Shown here: positions 1 to 64,000 of the stretch, piece after piece
How positions within the stretch are numbered: the first letter of the stretch is position 1
How the letters are laid out: each line of letters starts with the position of its first letter
Origin: Bacteroidales bacterium UBA6828
Lineage (GTDB): Bacteria > Bacteroidota > Bacteroidia > Bacteroidales > Paludibacteraceae
Direction of reading: 5' to 3'
NCBI GenBank assembly: GCA_002452095.1
Contig: DKEG01000026.1
Coordinates: 442 to 64,441, forward strand
DNA: 64,000 nucleotides
Notes under the pieces: model-generated
Seen by the model: the letters and a program-made list of their open reading frames with translations, nothing else
Database searches by the model: none
Told to the model about the DNA's origin: nothing
Program-made: the position numbers and the translations under genes

Positions 1-94
1 CTGCATATACGTTTCATTATGTCTTTGGGATGGCATTTAGAGGCTATTTTGAGGACTTTTGTATTATTTCCCCGTTTTTGATGCGGTTGCCCTG
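1..94. repeat. conserved upstream element, copy A (cut by window edge)
   Basis: atacgtttcaNtatgtcttt...gtattattt...tttttgatgcggttgccctg aligns with 29199-29304. It includes a 20-nt identical block at 75-94 and 29285-29304. Confidence 0.75.
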
Positions 95-326
95 ATTTAC
101 GGAGACCTAAAATGTGTGTTGCCGGTAAAAAAACAATGGCTCCATATATATGTCTCATTATATGTTCCCTTAAAAGCGTAATAGTGTATAATTCATATTG
201 TATATTCAATTTCACCCCCCCCGAAGCACAAAACTTAAAATTTATTTGGCAAATCTTGCTTTTTTTTTGTATTATTACTTATTTTGTAGTATCTTTGCGC
301 AACTTTTTCGCGTGTATAAGTTTTTT

Positions 327-334
327 TATCTTTG
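327..334 (+). promoter_or_regulatory. candidate -7 box TAtcTTTG upstream of ORF 377
   Basis: Matches TAnnTTTG, 43 nt before the ATG. A second identical match lies at 290-297. Confidence 0.35.
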
Positions 335-376
335 TAGATTGTGTTGTGTTGCGTTGCTAAATGACCCCATGTTTTT

Positions 377-1303
377 ATGAATAGTAGATATTTGATTGTA
401 TTTTTGTTGTTAGGCGGAGTGGTTTATGGGTTTACTACTATGGTTGGCGGAATGTTGTGGGTAGAGCAAGATCCTGTATCGGCATATTCGTCGCTGGTAG
501 AGTGGTCGCAGGTGCCTGCTGTAGAAACGCCCTCCCGTAGAGGCGGTTCGTCGTTTCCGGTACCGGTGTCGTCCCGCACTGCATCGTTGTTCCGCCATCC
601 CGCAGTATATAGCGTGCCGATGCCGCAAGGCTATGCGTCGGCTAATCGTCCTGTGTATGCTGCGGCTTCGTCGGCTTATCCCGTTGCCCGTGGCTTGCAC
701 CTTACCTCTTCTGCAACCTTGCAGTCCTACGGCGGTGGTATGGAGAACGTGGCATATTCCTCTGCGGGAAAACATAGTGCTATCTCCTCCGCCTATTCGC
801 TTTCGGGTAACTCAGTGCGCACCCCTGTAAGCACCCCCGTGAGCCTGTCCCTCTCTCCTGTTGTTTCTTCTTCTATGTCTGCTGCAGCCCGTTCATCGTA
901 TGCCTTTGCTGCTTTCTCAGCCGCTATGCCCTACACTTCTTCGCAGCAGCAATCAGCCCCCCGCCGCAACGGTGCCCGTAGAACTCCCGGAACTATCGGG
1001 ACAACCTTGGATAACTGGATTCAGGGGTTGGAACACTCCGGTAGTTATTGGTATGGTGAAGAAGATGGTGTCTGGTATTTCTATGAGAATGAATTGAAGG
1101 CTTTGTACGAAAGTGCTGTAGCCAATGGCGATTTGCCTATTGGTACCACATGGGAGCAGTTCTTGAAATGGTTTGCCGGTCAGTCGTCTAAATATCAGTT
1201 CTATAATGCCCCGTTGCCGGACGGCATAGGGGTGTTGTGTTTGTTCGCCCTTCTGTATGCGGGAGTTCAGTTGCTTGAATATCATAAACGTGTTGTAAGT
1301 TAA
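377..1303 (+). CDS. hypothetical membrane-anchored Ser/Ala/Pro-rich protein
   Basis: 308-aa ORF. It has an N-terminal hydrophobic helix (LIVFLLLGGVVYGFTTMVGGML), about 170 aa of S/A/P/Y-rich low complexity, a W/Y-rich segment, and a C-terminal helix (GIGVLCLFALLYAGVQLL) followed by HKR. It is the first gene of a co-directional cluster, 17 nt before the next ORF. Confidence 0.6.
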   Translation: MNSRYLIVFLLLGGVVYGFTTMVGGMLWVEQDPVSAYSSLVEWSQVPAVETPSRRGGSSFPVPVSSRTASLFRHPAVYSVPMPQGYASANRPVYAAASSAYPVARGLHLTSSATLQSYGGGMENVAYSSAGKHSAISSAYSLSGNSVRTPVSTPVSLSLSPVVSSSMSAAARSSYAFAAFSAAMPYTSSQQQSAPRRNGARRTPGTIGTTLDNWIQGLEHSGSYWYGEEDGVWYFYENELKALYESAVANGDLPIGTTWEQFLKWFAGQSSKYQFYNAPLPDGIGVLCLFALLYAGVQLLEYHKRVVS

Positions 1304-1320
1304 GATAAAGTGTTTTTGTT

Positions 1321-3195
1321 ATGAAAAAGATATTGTCTTTTTGTGTCGCTCTTGTTTGTGTATCTGCTGTATGTACGGCAAATAAGCCGACTGGCTTGAC
1401 TTGTGAGGACGCTATTCCCGTGGATACTTCTTATACCGGTACTATTGAGGCTTCCGGTACATATTATTATTCGGCATATACATATGATTTGCCGCTTACA
1501 TGCCGTTTCTATCCTACGACGGATGTTAAGGTGCAACCCTATGTGGACGTAGATTTCTCTTGCGTGAATGGGCAGTATGACGACCCGAATATCGTAGAAA
1601 TGTTGGATGAAACTTCGGGCTGGGGAATACAGATGCCTATCCGTTTTACGTTTGACCCAAAAGAGGACGAGAATGGTAAGACCTATTATGCCTTGACAAT
1701 TACCGAGTTCTATCGTGAGCAGATGTCTAATTTTGGTATTACCTACAACGTGCAGGCATTCATCAAATTGGTCTCTGAAAACGCAGGTACCGTAACGCTC
1801 AAACCCGATACTACTTTCCAATCGTGTATCAACAATTCGCATTGGGTTAATCTGCCGGATACGCTTCCTTCAGGGGCTGCTTATGGCGATCGTATATATG
1901 CTATGCCTTTTGCCGACTGGGTAAACGACTCCATTCGTTTCCGTTGGACGGGTACTACCTCGTCGGTACGTATTTGGTTGGGTACCAAGTGCGATTTTGA
2001 GCCGCAGAGTGATGGCGATAATCCTGCTTTGGACTACCTGAGTCTGTATCCTAATGAGGGAGACAACGATAGTATCATCGAGTTGGATAAAGCCATGCTC
2101 CAGATGTATCTGTCTTTCTTGCATGAGGTAGGAGAGACCAACGAGGGTATTTTCTATGCACGGGTGATTTCTGCCGAGAATGCAAGTGTTATTGTAGACC
2201 GCAAACCAATGTCAGAGACTATGGCAAAGGCGAAATTGTTGGAATACGATAAGCCGGTGGATGTCTTGGCGGATGATACCGAGCAACTCTATTATTTTCC
2301 TAAGAAATGGGCGAACCGGCGCAATCTGTTGTTTACTGCAACTCCAGATGCGAAGATTGCTGCCTATCTGGGCAAAGAGGCTGCTTTTGCTGCTGACATT
2401 GCTGCCCCGCAATGTATAGGCAAGTATGTGTTCCATACCGCCGAGGACGGCAATGCGGAACTCGGCTGGTCTAAAACCGAATTGCAACCGATCTATAATC
2501 AGATTGCCGACATCGAGGACTATATCTACGTGCGCTTCGAGTCTGACAAAGATGTGTCTCTTACTCCTACACGGTGGAACATTAGTTCTTGCTTGGAAAA
2601 AAGCAAAGAGATATTGCTCACCGATAGTTGTCGTTTGCCCAAAGAAAGTTCGCTTACACCTTGGCGTATCCGCTATGCTCAATGGAGTGAACAGGATATG
2701 CAACTCTATTGGAAAGGGTGGTCAAATTTGAGATTGTATATTTCGGATACTTGTTCGTATAGTCTGACGCCTACCAACAAACACGTACTGAAATATGCAT
2801 TGATACCCATTCACACGGATGGCACAAGCGATACGCTCACTATCACCAAAGAGGAGATGGCGGACTGGGCGGAAAAAGTAGATACCGAGGGCTATTTGTA
2901 CCTGCGCTTTGCCAATACGCAATACGGCGACCTGTTTGTTATGCCCCAACCGGTATCGCCTACCGATCCTACAGCCGTCGTAAATACGGCGGATACTGAT
3001 TGGCAAGTGCAATATGTTGCTGGTTCTGTATTCGTAACAACCACCACTGCACAGACCTTTACCCTCTATTCAGCCTTGGGCAATATCCTGTGCCGTTGGA
3101 CACAACCAGCCAACTCCACAATAGAAATGCCCCTCTCTACAGCAGGAGTATATGTTCTCCAAAGCACCGACAATACAATGTTAATACGGAAATAA
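1321..3195 (+). CDS. secreted protein with T9SS-type C-terminal sorting domain, function unknown
   Basis: 624-aa ORF with a signal peptide (MKKILSFCVALVCVSAVCTA). The C-terminal tail (FTLYSALGNILCRW...GVYVLQSTDNTMLIRK) resembles the Por/T9SS CTD. There are internal Cys-bounded repeats. The stop is 1 nt before the next start. Confidence 0.75.
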   Translation: MKKILSFCVALVCVSAVCTANKPTGLTCEDAIPVDTSYTGTIEASGTYYYSAYTYDLPLTCRFYPTTDVKVQPYVDVDFSCVNGQYDDPNIVEMLDETSGWGIQMPIRFTFDPKEDENGKTYYALTITEFYREQMSNFGITYNVQAFIKLVSENAGTVTLKPDTTFQSCINNSHWVNLPDTLPSGAAYGDRIYAMPFADWVNDSIRFRWTGTTSSVRIWLGTKCDFEPQSDGDNPALDYLSLYPNEGDNDSIIELDKAMLQMYLSFLHEVGETNEGIFYARVISAENASVIVDRKPMSETMAKAKLLEYDKPVDVLADDTEQLYYFPKKWANRRNLLFTATPDAKIAAYLGKEAAFAADIAAPQCIGKYVFHTAEDGNAELGWSKTELQPIYNQIADIEDYIYVRFESDKDVSLTPTRWNISSCLEKSKEILLTDSCRLPKESSLTPWRIRYAQWSEQDMQLYWKGWSNLRLYISDTCSYSLTPTNKHVLKYALIPIHTDGTSDTLTITKEEMADWAEKVDTEGYLYLRFANTQYGDLFVMPQPVSPTDPTAVVNTADTDWQVQYVAGSVFVTTTTAQTFTLYSALGNILCRWTQPANSTIEMPLSTAGVYVLQSTDNTMLIRK

Positions 3196-3196
3196 T

Positions 3197-6100
3197 ATGA
3201 AAATATTGGTACAAGAATATAGGTTTCTAATCAGTATAATATGCCTAACTATTTTCTGTGGAATGTCCCCTATTAAGGCTGGAACATTTTATGGGAAGGC
3301 TGTAGTAATGTCTCAACCTGATCGTGCTGGGTATGTATATGTTTCAAAAACAAGTGCAGAAGATGCCGAGGAGAAAATTACTACTAATTTGAAAACTGTC
3401 GATAGTTCCACGCCATCTAAATATGTTGCTGTGTGGAAAAAAGATGCTGATTTAAAAGTCTATTTTACTTGTAAATCTCAGTATGGATATGTTTTTACAA
3501 AATGGACATGCGAAGTTCCCCAATTTGTTTCTACAGAGTTAACCACTCAAACAACGGTTACATGTCAAAGTAAAGACAAAAATAATCCCACCGATATGGG
3601 TACGTACTATGCTAATTTTGTGGCATCTACGGTGGATAAGGTGCTATCTAAAACCGATGTGGCTGTCAGTGGCGATCCGTATGGTGTAAGCAACGAGGGG
3701 CTGGTTGTCTTTTCTGTAAGCAATGCGGATGAAATAGAAGATTTTACCTGTACTATATCGGGAGAAGGCTTTGCCTTTGCCAATGGTTCGTATGAAAATA
3801 GTGCTACCTATGCTAACGGGCAAATTACGATTCGCTACAAATATACAGCAGACAACGAGTCAGGTACTCATAATGGTACTATCACTTTGATCTCAAAGGG
3901 GTATGACGATGGCAAAACCTATTCTTCTTTGTCGGCGCAGATAATCGCAACGGTGGACTTAACACCCTCTTTTACAGTTGCAAATTATAATTATAATGCA
4001 GATTATGAGGTGTTTGTTGGGTCTCCTATACAGAACAAGACCGGTGCTTTGTCCCCCACTCCCATCAATAAAACAGCAGAGGCACAAGCAGCAAAAGGTA
4101 ACAAGAACGGAACTGTTTGGACTGTTTGGTTGACAGATGATGCCAATAGTGCATTTACTATAGTAGGAACAGCGGATGCGAATGGCAAATATCACCCCGC
4201 AGGTGGCAATGCCACGGTTACGCTCTTGCCGCAGAAAGCGGGAGACTATTCAGCCAACTTACATATTCAATGTACGTATTATGATAAAAAAGGAGCGGCA
4301 TCTACATCTCAAGAACAAACAATCAAACTTTCTGCCACTGCTACATTAAGTCAGCAATCCAAACTCACATTTAATAATACGGACGGATATGCACATACTT
4401 TTGTCGATACCTATTGTGCTGAGAAAGTCGAAGATATTATTCCGCTGAAAGTGGAGAATGTTTCGGATTTGGTGTGCTCCATAGAGGGGAATATGGATAA
4501 GGTATTTGCCTATAGTTTGGGTGACGGTCAGGTTGTTGTGAGCATACTGTCTTCAATTCCCGGAAACTACACGGCAACGCTTGTCGTTAAAGGTAAGAAT
4601 AGCCTTTCCGGACACGAAACAGAAGAGACATCCGTTACTATGTGGGTGTCAGGTAAAGTCCTGCTTCGCACACCGCAACTGACAGCATTATCGGGGCACT
4701 CGCAAGTTACCTTGCAATGGCAACCCGTTGCCGGTGCAACAGGCTATGTTATCAAAACGGGTGATAACGTGTTAGCCACTTTACCTGCAACTGCCACAGA
4801 GTATGTGCATATGGGTCTCTCTGTAGGGCAGAATATATCTTATACGCTTACGGCGGTTTATTCTCCCGACGAGCAGTTTAATACCTCTGCAACCGTTACG
4901 GCAACCACGGGTGTCATTACCGCAGGGAGTGCAGCGCATACCGGTTTGCAGACGGGTACCGATCATCCTACAAACAATACTTTCCCCTACCAAGTGTTGC
5001 GTGACATAGACCTGTCCTCCGCCTTCGGAGATGGCAAAGCCGCTTGTGATCTGCTCTACATCTTTGGAGTTACTACCAATACGGATGATAAGACTGCAAA
5101 GGTGAATGGTATAACGTATCATGTCATCACCCTGCCTTCTTCAACTGCCGCTTCAAATGCCAAGACCCCCTGCTACATCTATCAAAAGAATGGAGACAAT
5201 TATCGCTACAAGGAGACTATAGAGAATATGAATGTCCCCTCCAAACCGTCTCAGTTCAATATCTCCGCCAACGGGCAAAAGTTGTATTTTACAGGCTACT
5301 GCCCTGTGGCTACCTGCGGCAGTACCGGTGATGAGGATGGTATTATTTTTGTATCGGGAGGTAAAAACGCAAAAATAGATTTATATTTGGATGATTTGCA
5401 GTTGTATGCCCGAATGAAAAGAAAAGACGGTCACTCCGGCAATGCAGATACGGCTTCAATTTCATTAGGTACTACGATGTATGTAAAGGGTAGTGGATCA
5501 GTTATGACCTTTCGGAGTTCGTCCACCTCGTCTTCCTTGCCATTTGTTCCAACTATACACGTGCGTGGTGATAATACCCTTAAAAGTACACAGGGAACGG
5601 TTGTTTATTTGGATGCAGTAATCAAAAAACTGACGGCAGGGCAATACTCTTCCCCATTGCAGGTTCAGGTTACTGACAAAGACCAGTGTACTACGTTGAA
5701 TATAGATGATGTCTGGTTCCGAACAGAAGCAACAGGGACTGAAAGAGTGAATGGTCAGTTGCATCTGCAGCAGTATGCTCAGAATGCCCCATCCATTGAT
5801 ATAGGAAATGATAAGACTGTTTTGAATCTTAATGGCGGACAGATATATTTGCAGAACGCCATACCTATATCGTCACAGTATAAATCGGCTTTCGCTGTCT
5901 CTTATCGTGTGTATCAACAACAAGTAAAATTTTTAGTAACTGTTACCGCATCAATGTATGGTGTAGGTAATGATCAAGCGGGGGGAACAATTAATTTCAA
6001 TGACGGTACTATTCATTGTGTCCCGCTGAATCCGAATGCCATTAAGAATTACATTTCGTATTATCGTGATCTGACTTCTATGAAATGTCCGAAGAATACG

Positions 6101-7747
6101 AAAATTAATGGTGGAACGTTTGATTGTAAAGTGTGGGCGTGCGAATCTGCGGCATCTCTGGGAGGTTCACCAACTAACCAATATGGTGATTCATTGAATA
6201 CAATCGGCTTTTCGGTCGAAGACATCTCGCAGCCATATCACTTGCTGGCAAACCCCGTCGTGTTCCCCGATAAGTATAAATACAAAGGTAGTACATTGGT
6301 ACAATACTACCAAAATCATACACCTTATGGACAGAATAGTATTACTCCAAACGAACACGACTCGGTGTACTATATGTTGCCAAGTGATGAGGTTGTACGA
6401 GATGTAAATTTGCAACCTTGGGGAATTTGTATTCCTGCTTTGCAGGCAGGTGCCAGTGGCTATAAACAATCATTGGGTGGTGATATTACCATTCCGGCAG
6501 ATGCGAATACAAGAGTATCGAGATTGTTGTATGGCTCAATAGATCAATTCTTAATAGATGCTTTTGACGGATATAAAAGTCCGGAACTAAATGCGACTAT
6601 TGATATGGAAGATAAAGATAAACACAAACAAATTCTCAATACATCAGATTATTCTATAGAGGATAAAATCTATATGATGTTGCCGGTTGTAGCAGATCAA
6701 TGGCGTATGTTTGTTCCTCCATTTGATGTTAGCAAGGTTTCAATTATAGAAGCATATCCGGAAGACTCCGTCAAGAAATATAACATCAGCCTTGACGAAG
6801 CACACAAGATACAGGCACAACGTACAATCGATTTGTTGTATTATTGCTGCGAGGGAATTGTTATGAACCATTCACAAGCCGATTTTGAAATGTTCAAAAA
6901 CTTGTGGATATATCATACAAAGAAGACCTATGGTTATACCCCAAAAGTGGTGGAATTACAACATGCAACAGATGATAATTGGTTTGATGCTAACTACTAT
7001 CTGTATCATTCTTCCGGAACGTGGCAATTTGACGGAACGAATTTTACTACCGACTGGCAGCCTGCCGAAACAGAGAATAAGGATTTCGGAGGTACAACGC
7101 ACCCTGTGGTGATGAAGCAGGGCGAGATCTATGCTTTTGATTTCCCTTATAAGTTGGGGCATAATCCTAATGAAGAGTGGGATTATTGGACTGGAAAGTA
7201 TTTATTGCTTGAGGGGTATGGTCCTCAAACATTGCATGGGAAAGACTATTCTGCAACAATAACGGAAGATTATACCGTTCCGGGATCTGCTTCTCTGCGT
7301 GGAAATGCTACATTTGCGGATATGAGTGTACAGAAAAGCAATGTCTACCACCTGACAACTACTGATGAATATAATAGGAATAAGTATATATGTAGTGCAG
7401 AGCCGTGCACATTAGAACCGGCAGAAGGATTCTTGTTGGCAAACATACCTTCTTCCAAATTACCTGCACGTGCTATTGCTATCAATACAGGTGTGGTAAC
7501 TTACGACACCGAAGCCAATTCAACCACCGGTGTACCGACTATTTCCGGTGGACGGACGCTGATTGTGAATAGTGTGGACGGCGGGGTAATGGTTATCCCT
7601 GTAGTGCCGCAGCAGGTGGGTATCTATAGTTCGGCAGGGCAGTTGGTTGCCTCCGGGTATATGACCGGCGAGACCACTTTCTCCCTCCCCGCAGGCATCT
7701 ATATGGTGCGTGGCGAGCAGGAGACTGCCAAGGTGATAGTCCGTTAG
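3197..7747 (+). CDS. giant secreted protein (FN3 domain, beta-helix-like region, T9SS C-terminal domain)
   Basis: 1516-aa ORF with an N-terminal signal/TM. It has an FN3-like segment (VTLQWQPVAGATGYVIK...YTLTAVY, about nt 4665-4915). The tail (GIYSSAGQLVASGYMTGETTFSLPAGIYMVRGEQETAKVIVR) is typical of the T9SS CTD. Confidence 0.8.
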   Translation: MKILVQEYRFLISIICLTIFCGMSPIKAGTFYGKAVVMSQPDRAGYVYVSKTSAEDAEEKITTNLKTVDSSTPSKYVAVWKKDADLKVYFTCKSQYGYVFTKWTCEVPQFVSTELTTQTTVTCQSKDKNNPTDMGTYYANFVASTVDKVLSKTDVAVSGDPYGVSNEGLVVFSVSNADEIEDFTCTISGEGFAFANGSYENSATYANGQITIRYKYTADNESGTHNGTITLISKGYDDGKTYSSLSAQIIATVDLTPSFTVANYNYNADYEVFVGSPIQNKTGALSPTPINKTAEAQAAKGNKNGTVWTVWLTDDANSAFTIVGTADANGKYHPAGGNATVTLLPQKAGDYSANLHIQCTYYDKKGAASTSQEQTIKLSATATLSQQSKLTFNNTDGYAHTFVDTYCAEKVEDIIPLKVENVSDLVCSIEGNMDKVFAYSLGDGQVVVSILSSIPGNYTATLVVKGKNSLSGHETEETSVTMWVSGKVLLRTPQLTALSGHSQVTLQWQPVAGATGYVIKTGDNVLATLPATATEYVHMGLSVGQNISYTLTAVYSPDEQFNTSATVTATTGVITAGSAAHTGLQTGTDHPTNNTFPYQVLRDIDLSSAFGDGKAACDLLYIFGVTTNTDDKTAKVNGITYHVITLPSSTAASNAKTPCYIYQKNGDNYRYKETIENMNVPSKPSQFNISANGQKLYFTGYCPVATCGSTGDEDGIIFVSGGKNAKIDLYLDDLQLYARMKRKDGHSGNADTASISLGTTMYVKGSGSVMTFRSSSTSSSLPFVPTIHVRGDNTLKSTQGTVVYLDAVIKKLTAGQYSSPLQVQVTDKDQCTTLNIDDVWFRTEATGTERVNGQLHLQQYAQNAPSIDIGNDKTVLNLNGGQIYLQNAIPISSQYKSAFAVSYRVYQQQVKFLVTVTASMYGVGNDQAGGTINFNDGTIHCVPLNPNAIKNYISYYRDLTSMKCPKNTKINGGTFDCKVWACESAASLGGSPTNQYGDSLNTIGFSVEDISQPYHLLANPVVFPDKYKYKGSTLVQYYQNHTPYGQNSITPNEHDSVYYMLPSDEVVRDVNLQPWGICIPALQAGASGYKQSLGGDITIPADANTRVSRLLYGSIDQFLIDAFDGYKSPELNATIDMEDKDKHKQILNTSDYSIEDKIYMMLPVVADQWRMFVPPFDVSKVSIIEAYPEDSVKKYNISLDEAHKIQAQRTIDLLYYCCEGIVMNHSQADFEMFKNLWIYHTKKTYGYTPKVVELQHATDDNWFDANYYLYHSSGTWQFDGTNFTTDWQPAETENKDFGGTTHPVVMKQGEIYAFDFPYKLGHNPNEEWDYWTGKYLLLEGYGPQTLHGKDYSATITEDYTVPGSASLRGNATFADMSVQKSNVYHLTTTDEYNRNKYICSAEPCTLEPAEGFLLANIPSSKLPARAIAINTGVVTYDTEANSTTGVPTISGGRTLIVNSVDGGVMVIPVVPQQVGIYSSAGQLVASGYMTGETTFSLPAGIYMVRGEQETAKVIVR

Positions 7748-8208
7748 TCTGCCAATCTATCACCTCTCTGCATTGGGATAATATGCAGAGAGGTACATCG
7801 GTGCGCTGTGGCACAAAACTCCTCCGCACACCAAGCGACCTTTGACATATTGATTTACCGTTTGTATGCGGTCTCCGTTGTGTTTTCCATTAATGCCCGT
7901 TTTTATATTCTCCATTAATGCCCGTTAAAGAATCATTAAAAGACAACGTTAATTATCGTGTAATTAGACGTTAATTTTCTTGGAACATATAATGAGCCAT
8001 ATAATTGAGCCATGAATTAATTCTTTCACCCAATACGGTCAAATATGAATCAAATGCTGTTCGTGGAGGGAAATTAATGGTTAATTAACGTCAATTAATG
8101 GAGCCCATAAAAAATACTGGGTGCAATTAGTGGAGACAGAAAAGCAAAGCGGTAATTCAATAGATTGGGTTATCGCTTTTTTTGAGTCTGTATATCTGTA
8201 ACAATTAT

Positions 8209-9876
8209 ATGTTAAGGCTAAAATACATATTGATGTTTCTGCTGCTGTCGCTGACAGCGGTTTCGTATAGCAGTGCGCAGACTGAAACCGCTTGGCGGGC
8301 AATGGCGCAGACCTCGGATTCGATGGTTATCGGGGCAGATGAAGATGCTGCCAGTTGGACTTGCAGCAAACTGCAAGCCTCGCTGCAAGCCCCCTACTAT
8401 TTCTGCGATTGCTACGAAGGTGGTTCTACCTTCAGTTTCCCCCTGAGCGAGCAGATCTCCGATACCGTGTGGTACACCGCTTCGGTGGACGATGTGCGCA
8501 AGGGGCTGACCGCCTACTGGTTTGCCGACTGCTCGGTTACTATTGCTGTGTATGCCCTCTGCTCCAGCGAGACACCTACCATCTCTATGACTATCGGGCG
8601 CGACCAGATGCGCGAGATGGACGCTGCCTCCATCAACAAAAAAATAGACGAGATGGGCAGTGTGGCAGGCTCGCTGATCGGTGCGCTGACGCCGCATATC
8701 CGCGTTTATCCCAATGGCAAAGGCAACGGGCAAGTGTATGTATTCCCCTACAACGAGGGACCTTACTCCACCTGCGAGGCACCCCTCCCCGTCAGGACGA
8801 GTATGACCTACGTGAGCAGCCATTCGGACGATGTCTATGAGTGGGAGGCAAGCCGCCTGCCGCAAAGCGGGAGCGTGTTTGTACAATGGAAAGAGACGAA
8901 AAATAGCCCGTGCCAAGTGTGGGTTACACGCGGCAGTTGCTCCGGCACCGAAGTGGCACGCACCCTGTTGTCCGATTCTGCCAAACTCTTTTTCCCAGAC
9001 CCGACCCTGATACAGGATGCCCGCAAGGCGGGCGAATCGCTGTTCTTCCATTTTGCGCATGCTTCGGATAAGGTGGGGCGTATCCGTTTCCGCACCAATC
9101 CGCGTTTTGTGCCGCTGGTTACCGACACTGTTGTCTGCCATGGCAAAGGGCTGCAACTGACCGACACCTTGCTCACCCAAACCACCCGCTACAACAACGA
9201 TACTACGTGGTTTTTGGGCGATACGGTGCATATCCGTGCCTACAACCTGACCATCACCGCCCCCGAACCGCAGCGCGACACCGTGCGTGTACGAGCCGCC
9301 CAACTGCCGATGCTCTATCGCAATCAGGAGTATATCGCCAAGGGCGGATATGGCGACTATGATTTTACAATCCATACCGCCGGGCAGTGCGACGAGCGGT
9401 ATCTGCTCTGTGTGGAACACCTGACGACGCACACTTCCGTCAGCATAGACACCACGCTCTGCGAGGGAAAGACTATAGAGGTGAACGGCATAGTATGCAG
9501 CCGGGACACCACTATACAGAGTGCGGGTTGGACAGACGAAGATACATACACCAATATGGATATACGTGTGTCGTTCTCCGCCCCCGAGACGGAATATGAT
9601 ACCGTCTATGTCCTGCCGGCGGATATGGCGGAAGGCTATTTCTACGAGGAAGCCAACCAATGGATAGACGCCTACGGCGACTACAGTTATACGATTACGC
9701 GCAGAAACCAGTGTACGCGGCGGGTGGAACTCTCTGTGCGGGAACAGATATCCACGCCAGTAGCGGATACCCGACAGACGGTACCCCCGTCCCGTCTCTA
9801 CTGCGCTCCCGACGGAACTGTTTATGTGGTGCGTAGTGGCAAACGATATACCCTGCTCGGGCAAAATGCTAATTAA
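8209..9876 (+). CDS. secreted Cys-module repeat protein, function unknown
   Basis: The ORF track gives 8182-9876. The in-frame ATG at 8209 yields a clean signal peptide (MLRLKYILMFLLLSLTAVSYSSAQ). CxGxx modules are shared with the distal half of the 2068-aa protein. The short C-terminal tail is GTVYVVRSGKRYTLLGQNAN. Confidence 0.7.
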   Translation: MLRLKYILMFLLLSLTAVSYSSAQTETAWRAMAQTSDSMVIGADEDAASWTCSKLQASLQAPYYFCDCYEGGSTFSFPLSEQISDTVWYTASVDDVRKGLTAYWFADCSVTIAVYALCSSETPTISMTIGRDQMREMDAASINKKIDEMGSVAGSLIGALTPHIRVYPNGKGNGQVYVFPYNEGPYSTCEAPLPVRTSMTYVSSHSDDVYEWEASRLPQSGSVFVQWKETKNSPCQVWVTRGSCSGTEVARTLLSDSAKLFFPDPTLIQDARKAGESLFFHFAHASDKVGRIRFRTNPRFVPLVTDTVVCHGKGLQLTDTLLTQTTRYNNDTTWFLGDTVHIRAYNLTITAPEPQRDTVRVRAAQLPMLYRNQEYIAKGGYGDYDFTIHTAGQCDERYLLCVEHLTTHTSVSIDTTLCEGKTIEVNGIVCSRDTTIQSAGWTDEDTYTNMDIRVSFSAPETEYDTVYVLPADMAEGYFYEEANQWIDAYGDYSYTITRRNQCTRRVELSVREQISTPVADTRQTVPPSRLYCAPDGTVYVVRSGKRYTLLGQNAN

Positions 9877-9886
9877 CGTTCAAACA

Positions 9887-9919
9887 CGGGTGGATGTCGG
9901 GTGGATATCGGGTGGATAG
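9887..9919. repeat. 11-mer x3 (CGGGTGGATNT)
   Basis: Read directly. It is followed by further 10-11 nt repeats up to about 9966. Confidence 0.9.
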
Positions 9920-10021
9920 GCTTTCTTTATCTTTCTATCCTATGCGTATCCTAAGCGCATCCTATAACAAATTATATGGAGAATGTAAGATAAAATAGAA
10001 ACGTAAAAAATACAATATACA

Positions 10022-13000
10022 ATGAAAAAACTTTATCTTCTGATTGTGGCCGCAATGCTATGCTGTCTTCCGGCAATGGCTATCGGCAAAGGCGATGGTT
10101 CTACCAAAGCCAATGCCATAGAGTTTGACTGGGAGAACGGCAACGTGCAGGGAGGCAGTGCCTCTGCGGTGTGGTATCGTGTTTCGTTAGACCCCATCTA
10201 TGAGGAAGAAACACCTACCTTGGCTATTTTTCTGACCAACTTGACCGATAACACAGCCAATGTGCATATCCAAGGTACATTGGCGGGGCAGACCGAGAAA
10301 CGCGACTATACGCTGTCGGGCAAAGAGTATCGTGTATGGACGGTAGCCGGCGGAATGCTTATCCAAATGAAGCAGACCGAGGTCTATCTCTGCCTGACCA
10401 CCGACCAGCGTATCGCCATCACCTCCAAGGTCTATGCTGCGTCCGACATCGATGATGCTTGTCTCAACGCCACTGAGTTCAACTGGACGGCAGGCATGTC
10501 GCAAACCGCAGAGAGCGTGTGGTACAAGGTGAACCTCCGTGCCGCCAAAGCCGCTACCGGCAAAGAGGTTGCCGTTGTGGTGCGCAACATAGGTTCGGCT
10601 GCCGCTACGGTTACCGGCGGTGTCAGTTTCGATTGCCCGAGTACGGGATTGACCTCGCGCGGAGCATATCTGGCAGCAGGGCAGAGGTACATCAAGACCA
10701 TAGGTCGCTCTATACTGGATATGCTGTCGGCAGACGAGGTCTATGTGCGTGTTGATAGCAAGCAACCTGTTCGTATTGAGGCGCAGTTGGTGGATGCCGA
10801 TGTACCGGCTACACCTGTTTTTGAAGGCACCGGTGCCGTCGAAGCCGTTTTGAATACCACCTACAAAATAGGTGCCGGGGAATATATCTACAAGATACGC
10901 TTGGCATCGCTCCGTCAAAAGGGTATGGTGCCCGAACTGATGGTAATCAATCGAGGGGCTGCCAAGGCTACTGTCAAAGCCGAGGTGGCGTTTGTTGCCA
11001 AACCATACAGCGTTACTGCCCGCACTATGCAACTCGACGCGGACGCTTCCGCTACCAAGACCATTGAACCGAATATGTTGGACGGGCTGAGTGCCGAGTA
11101 TGTATATGTACGTCTGACCACCGACCAGCCGCTTTCGTTCTCCGGGCGTCTCCGTCGTCTGCATGAGGGCGAAGCCTGCAAAACAAGTATGGACTTTGTT
11201 TGGAACACCGAACATCGTCAGTCTGCCAATACCACCGTTTGGTATGCTGTGGATATCAAGTCCGCCAAAGCCGGCAAGAAAGATATTCTGCTACACGTGA
11301 AGAACCTCGGCGGCAAGAAGGCTTCGCTCAAGGCAAGTATGGCTTTCGAATGTCCGTACAGCGATCTACAGACTATTTCGCGTACGCTTGCCGCACAGAC
11401 ACAGCGCGACAAGACCATCAGTTGGAATACTTTCGGTATGATGGCGAGCGACATCGTGTATGTGGGCGTAGAGACCGACCAAAACATAGTATTCAGTGCC
11501 GAACTGACGGATATGCCCGTCAAAGAGGAGGACGATGCGTGTCTCCGTGCTACGGCTTTCGATTGGACATACGGACACAAACAGGCTGCCAAAGATACCG
11601 TCTGGTACAAGGTCGGACTGGCAGACGTGCGTGCTACCACGCTGGTACCGACCCTTACTATCAGCAACCTCGGTGCGACTACCGCACAGATTGAGGCGGA
11701 GATGAGCCTTGAGTGCCCCGACAATGTAGCCAATACCGAGCGCACTATGTCGCTTGCTGCCGGCGGCAAGTATGAGAAAACATTCGGACGCGACTTTATC
11801 AACGGCATAGACAAGAGTATTGATACCCTCTATTTCCGTGTCATCTCTTCGCAGCCGATTGCTTTCCGTGTTACGATGACCAAAGAGGACGCAGGCAGCA
11901 GTTGCCGCTCGGCAATCCTGTTCAACTGGGTAAGCGGCAATGACCAGAAAGCCGATGACGCCCTCTGGTATATGGTGGATCTGCGTGCTGCCAAACAGGG
12001 GAACAAGGATATCCGCGTCAGCATCACCAACAAGGCTAATGCAACAGCCGATGTAGAGGCGCAGGTGGCATTCACCTGCCCGTGCGATGTCCCGCAGACC
12101 CAGACGACTACGCTCCGCGGCTTGCAGACCAAGAGCACCACGATTGCCCACTCTGCATTGGAGACCTTGGGCGACACCGTCTATGTGCGCTTGAGCAGTT
12201 CGCAGGCGGTACACGTAGAGGCGGAACTGGTTGAGCCGGAGCCGTTCACTGCTATCGATTGCCCCGACGATATGGTGGTTTTCGGTTGGGGACAACGCTA
12301 TACTACCACTGCCGATACCACATGGTACTATGTCAGCAAAGCAATGCTGGACGAGATGATCGCCTCGGCAAAGACCCCGCGTATCTATCTGACGAGTGCC
12401 ACCAAACAAACCGTTACGGCACAGGTGGCTTACCATTGCCCGGTTACAGAGGCTATGCAGAGCAAATCGGTAAGCGTAGGTGTAGGACAGGAACTGTATA
12501 AACTGGTGGAGCGCAGTACGGCGGAGCAGTTGGCTGCCAAGCACGACAGCATCATAGTGCTGCTGATTGGCAACGGACTGCAGTTCCAAGTGGATTTGGT
12601 CGATCCGAACTCCGGTGAGGACTGCCTGCACGCCATCAACTATGCCGTAGGCGACACCTGTATCCAGGACGAGACGACCACCCGCTGGTATCGTCTGGAC
12701 AAAAAAGCCGTGGTTGCTCTGGATAAACTGATTACTTTCAGCATTGAGAACCTCGGTACCAAAGCGGGAACCCTGCAAGCCGGACTCTATACGAGTTGTG
12801 ATTCCGCTGCGATTATGGCAGAGTCGTTTGCGCTCGGTATCGGGCAGAAACGCAGCAAGGAGATTAGTAGTGATATTTTCAGTGCTTTCGCTTCCGACTA
12901 TCTCTATCTGAAACTTACTACCCCGGCAGGACAGCAGGCGCGTATCACTTCGTCGGTTCGCGACTTTGCTGCCATCGAGCCTGTTACGGCTTGTGCGGAG

Positions 13001-16000
13001 GCTGTCGAGGCGGTGCCGAATACCACATACAATGTCGAGGCTGGCGTGCCGACATGGTACGCCGTGGACATTCGCAACCTCCAGGAGAACACTTCGGGTA
13101 ATGGTACGCTTACTATCCGCAACCTTGACAACAGTCCCGTTGTGTCAAAGGCGGAAATCAGTTGGGTATGCCCCGTGGAGCACGAGATGACCTTCCGCCA
13201 GCGTACTATTGCGGGCGGTGAGGCATTGGTATATACTGTAGAGCGTACGCAGTTCAACGCTTTTGACAGCGCACGTGTCTATGTACGCGTCAGTGCCGAC
13301 CGTGCTATATCGTTCCGTTTCGATATTACGTTGAGCAAGGGGGATGACTGTCTCAATGCCATTGATTTCGATTGGATCAACGGCAATATCCACCCGGGCA
13401 GTACAGAGCAGGAGAAGACCAGTTGCTTGTGGTACCAGGTGCGTTTGGACTCCACCTCTATTCCGGAGGGCTATGATATGCGCTTGTCTATCGTAAACCT
13501 TGACAAGCAGGAGCAGACCGAGACTAGTGCGAAGATTATGTGGGAGTGCGACCAGGAAGTGAAGAACCTGGAGCATACACTCGCTGCCGGCGATACCGTC
13601 TCGCAGAATATCGACCGCGATGTGATCAAACAGGCCGGTTGGCCCAACTTGCAAATCCTCTACTGCTCGGACAAGACTACGAAAATCTTTGCATCCTTGG
13701 TGCCGGAGACGGAACGTGTACAAGGCTTTGACACTGTCTATGCCACTGTGTGCGACGGTGCGGAATACCGTGATTCCGTCTTTGTCGGCGACAAGTGGTA
13801 TTATATCAATATGATGGTGTTCGACGATGATGTTACTTCGCAGCAACTTGATACCACTATCACTTGGCGCGATGGCACCTCGATGCGCGACTCGGTAATT
13901 ACCTACAAGGTAACACCGCTCGTCGCTGCCAAACAGATACCTGCTGAGCAGTTGCAGACACTCCACGCCGCGCCGTTGCTGGTAGAGGGTATGAGCCTGT
14001 TTGTTGATTCTTCGCTTGCGGCATTGCGCCGTTACTATGGCAGTGTGGATACCATATCGCCGATTGATACTATCTGGTGGTCGGATGATGCAGCGGGTAA
14101 TGCGTGGGCGGATACCGTTACCATCCTGCCCAAGGATATGCATACCAAGATGCTTTATCTGCATATTGAGGACTCGTGCGAGAATGTATTGAATTTCCCC
14201 TATACGTTTATGGTGGCTCCGTGGCGCACCGACAGCATTGCTCTGTATGATACGGTTTGCCCGAATACGGTTTCGCAGTTGTTGCCGACTACAACCATTC
14301 ATCAGGATACCGTTATCCGTTCTCTGAAACAACAACTGAGCGTGAAGGATACGCTCGGTCGTCCGCGTACTATCGACTCGCTCTATATCTATACAATCAA
14401 AGTAAAGACCCGCCCTGTCCTCTATACCGAGTTGCCCTATCTACCAACGGTGGCTTGCGGTAAGAGCATCAATGTTTCTCGTGCTACCACCTCCCTGTTG
14501 CGGCAGTTCGCACAAGACAAGGGTGAAACGGATATGATCGTGGAGTCTGTCGTATGGCACCGCAAGGATACACTGACCGGTACGTACAGCCCTCTGACCA
14601 CCGACCGTCTGGGCAAAGACGAGAAGAAAGTAATATTGCGCTATGTGGCTGTTACCGAATGTGGCGATTCGTTGTTTGGGCAGGACTTTGACTTTGTTCC
14701 CGAGGCATATATATACAAGGTGGCTCCTGAGATACAGGATGCAACCTGCGCTGGCAGCGAGTACATCGGGCGTGTAAGTTCGCACATTATTCTCAATGAC
14801 ACCACGTGGAATGATACACTCCCAATCCATGATACCGACATTGACTTCGACTCGGTATATGTCTATAACATCACCACGCTCCGATTGCTCAAAGATACCA
14901 CTGAGCATGATACCATTTGTGATGGCGATATCTATGCTTGGCGTGGTGGTATGCAACTCTCCCAGACGGGCGTTTATTATGATACCGTTTATTATGATTC
15001 AGGTTGCGCAAAAGAGTACTATACGCTCAATCTGACAGTTCTTTCTGCTACGGATATGCCTGAGGAAACGGCGGTTATCAAAGAGGGACAGACCTATACT
15101 TGGCGCAATTTGACTTTCACAAAAGCAGACACGTATCATGATACCGCATACTACGCTGTTACAGGGTGCGACAGCGTACACTATACGCTCCAACTCCAAG
15201 TGAAACCGGCATCGAAAGCAGATACAACGGTTACGGATACCGTCTGTGTCGGCAGCGATTATGTTTCCCGTTTGCAAACCCTCATTGTCTATACCGATAC
15301 CACGTGGACGGATAGCCTACGTGTGTTCGACCCTGTCAACGGGGATGTGGATTCGCTCTATCATTACCAACTCTATGTATATCATTTCTTTATGCCGGCT
15401 ATTGCGCAGGATGATATCCTTGCGGTGTGCGGTCAGGTGGTAGATACCACCCGTGCTACGGCTGCCTTGGAGCAGGCTGTGGCTGCCGATCCGCTCTTTG
15501 CGCCCAATACCGCTATCCGCTGGTTCGTGCAGCAAGGCGGGGCTTGGAATGGCATTGCGGATAAGGCATTGGACGGGCAAACAAAAGAGGTTACCGTCCG
15601 CTGCGAGATTAGCAGCGATTGCGCTACCAAGGATACCACGTTCATCGTCTCGGTAGAGCAACCTGATGCCGACAACAACCCTGCGTTGAGCAACCTGCCC
15701 GCCAAATCGATGTACTCCGACCGTCTGCTGATGATCAACCTCAATAGCATACGTGAGCAGTTCCCCGACTGGAACATCACCGAGGCGGATGTACACTGGT
15801 ACAAGATGGCAGGCGAAACACCCGATGTCAATGCCGATACCGAAGTGGCTACGGGCTTCTACTATACCACAGACAATGCCGATGCACTGCAAGGCGCATA
15901 TTATGCCCGTATCATACACACGGCATCTTCCGGGAGCGATTGCGCAGCCGAGGCACGCACGGTCATCCTTACTTGCACCACCGGCAGCAAGGCGCCCGAG

Positions 16001-16228
16001 TTGCGTCCGAATGTCGTGCTGCCCGAGGAGCAGATACAGGTGCAGAACCTCAATCCGGATATGGAAACCGACATCGTCGTTTATACCTCCACCGGACAAA
16101 AGATTGCCGCTTATACATCTCGCGAGGCAGAGACATTCCTTATGAATGCCGCTTCTGATACGGGCTATTATATGGTGGATGTACAATGCGACGGCGAAAA
16201 GGTTACTTTGCGCTATGTGGTTAAGTAA
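10022..16228 (+). CDS. giant tandem-domain surface protein with T9SS C-terminal domain
   Basis: 2068-aa ORF with a signal peptide. It has ten about 121-aa repeats carrying a WY-x-V-x-L motif and a later C-P motif, then Cys/Tyr-rich modules, then a CTD (IVVYTSTGQKIAAYTS...GYYMVDVQCDGEKVTLRYVVK). Confidence 0.85.
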   Translation: MKKLYLLIVAAMLCCLPAMAIGKGDGSTKANAIEFDWENGNVQGGSASAVWYRVSLDPIYEEETPTLAIFLTNLTDNTANVHIQGTLAGQTEKRDYTLSGKEYRVWTVAGGMLIQMKQTEVYLCLTTDQRIAITSKVYAASDIDDACLNATEFNWTAGMSQTAESVWYKVNLRAAKAATGKEVAVVVRNIGSAAATVTGGVSFDCPSTGLTSRGAYLAAGQRYIKTIGRSILDMLSADEVYVRVDSKQPVRIEAQLVDADVPATPVFEGTGAVEAVLNTTYKIGAGEYIYKIRLASLRQKGMVPELMVINRGAAKATVKAEVAFVAKPYSVTARTMQLDADASATKTIEPNMLDGLSAEYVYVRLTTDQPLSFSGRLRRLHEGEACKTSMDFVWNTEHRQSANTTVWYAVDIKSAKAGKKDILLHVKNLGGKKASLKASMAFECPYSDLQTISRTLAAQTQRDKTISWNTFGMMASDIVYVGVETDQNIVFSAELTDMPVKEEDDACLRATAFDWTYGHKQAAKDTVWYKVGLADVRATTLVPTLTISNLGATTAQIEAEMSLECPDNVANTERTMSLAAGGKYEKTFGRDFINGIDKSIDTLYFRVISSQPIAFRVTMTKEDAGSSCRSAILFNWVSGNDQKADDALWYMVDLRAAKQGNKDIRVSITNKANATADVEAQVAFTCPCDVPQTQTTTLRGLQTKSTTIAHSALETLGDTVYVRLSSSQAVHVEAELVEPEPFTAIDCPDDMVVFGWGQRYTTTADTTWYYVSKAMLDEMIASAKTPRIYLTSATKQTVTAQVAYHCPVTEAMQSKSVSVGVGQELYKLVERSTAEQLAAKHDSIIVLLIGNGLQFQVDLVDPNSGEDCLHAINYAVGDTCIQDETTTRWYRLDKKAVVALDKLITFSIENLGTKAGTLQAGLYTSCDSAAIMAESFALGIGQKRSKEISSDIFSAFASDYLYLKLTTPAGQQARITSSVRDFAAIEPVTACAEAVEAVPNTTYNVEAGVPTWYAVDIRNLQENTSGNGTLTIRNLDNSPVVSKAEISWVCPVEHEMTFRQRTIAGGEALVYTVERTQFNAFDSARVYVRVSADRAISFRFDITLSKGDDCLNAIDFDWINGNIHPGSTEQEKTSCLWYQVRLDSTSIPEGYDMRLSIVNLDKQEQTETSAKIMWECDQEVKNLEHTLAAGDTVSQNIDRDVIKQAGWPNLQILYCSDKTTKIFASLVPETERVQGFDTVYATVCDGAEYRDSVFVGDKWYYINMMVFDDDVTSQQLDTTITWRDGTSMRDSVITYKVTPLVAAKQIPAEQLQTLHAAPLLVEGMSLFVDSSLAALRRYYGSVDTISPIDTIWWSDDAAGNAWADTVTILPKDMHTKMLYLHIEDSCENVLNFPYTFMVAPWRTDSIALYDTVCPNTVSQLLPTTTIHQDTVIRSLKQQLSVKDTLGRPRTIDSLYIYTIKVKTRPVLYTELPYLPTVACGKSINVSRATTSLLRQFAQDKGETDMIVESVVWHRKDTLTGTYSPLTTDRLGKDEKKVILRYVAVTECGDSLFGQDFDFVPEAYIYKVAPEIQDATCAGSEYIGRVSSHIILNDTTWNDTLPIHDTDIDFDSVYVYNITTLRLLKDTTEHDTICDGDIYAWRGGMQLSQTGVYYDTVYYDSGCAKEYYTLNLTVLSATDMPEETAVIKEGQTYTWRNLTFTKADTYHDTAYYAVTGCDSVHYTLQLQVKPASKADTTVTDTVCVGSDYVSRLQTLIVYTDTTWTDSLRVFDPVNGDVDSLYHYQLYVYHFFMPAIAQDDILAVCGQVVDTTRATAALEQAVAADPLFAPNTAIRWFVQQGGAWNGIADKALDGQTKEVTVRCEISSDCATKDTTFIVSVEQPDADNNPALSNLPAKSMYSDRLLMINLNSIREQFPDWNITEADVHWYKMAGETPDVNADTEVATGFYYTTDNADALQGAYYARIIHTASSGSDCAAEARTVILTCTTGSKAPELRPNVVLPEEQIQVQNLNPDMETDIVVYTSTGQKIAAYTSREAETFLMNAASDTGYYMVDVQCDGEKVTLRYVVK

Positions 16229-16258
16229 ACGGACTGACAAACTAATAATTACGATACA

Positions 16259-17692
16259 ATGAAAAAGATTAAAAATAAGATATTCGGTAGTGCGGCACGT
16301 CTGCGTAAGGCTGCACTGGCTATGGTGTTGGTATCTGCGGGTGTTTGCGCAGATGCGCAAACACCCGCAGACTCAACCGCTTCCGATTTTCAATGGCAAG
16401 TGGGTGATACGGTGGTTATCAAGCGCGATAATACCCACTACCTGACAGGAGAACGTATGAGTACGTGGGTCTATTATGTATCGCACCCTATCCTGCAGGT
16501 AGGTACGAAACGCTTCCCCGATGGCGTGCTGCTCAAGGGAATTATGTCGTGGGTACGCCCTGACGGCATTATGCTCAAGGGGGCTGTGGCACGCGAAGAT
16601 ACTGTGGCACAGGCTGCGGCTCAGCAACAGCAGGAGCAGCAGAAAATACAGGTCAATCAACGGGCGGAGGAGAAAGAACAGATGTCGGAACTCCAGCAGC
16701 GTCAGATTGAGCAGCAAGCCCAACTGTATGGCAGCGAGACGCTGAAAGCCGATACTGCGCTGTCCAAACGCGATACGACACCGGTTGTGGAGCAACCGCT
16801 GGAACCGATAGTAGTAGAAGAGCAACCTGCCCAGGACGCAGCATATACCATTACTGCCCAGCCGAAACAGGAGAACTACCAGCGTTTCTCTATCGGTCTC
16901 CGAGGCGGTTATGCCAATATGCTCCACGCACTCAACCGCGACAGCAAACGCCCCGGTGGCTTCGATGCTATGCTCGACCTGCAGTATGCCTACTATTGGA
17001 CTAAGTTCGGGCGTCCTGTTGATTTGGGTATCCTTACCGGCTTGAGTCTGGGCTATGCGCAGAGCAGTATCAACTTGGATGTCAACGACTCTTATACGGT
17101 TAATACCGATGAGGGGGCGGTGGATTATACCCTCACTGCCGATAAGGTCTCTTCCTGCGACCGCCAACTGCAACTCGAAGTGCCCCTCTTGTTCTCTTTG
17201 GTTACTGAGAAAGGCTTGTTCTTCAATATCGGCCCCAAACTCCTACTCCCGCTCTATACACCCTATCAGCAGACTATCACTGCGCCTACCGTGGACGCTT
17301 ATTTTCAGGAAGAGGGCGTGCATGTTACCAACGAAGCCATCACAGGGCGTCTGGATAATGACCAACTCAATAACAAAGGTAAGAACCACAACCAATGGAA
17401 AGCCAACCTGCTCCTTTCTGCCGAAATCGGGTACGAGTGGAGTCTGCGCAACGGAGATGCTCTCGGTTTGGGTGTGTATGCCAACTATAGCGTCGTCAGT
17501 GCTTTCAAGGGCGAAACCGCCAACAGGAGCCTTATCAATGTAACACCTCCTTCGGGAGACGGCAAGGCTTCTGCATCGGTTGTCTCGGCTACCGACACCT
17601 ATGTCAATAAATTGGGTTATGTCGATGCCGGCATCAAGGTGGCATACCATTTCAATTTCCCGAAGCAGAAACGTTCTGTCGCTAAACAATAA
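16259..17692 (+). CDS. outer-membrane beta-barrel protein with N-terminal globular domain and Gln-rich linker
   Basis: 477-aa ORF with a signal peptide and a QQQQEQQK coiled/low-complexity linker. The C-terminal half has alternating hydrophobic beta-strand patterning and ends in AGIKVAYHF plus a short tail. It starts 30 nt after the giant gene. Confidence 0.65.
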   Translation: MKKIKNKIFGSAARLRKAALAMVLVSAGVCADAQTPADSTASDFQWQVGDTVVIKRDNTHYLTGERMSTWVYYVSHPILQVGTKRFPDGVLLKGIMSWVRPDGIMLKGAVAREDTVAQAAAQQQQEQQKIQVNQRAEEKEQMSELQQRQIEQQAQLYGSETLKADTALSKRDTTPVVEQPLEPIVVEEQPAQDAAYTITAQPKQENYQRFSIGLRGGYANMLHALNRDSKRPGGFDAMLDLQYAYYWTKFGRPVDLGILTGLSLGYAQSSINLDVNDSYTVNTDEGAVDYTLTADKVSSCDRQLQLEVPLLFSLVTEKGLFFNIGPKLLLPLYTPYQQTITAPTVDAYFQEEGVHVTNEAITGRLDNDQLNNKGKNHNQWKANLLLSAEIGYEWSLRNGDALGLGVYANYSVVSAFKGETANRSLINVTPPSGDGKASASVVSATDTYVNKLGYVDAGIKVAYHFNFPKQKRSVAKQ

Positions 17693-17732
17693 CTTTTACG
17701 CCTGAATAATACGGTAGTATAACAATAAAAAA

Positions 17733-17769
17733 AGAGATTGCCGACCAAGTGTGGCAATCTCTTTTTTTA
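17733..17769 (+). terminator. rho-independent terminator after the cargo/beta-barrel cluster
   Basis: AGAGATTGCC-N10-GGCAATCTCT is a perfect 10-bp stem followed by T7. An A-run upstream makes it potentially bidirectional. Confidence 0.75.
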
Positions 17770-17803
17770 TCCCCCTCCTATTATTATCCTTTATGCTAAC
17801 GGC

Positions 17804-17836
17804 ATCGGGTTGTTATCGGGTGATTATCGGGTTGTT
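17804..17836. repeat. 11-mer x3 (ATCGGGTTGTT / ATCGGGTGATT)
   Basis: Read directly. Confidence 0.9.
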
Positions 17837-18043
17837 CGTGAATGGATGCTGATTGAATAAGCCCGTTTCGGCGTATTGTGGCGCAAAGCACCGCTTTGTG
17901 CGTAGCACGCGCCACCATCCGCCGCCCTTGTATCTTGTATTTGTTGATTGAGCGCGGGGCGTGTTGCCCCGCAAGAAAGGTAAAGCCGGTTTTGTTTTTA
18001 TGTTTCCGTTATTTCGAACTCACGTTATATCAGCATAGAACAC

Positions 18044-18077
18044 AAAAAAACTGCCCGACTATACTTTGTCAGGCAGT
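18044..18077 (-). terminator. rho-independent terminator downstream of coaBC
   Basis: On the minus strand: ACTGCCTGAC-loop-GTCGGGCAGT (one mismatch) followed by T7. Confidence 0.65.
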
Positions 18078-18091
18078 CTCTTTTGTTGTCT

Positions 18092-18126
18092 CATTACGCA
18101 TTACGCATTATGCATTACGCATTGTA
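18092..18126. repeat. heptamer tract (CATTACG/CATTATG x5) spanning the coaBC stop codon
   Basis: Read directly. It encodes the last residues, VMHNA-stop, on the minus strand. Confidence 0.95.
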
Positions 18127-19324
18127 TTATGTCTTTTGCCACTTGCTGTTTGGATTCAAGCGGGTAGGCTATATGGTGTCCGTCTTTGTAGTAGATTGTT
18201 ACCTTGTTCGTATCGCATACAAACCCCGCCCCCGCGTCTTGCAGCGAGTTCAGCACAATCATATCCAACCCTTTCGTGGTCATCTTGTGCAGTGCATTCT
18301 GTTCCTCGTTATGCGTCTCAAGCGCAAAGCCGACTATGGTTTGGTCGGGGCGTTTCTGCTGCCCGAGTGTGGCGGCTATATCGTGTGTCTTGCGCAGCGT
18401 CAGCGTCAGTGTGTCCTGCCCTGCCTGTTTCTTTATCTTCTGCGCTGCTACCTTCTCAGGAGTGAAATCGGCTACCGCTGCACAGAGAATGGCTATATTG
18501 CACATAGGAAACGCTTGCATACACGCCTCGTACATCTCTTGTGCCGAACCGACGGAGACAATGCGCAATGCGGGTGCAATGCCGAACAACTCCGCTCGCG
18601 GCAGACTGCATTGGGTCGGTCCTGATACCAATACCACTTCTGCCCCACGGCGAAGGCACTCTTGTGCCAAGGCATAACCCATCTTGCCGGTGGAGTAGTT
18701 GCTGATATAGCGCACGGGGTCTATCTTTTCCTGTGTCGGACCTGCTGTAATCAGCACCCGTTGTCCTGACAGATCTTTGGGCGATAACGCATACTCTGCT
18801 GCCTCCAAAATAACCGCAGGCTCCTGCATACGCCCTCTGCCGCTTGTGCCGCAGGCCAACTCCCCTTCCGCACAATCGAGCATCGTAATGTTGTCCCAAC
18901 CGGACAGACGCTTCATCGCCTCTTGCGTGGCGGGGCATTGGTACATCTTGTCGTTCATTGCAGGGGCTATCACCACAGGTTTGCGCATTGCGCAGAAAGT
19001 GGTCGTCAGGGCGTCATCGGCAATGCCGTTTGCCATCTTACCGAGTACGTTGGCGGTTGCAGGTGTCACCACCATCAGGTCTGCCCAATCGGGCAGGGAA
19101 ATATGCTCTGTGGAATGTTCGTTGATAGCGGCAAATACATCAGAATAGACCTTGTAGCCCGATAGGGTCTGCAAGGTCAACTCAGTTACGAACTCCAACG
19201 CATTCTTGGTGGTCGCCACCCTCACTTCCGCTCCCGCTTTGCGTAGCAAGCGTATCAGTTCGGGAATTTTGTAGGCAGCGATACCCCCGCTGATGCCTAC
19301 CAATATGTGCTTGCCCTCCAACAA
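18101..19324 (-). CDS. coaBC: bifunctional phosphopantothenoylcysteine decarboxylase / phosphopantothenate-cysteine ligase
   Basis: 407 aa. The N-terminal flavoprotein signature is GKHILVGISGGIAAYKIPELIRLLRKAGAEV. The CoaB half carries ITAGPTQEKIDPVRYISNYSTGKMG. Confidence 0.95.
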   Translation of the reverse strand: MLEGKHILVGISGGIAAYKIPELIRLLRKAGAEVRVATTKNALEFVTELTLQTLSGYKVYSDVFAAINEHSTEHISLPDWADLMVVTPATANVLGKMANGIADDALTTTFCAMRKPVVIAPAMNDKMYQCPATQEAMKRLSGWDNITMLDCAEGELACGTSGRGRMQEPAVILEAAEYALSPKDLSGQRVLITAGPTQEKIDPVRYISNYSTGKMGYALAQECLRRGAEVVLVSGPTQCSLPRAELFGIAPALRIVSVGSAQEMYEACMQAFPMCNIAILCAAVADFTPEKVAAQKIKKQAGQDTLTLTLRKTHDIAATLGQQKRPDQTIVGFALETHNEEQNALHKMTTKGLDMIVLNSLQDAGAGFVCDTNKVTIYYKDGHHIAYPLESKQQVAKDIIQCVMHNA

Positions 19325-19328
19325 TGTA

Positions 19329-19356
19329 CAATTAACAATTAAGAATTAACAATTAA
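19329..19356. repeat. heptamer tract (CAATTAA/GAATTAA x4) between rpoZ and coaBC
   Basis: Read directly. Confidence 0.9.
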
Positions 19357-19399
19357 TAAATATGCAATGCGTTCTTTATCCATTGTTCTTTGTCCATTG

Positions 19400-19732
19400 T
19401 TATTTCAGTGCTTCGTCCTTGTTGCTGGTCTTATATACGAGGTCGTTTTCTACAAACTCCTCCGTAGCCAACAAGGTCGGTTTGGGCAGACGCTCGTAGG
19501 TGCGCGAAATCTCAATCTGCTCTTGGTTCTCAAAAGTCTCGTCCATCGAGTCTTGGGGAGTGGAGAAATCCTGCAGTTTGCTGTCCAACTCTTTCTTGAG
19601 TGCGGCACTGATCTGGTTGGCGCGTTTCGCAATGATGGCTACGGTCTCGTACACGTTGCCGACGGGTTCTACCAACTTGTTCATATCGCGGGTAATCGTG
19701 TTGGTAGGTGCTTTCGATTGTTTGAAATCCAT
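19400..19732 (-). CDS. rpoZ: DNA-directed RNA polymerase subunit omega (Bacteroidota type)
   Basis: GNVYETVAIIAKRANQI is an omega-like motif. The gene sits between bamD and coaBC, as I recall for Bacteroidota. The ORF track extends to 19789, but the ATG at 19732 (MDFKQSKAPTN) is the more likely start. Confidence 0.65.
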   Translation of the reverse strand: MDFKQSKAPTNTITRDMNKLVEPVGNVYETVAIIAKRANQISAALKKELDSKLQDFSTPQDSMDETFENQEQIEISRTYERLPKPTLLATEEFVENDLVYKTSNKDEALK

Positions 19733-19810
19733 ATCTTTAGTATCTTTAGTTTTATTCTTGCGGTTCGTAGCGTCAAAACGCCCGAACATAGGCTTGCGCT
19801 GTGCGCAGAC

Positions 19811-20614
19811 TTATTCCTTGGTTATTTTCTTTATCTCCTTGAGTATCTTGTCCGCTGCAGAACGGTGTTTCGATTCGGGATACTCTGTAATGAAACTATA
19901 GTATTCGTCCTGTGTATCGCGGGCGCGTTCCAATTTCTTGTCTTCGTATGAAATCAGCATTTGCTGATATTTGGCTTGTAGTATCAGCCAGTTCAACTCC
20001 TCCTGATACGAGTTGCTCGGATAGGTCTTTAGTGCATTCTTTGCCACAATCTCACAACTCAGATAGTTGTTGCCTAAATACGAACCGAGATTGTAATAGA
20101 GTTTCGCATTCAAATACTCTTTTTGCGCCAACTTGTCGTACATCTCGCCCATCTCGGTGTATGCCTGCTCGGCATAAGGACTGTCCGGATAGAGTTCTAC
20201 AAACTCGGTGAACGACTGTATCGCTTTGCGGGTAATTTCTTGGTCAAGACGTGCATCGGGAGAATCAAGATAATAGCAATGCCCCAGTTGGAAACGTGCC
20301 TCTATTGCGTATTTCCCTTTCGGGTAATTACGGATATAGGCTTGATAGTAATCGGCGGCAGAAGCATAGTCTTTCTGCCCCATATAACTGCGGGCCAAGT
20401 ATGCCAACACATCCTCGCTGCGCTCTGTCCCGCGATAGTACGATGCTATATCGTCCAACAGCGTCTGTGATTTTACATACTGCTTGTCGTTGAAATACTC
20501 CAAAGCCTTCTGGTATTTATAGTCCGCATCGGTTGATTTCAGTATCTTTTGGTACTCTCCGCAACTCGCGAAAAGCACACCAACCAGCAATATGACGAAA
20601 TACTTGTTCTTCAT
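19811..20614 (-). CDS. bamD: outer membrane protein assembly factor BamD (TPR lipoprotein)
   Basis: Lipoprotein signal MKNKYFVILLVGVLFASCG from the ATG at 20614 (ORF track 20722). The body has TPR-like repeats typical of the BamD/YfiO family. Confidence 0.85.
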   Translation of the reverse strand: MKNKYFVILLVGVLFASCGEYQKILKSTDADYKYQKALEYFNDKQYVKSQTLLDDIASYYRGTERSEDVLAYLARSYMGQKDYASAADYYQAYIRNYPKGKYAIEARFQLGHCYYLDSPDARLDQEITRKAIQSFTEFVELYPDSPYAEQAYTEMGEMYDKLAQKEYLNAKLYYNLGSYLGNNYLSCEIVAKNALKTYPSNSYQEELNWLILQAKYQQMLISYEDKKLERARDTQDEYYSFITEYPESKHRSAADKILKEIKKITKE

Positions 20615-20737
20615 TCTATGAAATGAGCCTGCAAAATTACATAAAAAAAACGAATTACGCAAGCAAAGCGCAATTTTCGTGCCAAAAGTCCTTCGCCTAT
20701 GTTGCAAGCCGCTTGTGGACATCCCCTGTTGGGTAAT

Positions 20738-21307
20738 TTATTTCTTTGCGTTGCGTATCTCGCTGCTGGAGATGTCAAAATAAGGAGCGTCTTTTAGGAA
20801 TACGACACATCGTATGTCTTGCCCCGTATCTTTCTTGACAGTGCTTGCCAATCGTTCGATAGTGCTGTTTATTGTGCATTGTGCATTATGCATTGTGCAT
20901 TGTTCCGTGTGTCTCGGATAGACAAACAGGCGGTAATGCGTGAGAATATATTCCCACTCGCGCCAGCGGTCGAAGATCATTAGATTGTCCTCGCCTATAA
21001 TCAGGGTAAAGGTATGTTCGGGATAAGCCTTGTCCAATGCACGGAGTGTGTCGGCAGTGTAACTCGGACGGGGCAACTGAAACTCAAAATCGGACGCCTG
21101 TACGTGCGGTATATCCGCAACGGCTTTCCGTACTTGCTCCAACCGTACCCGCTCATCGGCAAGAATGTGCTTGTCTTTCAGAGGGTTGCTTGGACTGACT
21201 ACCATCCATACCTCGTCCAAGTCGGTGTGCTCTGCCACCCACTTTACCAACCCCGTATGCCCGAAATGCACAGGATTGAAAGAACCGCTATAGATTCCGA
21301 TGTTCAA
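20738..21307 (-). CDS. nadD: nicotinate-nucleotide adenylyltransferase
   Basis: GIYSGSFNPVHFGHTGL carries the (H/T)xGH motif. It ends with a typical ISSSEIRN ATP-binding motif. It contains an internal heptamer-repeat-encoded segment, QCTMHNAQCTINS. Confidence 0.9.
   Translation of the reverse strand: MNIGIYSGSFNPVHFGHTGLVKWVAEHTDLDEVWMVVSPSNPLKDKHILADERVRLEQVRKAVADIPHVQASDFEFQLPRPSYTADTLRALDKAYPEHTFTLIIGEDNLMIFDRWREWEYILTHYRLFVYPRHTEQCTMHNAQCTINSTIERLASTVKKDTGQDIRCVVFLKDAPYFDISSSEIRNAKK
20870..20904. repeat. heptamer tract (5 units of CATTGTG/CATTATG type) inside nadD
   Basis: Read directly. It encodes CTMHNAQCTIN on the minus strand. Confidence 0.95.
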
Positions 21308-21371
21308 TTATTTCACTATAGTATCTGGCAAATTTCCGGTTCCCCTAGTTCTTCTAGTTTCCCTAGAATTT

Positions 21372-21941
21372 CTATAAATTCCCCTGTTCCCCGAGAAAAG
21401 CCGCTACTTCCTTGTCCAGTTGCTTCTCCGCAGAAGCAAGGTTGTTATTGACAATGATACAGTCGAAGTGCGGTGCGTCCTGCATCTCGGTGGCGGCTTT
21501 GGCAACGCGCTCTTCTATCTTTTCAGGGCTGTCGGTCGCACGACCGATCAAACGCTTTCGCAGTTCGTCCACCGATGGCGGAGCCACAAAGAACGACTTG
21601 GCACGGTCGCCGAAAATACGCTTCAGGTTAATCCCGCCTTTTACATCTACGTCAAACACCACATGGTGCCCCGCACCTTCTATACGCTCTATCTCGCTTT
21701 TGAGCGTACCGTAGTAGGTGCCGGAATAGACCTGTTCCCACTCTACCAACTTGCCCTCGGCTATCAGTTTCTCAAACTCCTGATTGCTCATAAAATAGTA
21801 TTCCCGTCCGTTCTGTTCCTGCCCGCGCGGTGCCCGCGTGGTGGCGGATATAGAAAATTCCAAGTCGTGTCGCTTGCCGAGCAGGTAATTCACCAGAGTC
21901 GATTTGCCCGCCCCGCTCGGAGCACTGAAAATCAAAATCAT
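21372..21941 (-). CDS. gmk: guanylate kinase
   Basis: P-loop SAPSGAGKST, SATTRAPRGQEQNGREYYF and the overall length all fit guanylate kinase. Confidence 0.95.
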   Translation of the reverse strand: MILIFSAPSGAGKSTLVNYLLGKRHDLEFSISATTRAPRGQEQNGREYYFMSNQEFEKLIAEGKLVEWEQVYSGTYYGTLKSEIERIEGAGHHVVFDVDVKGGINLKRIFGDRAKSFFVAPPSVDELRKRLIGRATDSPEKIEERVAKAATEMQDAPHFDCIIVNNNLASAEKQLDKEVAAFLGEQGNL

Positions 21942-21954
21942 AATTACGAATTAA

Positions 21955-21982
21955 AATTGTGCATTATGCATTAAGCATTGTT
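21955..21982. repeat. heptamer tract (AATTGTG CATTATG CATTAAG CATTGTT) spanning the gltX stop
   Basis: Read directly. It encodes the C-terminal TMLNA-stop. Confidence 0.9.
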
Positions 21983-23544
21983 AGTGCGGTGCGTACGCGG
22001 CGGAGCGTCTCCTCTTTGCCGAGAATATCGGTGATCGCCCAGATATGCGGACCGCGGGCGGCACCTACCAAGCAGATACGGAATGCATTCATTACAATAC
22101 CTACGCCGTACCCTTTCTCTTCAATCCACGGCATAACAAGCGCGTCCAATGCCTCTGCCGACCAGTCCTCCTGCGGCTCCAACAGAGCCAGCAACTCCCG
22201 CATATGTTGTGGGCTGTCCTCTTTCCAACGTTTTTTGAGCGACTTCTCGTCATACTCTGTGGGGGCTACAAAGAAGAAATTGGTCTGCTCCCATAGTTCG
22301 GGTACAAAATCCACACGGTCCTTCGTCAGACCGATAACCTTGGCTACTTTTTCTTTGAAAGCCTTTGCCGACTCGGCATTTCCCTCCTCCGAAGGAGGGG
22401 TTTGGGGAGGTCTTACCCCGTGCTGCGCCAATACGGGTATAAACAGGTCTGACAACTCGTCGTTGCTCTTTAGTTGCAGATACTGGTGGTTGAACCATTT
22501 GCCTTTTTCGTAGTCGAACTTCGCGCCCGATTTGCTGACGCGGTCAAGCGAGAACTGCTGTATCAGTTCGTCCATTGTGAACATCTCCTGGTCGCCTGTG
22601 TTGTGCCAACCGAGCAGAGCCAGAAAGTTGATGACCGCTTCGGGGAAATAGCCGCTTTCGCGGTAGCCCGAAGAGACGGTGCCGTCTTTTGGGTTGTGGA
22701 ACTCCAATGGAAATACGGGGAAACCAAGTCTGTCGCCGTCGCGTTTGCTCAGTTTGCCGTTGCCGTCGGGCTTCAAGAGCAGTGGCAGGTGGGCAAATTG
22801 CGGCATCGTGTCCGCCCAACCGAACGCGCGGTATAGCAGTACATGGAGCGGTGCCGAGGGCAGCCACTCTTCGCCACGGATGACGTGTGTAATCTCCATT
22901 AGGTGGTCGTCCACAATGTTCGCCAAGTGGTAGGTGGGCAGGTCGTCTGCCGACTTATACAGCACTTTGTCGTCCAATATGTTCGAGTTGATAACCACCT
23001 CGCCGCGTATCAGGTCGTGTACGTGTACATCTTCGTTGGGCTCTACCAAGAAACGCACCACATACTTGTCGCCGCGGGCGATACGGGCTTCCACTTCCTC
23101 TTTGGGCATCGTGAGCGAATTGACCATCTGCTCGCGTGTGCGTGCGTCATATTGGAAATTAGGTATTTCCGCACGCTTTGCCTCCAACTCTTCGGGGGTG
23201 TCGAAAGCGATATACGCATGTCCCGAGTCGAGCAGTTGCTTTACGTATTGGTGGTAAATCTCGCGGCGTTCGCTCTGGCGGTATGGTCCGTGCGCCCCTT
23301 TGCCATTGGGGGCGTCTTTGCAGATGCCTTCGTCAATCTCGATACCGAGCCAGTCAAGGGCTTCGGTGATATATTCCTCGGCTCCGGGAACGAAGCGGGT
23401 GGAGTCGGTATCCTCAATACGCAGCAGCATCACACCGCCGTGCTGACGGGCAAAAAGGTAGTTGTACAATGCGGTACGTACACCGCCGATATGCAATGCC
23501 CCGGTGGGACTGGGGGCAAAACGAACACGAACCATATCTATCAA
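21964..23544 (-). CDS. gltX: glutamate--tRNA ligase
   Basis: [14 protein letters not shown] (HIGH motif), LLRIEDTD and GKLSKRDG (KMSKS motif). 526 aa, including a probable repeat-derived insertion, [12 protein letters not shown]. Confidence 0.95.
22381..22412 (-). repeat. GACCTCCCCAAACCCCTCC-loop-GGAGGAGGGA hairpin element inside gltX
   Basis: The reverse complement of 22381-22412 matches 49307-49336 and 53635-53664. It is translated in gltX as [12 protein letters not shown]. Confidence 0.8.
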
Positions 23545-23821
23545 TTTTCTAATTCAGTCTGTTTGTTAATTAGCCCGCAAAGTTACAACAATTTTCTGAT
23601 ATGCGCAACAACACTGTGTTTTGTTCGTATGCATTCGGCTGATAGCGGCGCACAATGCCATTGTGTGCGCAGCCGGCATCCCACTGCGCGTTGCTTGCGG
23701 AAGCCCTGTAGCACGCGCCGTTATCAGCCGCCTGTGTGAATCCCCTGCACACCCGAACCTAATCAAAAATAGGGATATGTTTTACTGATAATTCGGGATT
23801 GCAGGACTAATGACCCGGATG

Positions 23822-23829
23822 TACCTTTG
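23822..23829 (+). promoter_or_regulatory. candidate Bacteroidota -7 box (TAccTTTG) upstream of the 1575-aa gene
   Basis: Matches the TAnnTTTG consensus and lies about 115 nt before the ATG at 23946. This is the only evidence. Confidence 0.3.
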
Positions 23830-23945
23830 TATTGGATTATGGAGGTACTTTTTGCTGTACATAGCGCAGTCTGAAAGCACTTGGCACACCCTCAACTGAA
23901 ATGTAAAAATATAATCATATTCATTAACAAAACCCCTGTTTTTTT

Positions 23946-26900
23946 ATGAGAAGAAACAAACTCTTTCTGCTCTTGTCCGCTGGCTTACTTGCCTTCGGAA
24001 TGAGTGCGCAGACCACTGCGGTGCCTTATTCCACGGGTTTCGAAGACGCTACGGACAATGCGCAATGGCAACTTTCGGAAGGCAACACCGTCAATCGCTG
24101 GTATATAGGCAGTGCTGCTCCCAAAGATGGAACCAATGCCTTGTATATCAGCAACGACAACGGCGAACACAATGCGTACAGCAACCGCGACTATACCACG
24201 GCATTCGCATATCGCACCTTTCAATTCGATGCATGGGACTATATCGTAAGTTTCGATTGGAAAGCCACAGGCGAAAGCAAATTCGATCTTATGCAGGTCT
24301 TGGTGCTGCCCGCCGATGTCAGCCTTGCAGGTGCCAACAGCAATAGGGTAGATTTGGGAACTTTAAGCAATTTTGATGTCAATACCACTGCCGACAAAAT
24401 GGCGCAGGCAGGCTACATCCGTCTCCAAAGCACCAATCCGAGCAAGGCTGCTTACCCGTGGATGTTCAATCAGACCGCCTCGTGGCAGAGCGAGTCTGTC
24501 GAAATCAGTATCCCTACAAAAGGTGATTACAACCTGGTTTTTGTCTGGCAAAACGACGGCAGTAGCGGCGATAACCCGCCTGCTGCCGTAGATAATTTGT
24601 CTATTAGCCGCAAAGCCTGCGCCAACCTGCAAGACCTGAATATCACAGGCATTACCGCATCTTCGGCAACGCTCTCTTGGGCGGCTCTCGAAGATGTCGT
24701 GGGCTACGACTATATCGTTGCGCCCGCTACAGGGACTATCACCGACGCACAGGCACAGCGCACCGCCGCTACTTCGGTCAGTATCAGCCGACTCACAGCC
24801 AACACCACCTATATTGCTTACGTGCGTGCGGTATGCGAGGCGGGACCCGGTGTATGGAAACAGGCATCTTTCCATACCGATTGTGAGGCACTGCCAATCC
24901 CCTATACCGAGAATTTCGACGGCAGTCTGCCTGACGGCAATTATGTGATGCCCTATTGCTGGCATAGGATAGCATATAATGGCAAATATCCGTATGTGTT
25001 TGTAGATGACAATAATATGAATTTGGCACACAGCGGGAGCAATTTCCTCTATTTCTACGGAGGCACCACCAATTCTGTGCAATATGCCGTTTTGCCTTCC
25101 TGTGTAGAGAAAGCCAACCGCCTGATGCTTTCGTTCTATTATAAAAACAAGGACGCAGGACCCAACTACGGCAAGGTGATTGTCGGCGTGATGAGCGACT
25201 ACACCGATGTTTCCACGTTTGTGCCGCTGGATACGTTCCCTGTAACCACCGTCTATACGCAAACCAAGACCTATCTGAGCAACGCCCCCGATACGCACAA
25301 CTATATCGCTATCCGATATGACGATGGCGAGCGGGACGGATATGTCTATATTGACGATGTGGAACTGCGCTACCTCCCCACGTGCATTCCCCCGCAAAAC
25401 CTGCATATCGGCAATATCACCACCACAAGTGCCGACCTCCTTTGGCAGGCAGGCAAAGAGGAAACCGCTTGGTTGGTGCGTTATGCCGTATCGGGTAGCA
25501 CCGATACCCTGACCACCCGCGTGTCCGACACCCCCGCACTTACTGTCAGCGGTTTGACCCACTCTTCGCTTTACTCCTATTGGGTAAGTATCCAAGCCGA
25601 TTGCGGCGACGGCGACCTGTCAGATGCTGTGGAAACCACTCTCTCCTTTGCTACCGAGTGCGCACCGTTCCAAACGAAGAACGACTCTATCCTGTTCAAT
25701 TTTGAACCCTACAGCACGGGACAATCCTTTGAGGATATTCCTTGTTGGGACACCTTCAAAGGCACGGGCAACTCGTCCTACCGCTGGAAAGTGCAGTCCG
25801 GTACTGCCCATTCGGGGAGTATGTATGCGCTCATCAGCAATCAGAACGACACCACCTCATCGGTCGTCTTGGTAACCCCGCAGACAGAAATCCCTGATGG
25901 CTCGGAACTGAGTTTCTACAGCCGCAGCGGATACCCGAATAGTTCCACACGCCACGACCGCTTGGTCGTCTATGTGAATAATCAGCCTGCCTTGGAGGGG
26001 GCTACCCGCTTGGGCGAAGTGCGCAACCTGACCAACACCTACCGTTTCACGCGTTTCAGCCTGCCCGTCCGTGGCAAACAGTATATCCTCATCGAGGCAT
26101 ACAACTATGGTTCGATTTATGTGGACGACATTCTCATTTCCCCCGAACCTGCCTGCTTGCCGCCTACCAACCTGCGTGTGTATGCCACCAATGCGCATAG
26201 CACCACTATTACGTGGAACTCGGGTAAGAATGAGACACAATGGCTCGTTAGTGTGGACAACCATAAGGATATTTATGTGGAGGACGAATTGGTGGAAGGC
26301 ACACCATTCTATACCATTGAGGATTTGCCCTCTTCTACCAAAGATACCGTTTATGTCAAAGTGCAATCGATGTGCGATGAGAGTTCCTTGTCGAAAACGG
26401 CAGAGGGCACCCTGGTCTTCACCACCGCTTGCGAACCTGCGGACTATGCTGCGGCACAAGCGGGCGACACGCTGCTGGTATGCGGCTTTGAAGTGAGTGG
26501 CGATGACGAATCCTTTGTCAGCGGTTGGGACTCGGTGGCGCACAACTGCTGGACGAACCGCCAAATAGGTTACACCGGCTTTTATGCCCCTACGACACCT
26601 ATCATCTGGCAGGTGCAAACCTCCAATGCACACACTGGCGAACAGGCTCTGGTATTGCCGCCCAATAGTTCCTATCAACCGATTACCATTCTTGCCTTGC
26701 CGGGTATGGTGCTTGCCGAGGGTGCGGAATTGGAACTTTCCTTCTGGAGCAAAAAAGGTCAGGCATATTATGGCAAGACCCTCGACAGTATCGAGGTATA
26801 TCTCAACAGCGCACCTTCTATGGCAGGCGCAACACGCATCGGCACCACGGGACTCATAGGGGAGACATATACCAAATATACTTTCGACCCCATATCGGCA

Positions 26901-28673
26901 CGTGCCGGCTTGAACTATCTCATCTTACGCTGTGAGCACCCGAGCGGCTACACCGATCTCTATCTCGATGACATCGCTGTGCGCCTTCTCCCCGACTGCC
27001 GCAAAGTACGAAATGTGGAGATTGCCGGTATCACACCCCATACTGCTACCCTGCAATGGACACCAGGCAACCGCGAAACGGCTTGGCAGGTGGTCGTAGC
27101 CGACGGCACGGATACCCTTCTCAACACCCGTACCGAACAGCCTTTAATAACGCTCCAACCGTTGCAATCGGGAACAAAATACACCCTTGATATTACAATC
27201 AAAGCCCTTTGCGACGGTGTCGAAGCCGCTGAGTACTACCACGCTGCGCATACCTTCCTTACCGAATGTGAACCCATTGCCGACTACCCGTGGAGCGAGA
27301 CTTTCGAGACCGTTCCTTCCGGCGATGACATCTTCGAAGTACCCGTATGCTGGAATATCCTCGGGGCAAACCAAGGCGGCAACACCTCTGTCTATGTTAC
27401 CGGTTCTATTGCTGCGCACGAGGGTACCAAGGGGCTTACGCTCAAGACCACTGACGCGTATGATGCGGCGGCTTTTGCTATCCTTCCGCAGGTGAAAACA
27501 GGAAATGAACTGGTATTCTGGTACAAGAGCAACTATGTCAACAAACCGATAGAAGTGGGTTATCTCACCGACCCCGCCGACTCCACCACGTGGCATCGTA
27601 TTGCCGAATATAGCGGTACCACCACTTGGACGCGCGTCATCCTTACGCTTGCGGCTTCCGCCGATGTGCTGCAGCCGTATTACGGTTTCCGCTATGCACC
27701 TAACTATACGTATTCCAGTCAGGTATATATCGACGATGTCGCCGTTTATGCCCCCTCACCGTGTCCTCTCCCTGCTAATATCCATATAGTGGATTCGCTG
27801 GCTACACAGCAGAGCGCAACCATGGCTTGGTCGGGCAGCGCAGACAATGGCTATACCGTTACCTTCTGCGGTGCAGACACCGTTACCCTGCAGACACCTG
27901 ACACCTTCTGTGTCTTGGACGGACTGCAACCTGCCACCCGCTATGCCTATACGGTCAAAGTGCTGGCACACTGTCTGGCAGGCGATGCATTCGATGTTCA
28001 GTCCGAACAACTGATGTTCTCCACTGCTTGCGCAACCGTCAGCGAGTTCCCGTGGGAAGTGGATTTTGAAAATTTCACTATAGGCAACGTCAACCAGTCC
28101 TGCTGGCTCAATGAGCATGTGTCGGGCTATGGCACGTATCTGTTCTCGGTTTATCAGTCCGCTTGGGGTGTCAATAATAATAACACCAATGTGCTCAAAC
28201 TGACCGACCAAAGCGGCACTACCTACACCCGTCTAGTACTGCCCGAAATGGATATCCCCGTCGCAGGAGGTTACGATTTCGGACTTTCTGTCTGGCGCCG
28301 TTCCATGCCCTATATTCCTGCCGAGGGAGTCTATATCCTTGCCGGAACGGATACATTGGCCTTCATTCCGCACAACTGTTCTACGGTCGGCACCAACATC
28401 CCCGCCGAAACGGAAAGCAATTGGTACACCTATACGTTCACTCTGCCCAATAGCGGCGTACAGCACATTGCCCTCCTCGGACGTAACGAGAACGGCAACG
28501 ACATCTATATGGACAATCTCTTTGTGCGCAGCAACGGCAAAGTGCCGACCTCTTTGCCTGCTACGGATACTTCCAACGCTGCGGCTCGGAAAATCATCCG
28601 CAACGGACAAGTCTATATCCTCCATCGCGGCAAAACCTACAACCTCCTCGGCGAACAGGTAAAAAATAAATAA
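23946..28673 (+). CDS. giant modular surface protein (5 FN3 units alternating with about 200-aa beta-sandwich-like modules), paralog 1
   Basis: 1575 aa with a signal peptide. It has five FN3-like units, each starting C-x(4-6)-L/I...T-x-x-S-A-x-L/I-x-W. The C-terminal tail is KIIRNGQVYILHRGKTYNLLGEQV. The N-terminal module aligns by eye with the 29495 gene. Confidence 0.85.
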   Translation: MRRNKLFLLLSAGLLAFGMSAQTTAVPYSTGFEDATDNAQWQLSEGNTVNRWYIGSAAPKDGTNALYISNDNGEHNAYSNRDYTTAFAYRTFQFDAWDYIVSFDWKATGESKFDLMQVLVLPADVSLAGANSNRVDLGTLSNFDVNTTADKMAQAGYIRLQSTNPSKAAYPWMFNQTASWQSESVEISIPTKGDYNLVFVWQNDGSSGDNPPAAVDNLSISRKACANLQDLNITGITASSATLSWAALEDVVGYDYIVAPATGTITDAQAQRTAATSVSISRLTANTTYIAYVRAVCEAGPGVWKQASFHTDCEALPIPYTENFDGSLPDGNYVMPYCWHRIAYNGKYPYVFVDDNNMNLAHSGSNFLYFYGGTTNSVQYAVLPSCVEKANRLMLSFYYKNKDAGPNYGKVIVGVMSDYTDVSTFVPLDTFPVTTVYTQTKTYLSNAPDTHNYIAIRYDDGERDGYVYIDDVELRYLPTCIPPQNLHIGNITTTSADLLWQAGKEETAWLVRYAVSGSTDTLTTRVSDTPALTVSGLTHSSLYSYWVSIQADCGDGDLSDAVETTLSFATECAPFQTKNDSILFNFEPYSTGQSFEDIPCWDTFKGTGNSSYRWKVQSGTAHSGSMYALISNQNDTTSSVVLVTPQTEIPDGSELSFYSRSGYPNSSTRHDRLVVYVNNQPALEGATRLGEVRNLTNTYRFTRFSLPVRGKQYILIEAYNYGSIYVDDILISPEPACLPPTNLRVYATNAHSTTITWNSGKNETQWLVSVDNHKDIYVEDELVEGTPFYTIEDLPSSTKDTVYVKVQSMCDESSLSKTAEGTLVFTTACEPADYAAAQAGDTLLVCGFEVSGDDESFVSGWDSVAHNCWTNRQIGYTGFYAPTTPIIWQVQTSNAHTGEQALVLPPNSSYQPITILALPGMVLAEGAELELSFWSKKGQAYYGKTLDSIEVYLNSAPSMAGATRIGTTGLIGETYTKYTFDPISARAGLNYLILRCEHPSGYTDLYLDDIAVRLLPDCRKVRNVEIAGITPHTATLQWTPGNRETAWQVVVADGTDTLLNTRTEQPLITLQPLQSGTKYTLDITIKALCDGVEAAEYYHAAHTFLTECEPIADYPWSETFETVPSGDDIFEVPVCWNILGANQGGNTSVYVTGSIAAHEGTKGLTLKTTDAYDAAAFAILPQVKTGNELVFWYKSNYVNKPIEVGYLTDPADSTTWHRIAEYSGTTTWTRVILTLAASADVLQPYYGFRYAPNYTYSSQVYIDDVAVYAPSPCPLPANIHIVDSLATQQSATMAWSGSADNGYTVTFCGADTVTLQTPDTFCVLDGLQPATRYAYTVKVLAHCLAGDAFDVQSEQLMFSTACATVSEFPWEVDFENFTIGNVNQSCWLNEHVSGYGTYLFSVYQSAWGVNNNNTNVLKLTDQSGTTYTRLVLPEMDIPVAGGYDFGLSVWRRSMPYIPAEGVYILAGTDTLAFIPHNCSTVGTNIPAETESNWYTYTFTLPNSGVQHIALLGRNENGNDIYMDNLFVRSNGKVPTSLPATDTSNAAARKIIRNGQVYILHRGKTYNLLGEQVKNK

Positions 28674-28792
28674 AGAAATGTACAGAATAAAGATAAAGAA
28701 GTGTACAGAATAAAGACAGAATAAAGATAAAGAAATGTACAGAATAAAGACAGAATAAAGACAGAATAAAGATAAAGAAATGTACAGAATAA
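28672..28792. repeat. 11-nt periodic tandem array (about 11 units; acagaataaag / ataaagaaatg)
   Basis: It starts at the stop codon of the 1575-aa gene. Nested pattern: a 22-nt unit followed by 0, 1, then 2 extra 11-mers. Confidence 0.9.
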
Positions 28793-28821
28793 GTTAGTTC
28801 ATATAGTAAAAACTATTGCAA

Positions 28822-28858
28822 AGCGGCTGCCTGAAAACCCTCAGACAGCCGCTTTTTT
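28822..28858 (+). terminator. rho-independent terminator of the 1575-aa gene
   Basis: AGCGGCTGCCTGA-aaaccc-TCAGACAGCCGCT is a 13-bp stem with one mismatch, followed by T6. Confidence 0.8.
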
Positions 28859-28860
28859 AT

Positions 28861-28920
28861 CCTCTCACCCCCTCCTCTCACCCCCTTCTCTCACCCCCCT
28901 TCTCTCACCCCCCTCCTCTC
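28861..28920. repeat. C-rich tandem repeat (tctcaccccc-type, 13-14 nt units, about 4 copies)
   Basis: Read directly: cctctcaccccctcctctcacccccttctctcaccccccttctctcacccccctcctctc. Confidence 0.85.
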
Positions 28921-29031
28921 AAATACTCCTCTAAACACTCCGTTTGGTTTCCGTTTACCTTCGTGCTGATAAGCATAGGTGATTCTTAGGTGATTCACCT
29001 GTCAATCCCTTATGAGTACTGCCATTCCATC

Positions 29032-29074
29032 GGGGACGCGGACGCCCCGTCCGCGGTCGGTTTGCCACAAACCG
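29032..29074. repeat. GC-rich double-hairpin (REP-like) element, copy 1
   Basis: GGGGA-CGCGGAC-gcccc-GTCCGCG followed by T-CGGTTTG-cca-CAAACCG. The same element occurs at 61376-61463, and a diverged copy lies inside mod at 49338-49381. Confidence 0.8.
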
Positions 29075-29198
29075 TATGACTATGCTATGTATGGGAGACG
29101 TGAAGCGTAAGGCAGGTGTGCGCACCGAAGCACCACAAATCCCCTTCAACCGAGCAGAACTCCCTATCACCCCGCATCGTTGTCACCTTCGCCGAACT

Positions 29199-29304
29199 AT
29201 ATATACGTTTCAATATGTCTTTTTAATAACACTTAAATGTTATTTTGATGCCGATTGTATTATTTTTCCATTGTCCCGTTACTATTTTTGATGCGGTTGC
29301 CCTG
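29199..29304. repeat. conserved upstream element, copy B
   Basis: See copy A. It lies 190 nt upstream of the 1849-aa gene and is followed immediately by TAtaTTTG (29305-29312). Confidence 0.75.
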
Positions 29305-29494
29305 TATATTTGTACATAAGTGTTGCATAAATGAAAATTTTGTAGTAATTTTGCCCTTGATTTATCAATAGGCCAAATACCGTTGGTTTTAACTCGTTTT
29401 GCACAGCCTTGTTTCTATACACAGAAAACCGGTCTGTTTCATCTTTGTAATAAAATAAACAAAATATAATTTACTAACTAAAAACTCTATTCTT

Positions 29495-32400
29495 ATGAGG
29501 CAGAACAAACTTTTCCTGTTTTTGTTGTCGGTTTGCTTCTCTGTGGGAATAACAGCGCAGACGGCGGCTACGTCGCTGCCATACTCCACAGGCTTCGAGG
29601 ACGCAACGGACAATGCTTCCTGGCAGTTCGCCAATGCCACGGTTAACCAGTGGTGTATCGGCTCTGCCGCCAACCACGGCGGTACCAATGCGCTGTATAT
29701 CAGTAGCGATGGAGGTACATCTTGTAAATACAATAATTCAAAGAAAACCACCTCTTTCGCCTATCGTACTTTCCATTTTGATGCTTCGGATTATAGCATA
29801 TCCTTCGATTGGACGGGGCAGGGAGAATCTACGTATGATGGCGTACAAGTGCTGCTTATCCCGTCGAGTGTCTCATTGTCATCGTTGGGAGCAGATAACA
29901 ATAACATCACTTTAGGTTCCATCACCGGATTTACCATCAGTACTATGACTAGTACCATTACGCAAGCCGGTTACATACGCTTAGACTGCTCTCGTCCGTA
30001 TACCACAAACAAACAATGGATTTTCAGTGAACAGGATGAATGGGTAGCGCAAAGCCAAAAGGTTACCATATCCGCTGCAGGTGATTATAATCTGGTCTTT
30101 ATATTCCAATGTGATAACGGTACCGGCAGAACGGCTCCTGCTATTGATAATATCTTTATCAGCAAGATGGCTTGTGTAGAGATGGCGGCACCTGCTGTCT
30201 CCGATATTACCGCCAACTCGGCAAAAGTTACGTGGACTGCCTCTACATCAACGGATGTGCAGGGCTATGACTACATAGTTATTCCGGCGAGCGGTTCGAT
30301 AGACGAGAGCAAGGTACAGCATGCTGCAACACAGACGCAGGCTTCGGTTACGGGGTTGTCTGCCAATACGGATTATGTGGCGTATGTACGTGCGGTGTGC
30401 GAAGAGGGTGCCGGTGTATGGGCTCGTACGGCTTTCCATACCGACTGTGCGCCGATATCCGTTCCTTTTGCAGAAGGCTTTGAGGGGACTATGCCGGCAG
30501 GCGATAAGGTCATGCCCTATTGCTGGGAGGCTATTAAAAATAGCGGCTACCCGTATGTGTATGAACCCAGTTACTCTTCGGTTGCGCACAACGGTGAAAA
30601 GAGCCTGATCTTTATGGGCGGCAGCAGTGGCAGTGAGAATTACGCCATTCTGCCGACCTTCAGCGTTCCCGTCAATGAGTTGATGCTGTCGTTCTATTAC
30701 AAGAGCGGATATGTACAGGACGGATACGGAAAATTCATTGTGGGTGTGATGAGCAACCCTGCGGACAAAAACACGTTTGTTGCCATAGACACCCTGGAGC
30801 AGAAAGGCAGTTGGACATTGGCTAAAGTGTACCTGAACGATGCACCTGCCACCCACAACTATATTGCCATCAAATACGGCTGCGCTGACAAAGCGTCCGG
30901 CAACTCGTATATTGATGATATTACCGTGGATAATATGCCTGCTTGCGTGCCTGCCAAGAAAATCCGCATCAATGCCACTACGCAAACATCGGCTACCATT
31001 GCTTGGCAAGCAGGCAAAGACGAAACCGATTGGATTGTGAAGTATGTGGCTGCGGGTGAGACTGACACGGTTACGAGCAATGTCTCGGCTACTCCGTCGC
31101 TGACTATCAATGGGCTGAAACACAGTACTTCCTATTCCTATTATGTAGCCGTACAATCGGATTGCGGCAGCGAAAAGGCGGAGGTTACAAAAGCCACCTT
31201 GTCGTTTGCTACCGAATGTGCAGCGTTTACTGCGGTTCGAGACTCAATTCTGTTGGATTTTGAGACCTATCGCAACGGGCAGAGTTTCGCGGATATCCCC
31301 TGCTGGAATACCTTTGCCGGCAAGGGTACCACCACTACATGGAAAGTGGAGTCCGGTAGTGCCTCTTTGAGCAATCTGTATGATAACACCAACTATTCCG
31401 TTTTGGTAACACCCGAGTTGGAAATCCCGGGAAATTCGGAATTGAGTTTGTATGTAAAATCGAGTTATAGTTCGGCATATACAGCCAATGACAGTTTGAT
31501 TGTGTATATCAATGCAGACCCGACTTTGGAGGGGGCTACCCGTTTGGGCAAAATTACCGGTCTGACCTCGGACTACCAATTCTTCCGTTTCAGTCTGGAG
31601 CAATTCCGCGGCAACCACTATGTACTGATTGTGTCATACAACTATGGTGCGGTTTTGGTGGACAATATCCTTATTTCTCCGGAACCCGCCTGCCTGCCTC
31701 CTACCAAGTTGGTATTAGGCGACGTGGCTGCACGGCAAGCAACGTTCAGTTGGACTCCCGGCAAGAACGAGACCCGATGGCAGATAGTGGCAGTGAACAA
31801 CAGTCAGGCTCTCTATTTCGAGGAAACGGTGGATAATACACCCGCTTTCACAATGGAGGGACTTGAACCTGCCACTACCGATACATTCAGCATTACGATC
31901 ACCTCCGTATGCGACGATGTGCCGAGCGTGGAGACTCTGAAGGGAACACTGATCTTCACCACTATCTGCGAACCCGCAGACCATACCGCAGCCGCACCGG
32001 GCGACACCCTGCTCTTTACCTCGTTTGAGGCAGACGACAAGAACGAGGCGTTTGAGGATGGTCCATGGGATGATAATGCGCATATCTGCTGGACAAATAT
32101 CCGCCACGGCGGAGGCAACGGCAACGACTATCTGCGTTGGTCGGTTGGCAATGGTTCGAGATATGATACCTATTCGGGCGAACAAAGTCTGTCGCTGTCC
32201 GCTCCGAGCAGCAATACCCATCCGGGCATTCTCTTTGCTCTCCCCGCAATGACTTTCAGCGAGGGACAGGAACTGGGCTTGAGTTTCTGGGCTAAATGCG
32301 GTAGCAGTTTGGATTCCATTGTGGTTTATCTCAATAGTATGCCGTCTGTTGAGGGCGCAACGCATATCGGCAACACAGGTATTCTGACGAGCGATATGAC

Positions 32401-35044
32401 CTATTATGAGTTCGACCCGATCCGTACCACAGCAGGCGTAAACTATGTGATTGTCTATACCGAGCGTTCTGCCTCTTCGGAAATGTACTTGGACGACCTT
32501 ACATTGCGTCTCCTGCCCAACTGCCGCAAGGTGAAAGAGGCAGAGATTACCGACATTGCTACCACCGGTGCCAAACTGGCTTGGACACCCGCACACGAGG
32601 AGAATACATGGAATGTGGTAGTAAAGAACGGCAAAGATACCCTGCTCAATACGCAGGCAATCACCCCATCGGTACCATTATCGAACCTTACCCCCGCCAC
32701 CAAATACACATTCTCCGTTACTATCGCTGCCGTATGCGACGGCGTAGAGGCTGCCGAGAAATATGAAGGACAGTTGTCTTTCACCACCGGGTGCGAGGTT
32801 ATCACCGCTTTCCCGTGGAGCGAGGGCTTTGAGGCTATGCCTATGGGCAACAGCACCTCCGACGGTCCGCTCTGCTGGGACATCTTGGATGCCAACCAAG
32901 GCGGAAATGCATCGGTATTCGTGGAAAATAGTTATACCCCGTCTTCGTATGGTTATAATCCTCCCAAGGCTTACCATTCGGGCAGCAAAGGTCTGGTAAT
33001 GGCATTGACCTCCGGCAGCAACGCTGCGGCTTATGCTTTGCTTCCTGATATGGAGAATGTTGCCGGCAAGCAGTTGGTATTCTGGTACAAGTTGTACGAG
33101 ACAAACAAGAAACTGGAAGTGGGCTATCTGACCGATGTGGCTGACAAATCGACATGGAAGACCATTGCTTCCTATACCCCCAAAACGAATGATACATGGG
33201 AGGAGATCAAAGTTACTTTGGCTGTTCCCGAAGATGTAGTGAACCCGCATTTCGGTTTCCGCTTTGCTGCATCCTATTCGAATACAGCGGCTTATATTGA
33301 TGACATCAAGGTGCGCGAGGTACCTGTCTGCGATATGGCAACCGACTTGCATATCATTGACTCGCTCAGTACTGCCAATAGTGCTACCGTGGCTTGGTCG
33401 GGCTTGGCAGATGCCGGTTATACCGTTATCTTCCGCGGCAACGATACCATCACCAAGCAGGTAACCGATACCTTCTGCGTGTTGGACGGACTGACCGCAT
33501 CGCGTATCTACCACTATGAGGTAAGCGTTGTGGCACGCTGTGTCGCAGGCGAAGCCGTAGATACCCTTACTGCCAACCTGCAATGGCTGACCGACTGCGC
33601 CGGGGCTGTTACCACCTTCCCCTACAATATCGGTTTCGAGGAAGAAGATGGCTATGCATTCAAATCTTCCACAGTCTATACTATGCCGAAATGTGTTGTT
33701 TCTGAGGTTTGCGAGGGTGCTTCTAACTATCGTCTCATTCCTTCAAACAGCAATCCTAATGGTGTACATTCGGGTAGTCAGTACCTGTATATGTATGGTG
33801 CTTTTTCTTATAGTTACAAATATCGCAGTTCGTTTGCATTCCCGGAAATGGTTATTCCTGAGGCTAACGCATACGAATTGGCAATCTGGTCGCGTATCAA
33901 TAGTAGTAGTAAGCCGAATTATCCTGATAGCGTAGAGGTGTTCTACAATACGGAAAAGCAGTCATTGGACGGCGCAACGAAGATAGGTGCGTTCAAGCCG
34001 ACAACCACTTATACCCGGTACAAGTTCACGTTGCCTGCAGCAGGCAGTCAGTATGTGATTCTCAAGGCGTGGGCTAACCAAGGGCAGATCTTCTTCGACG
34101 ATGCTTCGTTCCGCAAGATCCCGAGTTGCTTCCCCGTAGAGAATGTACGTGTCAGTGCCGTAGGTTTGGATACAGCCCGTATTGCTTGGGATACAAAGAA
34201 CGATGGTGCAAGTTATCGTGTAAACATTATGCAAGGTACGAATGTGTTGTATGACGGTATGGTCAATGATACGGTGCTTGTACTCCGCAACTTGACCTCA
34301 TCTACTATGTACAACGACCTGAAAGTAACGATTGTAACCGTCTGCACAGATGGTGAAATATCTGCCGACATCTATACCGGCTCCATCTCTTTTGCCACCG
34401 AGTGTCGCACTATCATCAACTTCCCATGGGTGGAGGACTTCGAGAACTTTAATGAAGGCACTTTCAGCAATCCTTGCTGGCTCAATGAGCATATATCCGG
34501 CAATGGAAATAAATTGTTTGCTATTGCTCAGGGTAAGAGGGATGGCAAAGACGCGAAATTTGTAAAACTGCCAGTACAGACAGAAAACACGTACACGCGT
34601 CTGGTACTGCCTACAATGGATATACCGGTAGCAGGGGCGTATGATTTCTATTTGGATGTACATCGTCATTCGGGTTCCAACAAACCGACCGAGGGCGTAT
34701 ATATCATCGCCGGTACCGATACGCTTGCTTTCATTCCACGGCAGATAGCGGTAAATGGCATCAATGTTCCGATAGAAACTGCTGAAGCATGGTACACCTA
34801 CCATTTTACCATCCCGAATGCAGGTGTGCAGAACATCACCATCTTGGGACGTAGTGAGTGGGGGAGGGCCACCAATATGGATAACTTTATGGTTAAAGCC
34901 AACGGCAAAGTGCCTTCTGCATTGTCGGGTACGGGCGCTGATACCGACTTGGCAATCAAATTTATCCGCAACGGACAAGTGTATATTTTGCGCAACGGTA
35001 TCATCTACAATGCCCTCGGGCAGCGTGTCGAGGTGCTGAAATAA
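29495..35044 (+). CDS. giant modular surface protein (6 FN3 units), paralog 2
   Basis: 1849 aa. It is collinear with the 23946 gene module by module, with one extra module+FN3 unit (about nt 33597-34403). The C-terminal tail is KFIRNGQVYILRNGIIYNALGQRV. Confidence 0.85.
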   Translation: MRQNKLFLFLLSVCFSVGITAQTAATSLPYSTGFEDATDNASWQFANATVNQWCIGSAANHGGTNALYISSDGGTSCKYNNSKKTTSFAYRTFHFDASDYSISFDWTGQGESTYDGVQVLLIPSSVSLSSLGADNNNITLGSITGFTISTMTSTITQAGYIRLDCSRPYTTNKQWIFSEQDEWVAQSQKVTISAAGDYNLVFIFQCDNGTGRTAPAIDNIFISKMACVEMAAPAVSDITANSAKVTWTASTSTDVQGYDYIVIPASGSIDESKVQHAATQTQASVTGLSANTDYVAYVRAVCEEGAGVWARTAFHTDCAPISVPFAEGFEGTMPAGDKVMPYCWEAIKNSGYPYVYEPSYSSVAHNGEKSLIFMGGSSGSENYAILPTFSVPVNELMLSFYYKSGYVQDGYGKFIVGVMSNPADKNTFVAIDTLEQKGSWTLAKVYLNDAPATHNYIAIKYGCADKASGNSYIDDITVDNMPACVPAKKIRINATTQTSATIAWQAGKDETDWIVKYVAAGETDTVTSNVSATPSLTINGLKHSTSYSYYVAVQSDCGSEKAEVTKATLSFATECAAFTAVRDSILLDFETYRNGQSFADIPCWNTFAGKGTTTTWKVESGSASLSNLYDNTNYSVLVTPELEIPGNSELSLYVKSSYSSAYTANDSLIVYINADPTLEGATRLGKITGLTSDYQFFRFSLEQFRGNHYVLIVSYNYGAVLVDNILISPEPACLPPTKLVLGDVAARQATFSWTPGKNETRWQIVAVNNSQALYFEETVDNTPAFTMEGLEPATTDTFSITITSVCDDVPSVETLKGTLIFTTICEPADHTAAAPGDTLLFTSFEADDKNEAFEDGPWDDNAHICWTNIRHGGGNGNDYLRWSVGNGSRYDTYSGEQSLSLSAPSSNTHPGILFALPAMTFSEGQELGLSFWAKCGSSLDSIVVYLNSMPSVEGATHIGNTGILTSDMTYYEFDPIRTTAGVNYVIVYTERSASSEMYLDDLTLRLLPNCRKVKEAEITDIATTGAKLAWTPAHEENTWNVVVKNGKDTLLNTQAITPSVPLSNLTPATKYTFSVTIAAVCDGVEAAEKYEGQLSFTTGCEVITAFPWSEGFEAMPMGNSTSDGPLCWDILDANQGGNASVFVENSYTPSSYGYNPPKAYHSGSKGLVMALTSGSNAAAYALLPDMENVAGKQLVFWYKLYETNKKLEVGYLTDVADKSTWKTIASYTPKTNDTWEEIKVTLAVPEDVVNPHFGFRFAASYSNTAAYIDDIKVREVPVCDMATDLHIIDSLSTANSATVAWSGLADAGYTVIFRGNDTITKQVTDTFCVLDGLTASRIYHYEVSVVARCVAGEAVDTLTANLQWLTDCAGAVTTFPYNIGFEEEDGYAFKSSTVYTMPKCVVSEVCEGASNYRLIPSNSNPNGVHSGSQYLYMYGAFSYSYKYRSSFAFPEMVIPEANAYELAIWSRINSSSKPNYPDSVEVFYNTEKQSLDGATKIGAFKPTTTYTRYKFTLPAAGSQYVILKAWANQGQIFFDDASFRKIPSCFPVENVRVSAVGLDTARIAWDTKNDGASYRVNIMQGTNVLYDGMVNDTVLVLRNLTSSTMYNDLKVTIVTVCTDGEISADIYTGSISFATECRTIINFPWVEDFENFNEGTFSNPCWLNEHISGNGNKLFAIAQGKRDGKDAKFVKLPVQTENTYTRLVLPTMDIPVAGAYDFYLDVHRHSGSNKPTEGVYIIAGTDTLAFIPRQIAVNGINVPIETAEAWYTYHFTIPNAGVQNITILGRSEWGRATNMDNFMVKANGKVPSALSGTGADTDLAIKFIRNGQVYILRNGIIYNALGQRVEVLK

Positions 35045-35065
35045 TCGCTCCGTAGCGTATTAAAA

Positions 35066-35106
35066 CAAAGGCGGACTGCTTTCGGGCAGCCCGCCTTTGT
35101 TGTTTG
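35066..35106 (+). terminator. rho-independent terminator of the 1849-aa gene
   Basis: CAAAGGCGGACTGC-tttcgg-GCAGCCCGCCTTTG is a 14-bp stem with one mismatch, followed by a T-rich tract. Confidence 0.7.
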
Positions 35107-35147
35107 CCTTTGTTTGGGAGAGGGTTGCACATATCGGAAAAATGTAG

Positions 35148-35155
35148 TAACTTTG
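35148..35155 (+). promoter_or_regulatory. candidate -7 box TAacTTTG for ileS
   Basis: Matches TAnnTTTG, 50 nt before the preferred ileS ATG at 35205. Confidence 0.4.
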
Positions 35156-35204
35156 TGCGCTATTTGTGCAAATAGCATTGTATAAGATATTTACCTACAG
35201 AGAT

Positions 35205-38200
35205 ATGAAGAAATTCAACGAGTACAAACAACTGAATTTGCCAGGACTGAGCCGCGAGGTGCTGGCTGACTGGGAGAAGGAAGACCTGTTCCACAAGAGT
35301 ATCACGACACGTGCGGGGCATCCGCAGTTCCTGTTCTTCGAGGGACCTCCTTCGGCAAACGGAATGCCGGGTATTCACCATGTGCTGGCACGTACTATCA
35401 AGGATACATTCTGCCGCTACAAGACCATGCAGGGTTATCAGGTGCAGCGCAAGGCGGGTTGGGACACCCACGGACTGCCTGTGGAACTCGGTGTGGAGAA
35501 GATGCTCGGTATCACCAAAGAGGACATCGGCAAGAAAATCAGCGTGGACGAGTACAACGCCGCTTGCCGCCGCGAGGTGATGAAATATACCAAGGAGTGG
35601 ACCAACCTGACGAAGCAGATGGGGTATTGGGTGGATTTGGAGAACCCGTATATCACCTACGACAACAAATATATCGAGACCCTTTGGTACCTGCTCAAAC
35701 GCCTGTATGAGAACGGCTACCTCTACAAGGGTTATACCATTCAGCCTTACTCGCCTGCTGCGGGTACGGGCCTGTCGTCGCACGAGTTGAACCAGCCCGG
35801 CTGCTACCGTGATGTAAAGGACACCACCTGCACCGCCCAGTTTTTGATTAAGGACGTTAAAGACCTTAAAGTCCTTAACGACCTTAGGGACGCTGACGGC
35901 ACACCTTTATATGCCCTCGCATGGACGACCACGCCGTGGACACTGCCGAGTAATACCGCCCTCTGCGTAGGGCCGAAGATTGACTATGTGGTGGTACGCG
36001 GGGAGAACCTCTATACCAAGATACCGGCTCTCTACCTGCTGGCGGAGGCTTGCTTGCATACTTATACCAAAGAGTTGGGTGAAGCCCCCGAGATACTCTG
36101 GCGCGGCAAAGGCACCGACCTCGTCGGCATAGAATATGAGCAACTTATCCCATGGGCAAAGCCCGACGGCGACGCTTTCCGTATCATTGCGGGCGACTAC
36201 GTAACCACCGAGGACGGTACAGGTATCGTGCATATTGCGCCGACTTTCGGTGCGGACGATGCGTTTGTGGCAAAGAAAGCGAATATCCCGGGTATGGTCT
36301 TCCTGACCAAGAAAGGCGAGCAACGCCCGATGGTGGATATGACGGGCAAGTTTTTCCTGCTTGAGGATCTGGACGATGCGTTTGTGGCAAAGCATATCGA
36401 TGTGGAGGCATATCGCCCGTGGGCGGGACGCTTCGTGAAGAATGCCTACGACCCCAACCTGACGGACAAAGACGAGACCCTCGACATCAGTATCTGCATA
36501 ATGCTGAAAGCAGAGAACAAAGCCTTCCGCATCGAGAAGCACGTGCATACCTATCCCCACTGCTGGCGTACCGACAAACCTGTGCTTTACTATCCGCTTG
36601 ACTCGTGGTTTATCCGCTCCACCAAGGCACGCGAGGAGATGATACGCCTCAACAACACCATCCACTGGCAGCCCGAATCAACGGGTACGGGGCGTTTCGG
36701 CAAGTGGCTCGAGAACCTGAACGACTGGAACCTCTCCCGCTCACGCTACTGGGGTACGCCGCTGCCTATATGGCGCACCGAGGACGGACAGGAAGAGATA
36801 TGCATCGGTTCTATCAGAGAACTCTTCGAGGAGATAGACAAGTCCATCGCTGCGGGCTTTATGAAAGAGAACCCATACCCCAAACACGTGGTGGGCGACT
36901 ACTCGAAAGAGAACTACGCCCCATCGGTGATCGACCTGCACCGCCCGTATGTGGACGGCATCATTCTCTGCTCGCCAAGCGGCAAGCCGATGAAGCGCGA
37001 ACTCGACCTGATAGATGTATGGTTTGATTCGGGTGCGATGCCGTATGCGCAGAACCACTATCCGTTTGAGAACCAGGACGCTCCGCGCACGGCAGACTTT
37101 ATCTGTGAGGGTGTGGACCAGACCCGCGGTTGGTTCTTTACGCTGCATGCCATCCATACGATGATAGAGGACAAAGTGGCGTACAAGAATGTGATTTCCA
37201 ACGGATTGGTGCTGGATAAGAACGGAAACAAGATGTCGAAACGGTTGGGCAATGCGGTGGATCCGTTTGCTACACTCGACAAGTACGGTGCCGACCCGGT
37301 GCGCTGGTATATGCTGACCAACTCCAGTCCGTGGGACAACCTCAAGTTCGACCCCGAGGGCGTGGACGAGGTGCGCCGCAAGTTCTTCGGCACGCTCTAT
37401 AATACGTATGGTTTCTTTGCCTTGTATGCGAACGTGGATTCGTGGCAACCGAATGGTGATCAAGGCGTTCTGACGGAAATCGACAAGTGGATTTTGAGCC
37501 GTCTGAACTCGCTCATTCAGGAGGTTACCGCCGATTATGAGGCATACGAACCCACCAAGGCGGGGCGTGCCATCTCCGACTTTGTGCAGGACGACTTGAG
37601 CAACTGGTATGTACGCTTGAACCGCAAACGTTTCTGGGGCGGGGAGATGAACGCGGACAAGCAGGCGGCATATACCACGCTCTACACCTGTCTGAAGACC
37701 GTGGCGCAACTGATGGCACCCAATGCACCGTTCTTTGCTGACCGCCTCTATCGCGACCTAACCGACGAGACCGTGCATCTGAGCAACTGGCCGAAAGCCG
37801 ACGAGGCATTGATTAACAAAGATTTGGAACGCAGTATGTATCTGGCTCAGCAGGCTACATCGATGATACTGAGTTTGCGCAAGCGTGCCGAGAAGAATGT
37901 ACGCCAGCCGCTGCAGAAAGCCGTTATCCCTGTGCCTGACAAAGAGACGCTGCAAGCCCTGCTTCATGTGCAAGACCTGATCAAGAGCGAGGTGAACGTG
38001 AAGGAGTTGGTTATCACCACCGCCGAGAACTCGGAGGTGAAACTGGTGAAGAAAATCAAGCCGAACTTCAAGGTATTGGGCAAGAAAGTGGGTGGTAAGA
38101 TGAAAGAACTGGCTGCGGCTATCAGTAAGATGACGCAGGACGAGATTGCGCAGTTTGAAGCAGCGGGGACGTTCCGCCTGCTGGATATTGACCTTGTGGC

Positions 38201-38555
38201 AGAGGATGTGGATATCATCACGGAGGATATGCCGGGCTGGCTCGTGGCGAACAACGGTATCCTGACTATCGCCCTCGATATCGAACTCAATGACGCCTTG
38301 ATTGAGGAAGGCATTGCCCGCGAACTAATCAACCGTATCCAGAACCTGCGCAAGACATCAGGCTTGGAGATTACTGACCGTATCGCCATAGAGATAGAGC
38401 GCCGCGACGAGATAGCCGCTGCTGTGGAGCACTGCCGCGACTACATCGCTTCGCAAGTACTGGCAACATCGCTCACGCTTGTGGACAAAGTGGCAGAGCC
38501 GCAAGTGCTCGATATGGACGGCTATATGGTAAACATCAACATTCGGAAAGCATAG
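35205..38555 (+). CDS. ileS: isoleucine--tRNA ligase (type 2)
   Basis: PPSANGMPGIHHVLAR (HIGH), GNKMSKRLGN (KMSKS), and more than 1100 aa. The ATG at 35205 (MKKFNEYKQLNL) is preferred over the track start at 35166. Confidence 0.95.
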   Translation: MKKFNEYKQLNLPGLSREVLADWEKEDLFHKSITTRAGHPQFLFFEGPPSANGMPGIHHVLARTIKDTFCRYKTMQGYQVQRKAGWDTHGLPVELGVEKMLGITKEDIGKKISVDEYNAACRREVMKYTKEWTNLTKQMGYWVDLENPYITYDNKYIETLWYLLKRLYENGYLYKGYTIQPYSPAAGTGLSSHELNQPGCYRDVKDTTCTAQFLIKDVKDLKVLNDLRDADGTPLYALAWTTTPWTLPSNTALCVGPKIDYVVVRGENLYTKIPALYLLAEACLHTYTKELGEAPEILWRGKGTDLVGIEYEQLIPWAKPDGDAFRIIAGDYVTTEDGTGIVHIAPTFGADDAFVAKKANIPGMVFLTKKGEQRPMVDMTGKFFLLEDLDDAFVAKHIDVEAYRPWAGRFVKNAYDPNLTDKDETLDISICIMLKAENKAFRIEKHVHTYPHCWRTDKPVLYYPLDSWFIRSTKAREEMIRLNNTIHWQPESTGTGRFGKWLENLNDWNLSRSRYWGTPLPIWRTEDGQEEICIGSIRELFEEIDKSIAAGFMKENPYPKHVVGDYSKENYAPSVIDLHRPYVDGIILCSPSGKPMKRELDLIDVWFDSGAMPYAQNHYPFENQDAPRTADFICEGVDQTRGWFFTLHAIHTMIEDKVAYKNVISNGLVLDKNGNKMSKRLGNAVDPFATLDKYGADPVRWYMLTNSSPWDNLKFDPEGVDEVRRKFFGTLYNTYGFFALYANVDSWQPNGDQGVLTEIDKWILSRLNSLIQEVTADYEAYEPTKAGRAISDFVQDDLSNWYVRLNRKRFWGGEMNADKQAAYTTLYTCLKTVAQLMAPNAPFFADRLYRDLTDETVHLSNWPKADEALINKDLERSMYLAQQATSMILSLRKRAEKNVRQPLQKAVIPVPDKETLQALLHVQDLIKSEVNVKELVITTAENSEVKLVKKIKPNFKVLGKKVGGKMKELAAAISKMTQDEIAQFEAAGTFRLLDIDLVAEDVDIITEDMPGWLVANNGILTIALDIELNDALIEEGIARELINRIQNLRKTSGLEITDRIAIEIERRDEIAAAVEHCRDYIASQVLATSLTLVDKVAEPQVLDMDGYMVNINIRKA

Positions 38556-38558
38556 GGT

Positions 38559-39359
38559 ATGATTGCCTATTTCTCGGGTACGGGCAACTCGCGGTATGTG
38601 GCAGAGACGATTGCCCAAACGATAAATGATGGAGCAGTTGCTATAGAAACGGCTTGTCCCTCTCTGCAATTAGCGGAAGGAGAGGTCTTCGGGGTGGTGG
38701 TACCTACTTATTGTTGGGGACTGCCTGATATAGTAAGAGAATGGCTGAAATCCATTTGTGGTACATTGCTATCCGATACATATTGCTTTCTGGTAGTTAC
38801 TTATGGCACCACTACGGGACAGATAGGAGTTCAGGCTGATGAATTGCTGAATGGTATCATAGGCAGACCTTTTGATGCACAATTCAGCGTTCGTATGCCG
38901 GATGTGTGGACACCTATCTTTGACTTGTCCGACATAGCATCTGTGGCAAAACAAGTACAATCCGCCAAAGCGGAAACGCAACAAGTGGCTCATAAAATAG
39001 CATTGCACACACAGGGTAAACATATCCGTTGTGCTATTCCTGCACCCATTACAAGATTGTATTATCGTACATATGAGAAAAAGCGTCAAACATATCATTT
39101 GCATGCTGGTGCTACCTGTATCGGTTGCGGGTTGTGTGCCAAGCGTTGTCCCGTGCAGGCTATTGAAATGAAAGCCGACAAGGGGGCGGATAAAAGACAT
39201 CCGGAGTGGATAAAACCCCAATGCACAATGTGCCTGCGCTGCTTGCACCATTGTCCGAAATTTGCTATACAGTACGACAATAAGACCATTCATCATGGGC
39301 AATATGTTTTCCAAAAGTACAATACTACAAATATAGAAAATAGCATAAATAAAATGTAA
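38559..39359 (+). CDS. flavodoxin-like / 2x[4Fe-4S] ferredoxin fusion protein (EFR1-like)
   Basis: N-terminal MIAYFSGTGNSRYVAE is a flavodoxin-like motif. There are two CxxCxxCxxxCP clusters (CIGCGLCAKRCP, CTMCLRCLHHCP). Confidence 0.75.
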   Translation: MIAYFSGTGNSRYVAETIAQTINDGAVAIETACPSLQLAEGEVFGVVVPTYCWGLPDIVREWLKSICGTLLSDTYCFLVVTYGTTTGQIGVQADELLNGIIGRPFDAQFSVRMPDVWTPIFDLSDIASVAKQVQSAKAETQQVAHKIALHTQGKHIRCAIPAPITRLYYRTYEKKRQTYHLHAGATCIGCGLCAKRCPVQAIEMKADKGADKRHPEWIKPQCTMCLRCLHHCPKFAIQYDNKTIHHGQYVFQKYNTTNIENSINKM

Positions 39360-39363
39360 TTTT

Positions 39364-39780
39364 ATGAAAAAGAATATCTTACGTATCGCCATCGTGGCAC
39401 TGATTGGAGTGCTGATGGCATCGTGTATGGGAACATCGGATGTATCTTTCTCGCAAAGCGACCTGCTTGGACTTTGGCAGGAGGATAACACGCAGCATTT
39501 TGTGCGTTTCACCACAGAGAACGCCGATGAGGCTTATTTGTATGGGCGTGAGTGGGACGAGGCGGAAGATGTAACCGAGAGCGACTTGCAAGACTATGGA
39601 AACGGTTGGTTTAAGTGGAAATTGGTAAAAGCGGATCTTACAGAGATACATCTAATGGATAACGGCGGTGCGGAGATACCGAAGATTTATACGGTTACCA
39701 AACTGACAGACAGCGAATTACAATACAATGACGATTACAAGAAAACGCATTCGTTTACCAAGGTGATTGCTGCGAAATGA
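39364..39780 (+). CDS. small lipoprotein, function unknown
   Basis: Lipobox IGVLMASC. 138 aa. The stop overlaps the next start (ATGA). Confidence 0.6.
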   Translation: MKKNILRIAIVALIGVLMASCMGTSDVSFSQSDLLGLWQEDNTQHFVRFTTENADEAYLYGREWDEAEDVTESDLQDYGNGWFKWKLVKADLTEIHLMDNGGAEIPKIYTVTKLTDSELQYNDDYKKTHSFTKVIAAK

Positions 39781-42700
39781 AACGTTTCTGGAAGATATTT
39801 GGTATCACGCTCGGTGCGATAGTCGGGGTGTTGCTGGTTGTGGTGTGCGTGGCGATTTGGCTGATATTCACGCCCGCACGGCTGACACCTATCGTGCGGC
39901 AAGTGGCGGACAAGTATATCACCTGCCAACATGAGGTGGGCGAGGTGGACTTGACGTTCTTTTCCACGTTCCCCGAGTTCGGATTGCGCGTGGACGGACT
40001 CTGTCTCATCAACCCCACAGAGGGCGCGCAGAGCGATACGCTCTTGGCTGCACCCGAGGTGGTCGCTACGGTGAACATAGTGGAGTTCTTGCAGCACAGC
40101 AATCTGGTAGTCAAAGAGTTGTCTTTGCCCAATGCAGTAGCGAATATCTATATCGCCGCCGATGGTACGACCAATTTCGATGTATTTGCACTCTCGTCGG
40201 ACACCACGGCTGTGGACACCGTTTCTTCTGGGCTGCCTTTCGACCAAATCAGCGTCGATGCCGCTCGTATCGAAGGGCGGTACATCTCTTTTGTGGACGA
40301 GAAAGACAGTATCTCCGCCTCGCTGGCGAACACCACGCTGGCGGCTCGTATCGGCAGTTGGGACGATGTGCTGCTGACGCTCCAATCGGAGGCTGTGAGT
40401 GCTATGCTCGGCGATACGCAATATGCGGACAGCCTGCAGGTGGCGGTCTCGTTGCCTGTCTCGGTGGATTTGGAGAATATGCACTTTGCATTGCACAAAG
40501 CCGAATTGCAGGTAAATGAGTTTGCTTTGCAGTTGGATGGTATGGCTGACATAGGCGACTCAATTACCTTAGATATGCACGCGCGTGCGAACGAATGGCA
40601 GATAGAGCCGCTATTGGCACTTTTGCCCGCTTCGGTGACGGACATGCTCCGCGACATCAGTGTGGACGGGCGTGTGTCGCTCGATGCCGATGTGCAGGGT
40701 GTGTATTGCGGGGCGCAAATGCCGTTGGTAGATGCCCATTTGGTGCTTGAGGACGGGCGTGGCAAGTATACAGCATTGCCTTATACTCTGCGCGATGTGG
40801 CATTGGACGCTGACGCACATATCGACCTCAACGACGACAAGGCGAGTGCGGTACAGATCCATTCGCTGACGGCAAAGACCAAAGACAGCCAAATAGACGC
40901 TTCGGGTGAGGTTACGGAACTGATGGCGGATATGCTGCTTGACCTCGAACTGAACGCCGATTTACACTTGCCCGATATAGCCTATTTCCTGCCGGAGAAT
41001 ATACTAACCACAGGGCAAGGTCAGGGTAAGGTCAGGGCAAAGATACACCTAAGCGACCTGACGGATATGCGTTTGGAGCGCGGGCAGTTCAGCGGCGATA
41101 TCCGCCTGCAAGGTGTGGATTTCCAAATGGATAGTATGTTGGCTAAACTGCCCGATACGCGCCTGCAATTTACCTTGCCCAACCCCAAGCCGTCGCATAA
41201 GTCGGTTGGTTGGCTGGCAGCACAAGTGTCATTGCAAAGTGTTGATTTCGAGATAATTGATGCGCTTGCAGCACAACTCGGGCAGACCGATTTGCAACTC
41301 GAGGCAAGCAATATCTTGGGCAACAGTCCTGTCCTTTGCGCCACACTCGGACTGCAATCCGCAGCACCTTTGCATGCCGCAATGGATAGTATGGAGGCAA
41401 CCATCGCCGCCCCACATCTGGCTGCCTACGCAGAGTACAACACCAAGGATACTACGGCTGTGCCGACCCTGCAAGCGAACCTCTCGTTTGACGACCTGCG
41501 TGGCTGCTACACGGATATGCAGGCACATCTGACCAAGTCTTCGCTGGAGGCTGCCCTCCGTCCCGGCAAGCGAAACAAGTTCGTGCCGCACCTGGAAGCC
41601 GCCGTACAGACAAAGACCCTTGAGGGCAAGATGGGCAATGATGTGCAGGTGAAGACGGCGGCACTGTCTCTTAAAGCATCAGCACGCTACAACAAACAGG
41701 GCGAGAACCTGCTCTTGCAATGGAACCCGAAATTGGATGTCGATCTGCAGTCGGGTGAGGCGCACTTGGCGGCTATTGATAAGCCTATTTATATTCCGCA
41801 AATCACGTTCACCTACTCGAACAAGGACTTTCAGATTGCACAGTCGCAAGTGCGGGTGGGTAACTCCGATTTCGCCCTCACGGGCGAGGTGCAGAATATC
41901 GGTGCATGGCTGCGCAAACAAGGTGATTTGACAGGCGAACTGAACTTTGTTTCCGACCATACCGATGTGAACGAACTGATGGCACTCTGCTCTGCCGACT
42001 CGGGCAGCGAGGAGCAACCCGCGGAGGACAAAGAACAAGGGACAAAGAACGAAGAACAAAAAACAAAGGACAGCACCACAGCGGAAGCCTCGCCGTTCCT
42101 TGTGCCGCTGGGCGTAGATGTGGCACTCAACACGCACATCAAAGAGGCGGTGGTATTCAATGAGGTGGCGCACGACCTGAAAGGCAAACTCTATATCAAA
42201 GATGGTACACTCGTGCTGGACGAGATGGGTTTCGTATGCAATGCCGCCAAACTGCAACTCACAGCGATGTACCGCACCCCGCGCCGCAACCATATCTATG
42301 TGGGCTTTGATTATCATATGATTGACATTGATATAGCCGAACTCATCCATATGATTCCGCAACTCGACTCCATTGTGCCGATGTTGCGTGCTTTCAAGGG
42401 CGCGGCGGAGTTCCACCTCGCGGCGGAGACCTATACCAATGCCAAATATGAAATCAAGCCCTCTACCTTGCGCGGGGCATGCAGTATATTCGGCAAAGAC
42501 TTGGTGGTGATGGACAATGCAACGTTCAGCAAGATTTCCAAGTTGCTGCTATTCAACAAGAAAACTGAGAACAAAGTGGATAGTATCTCCGCCGAACTGA
42601 CCGTCTATAAGAAGGAGATAGATGTCTATCCGTTCTGTGTCTCGCTCGACAACTATATGGTGGCACTCGGCGGGCGGCACAATCTGGATATGACCTTTGA

Positions 42701-42899
42701 TTATGATGTAAACGTCTTGTCGCCTATCTATTTGGGCGTGAACGTATCGGGCAATATCGACGACTTGAAAATCAAGTTGGCGAAGTGCAAGTTTGCCAAA
42801 GATTTCAAGCCGCATTTCCACGGCAAAGTGGATGAAGAGAGTGCCAACCTGCGAAAGATGATACGTGAGTCGATGCGTAAAAATGTGAAAATCAAATAA
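39777..42899 (+). CDS. AsmA/TamB-like large membrane-anchored protein
   Basis: 1040 aa with a single N-terminal TM (ITLGAIVGVLLVVVCVAIWLIF). The long beta-rich body and C-terminal region are reminiscent of the AsmA family. The call rests on architecture only. Confidence 0.6.
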   Translation: MKRFWKIFGITLGAIVGVLLVVVCVAIWLIFTPARLTPIVRQVADKYITCQHEVGEVDLTFFSTFPEFGLRVDGLCLINPTEGAQSDTLLAAPEVVATVNIVEFLQHSNLVVKELSLPNAVANIYIAADGTTNFDVFALSSDTTAVDTVSSGLPFDQISVDAARIEGRYISFVDEKDSISASLANTTLAARIGSWDDVLLTLQSEAVSAMLGDTQYADSLQVAVSLPVSVDLENMHFALHKAELQVNEFALQLDGMADIGDSITLDMHARANEWQIEPLLALLPASVTDMLRDISVDGRVSLDADVQGVYCGAQMPLVDAHLVLEDGRGKYTALPYTLRDVALDADAHIDLNDDKASAVQIHSLTAKTKDSQIDASGEVTELMADMLLDLELNADLHLPDIAYFLPENILTTGQGQGKVRAKIHLSDLTDMRLERGQFSGDIRLQGVDFQMDSMLAKLPDTRLQFTLPNPKPSHKSVGWLAAQVSLQSVDFEIIDALAAQLGQTDLQLEASNILGNSPVLCATLGLQSAAPLHAAMDSMEATIAAPHLAAYAEYNTKDTTAVPTLQANLSFDDLRGCYTDMQAHLTKSSLEAALRPGKRNKFVPHLEAAVQTKTLEGKMGNDVQVKTAALSLKASARYNKQGENLLLQWNPKLDVDLQSGEAHLAAIDKPIYIPQITFTYSNKDFQIAQSQVRVGNSDFALTGEVQNIGAWLRKQGDLTGELNFVSDHTDVNELMALCSADSGSEEQPAEDKEQGTKNEEQKTKDSTTAEASPFLVPLGVDVALNTHIKEAVVFNEVAHDLKGKLYIKDGTLVLDEMGFVCNAAKLQLTAMYRTPRRNHIYVGFDYHMIDIDIAELIHMIPQLDSIVPMLRAFKGAAEFHLAAETYTNAKYEIKPSTLRGACSIFGKDLVVMDNATFSKISKLLLFNKKTENKVDSISAELTVYKKEIDVYPFCVSLDNYMVALGGRHNLDMTFDYDVNVLSPIYLGVNVSGNIDDLKIKLAKCKFAKDFKPHFHGKVDEESANLRKMIRESMRKNVKIK

Positions 42900-42906
42900 C
42901 TATAAT

Positions 42907-45000
42907 ATGAAAAAATCCGTTCTATTCGGCATTGCCGCCATTACGCTTATGGCATGTAACAATCAAAACCCGTTTTTGTCGGAGCAGAACACGCCCTATG
43001 GTGTTCCCGCTTTCGACAAGATTAAAACCGAGCACTATATGCCCGCTTTCGAGGCGGCTATAGCACAGAACCAAGCCGAGATACAGGCTATCGTGTCTAA
43101 CCCCGCCGAACCCACTTTTGAGAATACCATTGTGGCACTCGACCGCAGCGGTGGTCTGTTGGAAAAAGTGAGCGGTGTGTTCTTCAATGTATTGGAGGCG
43201 GACGGCAACGATGAGATGAACCATATCGCAGAGAAAGTAACCCCTATGCTTTCTGACTTGAGCGATGGTATTCTGCTCAACGACAGTCTGTTCCAACGAA
43301 TCAAGTTTGTGTACGACCAGCGCGAGCAACTCGGGCTGAACGCCGAGCAGATGCGTCTTCTAACCGAGACCTATAAGCATTTTGCGCTGAATGGTGCCAA
43401 TCTCCAGCCTGAGCAGAAAGAACGCCTCAAGGAGATTAACAGCGAGTTGGGTTTGCTGTCGCTTCAATTCGGCAACAACGTAGTAGCAGAGACCAATGCT
43501 TACCAACTGTTTATAACCGATGAGAACGAACTCAAAGGGCTGCCGGAGAGCGCAAAAGCCGCTGCCAAAGAGGAGGCAACCGCTGCCGGTCGCCCCGATG
43601 CGTGGCTCTTTACACCCAAGCGCACTTCGTTCACGCCCGTACTGCAGTATTGCGAGAACCGCGACTTGCGCCGCGAACTGCTGCTGGCATACACCACCCG
43701 CGGCAACCACGACAACGAGTACGACAACAAAGCCGTCATCGTTAAGACGATGAAACTGCGCGTCGAGAAAGCGCACCTCTTCGGTTACGACTGCCCCGCC
43801 GACTATATCCTCGCCGACTGTATGGCGCACGATGCGAAGACCGTGGACGCTTTCCTCCAATCCGTTTGGGAGCCCAGTCTCGCTGCAGCCAAGCGTGAAG
43901 CCGCTGAACTGCAAACGCTTATGAACGAAGACCTGCCCGGTGAGGAACTGCAGCCGTGGGATTGGTGGTACTATGCCGAGAAACTCCGCAAAGCGAAATA
44001 CGATCTCGATGAGGAGCAACTCAAACCCTATTTTGAACTGAGCAACGTCCGCAAAGGCGTGTTCGGATTGGCGCATAACCTCTACGGGCTCAATTTCGAG
44101 CAACTCACCGATATGCCGGTCTATAACCCCGAGGTGGAGGTGTTCAAAGTAACCGATGCCGAAGATAAACTCGTGGGCATCCTCTATACCGACTATTTTC
44201 CGCGTGCGGGCAAACGCCCGGGCGCATGGATGAACAATATCCAGAGCCAGTACGTGGATGCCGATGGCGTGGACCATCGCCCCATCATCATCAATGTCGG
44301 CAATTTCAACAAACCTACCAAGGGCAATCCGTCGCTCCTGTCTATGGACGACGTGGAGACCCTATTCCATGAGTTCGGACACGCCCTCCATGGACTCATG
44401 TCCAAGGCGACCTACAAGAGTCTCTCCGGCACTAATACCCCGCGCGACTTTGTGGAACTGCCCTCGCAGTTTATGGAGAACTACTGCTATCGCCCCGAGA
44501 TAATGAAGACCTATGCTTTTCATTATCAGACCGGTGAGGTGATGCCCGACTCGCTGATACAGAAGATCAATAATGCCAAAACGTTCAATCAAGGTTTTGT
44601 GGAAACCGAGTTGCTGAGTGCTTCCATTCTTGATATGGACTATCACGAGATAACGGATACGGCTGACTTTGATGTCAATGTGTTCGAAGCAGAGTCGATG
44701 GCTAAGATGCATATGATTCCGCAGATTATCACGCGTTACCGCTCTACGTTCTACAACCATATCTTCACCACGGGCTACGAGGCCGGTTACTATAGTTACA
44801 CATGGTCTGCTGTCTTGGATGCGGATGCTTTTGCGGCTTTTGAGGAGACGGGCGACATCCTCAATCCCGATGTGGCGAAGCGTTTCCGCCATATGCTGGA
44901 GCAGGGTGGTACACGTGATGCTGCCGAACTCTATCAGGAGTTCCGCGGCAAGCCCGCTGACGCTAAATATCTCTTGGAGCGTAAGGGCTTTGTAGAGTAA
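42907..45000 (+). CDS. dcp: M3-family peptidyl-dipeptidase (Dcp-like), lipoprotein
   Basis: HEFGHALHG zinc motif, about 700 aa, lipobox ITLMAC. Confidence 0.85.
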   Translation: MKKSVLFGIAAITLMACNNQNPFLSEQNTPYGVPAFDKIKTEHYMPAFEAAIAQNQAEIQAIVSNPAEPTFENTIVALDRSGGLLEKVSGVFFNVLEADGNDEMNHIAEKVTPMLSDLSDGILLNDSLFQRIKFVYDQREQLGLNAEQMRLLTETYKHFALNGANLQPEQKERLKEINSELGLLSLQFGNNVVAETNAYQLFITDENELKGLPESAKAAAKEEATAAGRPDAWLFTPKRTSFTPVLQYCENRDLRRELLLAYTTRGNHDNEYDNKAVIVKTMKLRVEKAHLFGYDCPADYILADCMAHDAKTVDAFLQSVWEPSLAAAKREAAELQTLMNEDLPGEELQPWDWWYYAEKLRKAKYDLDEEQLKPYFELSNVRKGVFGLAHNLYGLNFEQLTDMPVYNPEVEVFKVTDAEDKLVGILYTDYFPRAGKRPGAWMNNIQSQYVDADGVDHRPIIINVGNFNKPTKGNPSLLSMDDVETLFHEFGHALHGLMSKATYKSLSGTNTPRDFVELPSQFMENYCYRPEIMKTYAFHYQTGEVMPDSLIQKINNAKTFNQGFVETELLSASILDMDYHEITDTADFDVNVFEAESMAKMHMIPQIITRYRSTFYNHIFTTGYEAGYYSYTWSAVLDADAFAAFEETGDILNPDVAKRFRHMLEQGGTRDAAELYQEFRGKPADAKYLLERKGFVE

Positions 45001-45032
45001 GTTTTTGGTAGAAAAAATCTTTTGGCAAATGA

Positions 45033-45072
45033 AATGGGGTTGCTTGACACATTCAGGCAACCCCATTTTTTT
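45033..45072. terminator. terminator hairpin between convergent dcp and res
   Basis: AATGGGGTTGC-N13-GCAACCCCATT followed by T7. It overlaps the res stop codon. Confidence 0.7.
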
Positions 45073-47719
45073 AGAGCAATCGGAGTATATCTATAAACTC
45101 CGAATAGGTGTACGCCCCATCTGCTTTCTTATTTTGATAGACGAGGAAATAGCGGAATTGGCTCCCCGCTTTGTTTGCCCACATATTGCCGAGCAGAATC
45201 TTGTCGGTGGCATCGAGGTGGTCGCCTTTGGTCTCAAGCAATACCGTCTTTCCGCGACGGGTGCGGATGATAAAGTCGGGGTAGTGGTTGATAAATCCGT
45301 TGATACAGAAGTCTTTGCGCTCTCGGTTGCGCGTCCACCATTCTACATTCTCCAAGTTCGCCACCTCATTGATGACCTGCTTCTCAAACCCGTTCACATC
45401 CTCTTCGCGTGTGTGCAGCATCTTGGTGATACTGTCTTGCGGCGCGGACAGCACTATCTCGTCGGGGATAGCGAACGCGGGGCGGACAAAGATTTTGTCG
45501 GTGTCTAATCCGCGGCGGAACTGCTGCTGTTTGTAGCGGTTTTCCAATGCCAATATATCCTGCTTCAGCACTTGCGTGTATTCGTTGATGTGCAGGAGAA
45601 ACTGCTCAAAGTCCGCCTCACGGAACTCAATAAACCGCTGTTCTATATAGGTTTGCACGTCTTTGGGCGTGAGGGGTATCATCTTGCCCATCAGTGCCGC
45701 CACCTCGCTGCTGCAGCGGGTGCGCTTGCTGTCTATATTGTCGGCATTGCGTATGTAGTTCAGTATCAAGTCGTAAGCCGAACCTTTGATTTTCTCGTAG
45801 CGGGGTGTGTGGTCGTCCGTTTGGTCGGAAATATCCACTTTGTAGAGGCTCGTTTCTGTCGCTTCGCACGAGAAAGGCGGTGTCTCCTGTGCGGAAAGGC
45901 GGAAACCTTGCAGCAGGTCTTCGCCCTCCAGCAGGTGTTCGCTTGCCTCGCCGAAGATATTACCGGGCGAAGTCTCGTCCCTGATGAAGAACTGCGGCAG
46001 GCAAACGGCTTTTGCACTATCGGCATAGAGCGATTGGATAGTCGCCCGCTTGACGCTTTCGGCTAACTCTACCGGCACTTGTTCGCCCGTCTGCTGTTGC
46101 ATTTGTTGTTCCATATCCGTGGCTTGTTGGTGTGCAGTGGCGAGTATCTGTGCCACTTCTTTGTTGTCTTCTGTTGTGTTTTGCGGTTGATATGCTATGT
46201 CGGTTCGTCCGTCGAAACGGATAGCGGTGGTGTCGATGTCATCGGCTGTGGTCGTCTGCGGGGGTGTCTCTTCGGGGAAGAGCATCTGCAAGGTAGGGGT
46301 GGTTGGTGCCGGTGCAGCGGTCTCCGCCATATCAAGGGAACGGTAGTCGCGGGCGGAGAAACCCGCATGGTTGAGTCCTGCCACCACGCTTTGCAACGTG
46401 TCTTGGAACTTTGCCGAGGCGGTCAGCACATAGGACAGGTTCAGCACATCGGCATTGTTGCGCCGTGCATACGGCAGACGCAGCACACGCCCCACTATCT
46501 GCTCCACGTCCACGCTCGACGACTTGTCCGCCAGCGATGCCAAGATGTAGGCAAACGGGCAGTCCCAGCCCTCTTTGAGGGCGTTGATGGTGATGATATA
46601 GCGCACGGGGCAGTCGGGCGACATGAGGTCAATACCTGCCAGTTCGTTGATGTCGGCGGTCTTGATCTTGATTTGCTCTTCGGGGATATGGAGTGCCATC
46701 AGTTTCTCGCGTATCTTGCCGAAGGTCTCACGTTCCTCGTCTTTGTTCTTCGGTTGGGCTTGAAACAGCACTATCGGGCGTATGTAGCGCGTCGGGTCTT
46801 GGCGGGCGGTATGCTCGAGGGAGCGTTGCAGGTGCAGTGCCGAGTCAATGACCTGGTTTTTGTTGGTATGGTTATAGACAATCACGGGCAGTTTGACCAT
46901 ATTGTTGCGCTTGAGTTCCAGCGCGTCGGTGAAGCAGATGATGTTGCTGTTCTGCTTGGGCGTGGCGGTGAGGTCAAGCACGATGGATGGTGCCATGTCG
47001 TTGAGCATATCCTCCGAGAGCGGGGTGCTGGCGTTGTGGCTCTCGTCCACTATCACCACGGGGTGCAGCGCCCGCAGGACGGACATCAGTTGTATCTCGC
47101 CCGCCTCGTCCGCCACGGCACCGGGCAGACCGGCAAACGACTGCAGGTAGCCGTTGTCCTGATAGACCTTGCGCCCGTCTTTGTTGGTGGCGCGGAACGA
47201 ATCGAACGTCGCCACCATAATGCACAGGTTCTCCCGCACGTTGGAGAGCGAGAACCCTTGTCCGAGCAACGCCTGCTGCTTGTCGAAGACCAGGACACGG
47301 CTGTTGAAATCGGTGTCGATACGTTGCCGGTACGGGTGGCGCGGGTTGATGAGGTGGCGCAGTGTCTGCTCCAAGATAGTGGTGGACGGTACCAGCCACA
47401 CCACCATTTGGCAGGCGGTGTGTATGTGGTTGAACAGCACCCGCAATGCCGCCGAGGCAAGCAGGGTCTTGCCGCCGCCTGTCGGCACTTTGCAGCAGAT
47501 ATGCGGGGCGTGGCGGACATTGTCCTTGTAGGGTTCGATGGCGGTGCCGCGGCAAGGCTCGTAGGCGGGACGGTTGGTGCGCCAGAAGGTGCGGAACGCC
47601 TCCACATAGTTGTGGTGAGGGTCTTGCTCGATAAGGGTGAGATAACGCTCTATCTCGTCCAAGTTGTGCTGTTGGTATGATTTCAGTTCCATGTGTCTCC
47701 TTTCTCCATTAAAGACCAT
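45071..47719 (-). CDS. res: type III restriction enzyme, Res subunit (helicase + PD-ExK nuclease)
   Basis: Walker A KVPTGGGKT, VIVDESHN (DEAH-like) and LDLTATPK. The C-terminal YPDFII...VLLETKG is a PD-(D/E)xK motif. It lies directly downstream of mod. An alternative start is M10 at 47692. Confidence 0.85.
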   Translation of the reverse strand: MVFNGERRHMELKSYQQHNLDEIERYLTLIEQDPHHNYVEAFRTFWRTNRPAYEPCRGTAIEPYKDNVRHAPHICCKVPTGGGKTLLASAALRVLFNHIHTACQMVVWLVPSTTILEQTLRHLINPRHPYRQRIDTDFNSRVLVFDKQQALLGQGFSLSNVRENLCIMVATFDSFRATNKDGRKVYQDNGYLQSFAGLPGAVADEAGEIQLMSVLRALHPVVIVDESHNASTPLSEDMLNDMAPSIVLDLTATPKQNSNIICFTDALELKRNNMVKLPVIVYNHTNKNQVIDSALHLQRSLEHTARQDPTRYIRPIVLFQAQPKNKDEERETFGKIREKLMALHIPEEQIKIKTADINELAGIDLMSPDCPVRYIITINALKEGWDCPFAYILASLADKSSSVDVEQIVGRVLRLPYARRNNADVLNLSYVLTASAKFQDTLQSVVAGLNHAGFSARDYRSLDMAETAAPAPTTPTLQMLFPEETPPQTTTADDIDTTAIRFDGRTDIAYQPQNTTEDNKEVAQILATAHQQATDMEQQMQQQTGEQVPVELAESVKRATIQSLYADSAKAVCLPQFFIRDETSPGNIFGEASEHLLEGEDLLQGFRLSAQETPPFSCEATETSLYKVDISDQTDDHTPRYEKIKGSAYDLILNYIRNADNIDSKRTRCSSEVAALMGKMIPLTPKDVQTYIEQRFIEFREADFEQFLLHINEYTQVLKQDILALENRYKQQQFRRGLDTDKIFVRPAFAIPDEIVLSAPQDSITKMLHTREEDVNGFEKQVINEVANLENVEWWTRNRERKDFCINGFINHYPDFIIRTRRGKTVLLETKGDHLDATDKILLGNMWANKAGSQFRYFLVYQNKKADGAYTYSEFIDILRLL

Positions 47720-47791
47720 TAAAATCCCATTAAAAGTCTCAGTTAATTAGACGTTAATTCGTAATTCCTCATTCCTAATTCATAATTATCT

Positions 47792-49489
47792 CTACACTTT
47801 CTTGATGTCGCGGGGAATTTGCTTGAAGGTGATGTGGTGGGTAAGCATAAAGTCGCGGCTCAGGCGGCAGCAGTCGGCATAGATGATATACTGCTCGGCT
47901 TGGTCGGCTGGGGTGAACGTGTTGAGAAAAGCCCTGTCCAATACCGTCTCCTCGCCACGTTTGTAATAGAAATAGTAGTTGGTGCCGTCCTTGCGCCCTA
48001 ACAAGTAAGGGTGCGGGGTAGGGTGTGTACTAACGACGCGGGACGCGTCGTCTCCATAATCTATAGGACTGTGATACGGCGTATTCGTTTCGCTGTACCA
48101 GATATATCGCCGTATCTGCTCGGTGTCGGCGTGGTCGTTGAGGAGACCGGTCTGCGGGTCATAGATGGTGTCGCCTAACTCATAGAACGCAAACGAACCG
48201 CCCGTGCCCTCTACGGCTTTGCTGCCCTCACCGTAGCCGTCTATCACACGGCGCACCCGCTCGGCAGTAATCGTCTCCGCATAGTCGCACATCTCCACCA
48301 AAATAAACCGCCTGTGCCCGCCGTCCTGCTTGTTAAGATTCAACACCGCATGCGCAGTAGTACCCGAACCCGCAAAAGAATCAAGGATGAGGGCATCTTT
48401 GTGCGTGGCGATTTGTAGTATCTGTGAGATATATTCAACAGGTTTAGGGAAATCAAAGATATTCTTATCTCCAAATATTGAAATTATTTCTTTTGTTGCA
48501 GTTTGATTATGCCCAACCTCATCGCTTAACCATAAAGTATTCGGTGTACGCCCACTTTGAACACTACACAAAAATCTTTTCTTACGAGGAAATGAATTAC
48601 CTGTGTCACCAAACCAAATTTGATTAGTAGCAATTAAAGCCCGCATATTTTCTTCACTATATACCCAATGTTTGCCCAATGGGACATCAAATTCTTTTCC
48701 TGTTTTGGGGCTTATGACAATATAATGTCCATTACTTCTTTCTCCAGCAGCGACTAAATCCCCAGATTGCCATGGTCCCCTAATATCATTATCCCTATTA
48801 GTGTAACGCCCATTCATTTCTTTAGTTCGTGGTAGTAAATGCAGAGTGAAATTAGGTTTGTTCTTTGTATAGACCAAGGCATATTCATGATTTTCCGAGA
48901 AGTATTTGGCATCATTTTTAGTACTATGTATCTTTTGCCATACAATGGTACATAAATGATTACTTTTTCCGAATATCTCGTCGCAGATTAGTTTGAGGTT
49001 GGCTTGCTCGTTGTCGTCTATAGAGATGAAGATGGCACCCGTGGGAGAGAGCAGTTTTTGGAGGAGGATAAGGCGGGGGTACATCATACAGAGCCACTTG
49101 TCGTGGCGGGTGAGGTCTTCGGCTTCTTTGCCCACCACCGCACCTAACCATTTGCGGATATGCGGGTCGTTTACGTTGTCGTTGTACACCCAGCCCTCAT
49201 TGCCCGTATTATACGGCGGGTCGATGTAGATGCAATCCACGCGGTTCTCATACTCAGGCAGCAACGCTTTGAGTGCCTCGAGGTTGTCGCCGTGGATAAT
49301 TTTGTTGACCTCCCCAACCCCTCCAAGGGAGGGGCTATCGGTATTGGCACTGACGACCGCGGGCGAGGCGCCCGCGTCCCCGGCAACCTCACACTTGCCA
49401 TACGTGTATTGCTGTTTCAAGACGCGGTAGGGAACGTCGTTGTGGTGGGTCTGTACTTTCTCTTTTCCTATCCAGTGGAGGGTGGGCAT
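47792..49489 (-). CDS. mod: type III DNA methyltransferase, Mod subunit (beta-class N6/N4 MTase)
   Basis: IYIDPPYNTGNEGW (motif IV) comes before ILDSFAGSGTTAHAV (motif I). A variable AT-rich middle segment lies between them. The gene sits upstream of res. Confidence 0.9.
   Translation of the reverse strand: MPTLHWIGKEKVQTHHNDVPYRVLKQQYTYGKCEVAGDAGASPAVVSANTDSPSLGGVGEVNKIIHGDNLEALKALLPEYENRVDCIYIDPPYNTGNEGWVYNDNVNDPHIRKWLGAVVGKEAEDLTRHDKWLCMMYPRLILLQKLLSPTGAIFISIDDNEQANLKLICDEIFGKSNHLCTIVWQKIHSTKNDAKYFSENHEYALVYTKNKPNFTLHLLPRTKEMNGRYTNRDNDIRGPWQSGDLVAAGERSNGHYIVISPKTGKEFDVPLGKHWVYSEENMRALIATNQIWFGDTGNSFPRKKRFLCSVQSGRTPNTLWLSDEVGHNQTATKEIISIFGDKNIFDFPKPVEYISQILQIATHKDALILDSFAGSGTTAHAVLNLNKQDGGHRRFILVEMCDYAETITAERVRRVIDGYGEGSKAVEGTGGSFAFYELGDTIYDPQTGLLNDHADTEQIRRYIWYSETNTPYHSPIDYGDDASRVVSTHPTPHPYLLGRKDGTNYYFYYKRGEETVLDRAFLNTFTPADQAEQYIIYADCCRLSRDFMLTHHITFKQIPRDIKKV
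49307..49381. repeat. composite of three hairpin elements inserted in frame near the mod N-terminus
   Basis: GACCTCCCCAACCCCTCC-aag-GGAGGGG (49307-49336), a diverged CGGT..GGCAC hairpin (49338-49356), and the reverse complement of GGGGACGCGGGCGCCTCGCCCGCGG (49357-49381). Together they encode AGDAGASPAVVSANTDSPSLGGVGEV. Confidence 0.75.
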
Positions 49490-49575
49490 AGCAGTTGTTT
49501 GTCAGGTGGTCGCCCTTGCCCTCGGCGACCGGTACGGATACAAAAAAACGTGGGCAACTATACCTATCGAACTTG

Positions 49576-49753
49576 CTACTGCGGTCGTAGGAAACCTTTG
49601 CACTAAGTTCGGTATATAGCGTCCACGTGCATATATACACGCCATACACGACAAGGGAAGATCCCATTGTCGTGCGGCGGAGGTATATACACTCCGTAAA
49701 CGTCCACTGATACCGCCCTCTGAGTGCTTGTGAAATTTCCTACGTTTCAGTAG
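49576..49753 (-). other. inverted-repeat-bounded element A (18/19-nt arms, 141-nt interior) upstream of mod
   Basis: Arms are CTACTGCGGTCGTAGGAAA (49576-49594) and TTTCCTACGTTTCAGTAG (49736-49753). The element is homologous to 62807-62976 in the opposite orientation. Confidence 0.7.
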
Positions 49754-49984
49754 CCAGATTGCGACGAGTAAACGTCTTTTTCTCTTATGTCGGTTGCGCG
49801 GTGTGCTTGCTATGGCAGAATCGGCAACACGTCTGCAAAGGTAAACATTTTCCGCGAGATACGCAAATAAATTATGTATTGCCACATACCGCAGGTCTGT
49901 GTTCTCCTCAAAAATACTGTTTTTATGCAGTATATGCGACAAATATAGTGCATAAAGTGTATAAAAGCACTGCATAAAGGGTAA

Positions 49985-50017
49985 TCTTTTCTACGTCCTT
50001 TCTACGTCTTTTCTACG
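49985..50017. repeat. 11-mer x3 (TCTTTTCTACG type)
   Basis: Read directly. It is followed by 9-mers (about 50043-50069) and heptamers GTTAATT/ATTAATT (50074-50094). Confidence 0.9.
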
Positions 50018-50127
50018 TAATTGGTATTACCCTATATAGAAATTGCATACTCTGCATATTATGCATATTACTTGTTAATTATTAATTGTTAATTGGCAAG
50101 TTAATTGTGTATGTGATTTTTTTTGTC

Positions 50128-50135
50128 TATCTTTG
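50128..50135 (+). promoter_or_regulatory. candidate -7 box TAtcTTTG for the 50163 gene
   Basis: Matches TAnnTTTG, 28 nt before the ATG. Confidence 0.4.
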
Positions 50136-50162
50136 CGGTGTTTTTGAAAAGCCTGTTTCTGT

Positions 50163-51071
50163 ATGAAATTTCTTGCCCGTATCACGCGTATGTCTATGCC
50201 GGTAGCCTTGGTGCTGTCGGTGGCGGTGCTGTGCGGGTGGATTCCGGAGTTCCTCAATGGTGATTGGCGGCAGGTGCTTCCTACGATGCTGCTTGTGGTG
50301 GTGAACGGGGTGATGTTTTGGTATCTGACGGTTTGCGCCAGGCTGACGCGCGACAGAGACGGTTTGCCGTTGTTTATCTATCTGTTGTCGGCAACGGCTT
50401 TCCTTGCCGCTAATGGTTGTTGGCAGGGGCAGACGGCGGTATTGTGTATGCTGTTGGTATTGCTGTTGCTGCGCAAGGCGTTTCGCGAGGACGAACCTAC
50501 GGAGAGTGCTTTTGTGGCGGCATTGCTCCTGTCAGGGGCTTCGCTGGTGTTGCCGGATATGGTATGGCTGATACCCGCCGTGTGGGTGGCGTATATTCTG
50601 TTGCATTCTTTCGGCTTGCGTGTGTGGCTGGCTACGCTGATAGGGGCTGCGGTGTTTGCCGTTTATTTCGTGTTGGCATGGCATTTCGGTTGGATTGAAA
50701 ATGTGTATATGCCGATGTTCGACCGCAGTTGGCTGTTCTCCGCTTTGCCGCTATCGGAGGCGATTAAGGAGGTCTCGCTGATAGGGATAGGCATCGTGCT
50801 GTTTGTGGCTTCGCTGGTGAGAACGGACAGAGACAGCACAGGGCAGCAGAACTGGCTTCTGCTCTTTACGTTGTTTTTTATTGTTGCAGGCGGCTTGTCG
50901 CTGTTCCCTATGCGCACGGCGGCAACGGCTTGCTGCGGTTCGCTGCTTCCGGTGGCTCTGCTGCTCTTTTCGGGGCTGTGGGTGCTGTTTTTCCGCCAGC
51001 GGGAGTCGGCGGCAAGGGGGATTATGTATATAATTGGACTCATACTCTTGGTAGTATGTTATTGGATATAA
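50163..51071 (+). CDS. polytopic inner-membrane protein, function unknown
   Basis: 302 aa with about 8 hydrophobic helices. The stop is 1 nt before mpl. Confidence 0.6.
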   Translation: MKFLARITRMSMPVALVLSVAVLCGWIPEFLNGDWRQVLPTMLLVVVNGVMFWYLTVCARLTRDRDGLPLFIYLLSATAFLAANGCWQGQTAVLCMLLVLLLLRKAFREDEPTESAFVAALLLSGASLVLPDMVWLIPAVWVAYILLHSFGLRVWLATLIGAAVFAVYFVLAWHFGWIENVYMPMFDRSWLFSALPLSEAIKEVSLIGIGIVLFVASLVRTDRDSTGQQNWLLLFTLFFIVAGGLSLFPMRTAATACCGSLLPVALLLFSGLWVLFFRQRESAARGIMYIIGLILLVVCYWI

Positions 51072-51072
51072 G

Positions 51073-52395
51073 ATGAGAATACATTTTATTGCAATCGGCG
51101 GTGCGGCAATGCACAACCTCGCTATGGCGGTAGCGAGCAAGCCCGGCTATGTGGTTACGGGGTCGGACGACGAGATTTTCGATCCTGCGCGGACGCATCT
51201 GCGTGAGGCGGGATTGCTGCCCGCGGAAATGGGTTGGCACCCCGAGATGATTACACCGGATATAGATGCCATCATTCTGGGTATGCACGCGCGGGAGGAC
51301 AATCCCGAGTTGGTGCGTGCCCGCGAACTGGGGCTGAAGATTTATTCGTTCCCCGAGTACCTGTACGAGCAGACCAAGGACAAGATACGTATTGTGGTAG
51401 GCGGCAGTCATGGCAAGACCACCACTACCTCGATGATTCTCTATGTATTGCAGCACTTAGGTATCGAAACCGACTATATGGTGGGTGCGCAGATAGAGGG
51501 TTTCGAGCGTATGGTGCGCCTGAGCGACACCGCCAAGTATGCGGTGTTCGAGGGCGATGAATACCTGACGTCGCCGCTTGACCTGCGTTCCAAATTCCTG
51601 TGGTATCACCCGCATATCGCCATTCTGACGGGTATTGCGTGGGATCATATCAATGTCTTTCCCACTTTCCCGCAGTATGTGGAGACCTTCCGCAAGTTTG
51701 TAGATACTATCGAACCCGACGGCACGTTTATTTATTACGCAAACGATGAGAACCTGCAAGCGATAGCCGCAGGCGCACGGGCTGACATAACCTGTGTGCC
51801 GTATGATGCTTACGAAGGCAGCGTACCCATGCAGGTCTTCGGGCGGCACAATATGCAGAACCTGCAGGCGGCATGTCTGGTATGCCAACGGATTGGCATA
51901 CAGGCGGACGATTTCTACCGTATCATCAGCACGTTTACGGGAGCCAGTAACCGCTTGGAGAAGATTTGCGAGACGGCGGACGCTGTGGCGTACAAGGACT
52001 TCGCCCATTCGCCCAGCAAACTGCGGGCAACGGTCAATGCCGTGCGCGAGCGTTATCCCGGCAAGAAACTGGTGGCTTGTATGGAGTTGCATACATTCAG
52101 TTCGCTGATGGCGGATTTCCTGCCGCAGTACAACGGCTGTATGCAGGAGGCGGATGTGGCATTGGTCTATTTCAACCCCAAAGTGATAGAACACAAGCGT
52201 CTTGCGCCCATTACCGCCGAAGAAGTCCGCCGTGCTTTCGGTTCGGCGAATGTGGAGGTATTCACCGACAGCCATGCCATGCAGGCACGCCTGCAGAGTA
52301 TGGATTACAAAAATACCGCCCTGCTGATGATGACCAGCGGCACTTTCGACGGGATAGATATTCCCGCCTTTGCCAAGCAACTGCTGAATAAATAA
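51073..52395 (+). CDS. mpl: Mur-ligase family murein peptide ligase (Mpl-like)
   Basis: IHFIAIGGAAMHNLA, VGGSHGKTTTTSM (Mur ligase P-loop), 440 aa. Confidence 0.8.
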   Translation: MRIHFIAIGGAAMHNLAMAVASKPGYVVTGSDDEIFDPARTHLREAGLLPAEMGWHPEMITPDIDAIILGMHAREDNPELVRARELGLKIYSFPEYLYEQTKDKIRIVVGGSHGKTTTTSMILYVLQHLGIETDYMVGAQIEGFERMVRLSDTAKYAVFEGDEYLTSPLDLRSKFLWYHPHIAILTGIAWDHINVFPTFPQYVETFRKFVDTIEPDGTFIYYANDENLQAIAAGARADITCVPYDAYEGSVPMQVFGRHNMQNLQAACLVCQRIGIQADDFYRIISTFTGASNRLEKICETADAVAYKDFAHSPSKLRATVNAVRERYPGKKLVACMELHTFSSLMADFLPQYNGCMQEADVALVYFNPKVIEHKRLAPITAEEVRRAFGSANVEVFTDSHAMQARLQSMDYKNTALLMMTSGTFDGIDIPAFAKQLLNK

Positions 52396-52434
52396 CCGGC
52401 GGCATATTGCAACCCGGTTGCAGGAAAAAAACAG

Positions 52435-52442
52435 TACCTTTG
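52435..52442 (+). promoter_or_regulatory. candidate -7 box TAccTTTG for the efflux adaptor gene
   Basis: Matches TAnnTTTG, 28 nt before the ATG at 52470. This supports the shorter start. Confidence 0.4.
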
Positions 52443-52469
52443 CAGCGTAAATTGGAAAAACTATACGCT

Positions 52470-53615
52470 ATGCAAAGGTACTATTTTTTATTGTGTGTCT
52501 ATATGGCGGCAGTGCTGACAGGCTGCGGCGGGCATAACCATGAACACCACGACCACGAACACGAGACAACGGAGCATCACGAGCATAAGGCGGGCGAAAT
52601 CGTTTTCTCGCCCGAGAAGGCGGCTGCGGTAGGTCTGCAGACCGAAACCATTGTGGCGCAACCCTTTACGGAAGCCGTCAAGGTGTCGGGGCGGCTGGCT
52701 ACACCGGGCAACAAAGTGCGGTCTGTGGTGGCTGCCATGAGCGGTGTGGTAAAATGGCAGCACACCCTCAACGAGGGTACGGCTGTACGCAAAGGCGAGG
52801 TGCTGGCGCATATATCCGTGCGCGGTATGGCGGCAAGCGACCCCGTGGAGACGGCGCGTATCCAATACGAGACCGCCCGCAAGGAGTACGACCGTGCGCA
52901 GGGGCTGACCGGCAGCCAAATCATCTCGGCACAGGAGATGGAGCAGATAACCCTGCGCTACCAAAATGCCAAAGCGCAATACGAAGCCCTGCAAGACAAG
53001 AAAGCCGACGACGGTTGTATCGAGATACGCGCCCCGCAGGACGGCTACGTGAGCGGACTGAACATCGCCAACGGCGACTATGTCGAGGCGGGGCAGGTGC
53101 TGCTCAGCGTGAGTCAGACGCAGCAACTGCTGCTGCAAGCGGACGTGCCGGAACGCTACTGGAACCGTTTGGGCAGTATCCGCAGTGCCAATTTCGCACC
53201 TGCCTACAGCGACACCACCTACCGTCTGGCGGATATGAACGGACGCCTGCTGTCGGTGGGCAGGACGGCGGACACGCAGACGGGCTACGTGCCTGTGGTG
53301 TTCGCTTTCGACAACAAGGCGGGCTTGGTCTCGGGAGCATACGCCGATGTCTATCTGCTCTTGGCTGACCGTCAGGAAGCCCTGTCCGTACCCCTGTCGG
53401 CTATCACCGAGGAGCAGGGTGTCTATTCGGTCTATGTGCAACTGGACGAGGACTGCTACATGAAGCGCGAGGTTACCCTCGGTCAGAGCAACGGCGAGCG
53501 CGTCTTGGTCAAGAGCGGTCTCCGCTCGGGCGAGACGGTAGTTACCCGCGCCGCCCTGCAAGTGAAACTCGCCGGCAGTGCCACCGTCATCCCCGGACAC
53601 ACGCATAACCATTGA
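52470..53615 (+). CDS. RND efflux periplasmic adaptor (CzcB/CusB-like) with His-rich N-terminus
   Basis: Lipobox AAVLTGCGG, a HNHEHHDHEHETTEHHEHK tract, and adaptor-like barrel-sandwich sequence. The track ORF starts at 52407. Confidence 0.85.
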   Translation: MQRYYFLLCVYMAAVLTGCGGHNHEHHDHEHETTEHHEHKAGEIVFSPEKAAAVGLQTETIVAQPFTEAVKVSGRLATPGNKVRSVVAAMSGVVKWQHTLNEGTAVRKGEVLAHISVRGMAASDPVETARIQYETARKEYDRAQGLTGSQIISAQEMEQITLRYQNAKAQYEALQDKKADDGCIEIRAPQDGYVSGLNIANGDYVEAGQVLLSVSQTQQLLLQADVPERYWNRLGSIRSANFAPAYSDTTYRLADMNGRLLSVGRTADTQTGYVPVVFAFDNKAGLVSGAYADVYLLLADRQEALSVPLSAITEEQGVYSVYVQLDEDCYMKREVTLGQSNGERVLVKSGLRSGETVVTRAALQVKLAGSATVIPGHTHNH

Positions 53616-53634
53616 CCTCCCTTAACAAACCTCC

Positions 53635-53664
53635 GACTCCCCCAACCCCCTCAAAGAGGGGGCT
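53635..53664 (+). repeat. GACTCCCCCAACCCCCTC-aaa-GAGGGGGCT hairpin element, intergenic copy
   Basis: Read directly, 20 nt after the adaptor gene stop. Confidence 0.8.
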
Positions 53665-53689
53665 CAATAAAACGGGCAAAAAGTAAGAT

Positions 53690-54136
53690 ATGGAAATAAA
53701 TGTTTGCACCAATAGAACAGAAGCATTGACGAACCAGTTTGTCGGGCTGTGGGACAGGAGCGTGCGGGTGTCGCACGGCTTTCTGACCGAGAGCGACATC
53801 GCCCGTTTGCGCCCTGTGGTACGGCAGGCGGTACAAGAGATACCCGTATTGACAATAGCAACGGACGGCAAAGATATAGTCGGTTTTATGGGTGTAGCAG
53901 AGCGGAAGATAGAGATGCTGCTTGTCTCGCCCGAGTACAATGGCAAAGGCGTAGGCGGCAGGTTGCTGCGCTATGCCATCAGCGAACAGGGAGCGCAATA
54001 CATTGATGTAAACGAGCAGAACCCGCTGGCGGCAGCCATGTACGAACACATCGGCTTTCGGGTGTATGAACGCAGCGAGACCGACGACCAAGGGCAGCCG
54101 TTCCCGATATTGCGAATGAAACTGAAAGACAAATAA
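53690..54136 (+). CDS. GNAT-family N-acetyltransferase
   Basis: 148 aa. LLVSPEYNGKGVGGRLL is the acetyl-CoA binding motif (Q/RxxGxG/A-like). Confidence 0.8.
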   Translation: MEINVCTNRTEALTNQFVGLWDRSVRVSHGFLTESDIARLRPVVRQAVQEIPVLTIATDGKDIVGFMGVAERKIEMLLVSPEYNGKGVGGRLLRYAISEQGAQYIDVNEQNPLAAAMYEHIGFRVYERSETDDQGQPFPILRMKLKDK

Positions 54137-54212
54137 CAAAACCAACAAAACCTGTCTTGCGGCGCAACACGCGCCGCGCTTGTCGTCAAATATATTCAAA
54201 AATTAACCAAAT

Positions 54213-54809
54213 ATGCTTATGCTGACAAAGATTACAGCCTTTGCCCTGTTGGCAAACTTCTATGCGGTCTATTTCGGCAAGAAAGCCGCCCAACGCAAAC
54301 AGGGCATACAGACCAACCAAATAGGTGTGGGCAGCAAACCCAAACGGGTGCTGCGGATAGAGCGGTTGATGGGCATAGCCACTCTGCTGGTCGTGCCGGT
54401 GGAAGTGTTGAGTATCATTGTTTTCCCGCAATGGACGTTGGTTTCCTGCCTGTGTGATTGCCCTGCTTTGCAATGGGCGGGACTGATAATAGCGGCATTG
54501 GGACTGGTGTTTTTCATCATCGCCGTACTGACGATGGCGGACAGTTGGCGGGCGGGCATACCGGAGAAAGACCAAACGCAACTGGTGCAAAGCGGTATCT
54601 ATCGCATCAGCCGCAATCCCGCTTTCGTAGGGTTCGACCTGATGTATATCGGGCTGTTGCTGGCGTTCCCGAACCTGCTGCATCTGGTGTTCGCCCTCTT
54701 TCCCGTGGTAATGCTCCACTTGCAGATACTCCAAGAGGAAGCCTATTGCTGCGCCACCTTCGGCGCACCATATAAGGCGTATTGCAAGAAAGTAAGGCGA
54801 TACCTTTAA
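54213..54809 (+). CDS. membrane methyltransferase (ICMT / phospholipid methyltransferase family)
   Basis: 198 aa and polytopic. SGIYRISRNPAFVGF is the family motif. Confidence 0.7.
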   Translation: MLMLTKITAFALLANFYAVYFGKKAAQRKQGIQTNQIGVGSKPKRVLRIERLMGIATLLVVPVEVLSIIVFPQWTLVSCLCDCPALQWAGLIIAALGLVFFIIAVLTMADSWRAGIPEKDQTQLVQSGIYRISRNPAFVGFDLMYIGLLLAFPNLLHLVFALFPVVMLHLQILQEEAYCCATFGAPYKAYCKKVRRYL

Positions 54810-54935
54810 TGATGAATGAAGAATGGAGCGGGGTAGAAAAAAATACGTTTGAGATTTAACTTTTGGCGGTTGGGTGCATCTTACAGATAGAAGTGCATTT
54901 CTAAACCATAAGTTAAACTCTAAAAAACAACAAGT

Positions 54936-55364
54936 ATGAAACGTTATTTCATTATGGTGCTGGTACTGGTATGCAGTATGAGTATCGTAGCAGAAGACAA
55001 CTTGGGCAAGGAACAGAAACGTGCTGCCCGCGAACAACAGTTAACCGAGCAGACGAATGCGTACATTACGCAGTTCGGCTTGACGGGCGAACAGGCGGAG
55101 CGTTTCCGCAATATCTACACCGACTACAGCAAGAAACTGCAAGGCGTGAAACTGCTATACAAAAAAGACAAGTCGCCTGCCGCTCCGACCGAGGATGAGA
55201 TAGAGGCGGCTATACGCAGACGCTTTGAGCGTCAGCGGAGTATTCTGAATATCCGCGAGGAGTACTACCATAAACTGCGTACCGTATTGACCCCCTCGCA
55301 GATACAGCAGATTTATGACGATGAGCAGGTGCGCAAAGGGCAGTTGCAAAAGCAGAATAAATGA
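54936..55364 (+). CDS. periplasmic LTXXQ-motif protein (Spy/CpxP/CnrX-like candidate)
   Basis: Signal peptide, helical and charged. It has two LTxxQ motifs (LTGEQ, LTPSQ). The stop overlaps the sigma-factor start (ATGA). Confidence 0.5.
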   Translation: MKRYFIMVLVLVCSMSIVAEDNLGKEQKRAAREQQLTEQTNAYITQFGLTGEQAERFRNIYTDYSKKLQGVKLLYKKDKSPAAPTEDEIEAAIRRRFERQRSILNIREEYYHKLRTVLTPSQIQQIYDDEQVRKGQLQKQNK

Positions 55365-55978
55365 TGATTGACAGATTGGTCAAGACATATAACCAGCCGC
55401 TGTACCGCTATTTGAGGCGTATGCTCCGCAACAGCGAGGACGCCAAGGACGTGCTGCAAAACACATGGCTGCAGGTGTACACCCATATCGGAGAACTGCG
55501 CGAGCAGTCCTCCGAGCGGGCGTATCTGTATCGTGTGGCGACCAACTGCGCCTATATGTGGCTTCGCAATGAACAGCCGTTGGAGTCGATAGACGATGTG
55601 GACGAATCGGTATTGCAGACATTGCATAGCGAACCCGATATAGAACTTGGGCAGGAGTTGCTGGCACGATTGGAGCAGACGATATTGCGCCTACCGCCTA
55701 CGCAACGGGCGATATTCAACCTGCGCTACCACGAGGATATGTCGTATGAAGAGATAGCCGAGATTACCCAATCGACGGTAGGGGCGGCGAAGACGAACTA
55801 TAGTCTGGCGAAGCGCAAAATCAGCGGTTGGTTGACGGCAATGGTATCGTCGGTGCTGCTGGTGGTTACTCTCGGTATCGCCTGGGGACGATACGAGAAC
55901 CGACCTTCGGCAGGAGAGATAGTGTATGCTTCCGATGACTGGACGGAGTTCGCAAATGATGATTTATTCTTGGAATGA
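55361..55978 (+). CDS. ECF-type sigma-70 factor with C-terminal transmembrane helix
   Basis: Region 2 (DAKDVLQNTWLQVY) and region 4 HTH (MSYEEIAEITQSTVGAAKTNYSLAKRKI) are followed by LTAMVSSVLLVVTLGIAW and a 27-aa tail. Confidence 0.8.
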   Translation: MMIDRLVKTYNQPLYRYLRRMLRNSEDAKDVLQNTWLQVYTHIGELREQSSERAYLYRVATNCAYMWLRNEQPLESIDDVDESVLQTLHSEPDIELGQELLARLEQTILRLPPTQRAIFNLRYHEDMSYEEIAEITQSTVGAAKTNYSLAKRKISGWLTAMVSSVLLVVTLGIAWGRYENRPSAGEIVYASDDWTEFANDDLFLE

Positions 55979-56823
55979 TGAAACGGATGGTATTGGCACT
56001 GATGTGCGTGCTGAGCCTTGGGGCTATGGCACAGACGGAGACGGTGTTCACCAAAGAGCAGTTTCCGCTGAATAGCGGAGCGGTGTTACCCTACCGGCAG
56101 ATGCGGATAGCGGGCGAGAAACCGATGCTTGTAATTTACCTGCACGGCGGCAGCAGTTGCGGCACGGACAACGAGACACAGATGGGCGAACCGGGTATAG
56201 ACTCAATAGCATGGTACCTGATAGAGCAAGCCCTTCCTGCTGTTTTTGTAGTACCGCAATGCAGCAACCGCACCAAAGGTTGGGGCGGAATGGCAAGCGA
56301 TGTGAAACGGCTGATAGACTATGTGGCGCAACAGGAGGCGGCAGACACAACACGCATCTATATCTTTGGCGGCAGTATGGGCGGCACGGGGACATGGAAA
56401 ATGCTGTCGCTCTACCCCGATTACTTTGCTGCGGCTATGCCGTGTGCCGGCAACCCGAAAGGGATGAGTGCAGAGAACATCGCCACTACGCCGGTCTATA
56501 CCGTAATGGGGCTGGCGGACAAGATAATGGGCAGCGATGTGCGCACAACGGTGGAGACGCTGGTCGGGCAGTTGGAGGCTATGGGCGACGAGGTCAGGTA
56601 TGAGACTGTGGCGGGGTGGACGCACGAGACGACCTGTATTCAGAGTTATTCCGCGGAGCGGTTGGACTGGGTGTTCAGCCACAAGCGGGGACAGACCACC
56701 GACCTGATAATATCCCCGATAGACAGCACAGACGAGGCGTGGTATGATCTATCGGGGCGGTGTTTTATAGTACCGCCGAGCCACGGCGTATATATCCATA
56801 GGGGAAAGAAAGTAGTATTCTGA
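55975..56823 (+). CDS. secreted alpha/beta-hydrolase (esterase) with short T9SS-like tail
   Basis: Signal peptide, LVIYLHGGSS, a GGSMGG nucleophile elbow, and the tail WYDLSGR...HGVYIHRGKKVVF. The start overlaps the sigma stop (ATGA). Confidence 0.65.
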   Translation: MMKRMVLALMCVLSLGAMAQTETVFTKEQFPLNSGAVLPYRQMRIAGEKPMLVIYLHGGSSCGTDNETQMGEPGIDSIAWYLIEQALPAVFVVPQCSNRTKGWGGMASDVKRLIDYVAQQEAADTTRIYIFGGSMGGTGTWKMLSLYPDYFAAAMPCAGNPKGMSAENIATTPVYTVMGLADKIMGSDVRTTVETLVGQLEAMGDEVRYETVAGWTHETTCIQSYSAERLDWVFSHKRGQTTDLIISPIDSTDEAWYDLSGRCFIVPPSHGVYIHRGKKVVF

Positions 56824-56837
56824 GTGAAATAAAAGTA

Positions 56838-59800
56838 TTGTGTATGCTGAATAAAATTATCCGGTTTGCCTTGCAGAACAGGCTTGCCATTGTGGTGGCG
56901 GCGTTGATTATCCTCTGTGCGGGCGTGTACAACGTGCGTGAGATGGACGTGGACGTGTTCCCCGACCTGAACGCCCCCACGGTGGTGGTGATGACCGAAG
57001 CCACGGGTATGGCACCCGAGGAGGTGGAGCGGCTTGTAACGTTCCCTATAGAGACGGCGGTGAACGGGGCGACCGATGTGCGGCGCGTGCGCTCGTCGTC
57101 CACCACGGGTTTCTCGGTGGTATGGGTGGAGTTTGACTGGGGTACGGACATCTACCGCGCCCGGCAGATAGTGAGCGAGAAACTCGCCACGGTGTCGGAG
57201 TCGCTGCCCGACTATGTGGGGCGACCTATACTGGGGCCCCAGTCGTCTATCCTCGGCGAGGTGCTGATTATCGGTCTGACCGCCGACTCCGTGACCACGC
57301 AGGAGCAGTTGCGCACCATTGCCGACTGGACGATACGTCCGCGGTTGCTCTCCACGGGCGGCGTGGCGCAGGTGGCGGTGATGGGCGGCGACATACGCGA
57401 ATACCAGATACAGATTGACCCCAACCGCATGCGCACCTACCATGTGGCACTCGACGACCTGCTTGCTGCCGTACGCGGTATGAACCAAAACGCCTCGGGC
57501 GGCGTGCTGTACGAGTACGGCAACGAATACATCATCCGCGGGGCACTCTCCACCAACGACCTCGACCTGCTCGGGCAGGCTGCCGTACCCACCACCGACG
57601 GCGGTACGGTGCGCTTGGAGCAGGTGGCTACGGTGGCTATCGGTGCGCAGACGCCTAAGTTAGGCTTGGCATCGGTGAAGGGCAAACCCGCCGTGCTGCT
57701 GACCGTTACCAAGCAGCCGAACACCGGCACTATCGAACTGACGGAGCATCTGGACAAAGCAATAGAGGAACTCAAAACGCAACTGCCCGCCGATGTGGTG
57801 ATTTCGACCGACATCTTCCGCCAGAAGAACTTTATCGATAGTTCTATCGGCAATATCAAGAAGTCGCTCTGGGAGGGGGCATTGTTTGTCATACTGGTGC
57901 TGTTTATCTTCCTGCAGAACGGGCGGACGACGCTTATTTCGCTCGTCTCGATACCTATGTCGCTACTGATAACGATACTCGTCATGCGCCTTTTCGGACT
58001 GAATATCAACACGATGAGTATCGGCGGTATGGCGATAGCCATCGGCTCGTTGGTGGACGACGCGATAGTGGACGTGGAGAATGTGTATAAGCACCTGCGG
58101 CAGAACGCCCTGTTGCCACGGGAGAAGCGGCTGCCGGTGCGCGAGGTGGTGTTCAATGCATCGTATGAGGTACGTATGCCCGTTATCAACTCCACGTTTA
58201 TCATTGTGGTCAGTTTCGTGCCGCTGTTCCTCTTGTCGGGTATGGAGGGACGTATGCTTGCGCCGCTCGGTGTGGCGTTTATCGTGTCGCTGTTCGCTTC
58301 CACATTAGTCGCACTGACGCTTACGCCCGTACTATGCTCCTACCTGCTCGGTACGGAGCGTGCTATGCGCCATGCCGACCGCGAACCGCGGTTGGTACAG
58401 GGGTTGCGCAAGGTATATACCCGCGCCTTGGAGGGTGCCTTGGCGCACAAGAAAGCCGTACTGGGCGTTACGTTCTCGCTCTTTGCCGCGGCGGCGGTAG
58501 GGTTCTGCTTCTTCGGACATAGTTTCCTGCCGGGCTTCAATGAGGGCTCGTTCACTATCAATGTCAGCACCCTGCCGGGCGTGTCGCTCGAGGAATCGGA
58601 CGCCATAGGGCGCAAGGCGGAGGAGATACTGCTCTCGGTGCCGGAGATACAGACCGTGGCACGCAAGACGGGGCGTGCCGAATTGGACGAACACGCCTTG
58701 GGCGTGAACACCTCGGAGATAGAGGCGCCGTTTGAACTCAAAGACCGCTCCAAAGAGGAGGTGATGGCGGAGATACGCCAAAAGATGAGCGTGCTATCGG
58801 GTATCAACTTGGAGATAGGGCAGCCTATCTCCCACCGTATCGATGCCATGCTGTCGGGTACGCAGTCGAACATCGCCATCAAGGTGTTCGGTAGCGACCT
58901 CAACAAGATGTACCAACTGGGCAATCAGATAAAGGCGGCTATCGCCGGCGTGGACGGTGTGGCGGACTTGAACGTGGAGCAACAGGTGGAACGCCCGCAG
59001 TTGCTCATCACTCCGCGGCGCGATATGCTGGCGCGGTACGGCATCTCGCCTGCCGAGTTCGCCGAGCAGATAGATGTGCTGTTGGGCGGCAGCGTGGTGT
59101 CGCAGGTCTATGAGGGCAGCAAAGCCTTCGACCTCGTGGTGCGCCTCAACCCCGCCGAGCGTGCCACGATGGACGACATACGCGACATCTGTATCTCTAC
59201 CGCCACGGCGGCTGTACCGCTCTCGTCGCTGGCGGACGTGCGCTCCGCTATGGGACCGAACACCATCAACCGCGAGAACGTGAGCCGCAAGTTGGTCGTC
59301 TCTGCTAATGTAACCAACGGAGACCTGCGCGGGGCGGTGAACGATATACAGCGGATTATCAGCGAACAAATCACGCTGCCCGAGGGCTACCATATCGAGT
59401 ACGGCGGTCAGTTCGAGAGTGAGGAGAAAGCGTCCCGCACGATTGCGCTGGCTACGATAGGGGCGTTGATAGTCATCTTCCTGTTGCTGTTTATGCAGTT
59501 CCGTGATATGCGTCAGGCGGTGGTCGTGCTGTGCAACCTGCCGTTGGCGCTGATGGGCGGTGTGCTGGCGGTTGCCTTGGACGGCGGCGTGCTGAGTATC
59601 CCCGCCCTGATAGGCTTCATCTCGCTCTTCGGTATCGCCACGCGCAACGGTATGCTGCTCATTGAGCGGTACAACGACCTCTCCCGCGAGGGACTGCCGC
59701 TGCATCAGCGTATCGTGCAAGGTTCGGCAGACCGACTGAACCCTATCCTGATGACTGCTCTCACCACCGCCTTGTCGCTTATCCCGCTGGCACTCGGCGG

Positions 59801-59945
59801 AGACCTCCCCGGCAACGAGATACAGAGCCCGATGGCAAAGGTCATCCTCTTCGGACTCTTGTCCTCCACACTGCTCAACGGATTCATCATACCGATTATG
59901 TACTCGCTCGTCGAGAGCAAACACCCCCATACCGACAATAAATGA
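56838..59945 (+). CDS. RND efflux permease, CusA/CzcA heavy-metal family
   Basis: 1035 aa. The N-terminus ([22 protein letters not shown]...[28 protein letters not shown]) is typical of the HME-RND family, and the protein has a 12-TM architecture. Confidence 0.9.
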   Translation: [1035 protein letters not shown]

Positions 59946-60090
59946 AAATAACTAATGTCCGTTCCATATAACTTGTAAATATAGAATTTATGGTTAATTT
60001 GTGGCAATACGGCGTAGCCGTCCGTTTATATAAACACCCTGCCGGCGCGTGTTGTACCGCAAGAAAGGTTTTGTAAGTTTTGGTTTGTTT

Positions 60091-61272
60091 ATGAATAAGA
60101 TAAAAACATTGTGCATTGTGCATTGTGCATTGTGCATTGCCATTTGCGCTTCGGCGCAAGACTGGGCAACTATCCTGCCCGCCATAGAGCAGAACAACAA
60201 GTCGCTGCAAGCCCTGCGGCAAGAAGTAGAGGCGGAGAAAGCCGCCAACCACGTGGGTATCGCCCCCGCCAACCCCGAGGTGGAATGGAGTTACCTGTGG
60301 GGCAGCAATGCGTTGGGCGACCGTATGGACGTTTCGGTGTCGCAGTCGCTGTCGCTGAGTACGCTCTTCGGCTATCGGTCGCGCCTGGCCAAGCAGCAGG
60401 ACTTGCGGGCGGACTTGCGCCTGCGGGTGGAGCGCACGGCGGTGCTGTTGCAGGCGCAGCAGACCTGTATCGACATCGTCTATACCAACGCCATGCTCCA
60501 CGAGTACGGCAGGCGGCTCGCACATGCACAGACGCTGGCGGACGCCTACCGGCAGAAGTTCGAGGCGGGCAATGCCAATGCGCTGGAGTACAACAAAGTG
60601 CGGCTCAACCTCGCTACCGCGCATGGTGAATACCAACGTCTGCTCACCGAGCGTGGCACGCTGACCGACCAACTGACCCTGCTCAACGGCGGCACGCCTA
60701 TCGCACTCACTGACAGCGTCTTTACGCCCGTACTCCCCCCCGCCGACTTTGATACTTGGTATGCCGAGGCGGAGACACACAGCCCGATGCTGGCGTATGT
60801 GCGGCAGGAGGTGGCAGTGGCGCAAGCCGATGCACGCCTGAGCAAGGCGGAGTGGCTGCCCGACCTGACACTGGGGTATCAGACGGAGGGCGTGACGGGC
60901 GATTATTACCAAGGCGTGTCGGTAGGGTTGTCGGTGCCGCTCTGGCAGAACATTCACCGTGTGCGCCAAGCCCAAGCCTCAGCGGCAGCGGTGCAACTGC
61001 GTGCCGACGAGCGGAAACTGGTGTTTCTCTCCACCTTGCGGGCGCAGTACGCTACCGTACAGGGCTTGCAACGGACGTGGCAGGGCTGCTTTGAGGCGTT
61101 GCAACTGACCAACAGTGCTGACCTGCTCCTCCAAGCCTTGCAGGCAGGGCAGATTTCGATGCTCGAGTATATGATGGAACTCTCTATCTACTACGACGCC
61201 ACTGCCCAAGCCCTCTCCGCCCAACGCGACTACTACACCGCCCTCGCCGAACTCCAAGCAGTAACCTTATAA
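60091..61272 (+). CDS. TolC-family outer membrane efflux protein
   Basis: Signal peptide MNKIKTLCIVHCALCIAICASAQ from the ATG at 60091 (track 60049). The body has duplicated coiled-coil/beta repeats typical of the OMF family. Confidence 0.85.
   Translation: MNKIKTLCIVHCALCIAICASAQDWATILPAIEQNNKSLQALRQEVEAEKAANHVGIAPANPEVEWSYLWGSNALGDRMDVSVSQSLSLSTLFGYRSRLAKQQDLRADLRLRVERTAVLLQAQQTCIDIVYTNAMLHEYGRRLAHAQTLADAYRQKFEAGNANALEYNKVRLNLATAHGEYQRLLTERGTLTDQLTLLNGGTPIALTDSVFTPVLPPADFDTWYAEAETHSPMLAYVRQEVAVAQADARLSKAEWLPDLTLGYQTEGVTGDYYQGVSVGLSVPLWQNIHRVRQAQASAAAVQLRADERKLVFLSTLRAQYATVQGLQRTWQGCFEALQLTNSADLLLQALQAGQISMLEYMMELSIYYDATAQALSAQRDYYTALAELQAVTL
60107..60141 (+). repeat. heptanucleotide tract (CATTGTG x4 + CATTGCC) inside the tolC-like signal peptide
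   Basis: Read directly at 60107-60141. Confidence 0.95.
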
Positions 61273-61375
61273 CCACCCTCCAAGCCGTAGCATTATAGCC
61301 GCCCTCCAAGCAGTAGCATTATAGTCGCCCTGTATCTGTCGTTTGGTTTCTATTCTGTGTTGTGCCATACTTGCC

Positions 61376-61463
61376 GGGGACGCGGACGCCCCCGTCCGCG
61401 GTTTTCCGTAAACGGGAGAACATAGTCGGTTGCTCTCCTCCGCGGTCGGTTTGGCACAAACCG
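61376..61463. repeat. GC-rich double-hairpin (REP-like) element, copy 2 with a 44-nt insertion between the hairpins
   Basis: GGGGACGCGGACGCCCCCGTCCGCGG ... TCGGTTTGGCACAAACCG. Compare 29032-29074. Confidence 0.8.
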
Positions 61464-61573
61464 CTCCTTATATTCCTCCTTATTAGGCGTATCAGTCCCA
61501 TTTGTCCCATTGGACTCATTCGCCCCATTTGGCTTATTAGTCTTATTTGCCTTATTAGGCGTATTTTGGGGTA

Positions 61574-61608
61574 TATTGTTTCTTAGCAGGGCGATACCAT
61601 CGCCCGCT
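61574..61608 (+). repeat. 35-nt perfect direct repeat, copy 1 (contains the GGGCGAT-acc-ATCGCCC hairpin)
   Basis: TATTGTTTCTTAGCAGGGCGATACCATCGCCCGCT is identical at 61875-61909. Confidence 0.9.
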
Positions 61609-61628
61609 CCCCCCTTCCCCCTTCTCTC

Positions 61629-61670
61629 TAATCCCTAATCCCTAATCCCTAATCTCTAATCTCTAACCTC
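61629..61670. repeat. heptamer array TAATCCC x3, TAATCTC x2, TAACCTC
   Basis: Read directly. Confidence 0.9.
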
Positions 61671-61700
61671 CCCGCATCTGTCTCGGAACAACTCCATAAG

Positions 61701-61755
61701 ATAACCAGAACATAACCAGAACATAAGCAGAACATAACCGAAACATAACCGATAG
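61701..61755. repeat. 11-mer array x5 (ATAACCAGAAC type)
   Basis: Read directly. Confidence 0.9.
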
Positions 61756-61810
61756 ATATGAATACTTTCGTAATACTTTGCAGCACACCATCCCGTACCC
61801 ATATCGTCCC

Positions 61811-61873
61811 CTAATCCCTCCCCTCTAATCTCTAATCTCTAATCTCTAATCCCTTCTCTCTAACCCCTAATTA
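61811..61873. repeat. heptamer array x9 (CTAATCT / CTAATCC type)
   Basis: Read directly. Confidence 0.9.
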
Positions 61874-61874
61874 G

Positions 61875-61909
61875 TATTGTTTCTTAGCAGGGCGATACCA
61901 TCGCCCGCT
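61875..61909 (+). repeat. 35-nt perfect direct repeat, copy 2
   Basis: Identical to 61574-61608. Confidence 0.9.
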
Positions 61910-62015
61910 TTATGTTTTTCCAAAAACATACATAAAAACGCGGCTTTGCCATACCTGTTGATACCATCATATTGAATATAAATGCCTTATGTTTGCACAT
62001 ATCAAATGTTTATCG

Positions 62016-62023
62016 TAACTTTG
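62016..62023 (+). promoter_or_regulatory. candidate -7 box TAacTTTG for the antitoxin-toxin pair
   Basis: Matches TAnnTTTG, 22 nt before the ATG at 62045. Confidence 0.4.
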
Positions 62024-62044
62024 CAGCGATAAAAAACGAACAAT

Positions 62045-62305
62045 ATGAGTACAGCGGCATTACAAAACATTTTATCCGGCATTCAGGCGCACAACCTGAC
62101 GGCTGCCAATATGCGTTGGTTGGCGGAGCGGTTGTTGGATGCAGCCGATGCGGAGGATAATATCCGTCCCTATACGACAGAGGAATTGGAAGCACGTATT
62201 GCCAAATCAGAGAATGATATCAGGGCGCATAGAACGTATTCTGCGGATGAGGCGCACCATATAATGCAACGAACTATCGGTTCTGCACAACAGAAATGCG
62301 AGTAA
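62045..62305 (+). CDS. putative antitoxin of a RelE/ParE-type pair
   Basis: 86 aa, helical. It overlaps the downstream toxin-like ORF by 10 nt. The call rests on position and size only. Confidence 0.45.
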   Translation: MSTAALQNILSGIQAHNLTAANMRWLAERLLDAADAEDNIRPYTTEELEARIAKSENDIRAHRTYSADEAHHIMQRTIGSAQQKCE

Positions 62306-62602
62306 TTTGGACAGAACAAGCGTTGTCTGCTTGGCAAGAGACGGCAATGTACATATTGGCAAACTTTGGCAAGCCGTCGCAGATGGAATTCTATCAAAAG
62401 ACACTGTCTTGGGAGAAGGCTATCTCGCAAATGCCGAACATTGGCAAAGTAGAACCTCTATTATCCCATTTGCCAAAGATATATCGAAGCGTAGTGGTGT
62501 CACAACAAAATGGTGTATTCGGTGGCGGATGATAGCATTACGATACATGACTTTTGGGACACACGCCGTGAACCAAAGTCTCTCGTCAAAGGCACAGAAT
62601 AA
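62296..62602 (+). pseudogene. RelE/ParE-family toxin interrupted by a +1 frameshift at an A4 run
   Basis: Frame 1 (62296-about 62509) reads MRVIWTEQALSAWQETAMYI...LPKIYRSVVVSQQ. The +1 frame from 62510 reads MVYSVADDSITIHDFWDTRREPKSLVKGTE-stop (62600-62602), a typical ParE/RelE C-terminus. Confidence 0.55.
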
Positions 62603-62806
62603 ATCAGATCCTTTCGTTTATAAAGGCTTGGATTGAGATACGTCCCCGCTGACGGACGATAAACATAGTCAGCAAATGCAAAGACCCGCGCGGTGGGCTT
62701 TCGGTGACGGACACAGCGGTGTCCCGAGAAAGCGGTTGGGTGGGCTTTGTGGACATAATAGTCGCGCAAACGCGCGACAAAGCGTTTACTAACGCTTGCA
62801 AATCGA

Positions 62807-62976
62807 CTATTGAAACGTAGGAAATTTCAAGAATGTCATCCGATAGCAAGACATTAGTAGATGCTCATGGGTGTATCCACACTGGCGTGTACTTGTATAG
62901 GTATGCGCTTGTACGATATACACGCGTGGGTTTCTGCAAGTTTTTTCGATGACATGGTTTCCTACGACCTCAATAG
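62807..62976 (+). other. inverted-repeat-bounded element B (18/19-nt arms, 133-nt interior) upstream of the 63114 gene
   Basis: Arms are CTATTGAAACGTAGGAAA (62807-62824) and TTTCCTACGACCTCAATAG (62958-62976). It is homologous to 49576-49753. Confidence 0.7.
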
Positions 62977-63113
62977 CGGATTTACTAACAGAAGTCCGCG
63001 TTTTTTTGTGTGCCTATACGTGATGTGTATATACCCAACAGGTATTGTGGACAGATGCCTGAGAAAACTGTTATTTACGCGAGTGCCCATAGCAATGTAA
63101 AAAACTAATTTGT

Positions 63114-63746
63114 ATGACTGAACAACAAAGACATCAGTATCAGACCATTATCCATGCTCGGAATTTTCACTACGAGCAGTTTACACGATGGTCAGGGTAT
63201 TTCTATGTGGTTATCGGTGTATTGTTTATCGGGTATTGCTTGATTGTGCAGACTTCTGCAGCAAATACAGCAGATAGCCAAGTATTAGGTTGGGTCGTTC
63301 TATGTATCGGCTACATGGCAAGTGTGGCAAACTATCTGTCTGTCAACGGGTATGTCTATTGGTGGAACCATTGGAATAGCCTTTTGAAGGATTTCGAGAA
63401 AAAAGCATGCACGGAAGAAGAAACGGTGTACAATGCTTTGGCGGAAAAGCCCAAATCGGATAAACAATGTGGTCTGCTCAAAGGTCGTAATATCTCACCT
63501 GAAAAGGTTACGATTGTTTTGGCAGGAATGATGATTTTAGGATGGAGCATCCTGATTGGCTTCCGTGCAAGCAGTTGGATGGTAAACCTGCTCGGCATAG
63601 ATGATTGTTGCCATCCGTATGTACCGTGGGTTACTGCGATAGTACTATGGATAATCTTTCCGCTATTGTCCCTATTGTCTTATTGCAAATCGATGCATAT
63701 AGGCAAGAGTAAACATACAGATTCAAACGTAAAAAAATCAAAATAA
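63114..63746 (+). CDS. four-TM membrane protein, function unknown
   Basis: 210-aa ORF with four hydrophobic helices and a basic C-terminal tail, in a lower-GC region. Confidence 0.5.
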   Translation: MTEQQRHQYQTIIHARNFHYEQFTRWSGYFYVVIGVLFIGYCLIVQTSAANTADSQVLGWVVLCIGYMASVANYLSVNGYVYWWNHWNSLLKDFEKKACTEEETVYNALAEKPKSDKQCGLLKGRNISPEKVTIVLAGMMILGWSILIGFRASSWMVNLLGIDDCCHPYVPWVTAIVLWIIFPLLSLLSYCKSMHIGKSKHTDSNVKKSK

Positions 63747-63758
63747 ATCTATTGTATT

Positions 63759-64000
63759 ATGAAGACAAAAACCTATCTCATTATGAGTATTGCCCTACTG
63801 ATGGGAGTATCAGCAGGGGCGGACGATGTATGGAACTACAAAGTCTATGACGACTGCAGCATGAACGGCTATAAGGTTAGCCATGTGTCCGCCCCTCCCG
63901 CTGACTTACAAGCCGTTGACCTTGGTTTACCCAGCGGGCTGAAATGGGCATCATGTAATGTAGGTGCCACCACACCCGAAGAGTCAGGAGGCTACTACGC
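63759..64000 (+). CDS. secreted/lipoprotein fragment (continues beyond window)
   Basis: The ATG at 63759 gives the signal peptide MKTKTYLIMSIALLMGVSAGA. The motif LPSGLKWASCNVGATTPEESGGYY resembles DUF1566/FISUMP-like proteins as I recall them. The gene is truncated by the window end. Confidence 0.45.
   Translation, partial: MKTKTYLIMSIALLMGVSAGADDVWNYKVYDDCSMNGYKVSHVSAPPADLQAVDLGLPSGLKWASCNVGATTPEESGGYY

Follow-up and report, generated by a model that had tools for sequence, protein, structure and literature searches.

Surface structures, capsules, and restriction systems determine how susceptible Bacteroides is to phages and how it interacts with its host, and they are known to be controlled by DNA inversions and specialised NusG paralogues. 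In other gut and rumen Bacteroidales, the same gene classes share a structured leader RNA of approximately 250 nt that is absent from Rfam. This study analysed a 64,000-nucleotide stretch of DNA (the whole stretch is hereafter called the window) in which an element of this type precedes a restriction-modification gene. The element is one member of a widespread, previously uncatalogued family of folded leader RNAs in gut and rumen Bacteroidales.

Processive antitermination RNAs, namely EAR of the Bacillus eps operons and put of phage HK022, are cis-acting folded RNAs. Similar to these, the present element would be an RNA folded in cis that belongs to long operons for polysaccharides or accessory functions, located within them or ahead of them, and some copies appear to lie inside operons; however, no similarity in sequence or structure was found (no Rfam match). 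Leaders that choose between terminator and antiterminator, such as riboswitch platforms and protein-dependent attenuators, also place a structured 5' leader between a promoter and a same-strand gene, with helices supported by covariation, a hairpin and U-run before the gene, and an alternative pairing, predicted in the present case, that excludes the terminator. In contrast to those leaders, the conserved part here is a long rod with small internal loops and no multi-helix junction pocket, the downstream genes have no common metabolic theme pointing to a ligand, and Rfam 15 yielded no match.

A leader signal before polysaccharide, fimbrial, and horizontally acquired envelope operons is also found in the UpxY/opsX system of Bacteroides capsule operons and in the RfaH/ops JUMPstart system of enterobacteria, the former belonging to the same phylum as the present family. 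In UpxY/opsX, only modified polymerase gets through, a logic that the present leader may share; opsX is a short pause site that combines a small pause hairpin with a hairpin in the non-template DNA, and upxY and upxZ come first in the operon (PMC11685472). The present element, by contrast, is approximately 250 nt long and has no adjacent gene for a NusG-like or other conserved protein, and its gene set includes restriction-modification. The invertons of Bacteroidales similarly carry inverted repeats around 130 to 160 bp before surface, polysaccharide, and restriction-modification genes, and the functional classes of the genes that they regulate agree with those found here (PMC7641763). The present element differs from them in having no internal promoter and no flipped copies, an interior hairpin with strand-specific G·U pairs, and a promoter outside the arms.

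Two copies of the element in the window

The initial annotation had described an inverted-repeat arrangement directly upstream of a type III mod gene, together with a second, oppositely oriented copy. The first of these, copy A, is read from the minus strand. Its predicted promoter (49836-49867, minus strand) is of the Bacteroidetes type, with a -33 TTTG (49867-49864) and a -7 TAccTTTG (49843-49836) separated by a 20-nt spacer, and the predicted transcription start, as read from the sequence, lies at approximately 49830. This promoter is kept in the orthologues L005, L018, L129, and L134 despite differing DNA further upstream. The 5' leader segment (49777-49829, minus strand) comprises a variable hairpin (approximately 49829-49792), the motif GACATA (49791-49786), and an A-rich run (49785-49777). 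Judged by eye, the variable hairpin differs in sequence among the orthologues and keeps its self-complementarity. GACATA occupies the equivalent position in most family copies.

The small hairpin that had been annotated as GACG-TTTACT-CGTC is present at 49776-49763 on the minus strand (GACG-UUUACU-CGUC in the RNA; hereafter P1), as are the inverted arms of 18 and 19 nt, CTACTGAAACGTAGGAAA (49753-49736) and TTTCCTACGACCGCAGTAG (49594-49576), which enclose the expected 141 nt (49735-49595). In the RNA, the arms form the base of a long imperfect hairpin, the rod (49575-49754, minus strand), which has a predicted folding energy of -108 kcal/mol (z = -7.3 relative to dinucleotide shuffles) and a covariance model match of 140.9 bits (E = 1e-37). 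Its closing stem, HV1, pairs GCUACUG (49754-49748) with CAGUAGC (49581-49575), and the conserved helix S3, which adjoins an internal loop, pairs CGUAGGAAA (49744-49736) with UUUCCUACG (49594-49586). Beyond S3, the rod continues through a variable helix, HV2, conserved inner helices, and an apical hairpin.

The rod of copy A is followed by an imperfect terminator-like element (49542-49574, minus strand), comprising a 3' hairpin region (49574-49549) and U7 (49548-49542); the previously annotated T-run element, CGTTTTTTTGT, was found at 49550-49540. The hairpin is weak, CCACG lies between it and the U-run, and a consensus terminator scan did not flag it. Between the U-run and the mod start codon lies the GC-rich hairpin that had been noted as GGTCGCC...GGCGACC (GGUCGCC...GGCGACC in the RNA; 49508-49530, minus strand), 18 nt 5' of the mod ATG (49489). 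This hairpin is lineage-specific, being kept in the four orthologues and absent from other subfamilies. The identity of the mod gene (47792-49489, minus strand) was borne out by Pfam (N6_N4_Mtase, E = 2e-41) and PADLOC (MTase_III, E = 2e-200), and the type III res gene follows it (45071-47719, minus strand; Pfam ResIII, E = 9e-15). The mod cassette and its leader travel jointly into different genomic contexts.

Copy B (62781-63007, plus strand) is directed into the ORF at 63114-63746 (plus strand), which encodes a membrane protein of the 8xMP family (Pfam PF24838, E = 6e-19). It is preceded by leader modules (62620-62778, plus strand) that include a structured segment with ...CCCGCGCGG...GGUUGGGUGGG..., GACATA (62752-62757), and the hairpin GUCGCGC-AAAC-GCGCGAC (62761-62778); homologues of these modules occur upstream of the related copies L010, L014, and L021. 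P1 of copy B is AGCGUU-UACU-AACGCU (62781-62796), and the rod (62807-62975), which includes the interior hairpin, folds at -91.5 kcal/mol (z = -6.7). HV1 pairs CUAUUG (62807-62812) with CAAUAG (62970-62975), and S3 pairs CGUAGGAAA (62816-62824) with UUUCCUACG (62957-62965). The predicted intrinsic terminator (62976-63007) consists of the stem-loop GCGGAUUU-ACUAACAG-AAGUCCGC (62976-62999), a G, and U7 (63001-63007), all on the plus strand, and was flagged as canonical by the terminator scan, with 8 pairs, a loop of 8, and a T-run. A toxin-antitoxin reading of two small ORFs upstream of copy B was rejected because it had no Pfam support.

Copies A and B lie 13 kb apart in opposite genomic orientations, each co-oriented with its own downstream gene, and share 73% column identity. 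Their interiors measure 141 and 133 nt, respectively, and exactly two occurrences of the 19-mer TGAAACGTAGGAAATTTCA were counted in the window, where chance predicts 0.00. The matched arm variants pointed out in the initial annotation are real, with CTACTG/CAGTAG in copy A and CTATTG/CAATAG in copy B. The antisense strands folded less well against the dinucleotide shuffles (z = -3.4 for copy A and -4.1 for copy B), and copy B scored 200.5 bits against the covariance model on the plus strand versus 27.7 bits in antisense. Searching the whole window with nhmmer and the covariance model yielded no copies other than these two.

A family of leaders in gut and rumen Bacteroidales

The family was collected with an orientation-neutral pattern of the arms, which matched 32 genome loci, at least 118 metagenome loci, and 3 IMG/VR contigs. 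The family thus comprises at least 151 instances in Bacteroidales genomes and gut and rumen metagenomes, with 57 unique copies among the matches listed. Because the pattern demanded the arms, the apparent invariance of S3 is partly an artefact of ascertainment. The covariance model R1 matched the 57 unique copies over their full length at 44 to 234 bits. This search for relatives had been suggested earlier as a check on the structure, and the closing-stem arms of homologous copies do show compensatory changes.

The carriers include Paludibacteraceae, Prevotellaceae such as Hallella, and uncultured lineages from the rumen, horse, and human gut, and the architecture is conserved over several Bacteroidales families. 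The conserved unit does not stop at the arms, as it also takes in P1, the linker, and the terminator, and most members have a P1 homologue of the form GGCGUU-UACU-AACGCU. Single genomes carry many divergent paralogues, with four copies in one metagenome-assembled genome, at least three in the cultured Hallella absiana YH-C38, and two in the window. Most copies are chromosomal, stand singly among housekeeping genes, and form no arrays. One divergent member immediately follows the gene for a Mob_Pre relaxase on a mobilisable element that also bears an integrase, and a plasmid database search with this copy returned no match.

None of the 4227 families of Rfam 15 matched the window at gathering thresholds, and permissive scans (E = 10) of copies A and B returned chance-level matches alone (E >= 0.9). 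Searching for the arm sequences in the full text of 8 million papers and in 200 of the 408 supplement files of a human-microbiome catalogue of structured RNAs revealed nothing relevant.

RNA structure, transcription signals, and downstream genes

The initial annotation had left open whether the arms were recombination sites or the closing stem of a structured RNA of approximately 200 nt. The latter is strongly supported by covariation, the strand asymmetry of G·U pairs, the upstream promoter, the downstream T-run, and the co-orientation with genes. In the RNAalifold consensus, each variable closing-stem pair was double-compensated in 5 to 16 of 33 sequences and was broken or gapped in at most 4. 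Across the 57 copies, 96.6% of the cells in the modelled structure were paired, compared with 83.1% in shuffles (none of 500 shuffles reached this value) and 40-53% in a slid-partner control. Changes on both sides of a pair numbered 215 cells versus 63.5 in shuffles, and they affected 9 of the 10 pairs in the closing helix. Exchanging partners among copies weakened the closing stem from -8.3 (cognate) to -1.7 kcal/mol (swapped; p = 3e-24) and HV2 from -9.4 to -4.8 kcal/mol (p = 1e-18).

The sense strand folded better than the antisense strand in 53 of the 57 copies, with a mean margin of 14.2 kcal/mol, and G·U pairs numbered 534, against 19 single mismatches of the A·C type. This imbalance indicates selection on one fixed strand. 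The element is thus very probably a conserved sense-strand RNA structure, as judged from the compared sequences, with a rod of approximately 70 base pairs of near-continuous duplex.

HV1 and HV2, which bracket the conserved S3, are hypervariable and yet complementary in every copy, even between orthologous loci. They are replaced as whole units between orthologous loci that are otherwise 93-100% identical, and such replacement of whole helices is an unusual evolutionary pattern for a bacterial RNA. A role of the variable helix strands as antisense sequences against the beginning of their own gene was rejected, since pairing was as good with swapped as with cognate partners (p = 0.13-0.89). It is a long shot that HV1 and HV2, perhaps together with the variable hairpin that follows the promoter, serve as copy-specific address helices that are read by a factor or processed into short RNAs. 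If so, they could coordinate the expression of the surface and defence loci bearing the leader or make it mutually exclusive, as an RNA counterpart of the UpxY/UpxZ hierarchy and of inverton phase variation in Bacteroides.

A sense-strand TAnnTTTG box was found upstream of 38 of 49 copies, outside the arms and at distances clustered between 81 and 141 nt. The remaining copies (approximately 11 of 49) had no recognisable promoter within 450 nt and lay behind same-strand ORFs, which suggests that some copies are internal to operons. On the 3' side, a T-rich run follows the core after 33-42 nt in 51 of the 57 copies, and a strict hairpin with a T-run is present in 30 of the 57. The terminator hairpins are weak when considered alone (mean, -4.1 kcal/mol).

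Of 41 copies, 36 are followed by an ORF on their own strand and 5 by a convergent one, and the median distance from the U-run to the ATG is 78 nt. Several polysaccharide loci have the ATG immediately next to the U-run. Thirteen of the 57 copies have a promoter box in the interval before the gene, and the other 44, including copy A, have none there. The downstream genes encode type III mod proteins (three lineages), fimbrillins, BspA-type surface proteins, polysaccharide enzymes, membrane proteins, and candidate defence functions. The suggestion that the element is a regulatory device on a restriction-modification system therefore holds in that copy A precedes a type III mod gene, and proved too narrow in that other copies precede fimbrillin, BspA-like, polysaccharide-synthesis, membrane-protein, and candidate defence genes. 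Pfam searches of the upstream neighbours revealed unrelated functions and no recurrent recombinase, NusG/UpxY, or RNA-binding protein, and no NusG-like gene was observed among either the first downstream genes or the upstream neighbours.

A leader peptide was also considered. Starting from the ATG in CCAUGGGUGUAU, a 35-codon frame exists in L009; the frame through S3 differs in copy B, and the ATG is missing from copy A and several other copies. The candidate was rejected, and reading the family sequences revealed no conserved leader peptide frame.

Candidate mechanism and alternative explanations

We propose that the element is a cis-acting 5' leader RNA that gates the transcription of accessory genes by setting P1 and the basal helix against a terminator, and we assign this statement as a whole a probability of roughly 0.55. 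An ordinary promoter of the Bacteroidetes type, 40-100 nt upstream, would start transcription. The leader would then present, in order, P1, a rod of approximately 170-200 nt with the arms as its base, and, some tens of nucleotides ahead of the start codon of the same-strand gene, a short hairpin with a U-run. By pairing with the 5' half of the hairpin of the terminator, the 3' strand of P1 and the linker would lengthen the rod. Because this pairing would exclude both P1 and the terminator, the leader could toggle between two states: with P1 and the terminator formed, transcription would halt, and with the extended rod formed, it would read through into the gene.

The modelled pairings are consistent with this scheme. 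The antiterminator pairing is predicted to be an extension of the rod, and an in-silico swap among related sequences revealed that the linker pairs better with its cognate terminator 5' half than with swapped ones (-6.4 vs. -3.9 kcal/mol; p = 6e-7). Across the copies, predicted terminator-hairpin probabilities are distributed over both states, and subfamilies of unrelated sequence repeat the competition of the extended rod with the terminator stem. Conditional termination as the leader's mode of action is an even bet.

The comparisons demonstrate membership in a family, a structure at the RNA level, its strand, the positions of promoter and T-run, and the association with genes; the switch and whatever operates it are inferred. 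S3, its internal loop, and the conserved inner rod may constitute the docking site for a factor that sets the balance. The rod-like shape makes a protein or the transcription complex a likelier effector than a small metabolite. If the terminator is conditional, the leader would be a new point at which RNA controls phage-facing functions across a whole regulon. The covariance model is ready for annotating the leader regulon in thousands of metagenome-assembled genomes, and because a cultured carrier, H. absiana YH-C38, exists, the hypothesis is directly testable.

It is unlikely, by comparison, that the rod acts post-transcriptionally in the 5' UTR, as a site for RNase III or other processing, as an mRNA stabiliser, or as a control of ribosome access, with no control of termination. 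A near-continuous duplex of the length of the rod is a plausible substrate for a double-strand-specific RNase, the terminator hairpins are weak, and where the ATG abuts the U-run, the U-run could serve translation initiation instead of termination. However, the hairpin and U-run are conserved at a fixed distance in subfamilies of differing sequence, and the recurrence of the competition in sequence-unrelated subfamilies also speaks against this explanation. In copy A and some others, pairing is possible for the U-run and the A-rich 5' segment, but this helix exhibits no copy-specific complementarity. The corresponding outermost helix, in which GACAUA and the A-rich run would pair with the U-run and UAUGUC, was convincing in some copies and was rejected because swapping the partners did not weaken the pairing.

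An independent small RNA gene is a rather improbable explanation. The product would be an RNA of approximately 230-330 nt with its 3' end at the U-run and a role in trans, such as sponging a protein or acting like 6S RNA, and the downstream gene, driven by a promoter of its own, would merely be a neighbour. The upstream promoter and the terminator-like 3' end fit such a gene, as do the convergent ORFs facing 5 of 41 copies and an abundant human-gut variant (L033 type) that has a second TAnnTTTG approximately 135 nt past the element and the next ORF approximately 390 nt away. The bias towards same-strand genes (36 vs. 5) at a short median spacing argues against it, and so do the 44 of 57 copies, copy A among them, that have no promoter box before the gene and the loci in which the start codon abuts the U-run. 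Furthermore, the paralogues within one genome are many and divergent, whereas housekeeping small RNAs typically number one or two.

That the element is a selfish repeat of the MITE, REP, or Correia type, with an incidental hairpin and a position before genes that merely reflects insertion preference, appears very unlikely. Such a repeat would explain the multiple copies within a genome, the inverted arms, the member on a mobilisable element, and the occurrence of the mod cassette with its leader in different genomic contexts. Unlike MITE and REP-like repeats, however, the arms here are not the ends of the unit, since conservation reaches past them into P1, the linker, and the terminator, and the copies within one genome have diverged, as the identity between copies A and B illustrates. 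The copies keep a fixed orientation towards the next gene (36 vs. 5), strand-specific G·U pairing is kept, and the architecture persists over several Bacteroidales families.

The other explanation in the initial annotation, in which the arms are recombinase sites and flipping of the 141-nt interior switches the downstream gene between on and off states, in the manner of the invertible promoters of Bacteroides, is hardly credible. The inverted arms enclose 133-160 bp, which is typical for Bacteroidales invertons. The arm core AAACGTA presumably bears a partial likeness to the Mpi site of B. fragilis. Surface proteins, polysaccharide, and restriction-modification, the classes found downstream, are phase-variable in Bacteroides (PMC7641763). 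Nevertheless, although the search was blind to orientation, the interior lay the same way round with respect to P1 and the terminator in all of the at least 151 assembled instances, and approximately 86 contigs of one locus from many different metagenome assemblies were identical. The earlier observation that the interior has no TAnnTTTG box extends to the family, with 0 of 57 unique interiors carrying one on either strand and the promoter located outside the arms. The selection of one fixed strand (534 G·U vs. 19 A·C) also argues against inversion, and flipping a near-palindromic hairpin would change little. As had been stated earlier, no recombinase domain is present in the window ORFs scanned, which is a weak argument because invertases can act in trans.

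Finally, a hairpin of single-stranded DNA (a single-strand origin, a priming site, or an attC-like recombination site) is scarcely tenable: the divergent member 3' of the relaxase gene, the equal suitability of strand-specific G·T pairing for single-stranded DNA, and a position before diverse accessory genes that recalls gene cassettes favour it, but most copies are chromosomal, single, and set among housekeeping genes, with an upstream promoter (38 of 49) and a downstream T-run (51 of 57). The opposite orientations of copies A and B, each following its own gene, fit transcription and not the polarity of replication or transfer.

Two copies of one structured element

Rereading of the sequence recovered, in place, every part of the arrangement that the initial annotation had described before the type III mod gene. 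Copy A, on the minus strand, comprises the small 5' hairpin P1 (GACG-TTTACT-CGTC, 49776-49763), the arms CTACTGAAACGTAGGAAA (49753-49736) and TTTCCTACGACCGCAGTAG (49594-49576) with 141 nt between them, the T-run CGTTTTTTTGT (49550-49540), and a GGTCGCC...GGCGACC hairpin (49530-49508); the mod ATG follows at 49489 on the same strand. The type III Mod gene (PADLOC MTase_III, E = 2e-200; Pfam N6_N4_Mtase) and a gene for a ResIII-domain protein (Pfam) lie downstream. The second, oppositely oriented copy also points into its own gene, as reported: copy B (62781-63007, plus strand) precedes ORF 63114-63746, which encodes an 8xMP-family membrane protein. The arm variants indeed differ between the copies and match within each, CTACTG/CAGTAG in copy A and CTATTG/CAATAG in copy B.

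A 19-mer common to both copies occurred twice in the window versus 0.00 expected, the sense-strand folds had z-scores of -7.3 and -6.7 relative to shuffles, with much weaker antisense folds (z = -3.4 and -4.1), and nhmmer and covariance model searches of the window returned exactly these two copies. The shared 19-mer, the fold scores, and the searches place the element beyond chance. The window is ordinary Bacteroidales chromosome, encoding isoleucyl- and glutamyl-tRNA synthetases, a Mur ligase, an RND efflux pump, guanylate kinase, and large fn3-repeat proteins.

The aligned copies all follow one plan along the sense strand. The promoter is followed by variable leader modules, often closing with GACATA; P1, typically GGCGUU-UACU-AACGCU; the conserved linker UUGUUAUCGA or a variant; the closing stem HV1, of 6-8 bp and copy-specific sequence; an internal loop and the conserved helix S3 (CGUAGGAAA/UUUCCUACG); HV2, a second copy-specific helix; conserved inner helices (...GUAGAUGYCCAUGG GUGUAU... 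with ...AUAUACAC GCGUGG UUUCU...); and an apical hairpin of varying length. On the 3' side of the closing stem lie a short hairpin, (G/A)CG, and a U-run. The arms are HV1 and S3, the base of a long imperfect hairpin, the rod. GACATA recurs as punctuation between leader modules, with two occurrences each in the family loci L001, L024, and L027. A second conserved, apparently structured module (...GCAAAGACCCGCGCGG...CUUUCGGUGACGGACACAGCGGUGUCCCGAGAAAG...GGUUGGGUGGGCUUUGUGGACAUA) lies 5' of copy B at 62620-62760; it has no Rfam match and has clear homologues upstream of elements in the related copies L010, L014, and L021.

Family distribution and covariation

The family was collected by scanning for the arms alone, as AAACGTAGGAAA-N(120-150)-TTTCCTACGA, a pattern that either interior orientation would match. 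The scan identified 32 loci in species-representative genomes, at least 118 metagenome loci, and three IMG/VR contigs (L151-L153); including the window, the family comprises at least 151 instances, with 57 unique cores among the matches listed. Hosts of the 32 genome loci were Paludibacteraceae MAGs, the isolate Hallella absiana YH-C38 (three loci), uncultured members of the Prevotellaceae and 'Porphyromonadaceae', horse Candidatus Colivivens and Colicola, and UBA rumen Bacteroidales. Orthologues of copy A, each followed by the same mod gene, were present at L018, L005, L129, and L134, and the L116 core was the same as that of copy B. L060 looked like a chance match and was left out of the family set. 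Rfam 15 gave no match at gathering thresholds or at E = 10, and the arm sequences were not found in full-text literature or in the searchable part of one microbiome RNA catalogue's supplements.

The initial annotation had offered two readings of the arms, as recombination sites of an invertible segment or as the closing stem of a structured RNA of approximately 200 nt, and had proposed a covariance-model search of relatives. Such a model, R1, matched all 57 unique copies full length (44-234 bits); antisense matches, which arise because the arms are palindromic, reached only approximately 17-33 bits. RNAalifold analysis of 33 copies yielded 29 consensus pairs, and compensatory arm changes were indeed found in homologous copies: each variable closing-stem pair was double-compensated in 5-16 sequences and broken or gapped in at most 4. 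In a model-guided alignment of the 57 copies, 96.6% of cells held standard pairs, compared with 83.1% in shuffles (0/500 reached the observed value) and 40-53% when partners were slid by 1-3 columns, and both sides had changed in 215 cells versus 63.5 in shuffles; these figures are supportive rather than formal probabilities, because the structure guided the alignment and the copies share ancestry. Alignment-free partner swapping gave -8.3 kcal/mol for cognate versus -1.7 for swapped closing stems (36 unique versions, p = 3e-24) and -9.4 versus -4.8 for HV2 (p = 1e-18).

The sense fold surpassed the antisense fold in 53 of the 57 copies, by a mean of 14.2 kcal/mol, and sense folds contained 534 G·U pairs versus 19 single A·C mismatches. 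Similar numbers of both would be expected for a DNA inverted repeat without strand selection; the G·U excess thus indicates strand specificity. These findings strongly suggest, with a probability of roughly 85%, that the element is a real, conserved, sense-strand RNA structure, and the compensatory changes, partner swaps, G·U excess, and sense-fold advantage bear out the closing-stem reading of the arms.

Certain copies were 80-95% identical in the inner rod and apex, 94-97% in P1, and 91-94% in the terminator, with only 60-71% identity in HV1 and 48-61% in HV2, which were always complementary. Such replacement also holds at the orthologous mod locus, where the variable helices are GGCTACTG/CAGTAGC and ..GCACT../..AGTGC.. 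in the window, L134, and L018 and GATTACTG/CAGTAAT and ..ATCTC../..GAGAT.. in L005, L041, and L129, the remaining leader and mod start being 93-100% identical across these loci. Because overall divergence is so low, point mutation cannot account for the replacement; gene conversion between paralogues, quasi-palindrome template switching, or selection for copy-specific helices are possible causes. The variable strands showed no complementarity to the beginning of the gene that each copy precedes. In L005 (Bacteroidales UBA6340), a second leader copy (5679-5928, plus strand) lies 1.6 kb upstream of the mod-associated one and is directed at a convergent DUF6427 gene, whose 3' end it faces. The two copies have the same apex and differ in HV1 and HV2. 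S3 of the second copy also shows a compensated change from G-C to U-A, and the apparent invariance of S3 in our sample therefore derives partly from the search pattern.

Transcription signals and downstream genes

A sense-strand Bacteroidetes -7 box (TAnnTTTG) was present upstream in 38 of the 49 copies with enough flank, mostly 81-141 nt before the core. That of copy A is TAccTTTG (49843-49836, minus strand), with a 20-nt spacer between it and an upstream -33 TTTG. A perfect inverted repeat of 10 bp, TTTATGCAGT (49922-49931) and ACTGCATAAA (49969-49978) with 37 nt between, lies approximately 80-140 nt upstream of this promoter and could be an operator or the terminator of the divergent neighbour. 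No promoter box was found near copy B. Directly upstream of it, in the region 62016-62636, two overlapping small plus-strand ORFs (62045-62305 and 62296-62532), neither with a Pfam match, follow a TAacTTTG box of their own (62016-62023), and their transcript may therefore extend through copy B.

A T-rich run lay 33-42 nt past the core in 51 of the 57 copies, and in 30 of these it followed a perfect stem with GC content. The terminator scan flagged the 3' hairpin of copy B as canonical and did not flag that of copy A, which is weak. Where a called ORF started within 600 nt downstream of the U-run, it was on the same strand in 36 of 41 copies. The median distance from U-run to ATG was 78 nt, and the ATG abuts the U-run in several polysaccharide loci. 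A promoter box separated element and gene in only 13 of the 57 copies, and none lies between copy A and mod.

Although varied, the downstream genes follow a coherent theme. The suggestion of a device acting on restriction-modification stands in that the element precedes type III Mod in three separate lineages (the window and L018; L003 and L025; L029), but it is too narrow: other copies precede Mfa-like fimbrillins (3/3 Hallella copies), BspA-type LRR/dockerin surface proteins, enzymes for polysaccharides and the envelope (WbqC, DegT aminotransferase, UDP-galactopyranose mutase, GT2 glycosyltransferase, MBOAT, and a sulfatase-family membrane protein), an outer-membrane beta-barrel protein, and candidate defence genes (LmuA-like and PDC-S05-like proteins). 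Among the neighbour genes examined, no protein family recurred upstream of the elements and no NusG-like gene was adjacent. The Mod proteins of the window (47792-49489, 565 aa) and L018 (UBA7569, 4823-6604, 593 aa) have common N- and C-terminal regions and different central regions, which looks like a target-recognition domain swap between alleles. The mod cassette, with promoter and leader, occupies unrelated genomic contexts in L018 and L129.

Proposed attenuation, alternatives, and other repeats

The terminator hairpin has a 5' half complementary to the P1 3' strand and linker; their pairing would lengthen the rod and exclude P1 and terminator alike. In the Paludibacteraceae type, for example, GCUUGUU would pair with GAUAAGC, and in the Hallella type the closing stem reaches into the GGG of the GGGCA/UGCCC terminator stem. 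The match is particular to each copy (-6.4 kcal/mol cognate versus -3.9 swapped, p = 6e-7). The two states have similar predicted stability, and the ensemble probability of the terminator hairpin ranged from approximately 0 to approximately 1 (above 0.5 in 16 of 54 copies, below 0.2 in 23). A putative effector would dock on S3 with its internal loop and on the conserved inner part of the rod. The predicted layout is that of a classic transcription attenuator, our best working model, to which we give about even odds. Of the two main rivals, a post-transcriptional role of the rod, in processing, stability, or ribosome access, appears unlikely, and an independent small RNA gene slightly more so; the L033 type, in which a second promoter is present and the next ORF lies far off, comes closest to the latter.

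The interior has one orientation relative to P1 and the terminator in all of the at least 151 instances, and one locus recurred with identical sequence in many separate metagenome assemblies, on at least about 86 contigs in all. As the initial annotation had observed for the window, the interior lacks TAnnTTTG (0/57 unique interiors, either strand) and the scanned ORFs of the window yielded no recombinase. Fixed orientation, boxless interiors, a promoter outside the arms, an interior that is itself a hairpin and would change little on flipping, and a G·U excess that implies selection on one orientation leave the invertible-switch reading unsupported in assembled sequences, which rare inversion could escape.

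The element did not pass the tests that define an inverton, any Rfam family, a MITE-type repeat, or a UpxY leader; in its predicted working it comes closest to a terminator-based leader, and we class it as a probable cis-regulatory structured leader RNA. The gene set resembles the regulon of RfaH/ops, a specialised NusG paralogue system. It also resembles that of UpxY/opsX, another such system in Bacteroides (PMC11685472), and that of Bacteroides invertons (PMC7641763).

A divergent, GC-richer family member (44 bits; L033, L152 at 5564-5782, at least about 85 further metagenome contigs, and the IMG/VR contigs L151-L153) lies directly after a Mob_Pre relaxase gene, on an element that includes a tyrosine integrase and an HTH gene as well; a separate promoter box precedes it by 55 nt. 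Its identical sequence occurs in at least 84 loci, most listed contigs being human-gut metagenome assemblies, and its carrier looks like a widespread mobilisable element.

The window holds other repeats. A 35-nt direct repeat (61574-61608 and 61875-61909) contains the hairpin GGGCGAT-ACC-ATCGCCC, each copy adjoining a tandem CTAATCC/CTAATCT heptamer array (61604-61678 and 61801-61875; region 61574-61911) that C/T-rich 14-nt repeats at 28868-28929 resemble. A 40-nt inverted repeat, 88% complementary (54137-54176 and 60043-60082), encloses 5.9 kb with the RND pump gene and genes for a hydrolase, an ECF-type sigma factor, and a membrane protein resembling methyltransferases. A 72-nt direct repeat, 76% identical (5-76 and 29201-29272), lies upstream of two large ORF regions. 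The neighbouring giant fn3-repeat proteins of 1575 and 1849 aa (23946-28673 and 29495-35044) are paralogous, many stretches of 70-80% identity recurring approximately 5.55 kb apart, and tandem repeats of ACAGAATAAAG(A)..., with alternating 23- and 11-nt spacing, occupy 28648-28792 right after the stop of the 1575-aa gene.

Follow-up and report, generated by a model that had tools for sequence, protein, structure and literature searches.

Structured elements ahead of accessory genes in Bacteroidales: a probable leader RNA family with two alternative folds

Bacteroidales dominate the gut, and their restriction, fimbrial, surface-protein and polysaccharide genes are classic targets of invertible promoters; to our knowledge, the variation of surface and defence functions in this order is brought about mainly by DNA inversions and NusG paralogues. 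Elsewhere, attenuators of the trp type rely on leader segments that pair as 1:2, 2:3 or 3:4 and on an intrinsic terminator, and in plasmids pT181, pIP501 and pAMbeta1 attenuation is driven by an antisense RNA, the choice of structure being set by a loop-loop kiss with this other RNA. In Bacteroidales surface-polysaccharide operons the leader region decides elongation into the operon, and the ops sequences involved are short pause sites, recognised by a NusG paralogue whose gene lies directly downstream (PMC11685472). Regulatory RNAs of the FopS type, 65-70 nt in length, consist of a single-stranded seed and a terminator and target susC mRNAs, and their consensus structure is said by its authors to be deposited in Rfam (PMC11697453).

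The element considered here is found twice in the window, that is, in the whole 64-kb stretch of DNA analysed: copy B at 62781-63012 on the plus strand, and copy A at 49540-49790 on the minus strand, with an identical block order of which 0 instances are expected by chance. The two longest blocks common to the copies, of 23 and 22 nt, each occur exactly two times in the window, one occurrence belonging to each copy; no match to them arose in dinucleotide-preserving shuffles, and a profile search found no third copy within the window. The small hairpin of copy B (AGCG-TTTACTAA-CGCT, 62781-62796), its arms (CTATTGAAACGTAGGAAA at 62807-62824 and TTTCCTACGACCTCAATAG at 62958-62976, spaced by 133 nt) and its 3' end (GCGGA...TCCGC at 62976-62999, then G and T7 at 63000-63007) all lie where an earlier note on this DNA had placed them. 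Copy A carries a small hairpin of its own (GACG-TTTACT-CGTC, 49763-49776, minus strand). That note had ascribed GCGGA...TCCGC to both copies, which holds for copy B; the hairpin is missing from copy A, where only CCCACG and the T-run are conserved. The same imperfection marks the arms of both copies (GAAACG vs CGACC[T/G]C), a compensated change separates the copies at one arm position (T:A in B, C:G in A), and the interior as a whole, beyond the arms alone, forms an imperfect hairpin. The arms constitute one helix of a larger two-state fold that extends 5' of 62781. In both copies the gene-sense strand folds better than the opposite strand (-88.2 vs -68.6 kcal/mol in copy B, -107.2 vs -81.3 kcal/mol in copy A).

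The element would be the core of a leader RNA of 250-400 nt, transcribed toward the downstream gene, in which the parts would follow each other in the order strand 1, segment X, strand 2, apical hairpin, strand 3, segment Y, strand 4 and U-run. The features of the two copies and their surroundings are as follows.

62640..62780, plus strand: 5' domain of the putative leader in copy B, with hairpins, the sequence GGACATAATA (62751-62760) and an additional hairpin, GTCGCGCAAACGCGCGAC (62761-62778)
62781..62806, plus strand: copy B strand 1, formed by AGCGTTTACTAACGCT (the small hairpin of the earlier note) and the linker TGCAAATCGA
62807..62829, plus strand: copy B segment X, formed by the P1 5' strand CTATTGA, the left core AACGTAGGAAA and TTTCA
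62852..62876, plus strand: copy B strand 2, 5' strand of the rod middle, CATTAGTAGATGCTCATGGGTGTAT, a block conserved family-wide
62877..62915, plus strand: copy B apical hairpin, of variable length and sequence and with little conservation in the alignment; both conformers contain it
62916..62940, plus strand: copy B strand 3, 3' strand of the rod middle, ATATACACGCGTGGGTTTCTGCAAG, able to pair with strand 2 or strand 4
62956..62976, plus strand: copy B segment Y, formed by the right core GGTTTCCTACGAC, C and the P1 3' strand TCAATAG
62977..63007, plus strand: copy B strand 4, CGGATTTACTAACAGAAGTCCGCG, and U-run (T7, 63001-63007)
63114..63746, plus strand: gene downstream of copy B, encoding a 210-aa membrane protein of the 8xMP family (Pfam PF24838, E = 6e-19)
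49836..49843, minus strand: predicted promoter -7 box of copy A, TACCTTTG, which fits the TAnnTTTG box of Bacteroidetes, 97 nt ahead of the left core
49540..49792, minus strand: putative leader of copy A, with GACATA at 49782-49792, strand 1 at 49754-49776, and the P1 5' strand and left core at 49734-49753
the same leader, continued, minus strand: strand 2 at 49682-49714, strand 3 at 49610-49640, right core and P1 3' strand at 49576-49596
3' part of the same leader, minus strand: strand 4 at 49549-49575, U-run at 49542-49548
45071..49489, minus strand: genes downstream of copy A, a Type III restriction-modification pair (mod 47792-49489, res 45071-47719)

Three related loci (L033, L037, L044) have the 5' domain of copy B in common with it, and in most family members the 5' domain closes with a GACATA motif. 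In the strand 4 region of copy B a local hairpin, GCGGAUUU / AAGUCCGC, could also form.

Both copies precede genes of an accessory or defence type, as had been remarked, and the family at large is biased in the same direction. Downstream of copy A, mod matches N6_N4_Mtase (E = 2e-41) and res matches ResIII (E = 9e-15), and the 52-nt spacer from the U-run to the ATG is devoid of a promoter box. The membrane protein downstream of copy B had been called an orphan, which its match to 8xMP contradicts; in related contigs its gene is followed by those for a 248-aa protein, a second 8xMP protein (two genes further on) and a Flg_new_2 protein. No promoter box occurs in the spacer of copy B between U-run and ATG, and no canonical one in its 5' domain (62640..62780). 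The nearest box, TAACTTTG at 62016-62023, stands ahead of a toxin-antitoxin pair, so that copy B would need read-through from the toxin-antitoxin promoter, some 620 nt upstream. This pair does adjoin copy B, as reported before, with the qualification that its toxin is frameshifted.

The earlier note had proposed a motif search with a tally of downstream genes; a search of sequence collections by exact pattern returned the family's motif pair from at least 36 Bacteroidales genome contigs and at least 118 metagenome contigs, with a bias toward accessory genes. The search pattern fixed 22 core bases, and the invariance of both cores is thus imposed by the search; one off-pattern copy shows a compensated change. 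The downstream genes include Type III restriction-modification methylases, Mfa-like fimbrillins, BspA-type surface proteins, glycosyltransferases and 8xMP membrane proteins, and polysaccharide genes or operons are also among the loci led by family members. Of 45 distinct loci, 31 have the start of a same-strand open reading frame no more than 200 nt from the right core, and the other 14 lack one at that distance by simple ATG-only calls; the gene start lies at a median of 139 nt after the right core. A TAnnTTTG box is located 55-225 nt upstream of the left core in 30 of the 45 loci, where the rate expected by chance for a six-base box in such a stretch is estimated at roughly 6%, and the spacer carries such a box in only one of the 31 close-spaced loci. 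A promoter upstream and a same-strand gene without a promoter of its own, the placement of an attenuator, is thereby usual in the family, in full for copy A and for copy B without its own box. Some copies lie inside operons, after toxin-antitoxin genes, and have no promoter of their own. The small genes upstream were considered as a shared trans factor and dismissed, since these toxin-antitoxin pairs are not related to each other. A threefold ACGTAGAAA repeat ahead of copy A was likewise discarded as a family-wide protein site, being confined to this lineage. The cultured isolate Hallella absiana YH-C38 has three copies.

The family is previously uncatalogued, in that it has no Rfam match and no description of it was found. 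Rfam 15 gave 0 matches in the window at gathering thresholds and, across 62500-63150 at E <= 10, nothing but microRNA noise; literature searches with motif strings, '8xMP' and keywords found no description of such a leader family. FopS RNAs and UpxY ops sites were considered as the identity of the element and rejected as unrelated (PMC11697453, PMC11685472).

A segment of ~170 bp with flanking inverted repeats, ahead of restriction, fimbrial, surface-protein and polysaccharide genes, and present in the window in two opposite orientations, invites the explanation that the DNA flips between its 18-19-bp inverted repeats, or that 13 kb are inverted between the two copies. Such flipping had been implied by the earlier note, yet the orientations observed speak otherwise. 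A pattern for the flipped junction matched 0 metagenome contigs, against at least 118 for the orientation-neutral pattern, and 0 of 118 fetched copies had a flipped-state junction; all 38 genome-derived and window copies show one orientation. In 20 contigs of the same species the orientation is invariably that of the window, with neither a flipped interior nor the 49.7/62.9-kb junction that a large inversion would create, and the inversion between copies A and B is rejected on this account. One assembly (L016) has a synteny break at window position 50026, ~230 nt outside the element, where it is joined to unrelated genes. Moreover, the sense strand of 62 distinct elements contains the TAnnTTTG box in none (0/62), the antisense strand in 7 of the 62, all of one subfamily; the outer stems differ between copies and covary, and the G.U pairs are good on one strand only. 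With no flipped copies in the collections, no internal promoter and strand-specific pairing, flipping is largely refuted and we regard it as hardly credible.

A different reading at the DNA level is that of a selfish palindromic repeat (a MITE of the Correia or ERIC type) or of an integron-like attC site marking gene cassettes. An imperfect palindrome of ~170 bp, in several copies per genome, beside accessory genes and toxin-antitoxin pairs, would suit it, and so would the one copy that lies in a mobilisable element, directly after integrase and relaxase genes. However, within a genome the copies have diverged, with compensatory changes, instead of being near-identical; their orientation is fixed relative to the downstream gene, with a promoter upstream; conserved sequence runs well outside the palindrome, and the element's true outer limit falls in the variable 5' domain; arrays are absent, two copies being found in one of 175 fetched sequences (L027); and folding is on the sense strand. 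By inspection of the conserved blocks rather than a formal motif search, no R' consensus of the attC GTTRRRY type was seen. On orientation, copy divergence and absent arrays both forms of this reading were rejected, and we hold them to be very improbable; the earlier note's own doubt about a MITE was well founded. The mobilisable element in question, whose cargo is among the genes that follow the leaders, is common in human gut metagenomes, and the sole integrase seen among the selected neighbouring genes scanned belongs to it. A plasmid collection gave no family match, while a viral collection gave three, of the 142-nt length typical of the mobilisable-element copy, and 0 with a second pattern.

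The signature of pairing is that of an RNA. In 57 of 62 members the sense strand gives a better fold than the antisense, the mean difference being -12.8 kcal/mol, and G.U pairs, which are valid on the sense strand only, make up 13.5% of pairs in these 62 members; since the pairing relies on these sense-only pairs, it points to RNA rather than DNA. Judged from its sequence, the element is probably a transcribed leader RNA, and not an invertible switch, a MITE or an integron site.

Two folds are conserved in this RNA. In fold A, the arms and the interior form a rod of ~170 nt, in which segment X is paired with segment Y, forming the arms and an outer stem particular to each locus, and strand 2 with strand 3 (helices 4 and 5). 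Across the family 97.3% of its cells are paired, and 92 are double-change cells vs 21.9 in shuffles; subfamilies share descent, so that such shuffle controls overstate significance, which tests with slid partners and non-cognate duplexes mitigate and do not remove. When the partner columns are slid, pairing drops to about 40%. In P1 both sides are changed in 13 of 31 sequences, and cognate P1 duplexes have a mean energy of -8.9 vs -2.2 kcal/mol for non-cognate ones (p = 3e-30). The view that the copies are related by conserved structure and not by recent duplication is borne out by this strong family-wide covariation.

Fold B combines a 1:2 pairing, in copy B AGCGUUUACUAA : UUAGUAGAUGCU, with a 3:4 pairing, in copy B GCGUGGGUUUCUGC : ACAGAAGUCCGCG with 12 consecutive pairs and in copy A CGUGG:CCACG plus UAUACC:GGUAUA. 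RNAalifold applied to the 5' domain alone gave a 1:2 helix of 10 bp with GC/AU/GU changes, and applied to the 3' domain alone a 3:4 helix ending at the U-run, together with an inner helix and hairpin R; the local hairpin of strand 1 is 92% paired across the family. Of the 3:4 helix, inner helix and hairpin R together, 92.5% is paired, and the double-change cells number 66 vs 23 in shuffles; family-wide the 3:4 helix by itself is 94% paired and covaries, as seen in the compensatory duplexes of individual loci (GGAUUUCU/AGAAAUCC, GGAACUG/CAGUUCC, GGGCAUUCUGUGCA/UGUACAGAUGCCC). This helix (11 bp plus the inner helix) abuts a U-run of 6-8 residues, as does the stem of an intrinsic terminator, and CCRCG and the U-run are kept in most members. 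The local hairpin GCGGAU/AUCCGC was considered as the terminator, but it holds in some subfamilies only (74% paired), and the conserved feature is the long-range 3:4 helix. In hairpin L of fold B, UUGAAA / UUUCAA closes a loop that holds CGUAGGAAA (95.1% paired, with G:C to C:G swaps), and segment Y forms a hairpin, closed by GGUU / GACC, with the loop UCCUAC complementary to the left core; the conserved cores CGUAGGAAA and UUUCCUACG sit in the loops of these two small hairpins, complementary loops of 9 nt.

Strand 3 pairs with strand 2 in the rod or with strand 4, two conserved and mutually exclusive alternatives. Among 11 subfamily representatives, cognate duplexes were compared in energy with non-cognate ones, giving p = 0.003 for 1:2, 2e-4 for 2:3 and 3e-4 for 3:4, and the control pairings 1:3 and 2:4 were not significant. 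A proposed 1:4 helix has p = 0.04 and is 79% paired, which lends it weak support, and pairing between the variable 5' domain and strand 2 did not reach significance overall (mean z = -0.3), one subfamily alone showing it. Folds A and B lie within 0-16 kcal/mol of each other: -116.5 vs -101.5 kcal/mol in copy A, -149.4 vs -133.3 kcal/mol in copy B and -137.3 vs -131.8 kcal/mol in a third locus (L034), whereas in a fourth (L022) the minimum-free-energy structure is fold B. The family exists and is oriented to its downstream genes, and the helices of both folds covary and are similar in energy.

On these grounds we consider it rather likely that the element is a cis-acting, bistable transcription attenuator. 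In fold A strand 4 would be free or weakly held, and RNA polymerase would read into the downstream operon; in fold B the 3:4 helix at the U-run would act as an intrinsic terminator beside the 1:2 helix. This assignment of read-through to fold A and of stopping to fold B would have to accommodate the copy B subfamily, in which the local terminator hairpin could form in fold A too. Some factor would decide between the folds: strand 1 or the 5' domain could be the target of a protein or a ligand, or the conserved loops could be engaged by another RNA. Attenuation by a leader peptide was rejected, as no conserved AUG or leader peptide was found in the 5' leader. The leader probably gates the expression of restriction, fimbrial, surface-protein and polysaccharide genes.

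The canonical promoter on many copies and the terminator-like 3' end on all of them would equally fit a family of free-standing sRNA genes, each giving an independent, trans-acting RNA of ~250-350 nt with its own terminator, the neighbouring gene being transcribed separately or by leakage. Loop and strand sequences are conserved among the copies of one genome, and multicopy sRNA families such as FopS exist in Bacteroides (PMC11697453). But the element is co-oriented with a gene that starts at a median of 139 nt beyond the right core, a promoter box occupies the spacer of a single close-spaced locus in 31, and some copies are embedded in operons after toxin-antitoxin genes without a promoter of their own; in addition, two conserved exclusive folds, one of them at a U-run, are what a cis-acting switch needs and are superfluous in a plain sRNA. 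We therefore judge an sRNA family to be fairly unlikely. It is compatible with an attenuator, in that terminated attenuator RNAs can act in trans too.

We think it improbable, again, that the leader is a processive antitermination RNA comparable to phage HK022 put or Bacillus EAR, which would bind RNA polymerase and make it resist the immediate and later terminators of long accessory operons. Polysaccharide, fimbrial and restriction-modification operons are classes with specialised antitermination elsewhere, the structure is large and conserved with a terminator immediately after it, and leader-based control of elongation is known for Bacteroides capsule operons (PMC11685472). Against this, the element has no Rfam match to EAR or any other family, and its covarying terminator fold uses its own 3' strand, which favours structural competition over polymerase modification.

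If the bistable attenuator is accepted, its core-bearing loops CGUAGGAAA and UUUCCUACG could kiss in fold B. All copies found display the same two complementary loops (the bases being fixed by the search) on locus-specific stems, which makes kissing across loci conceivable. It is a speculative and doubtful extension, drawn from these sequences, that leaders of different loci in one cell interact, terminated RNAs kissing nascent leaders and biasing their folding. Were such cross-talk true, it would amount to a network made of RNA only, through which restriction, fimbrial, surface-protein and polysaccharide operons are expressed in concert or to each other's exclusion, an RNA counterpart of the capsule promoter inversions and the UpxY/UpxZ hierarchy of Bacteroides. 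More generally, a widespread, uncatalogued leader RNA ahead of these gene classes would add a further, RNA-level layer of control to variable and horizontally acquired genes. With two covariation-backed folds, a precisely placed proposed terminator and a cultured carrier, Hallella absiana, the leader is a defined and testable object, through which the question of what signal sets the expression of accessory operons becomes directly approachable.

Each of the known systems shares some traits with this leader. As in invertons, inverted repeats border a segment of ~170 bp directly ahead of the same variable gene classes; unlike invertons, this segment has no internal promoter, no flipped copy among more than 150 occurrences, and a strand-specific pairing of RNA type. 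As with UpxY and ops (PMC11685472), elongation into surface-polysaccharide operons is proposed to be set in the leader, but no NusG-like gene follows this leader and the proposed signal is a large two-state RNA. FopS and GibS resemble it in being multicopy RNAs that have canonical sigma-ABfr promoters, terminators and a link to cell-surface functions; they have no sequence or structural similarity to the leader, and the Rfam scan of the window gave nothing. Riboswitch and T-box leaders, too, are long and structured, with conserved motifs inside the 5' leader and, after these, terminator and antiterminator helices in competition, whereas the present leader has no Rfam match at E <= 10 and no identifiable ligand pocket or specifier, and its genes are surface, restriction-modification and other accessory genes, not those of a metabolic pathway. 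As in trp-type and plasmid attenuators, successive leader segments pair alternatively and one of the pairings ends at a U-run before the regulated gene, and the leader displays two conserved complementary loops, where in pT181, pIP501 and pAMbeta1 a loop-loop kiss with another RNA sets the choice. Unlike trp-type attenuators, the leader is without a leader peptide or conserved AUG, and unlike the plasmid ones it is without a conserved antisense promoter (7 of 62 members, one subfamily). It differs from both in that its antiterminator would be a rod of ~170 nt with locus-specific stems, and in that the leader family is distributed across many unrelated accessory operons rather than attached to one pathway or replicon.

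The element occurs twice in the window, and both copies contain the ordered blocks described in the earlier note: a small hairpin whose loop is TTTACT, then the left arm CTAYTGAAACGTAGGAAATTTCA, a weakly conserved interior, the right arm GGTTTCCTACGACCNCARTAGC and a T-run (CGTTTTTTTGT). Re-measurement returned the same coordinates and the same 133-nt spacing of the arms. The copies and their surroundings are as follows.

62781-63012, plus strand: copy B, facing an 8xMP-family membrane protein gene (63114-63746)
49540-49790, minus strand: copy A, facing a Type III restriction-modification pair (mod 47792-49489, res 45071-47719)
62016-62023: promoter TAACTTTG of the toxin-antitoxin-like pair that precedes copy B
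62296-62590, plus strand: ParE/RelE-like toxin gene upstream of copy B, broken across two frames near 62505
61574-61608 and 61875-61909: perfect 35-bp direct repeat TATTGTTTCTTAGCAGGGCGATACCATCGCCCGCT
49988-50018, minus strand: three direct repeats of ACGTAGAAA, 11-nt period, about 145 nt upstream of the copy A promoter box

Each long shared block occurs exactly twice in the 64-kb window and never in shuffled sequence, and a search with a profile made later detected no third copy in the window. The inverted-repeat arms that had been reported are present in both copies, but the hairpin, which is imperfect, spans the entire segment between them and not the ends alone. The same mismatch (GAAACG opposite CGACCNC) is found in both copies, and it is because the arms are imperfect that they were overlooked by the repeat finder. 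When folded, the gene-sense strand is more stable than the opposite strand in copy B (-88.2 kcal/mol, z = -6.3, against -68.6) and in copy A (-107.2 kcal/mol, z = -7.4, against -81.3); this asymmetry, which arises from G.U pairs, points to a predicted RNA made toward the neighbouring gene. Copy A is preceded by a -7 box of the canonical Bacteroidetes type (TACCTTTG), located 97 nt ahead of the left core, the conserved part of the left arm; copy B is without a box of its own, and in both copies the spacer from T-run to start codon is free of promoter boxes.

Several features of these loci are recorded separately. The toxin upstream of copy B appears frameshifted, since a homologue from a related locus (L031) aligns in tblastn across two frames, residues 1-72 in the first and 72-100 in the second. 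A gap of 770 bp separates the efflux operon from the toxin-antitoxin pair; within it, the 35-bp repeats flank a tract of simple repeats, (TAATCYC)n and (CAGAACATAAC)n, about 270 bp long. The ACGTAGAAA unit is similar to the leader core ACGTAGGAAA and is lineage-restricted, being found with copy A and at one related locus (L027) and not family-wide. In GCA_002476535.1 (contig DLKS01000014.1) synteny with the window is lost at 50026, some 230 nt 5' of the copy A leader, and acyltransferase and tRNA methyltransferase genes stand where the window has DUF6427 and Mur ligase genes, reflecting either a rearrangement or a binning/assembly chimera. In L009, a low-coverage contig, substitutions are clustered in the right arm only (1990-2030, equivalent to window 62945-62980) and bring it closer to another subfamily (L033 type), pointing to mixed assembly or to gene conversion among paralogous leaders.

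Identical copies were found in 20 contigs from the uncultured Bacteroidales species to which the window belongs. When one genome per species was scanned with the pattern AACGTAGGAAA-N(120-150)-TTTCCTACGAC, 36 genome contigs matched, nearly all from Bacteroidales (Paludibacteraceae, Prevotellaceae including the isolate Hallella absiana with 3 copies, Odoribacter and Porphyromonadaceae), and the same pattern matched at least 118 contigs in a metagenome collection. The pattern held 22 bases fixed and exact matching masks natural core variation, so that the invariance of the two cores in this dataset is an ascertainment artefact; in one off-pattern copy, in L027 (5677-5936), the otherwise fixed core is changed with compensation, CTTAGGAA pairing with TTCCTAAG. 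L027 is also the sole locus with tandem leaders (5677-5936 and 7576-7830, same strand, 1.9 kb apart), of which the upstream one has the changed core. Conservation outside the fixed bases is seen in GGCGTTTACTAACGCTTG, GTAGATGCCCATGGGTGTAT, ATATACACGCGTGGGTTTCT and CCRCG plus the T-run. Among the matches listed, the commonest metagenome member comprises 79 identical 142-nt cores (L057 and 78 others) from human gut; it lies directly 3' of an integrase and a Mob_Pre relaxase gene, at the start of the cargo, and is therefore in a mobilisable element. Three IMG/VR 'viral' contigs have matches of the same 142-nt length and probably represent this copy.

Orientation heterogeneity, which the earlier note had proposed to look for, was not borne out: a pattern specific to the flipped interior had no match in the metagenome collection, and no flipped-state junction was present among the at least 118 metagenome contigs matching the neutral pattern or in the 38 genome and window copies. 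None of 62 members has a promoter box inside the element, in 57 of the 62 the sense strand folds more stably than its complement (mean gap 12.8 kcal/mol), stems differ among copies of one genome, and the fetched sequences contain no arrays of the element. For these reasons, inverton, MITE and attC readings are rejected or considered very unlikely.

Sequence comparison and folding models instead indicate an element that is predicted to fold as two structures. Its order is strand 1, segment X, strand 2, apical hairpin, strand 3, segment Y, strand 4 and U-run; fold A is a rod (X:Y and 2:3), and fold B combines 1:2 with 3:4. The stem covariation noted previously holds family-wide for the rod: in an RNAalifold consensus built on 31 members related by descent, 97.3% of cells are paired and 92 are double-change cells, where shuffles gave 21.9; when partner columns were slid, pairing fell to about 40%. 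The outer stem, P1, is not conserved in sequence and is always kept paired (cognate mean -8.9 kcal/mol against -2.2 for non-cognate duplexes, p = 3e-30). For fold B, the rod 3' strand (GCGUGGGUUUCU...) has a second complement in the segment right before the U-run (...AGAAAUCCGCG), with its own compensated version in every subfamily. The 3' domain alone, again in sequences related by descent, is 92.5% paired by RNAalifold with 66 double-change cells against 23 in shuffles, and comprises this helix, which ends at the U-run, a second, inner one (UUAUUCG:CGGAUAA) and a small hairpin whose loop contains the right core. Likewise, the small upstream hairpin is complementary to the rod 5' strand (GGCGUUUACU : AGUAGAUGCC), and RNAalifold chose this long-range helix for the 5' domain alone. 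The left core then lies within the loop of a local UUGAAA/UUUCAA stem, which covaries with G:C to C:G swaps and accounts for the conservation of TTTCA, a mere bulge in the rod. Pairings belonging to either fold were stronger between cognate strands, and control pairings were not.

Cognate and non-cognate pairing energies (kcal/mol) in 11 representatives with <75% identity
1:2: cognate -22.3, non-cognate -17.2, p = 0.003
2:3: cognate -33.1, non-cognate -23.0, p = 2e-4
3:4: cognate -22.5, non-cognate -16.2, p = 3e-4
1:3 (control): cognate -13.6, non-cognate -14.6, not significant
2:4 (control): cognate -11.6, non-cognate -11.1, not significant

The energy gap between the folds is 0-16 kcal/mol, and in one member (L022) fold B is the minimum-energy structure.

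The wider motif search and downstream-gene listing suggested in the earlier note placed accessory-type genes after the leader. Of 45 distinct loci with enough flank, with ORFs called by a simple ATG-only rule, 30 have a TAnnTTTG box ahead of the left core, at a distance of 55-225 nt, and 31 have an ORF on the same strand whose start is no more than 200 nt from the right core (median 139 nt); a box in the spacer is present in only one of these 31. Downstream genes encode Type III mod (five loci confirmed: copy A by Pfam, mod-like sequence at L024, L041, L048 and L053), C5 DNA methylase, Mfa-like fimbrillins (three copies in Hallella), BspA-type leucine-rich-repeat and Flg_new_2 surface proteins, a Cthe_2159 protein, polysaccharide pyruvyl transferases, GT2, WbqC, DegT, FdtA, LicD, GtrA and a sulfatase-family enzyme, lipoproteins DUF6591 and DUF6567, a metallo-beta-lactamase-fold protein and 8xMP. 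Where leaders lie within operons, the upstream genes are toxin-antitoxin pairs unrelated to one another. The mod of L041, behind the same leader, is identical to that at window 47792-49489 in its N- and C-terminal parts and differs in the centre (593 against 565 aa), the pattern of a putatively swapped target-recognition domain. Several Paludibacteraceae loci (L021, L035, L036, L038, L054) have a second terminator-like hairpin (AGCACGTAGG...CCTACGTGCT plus T-run) 3' of the leader's own U-run, about 200-235 nt past the left core.

The predicted layout is that of a four-segment attenuator. In one state, 1:2 and 3:4 would form and create a putative terminator; in the other, 2:3 and X:Y would form the rod and leave the U-run without a stem. 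As to direction, we infer that termination may be the default, since 1:2 is able to form first in order of synthesis, and that sequestering strand 1 or favouring the rod would give read-through. Members of the copy B subfamily are predicted to be able to form a local terminator hairpin in the rod state also, and a weak 1:4 pairing may oppose it. The 5' domain differs by subfamily, and no leader peptide was found in the family leaders. The leader has no Rfam match, and no description of it was found in the literature by motif string or keyword; FopS sRNAs and UpxY ops sites were compared and are different objects. The closest analogues are the trp-type attenuators and the antisense-RNA-driven attenuators of pT181 and pIP501, the likeness in both cases being mechanistic.
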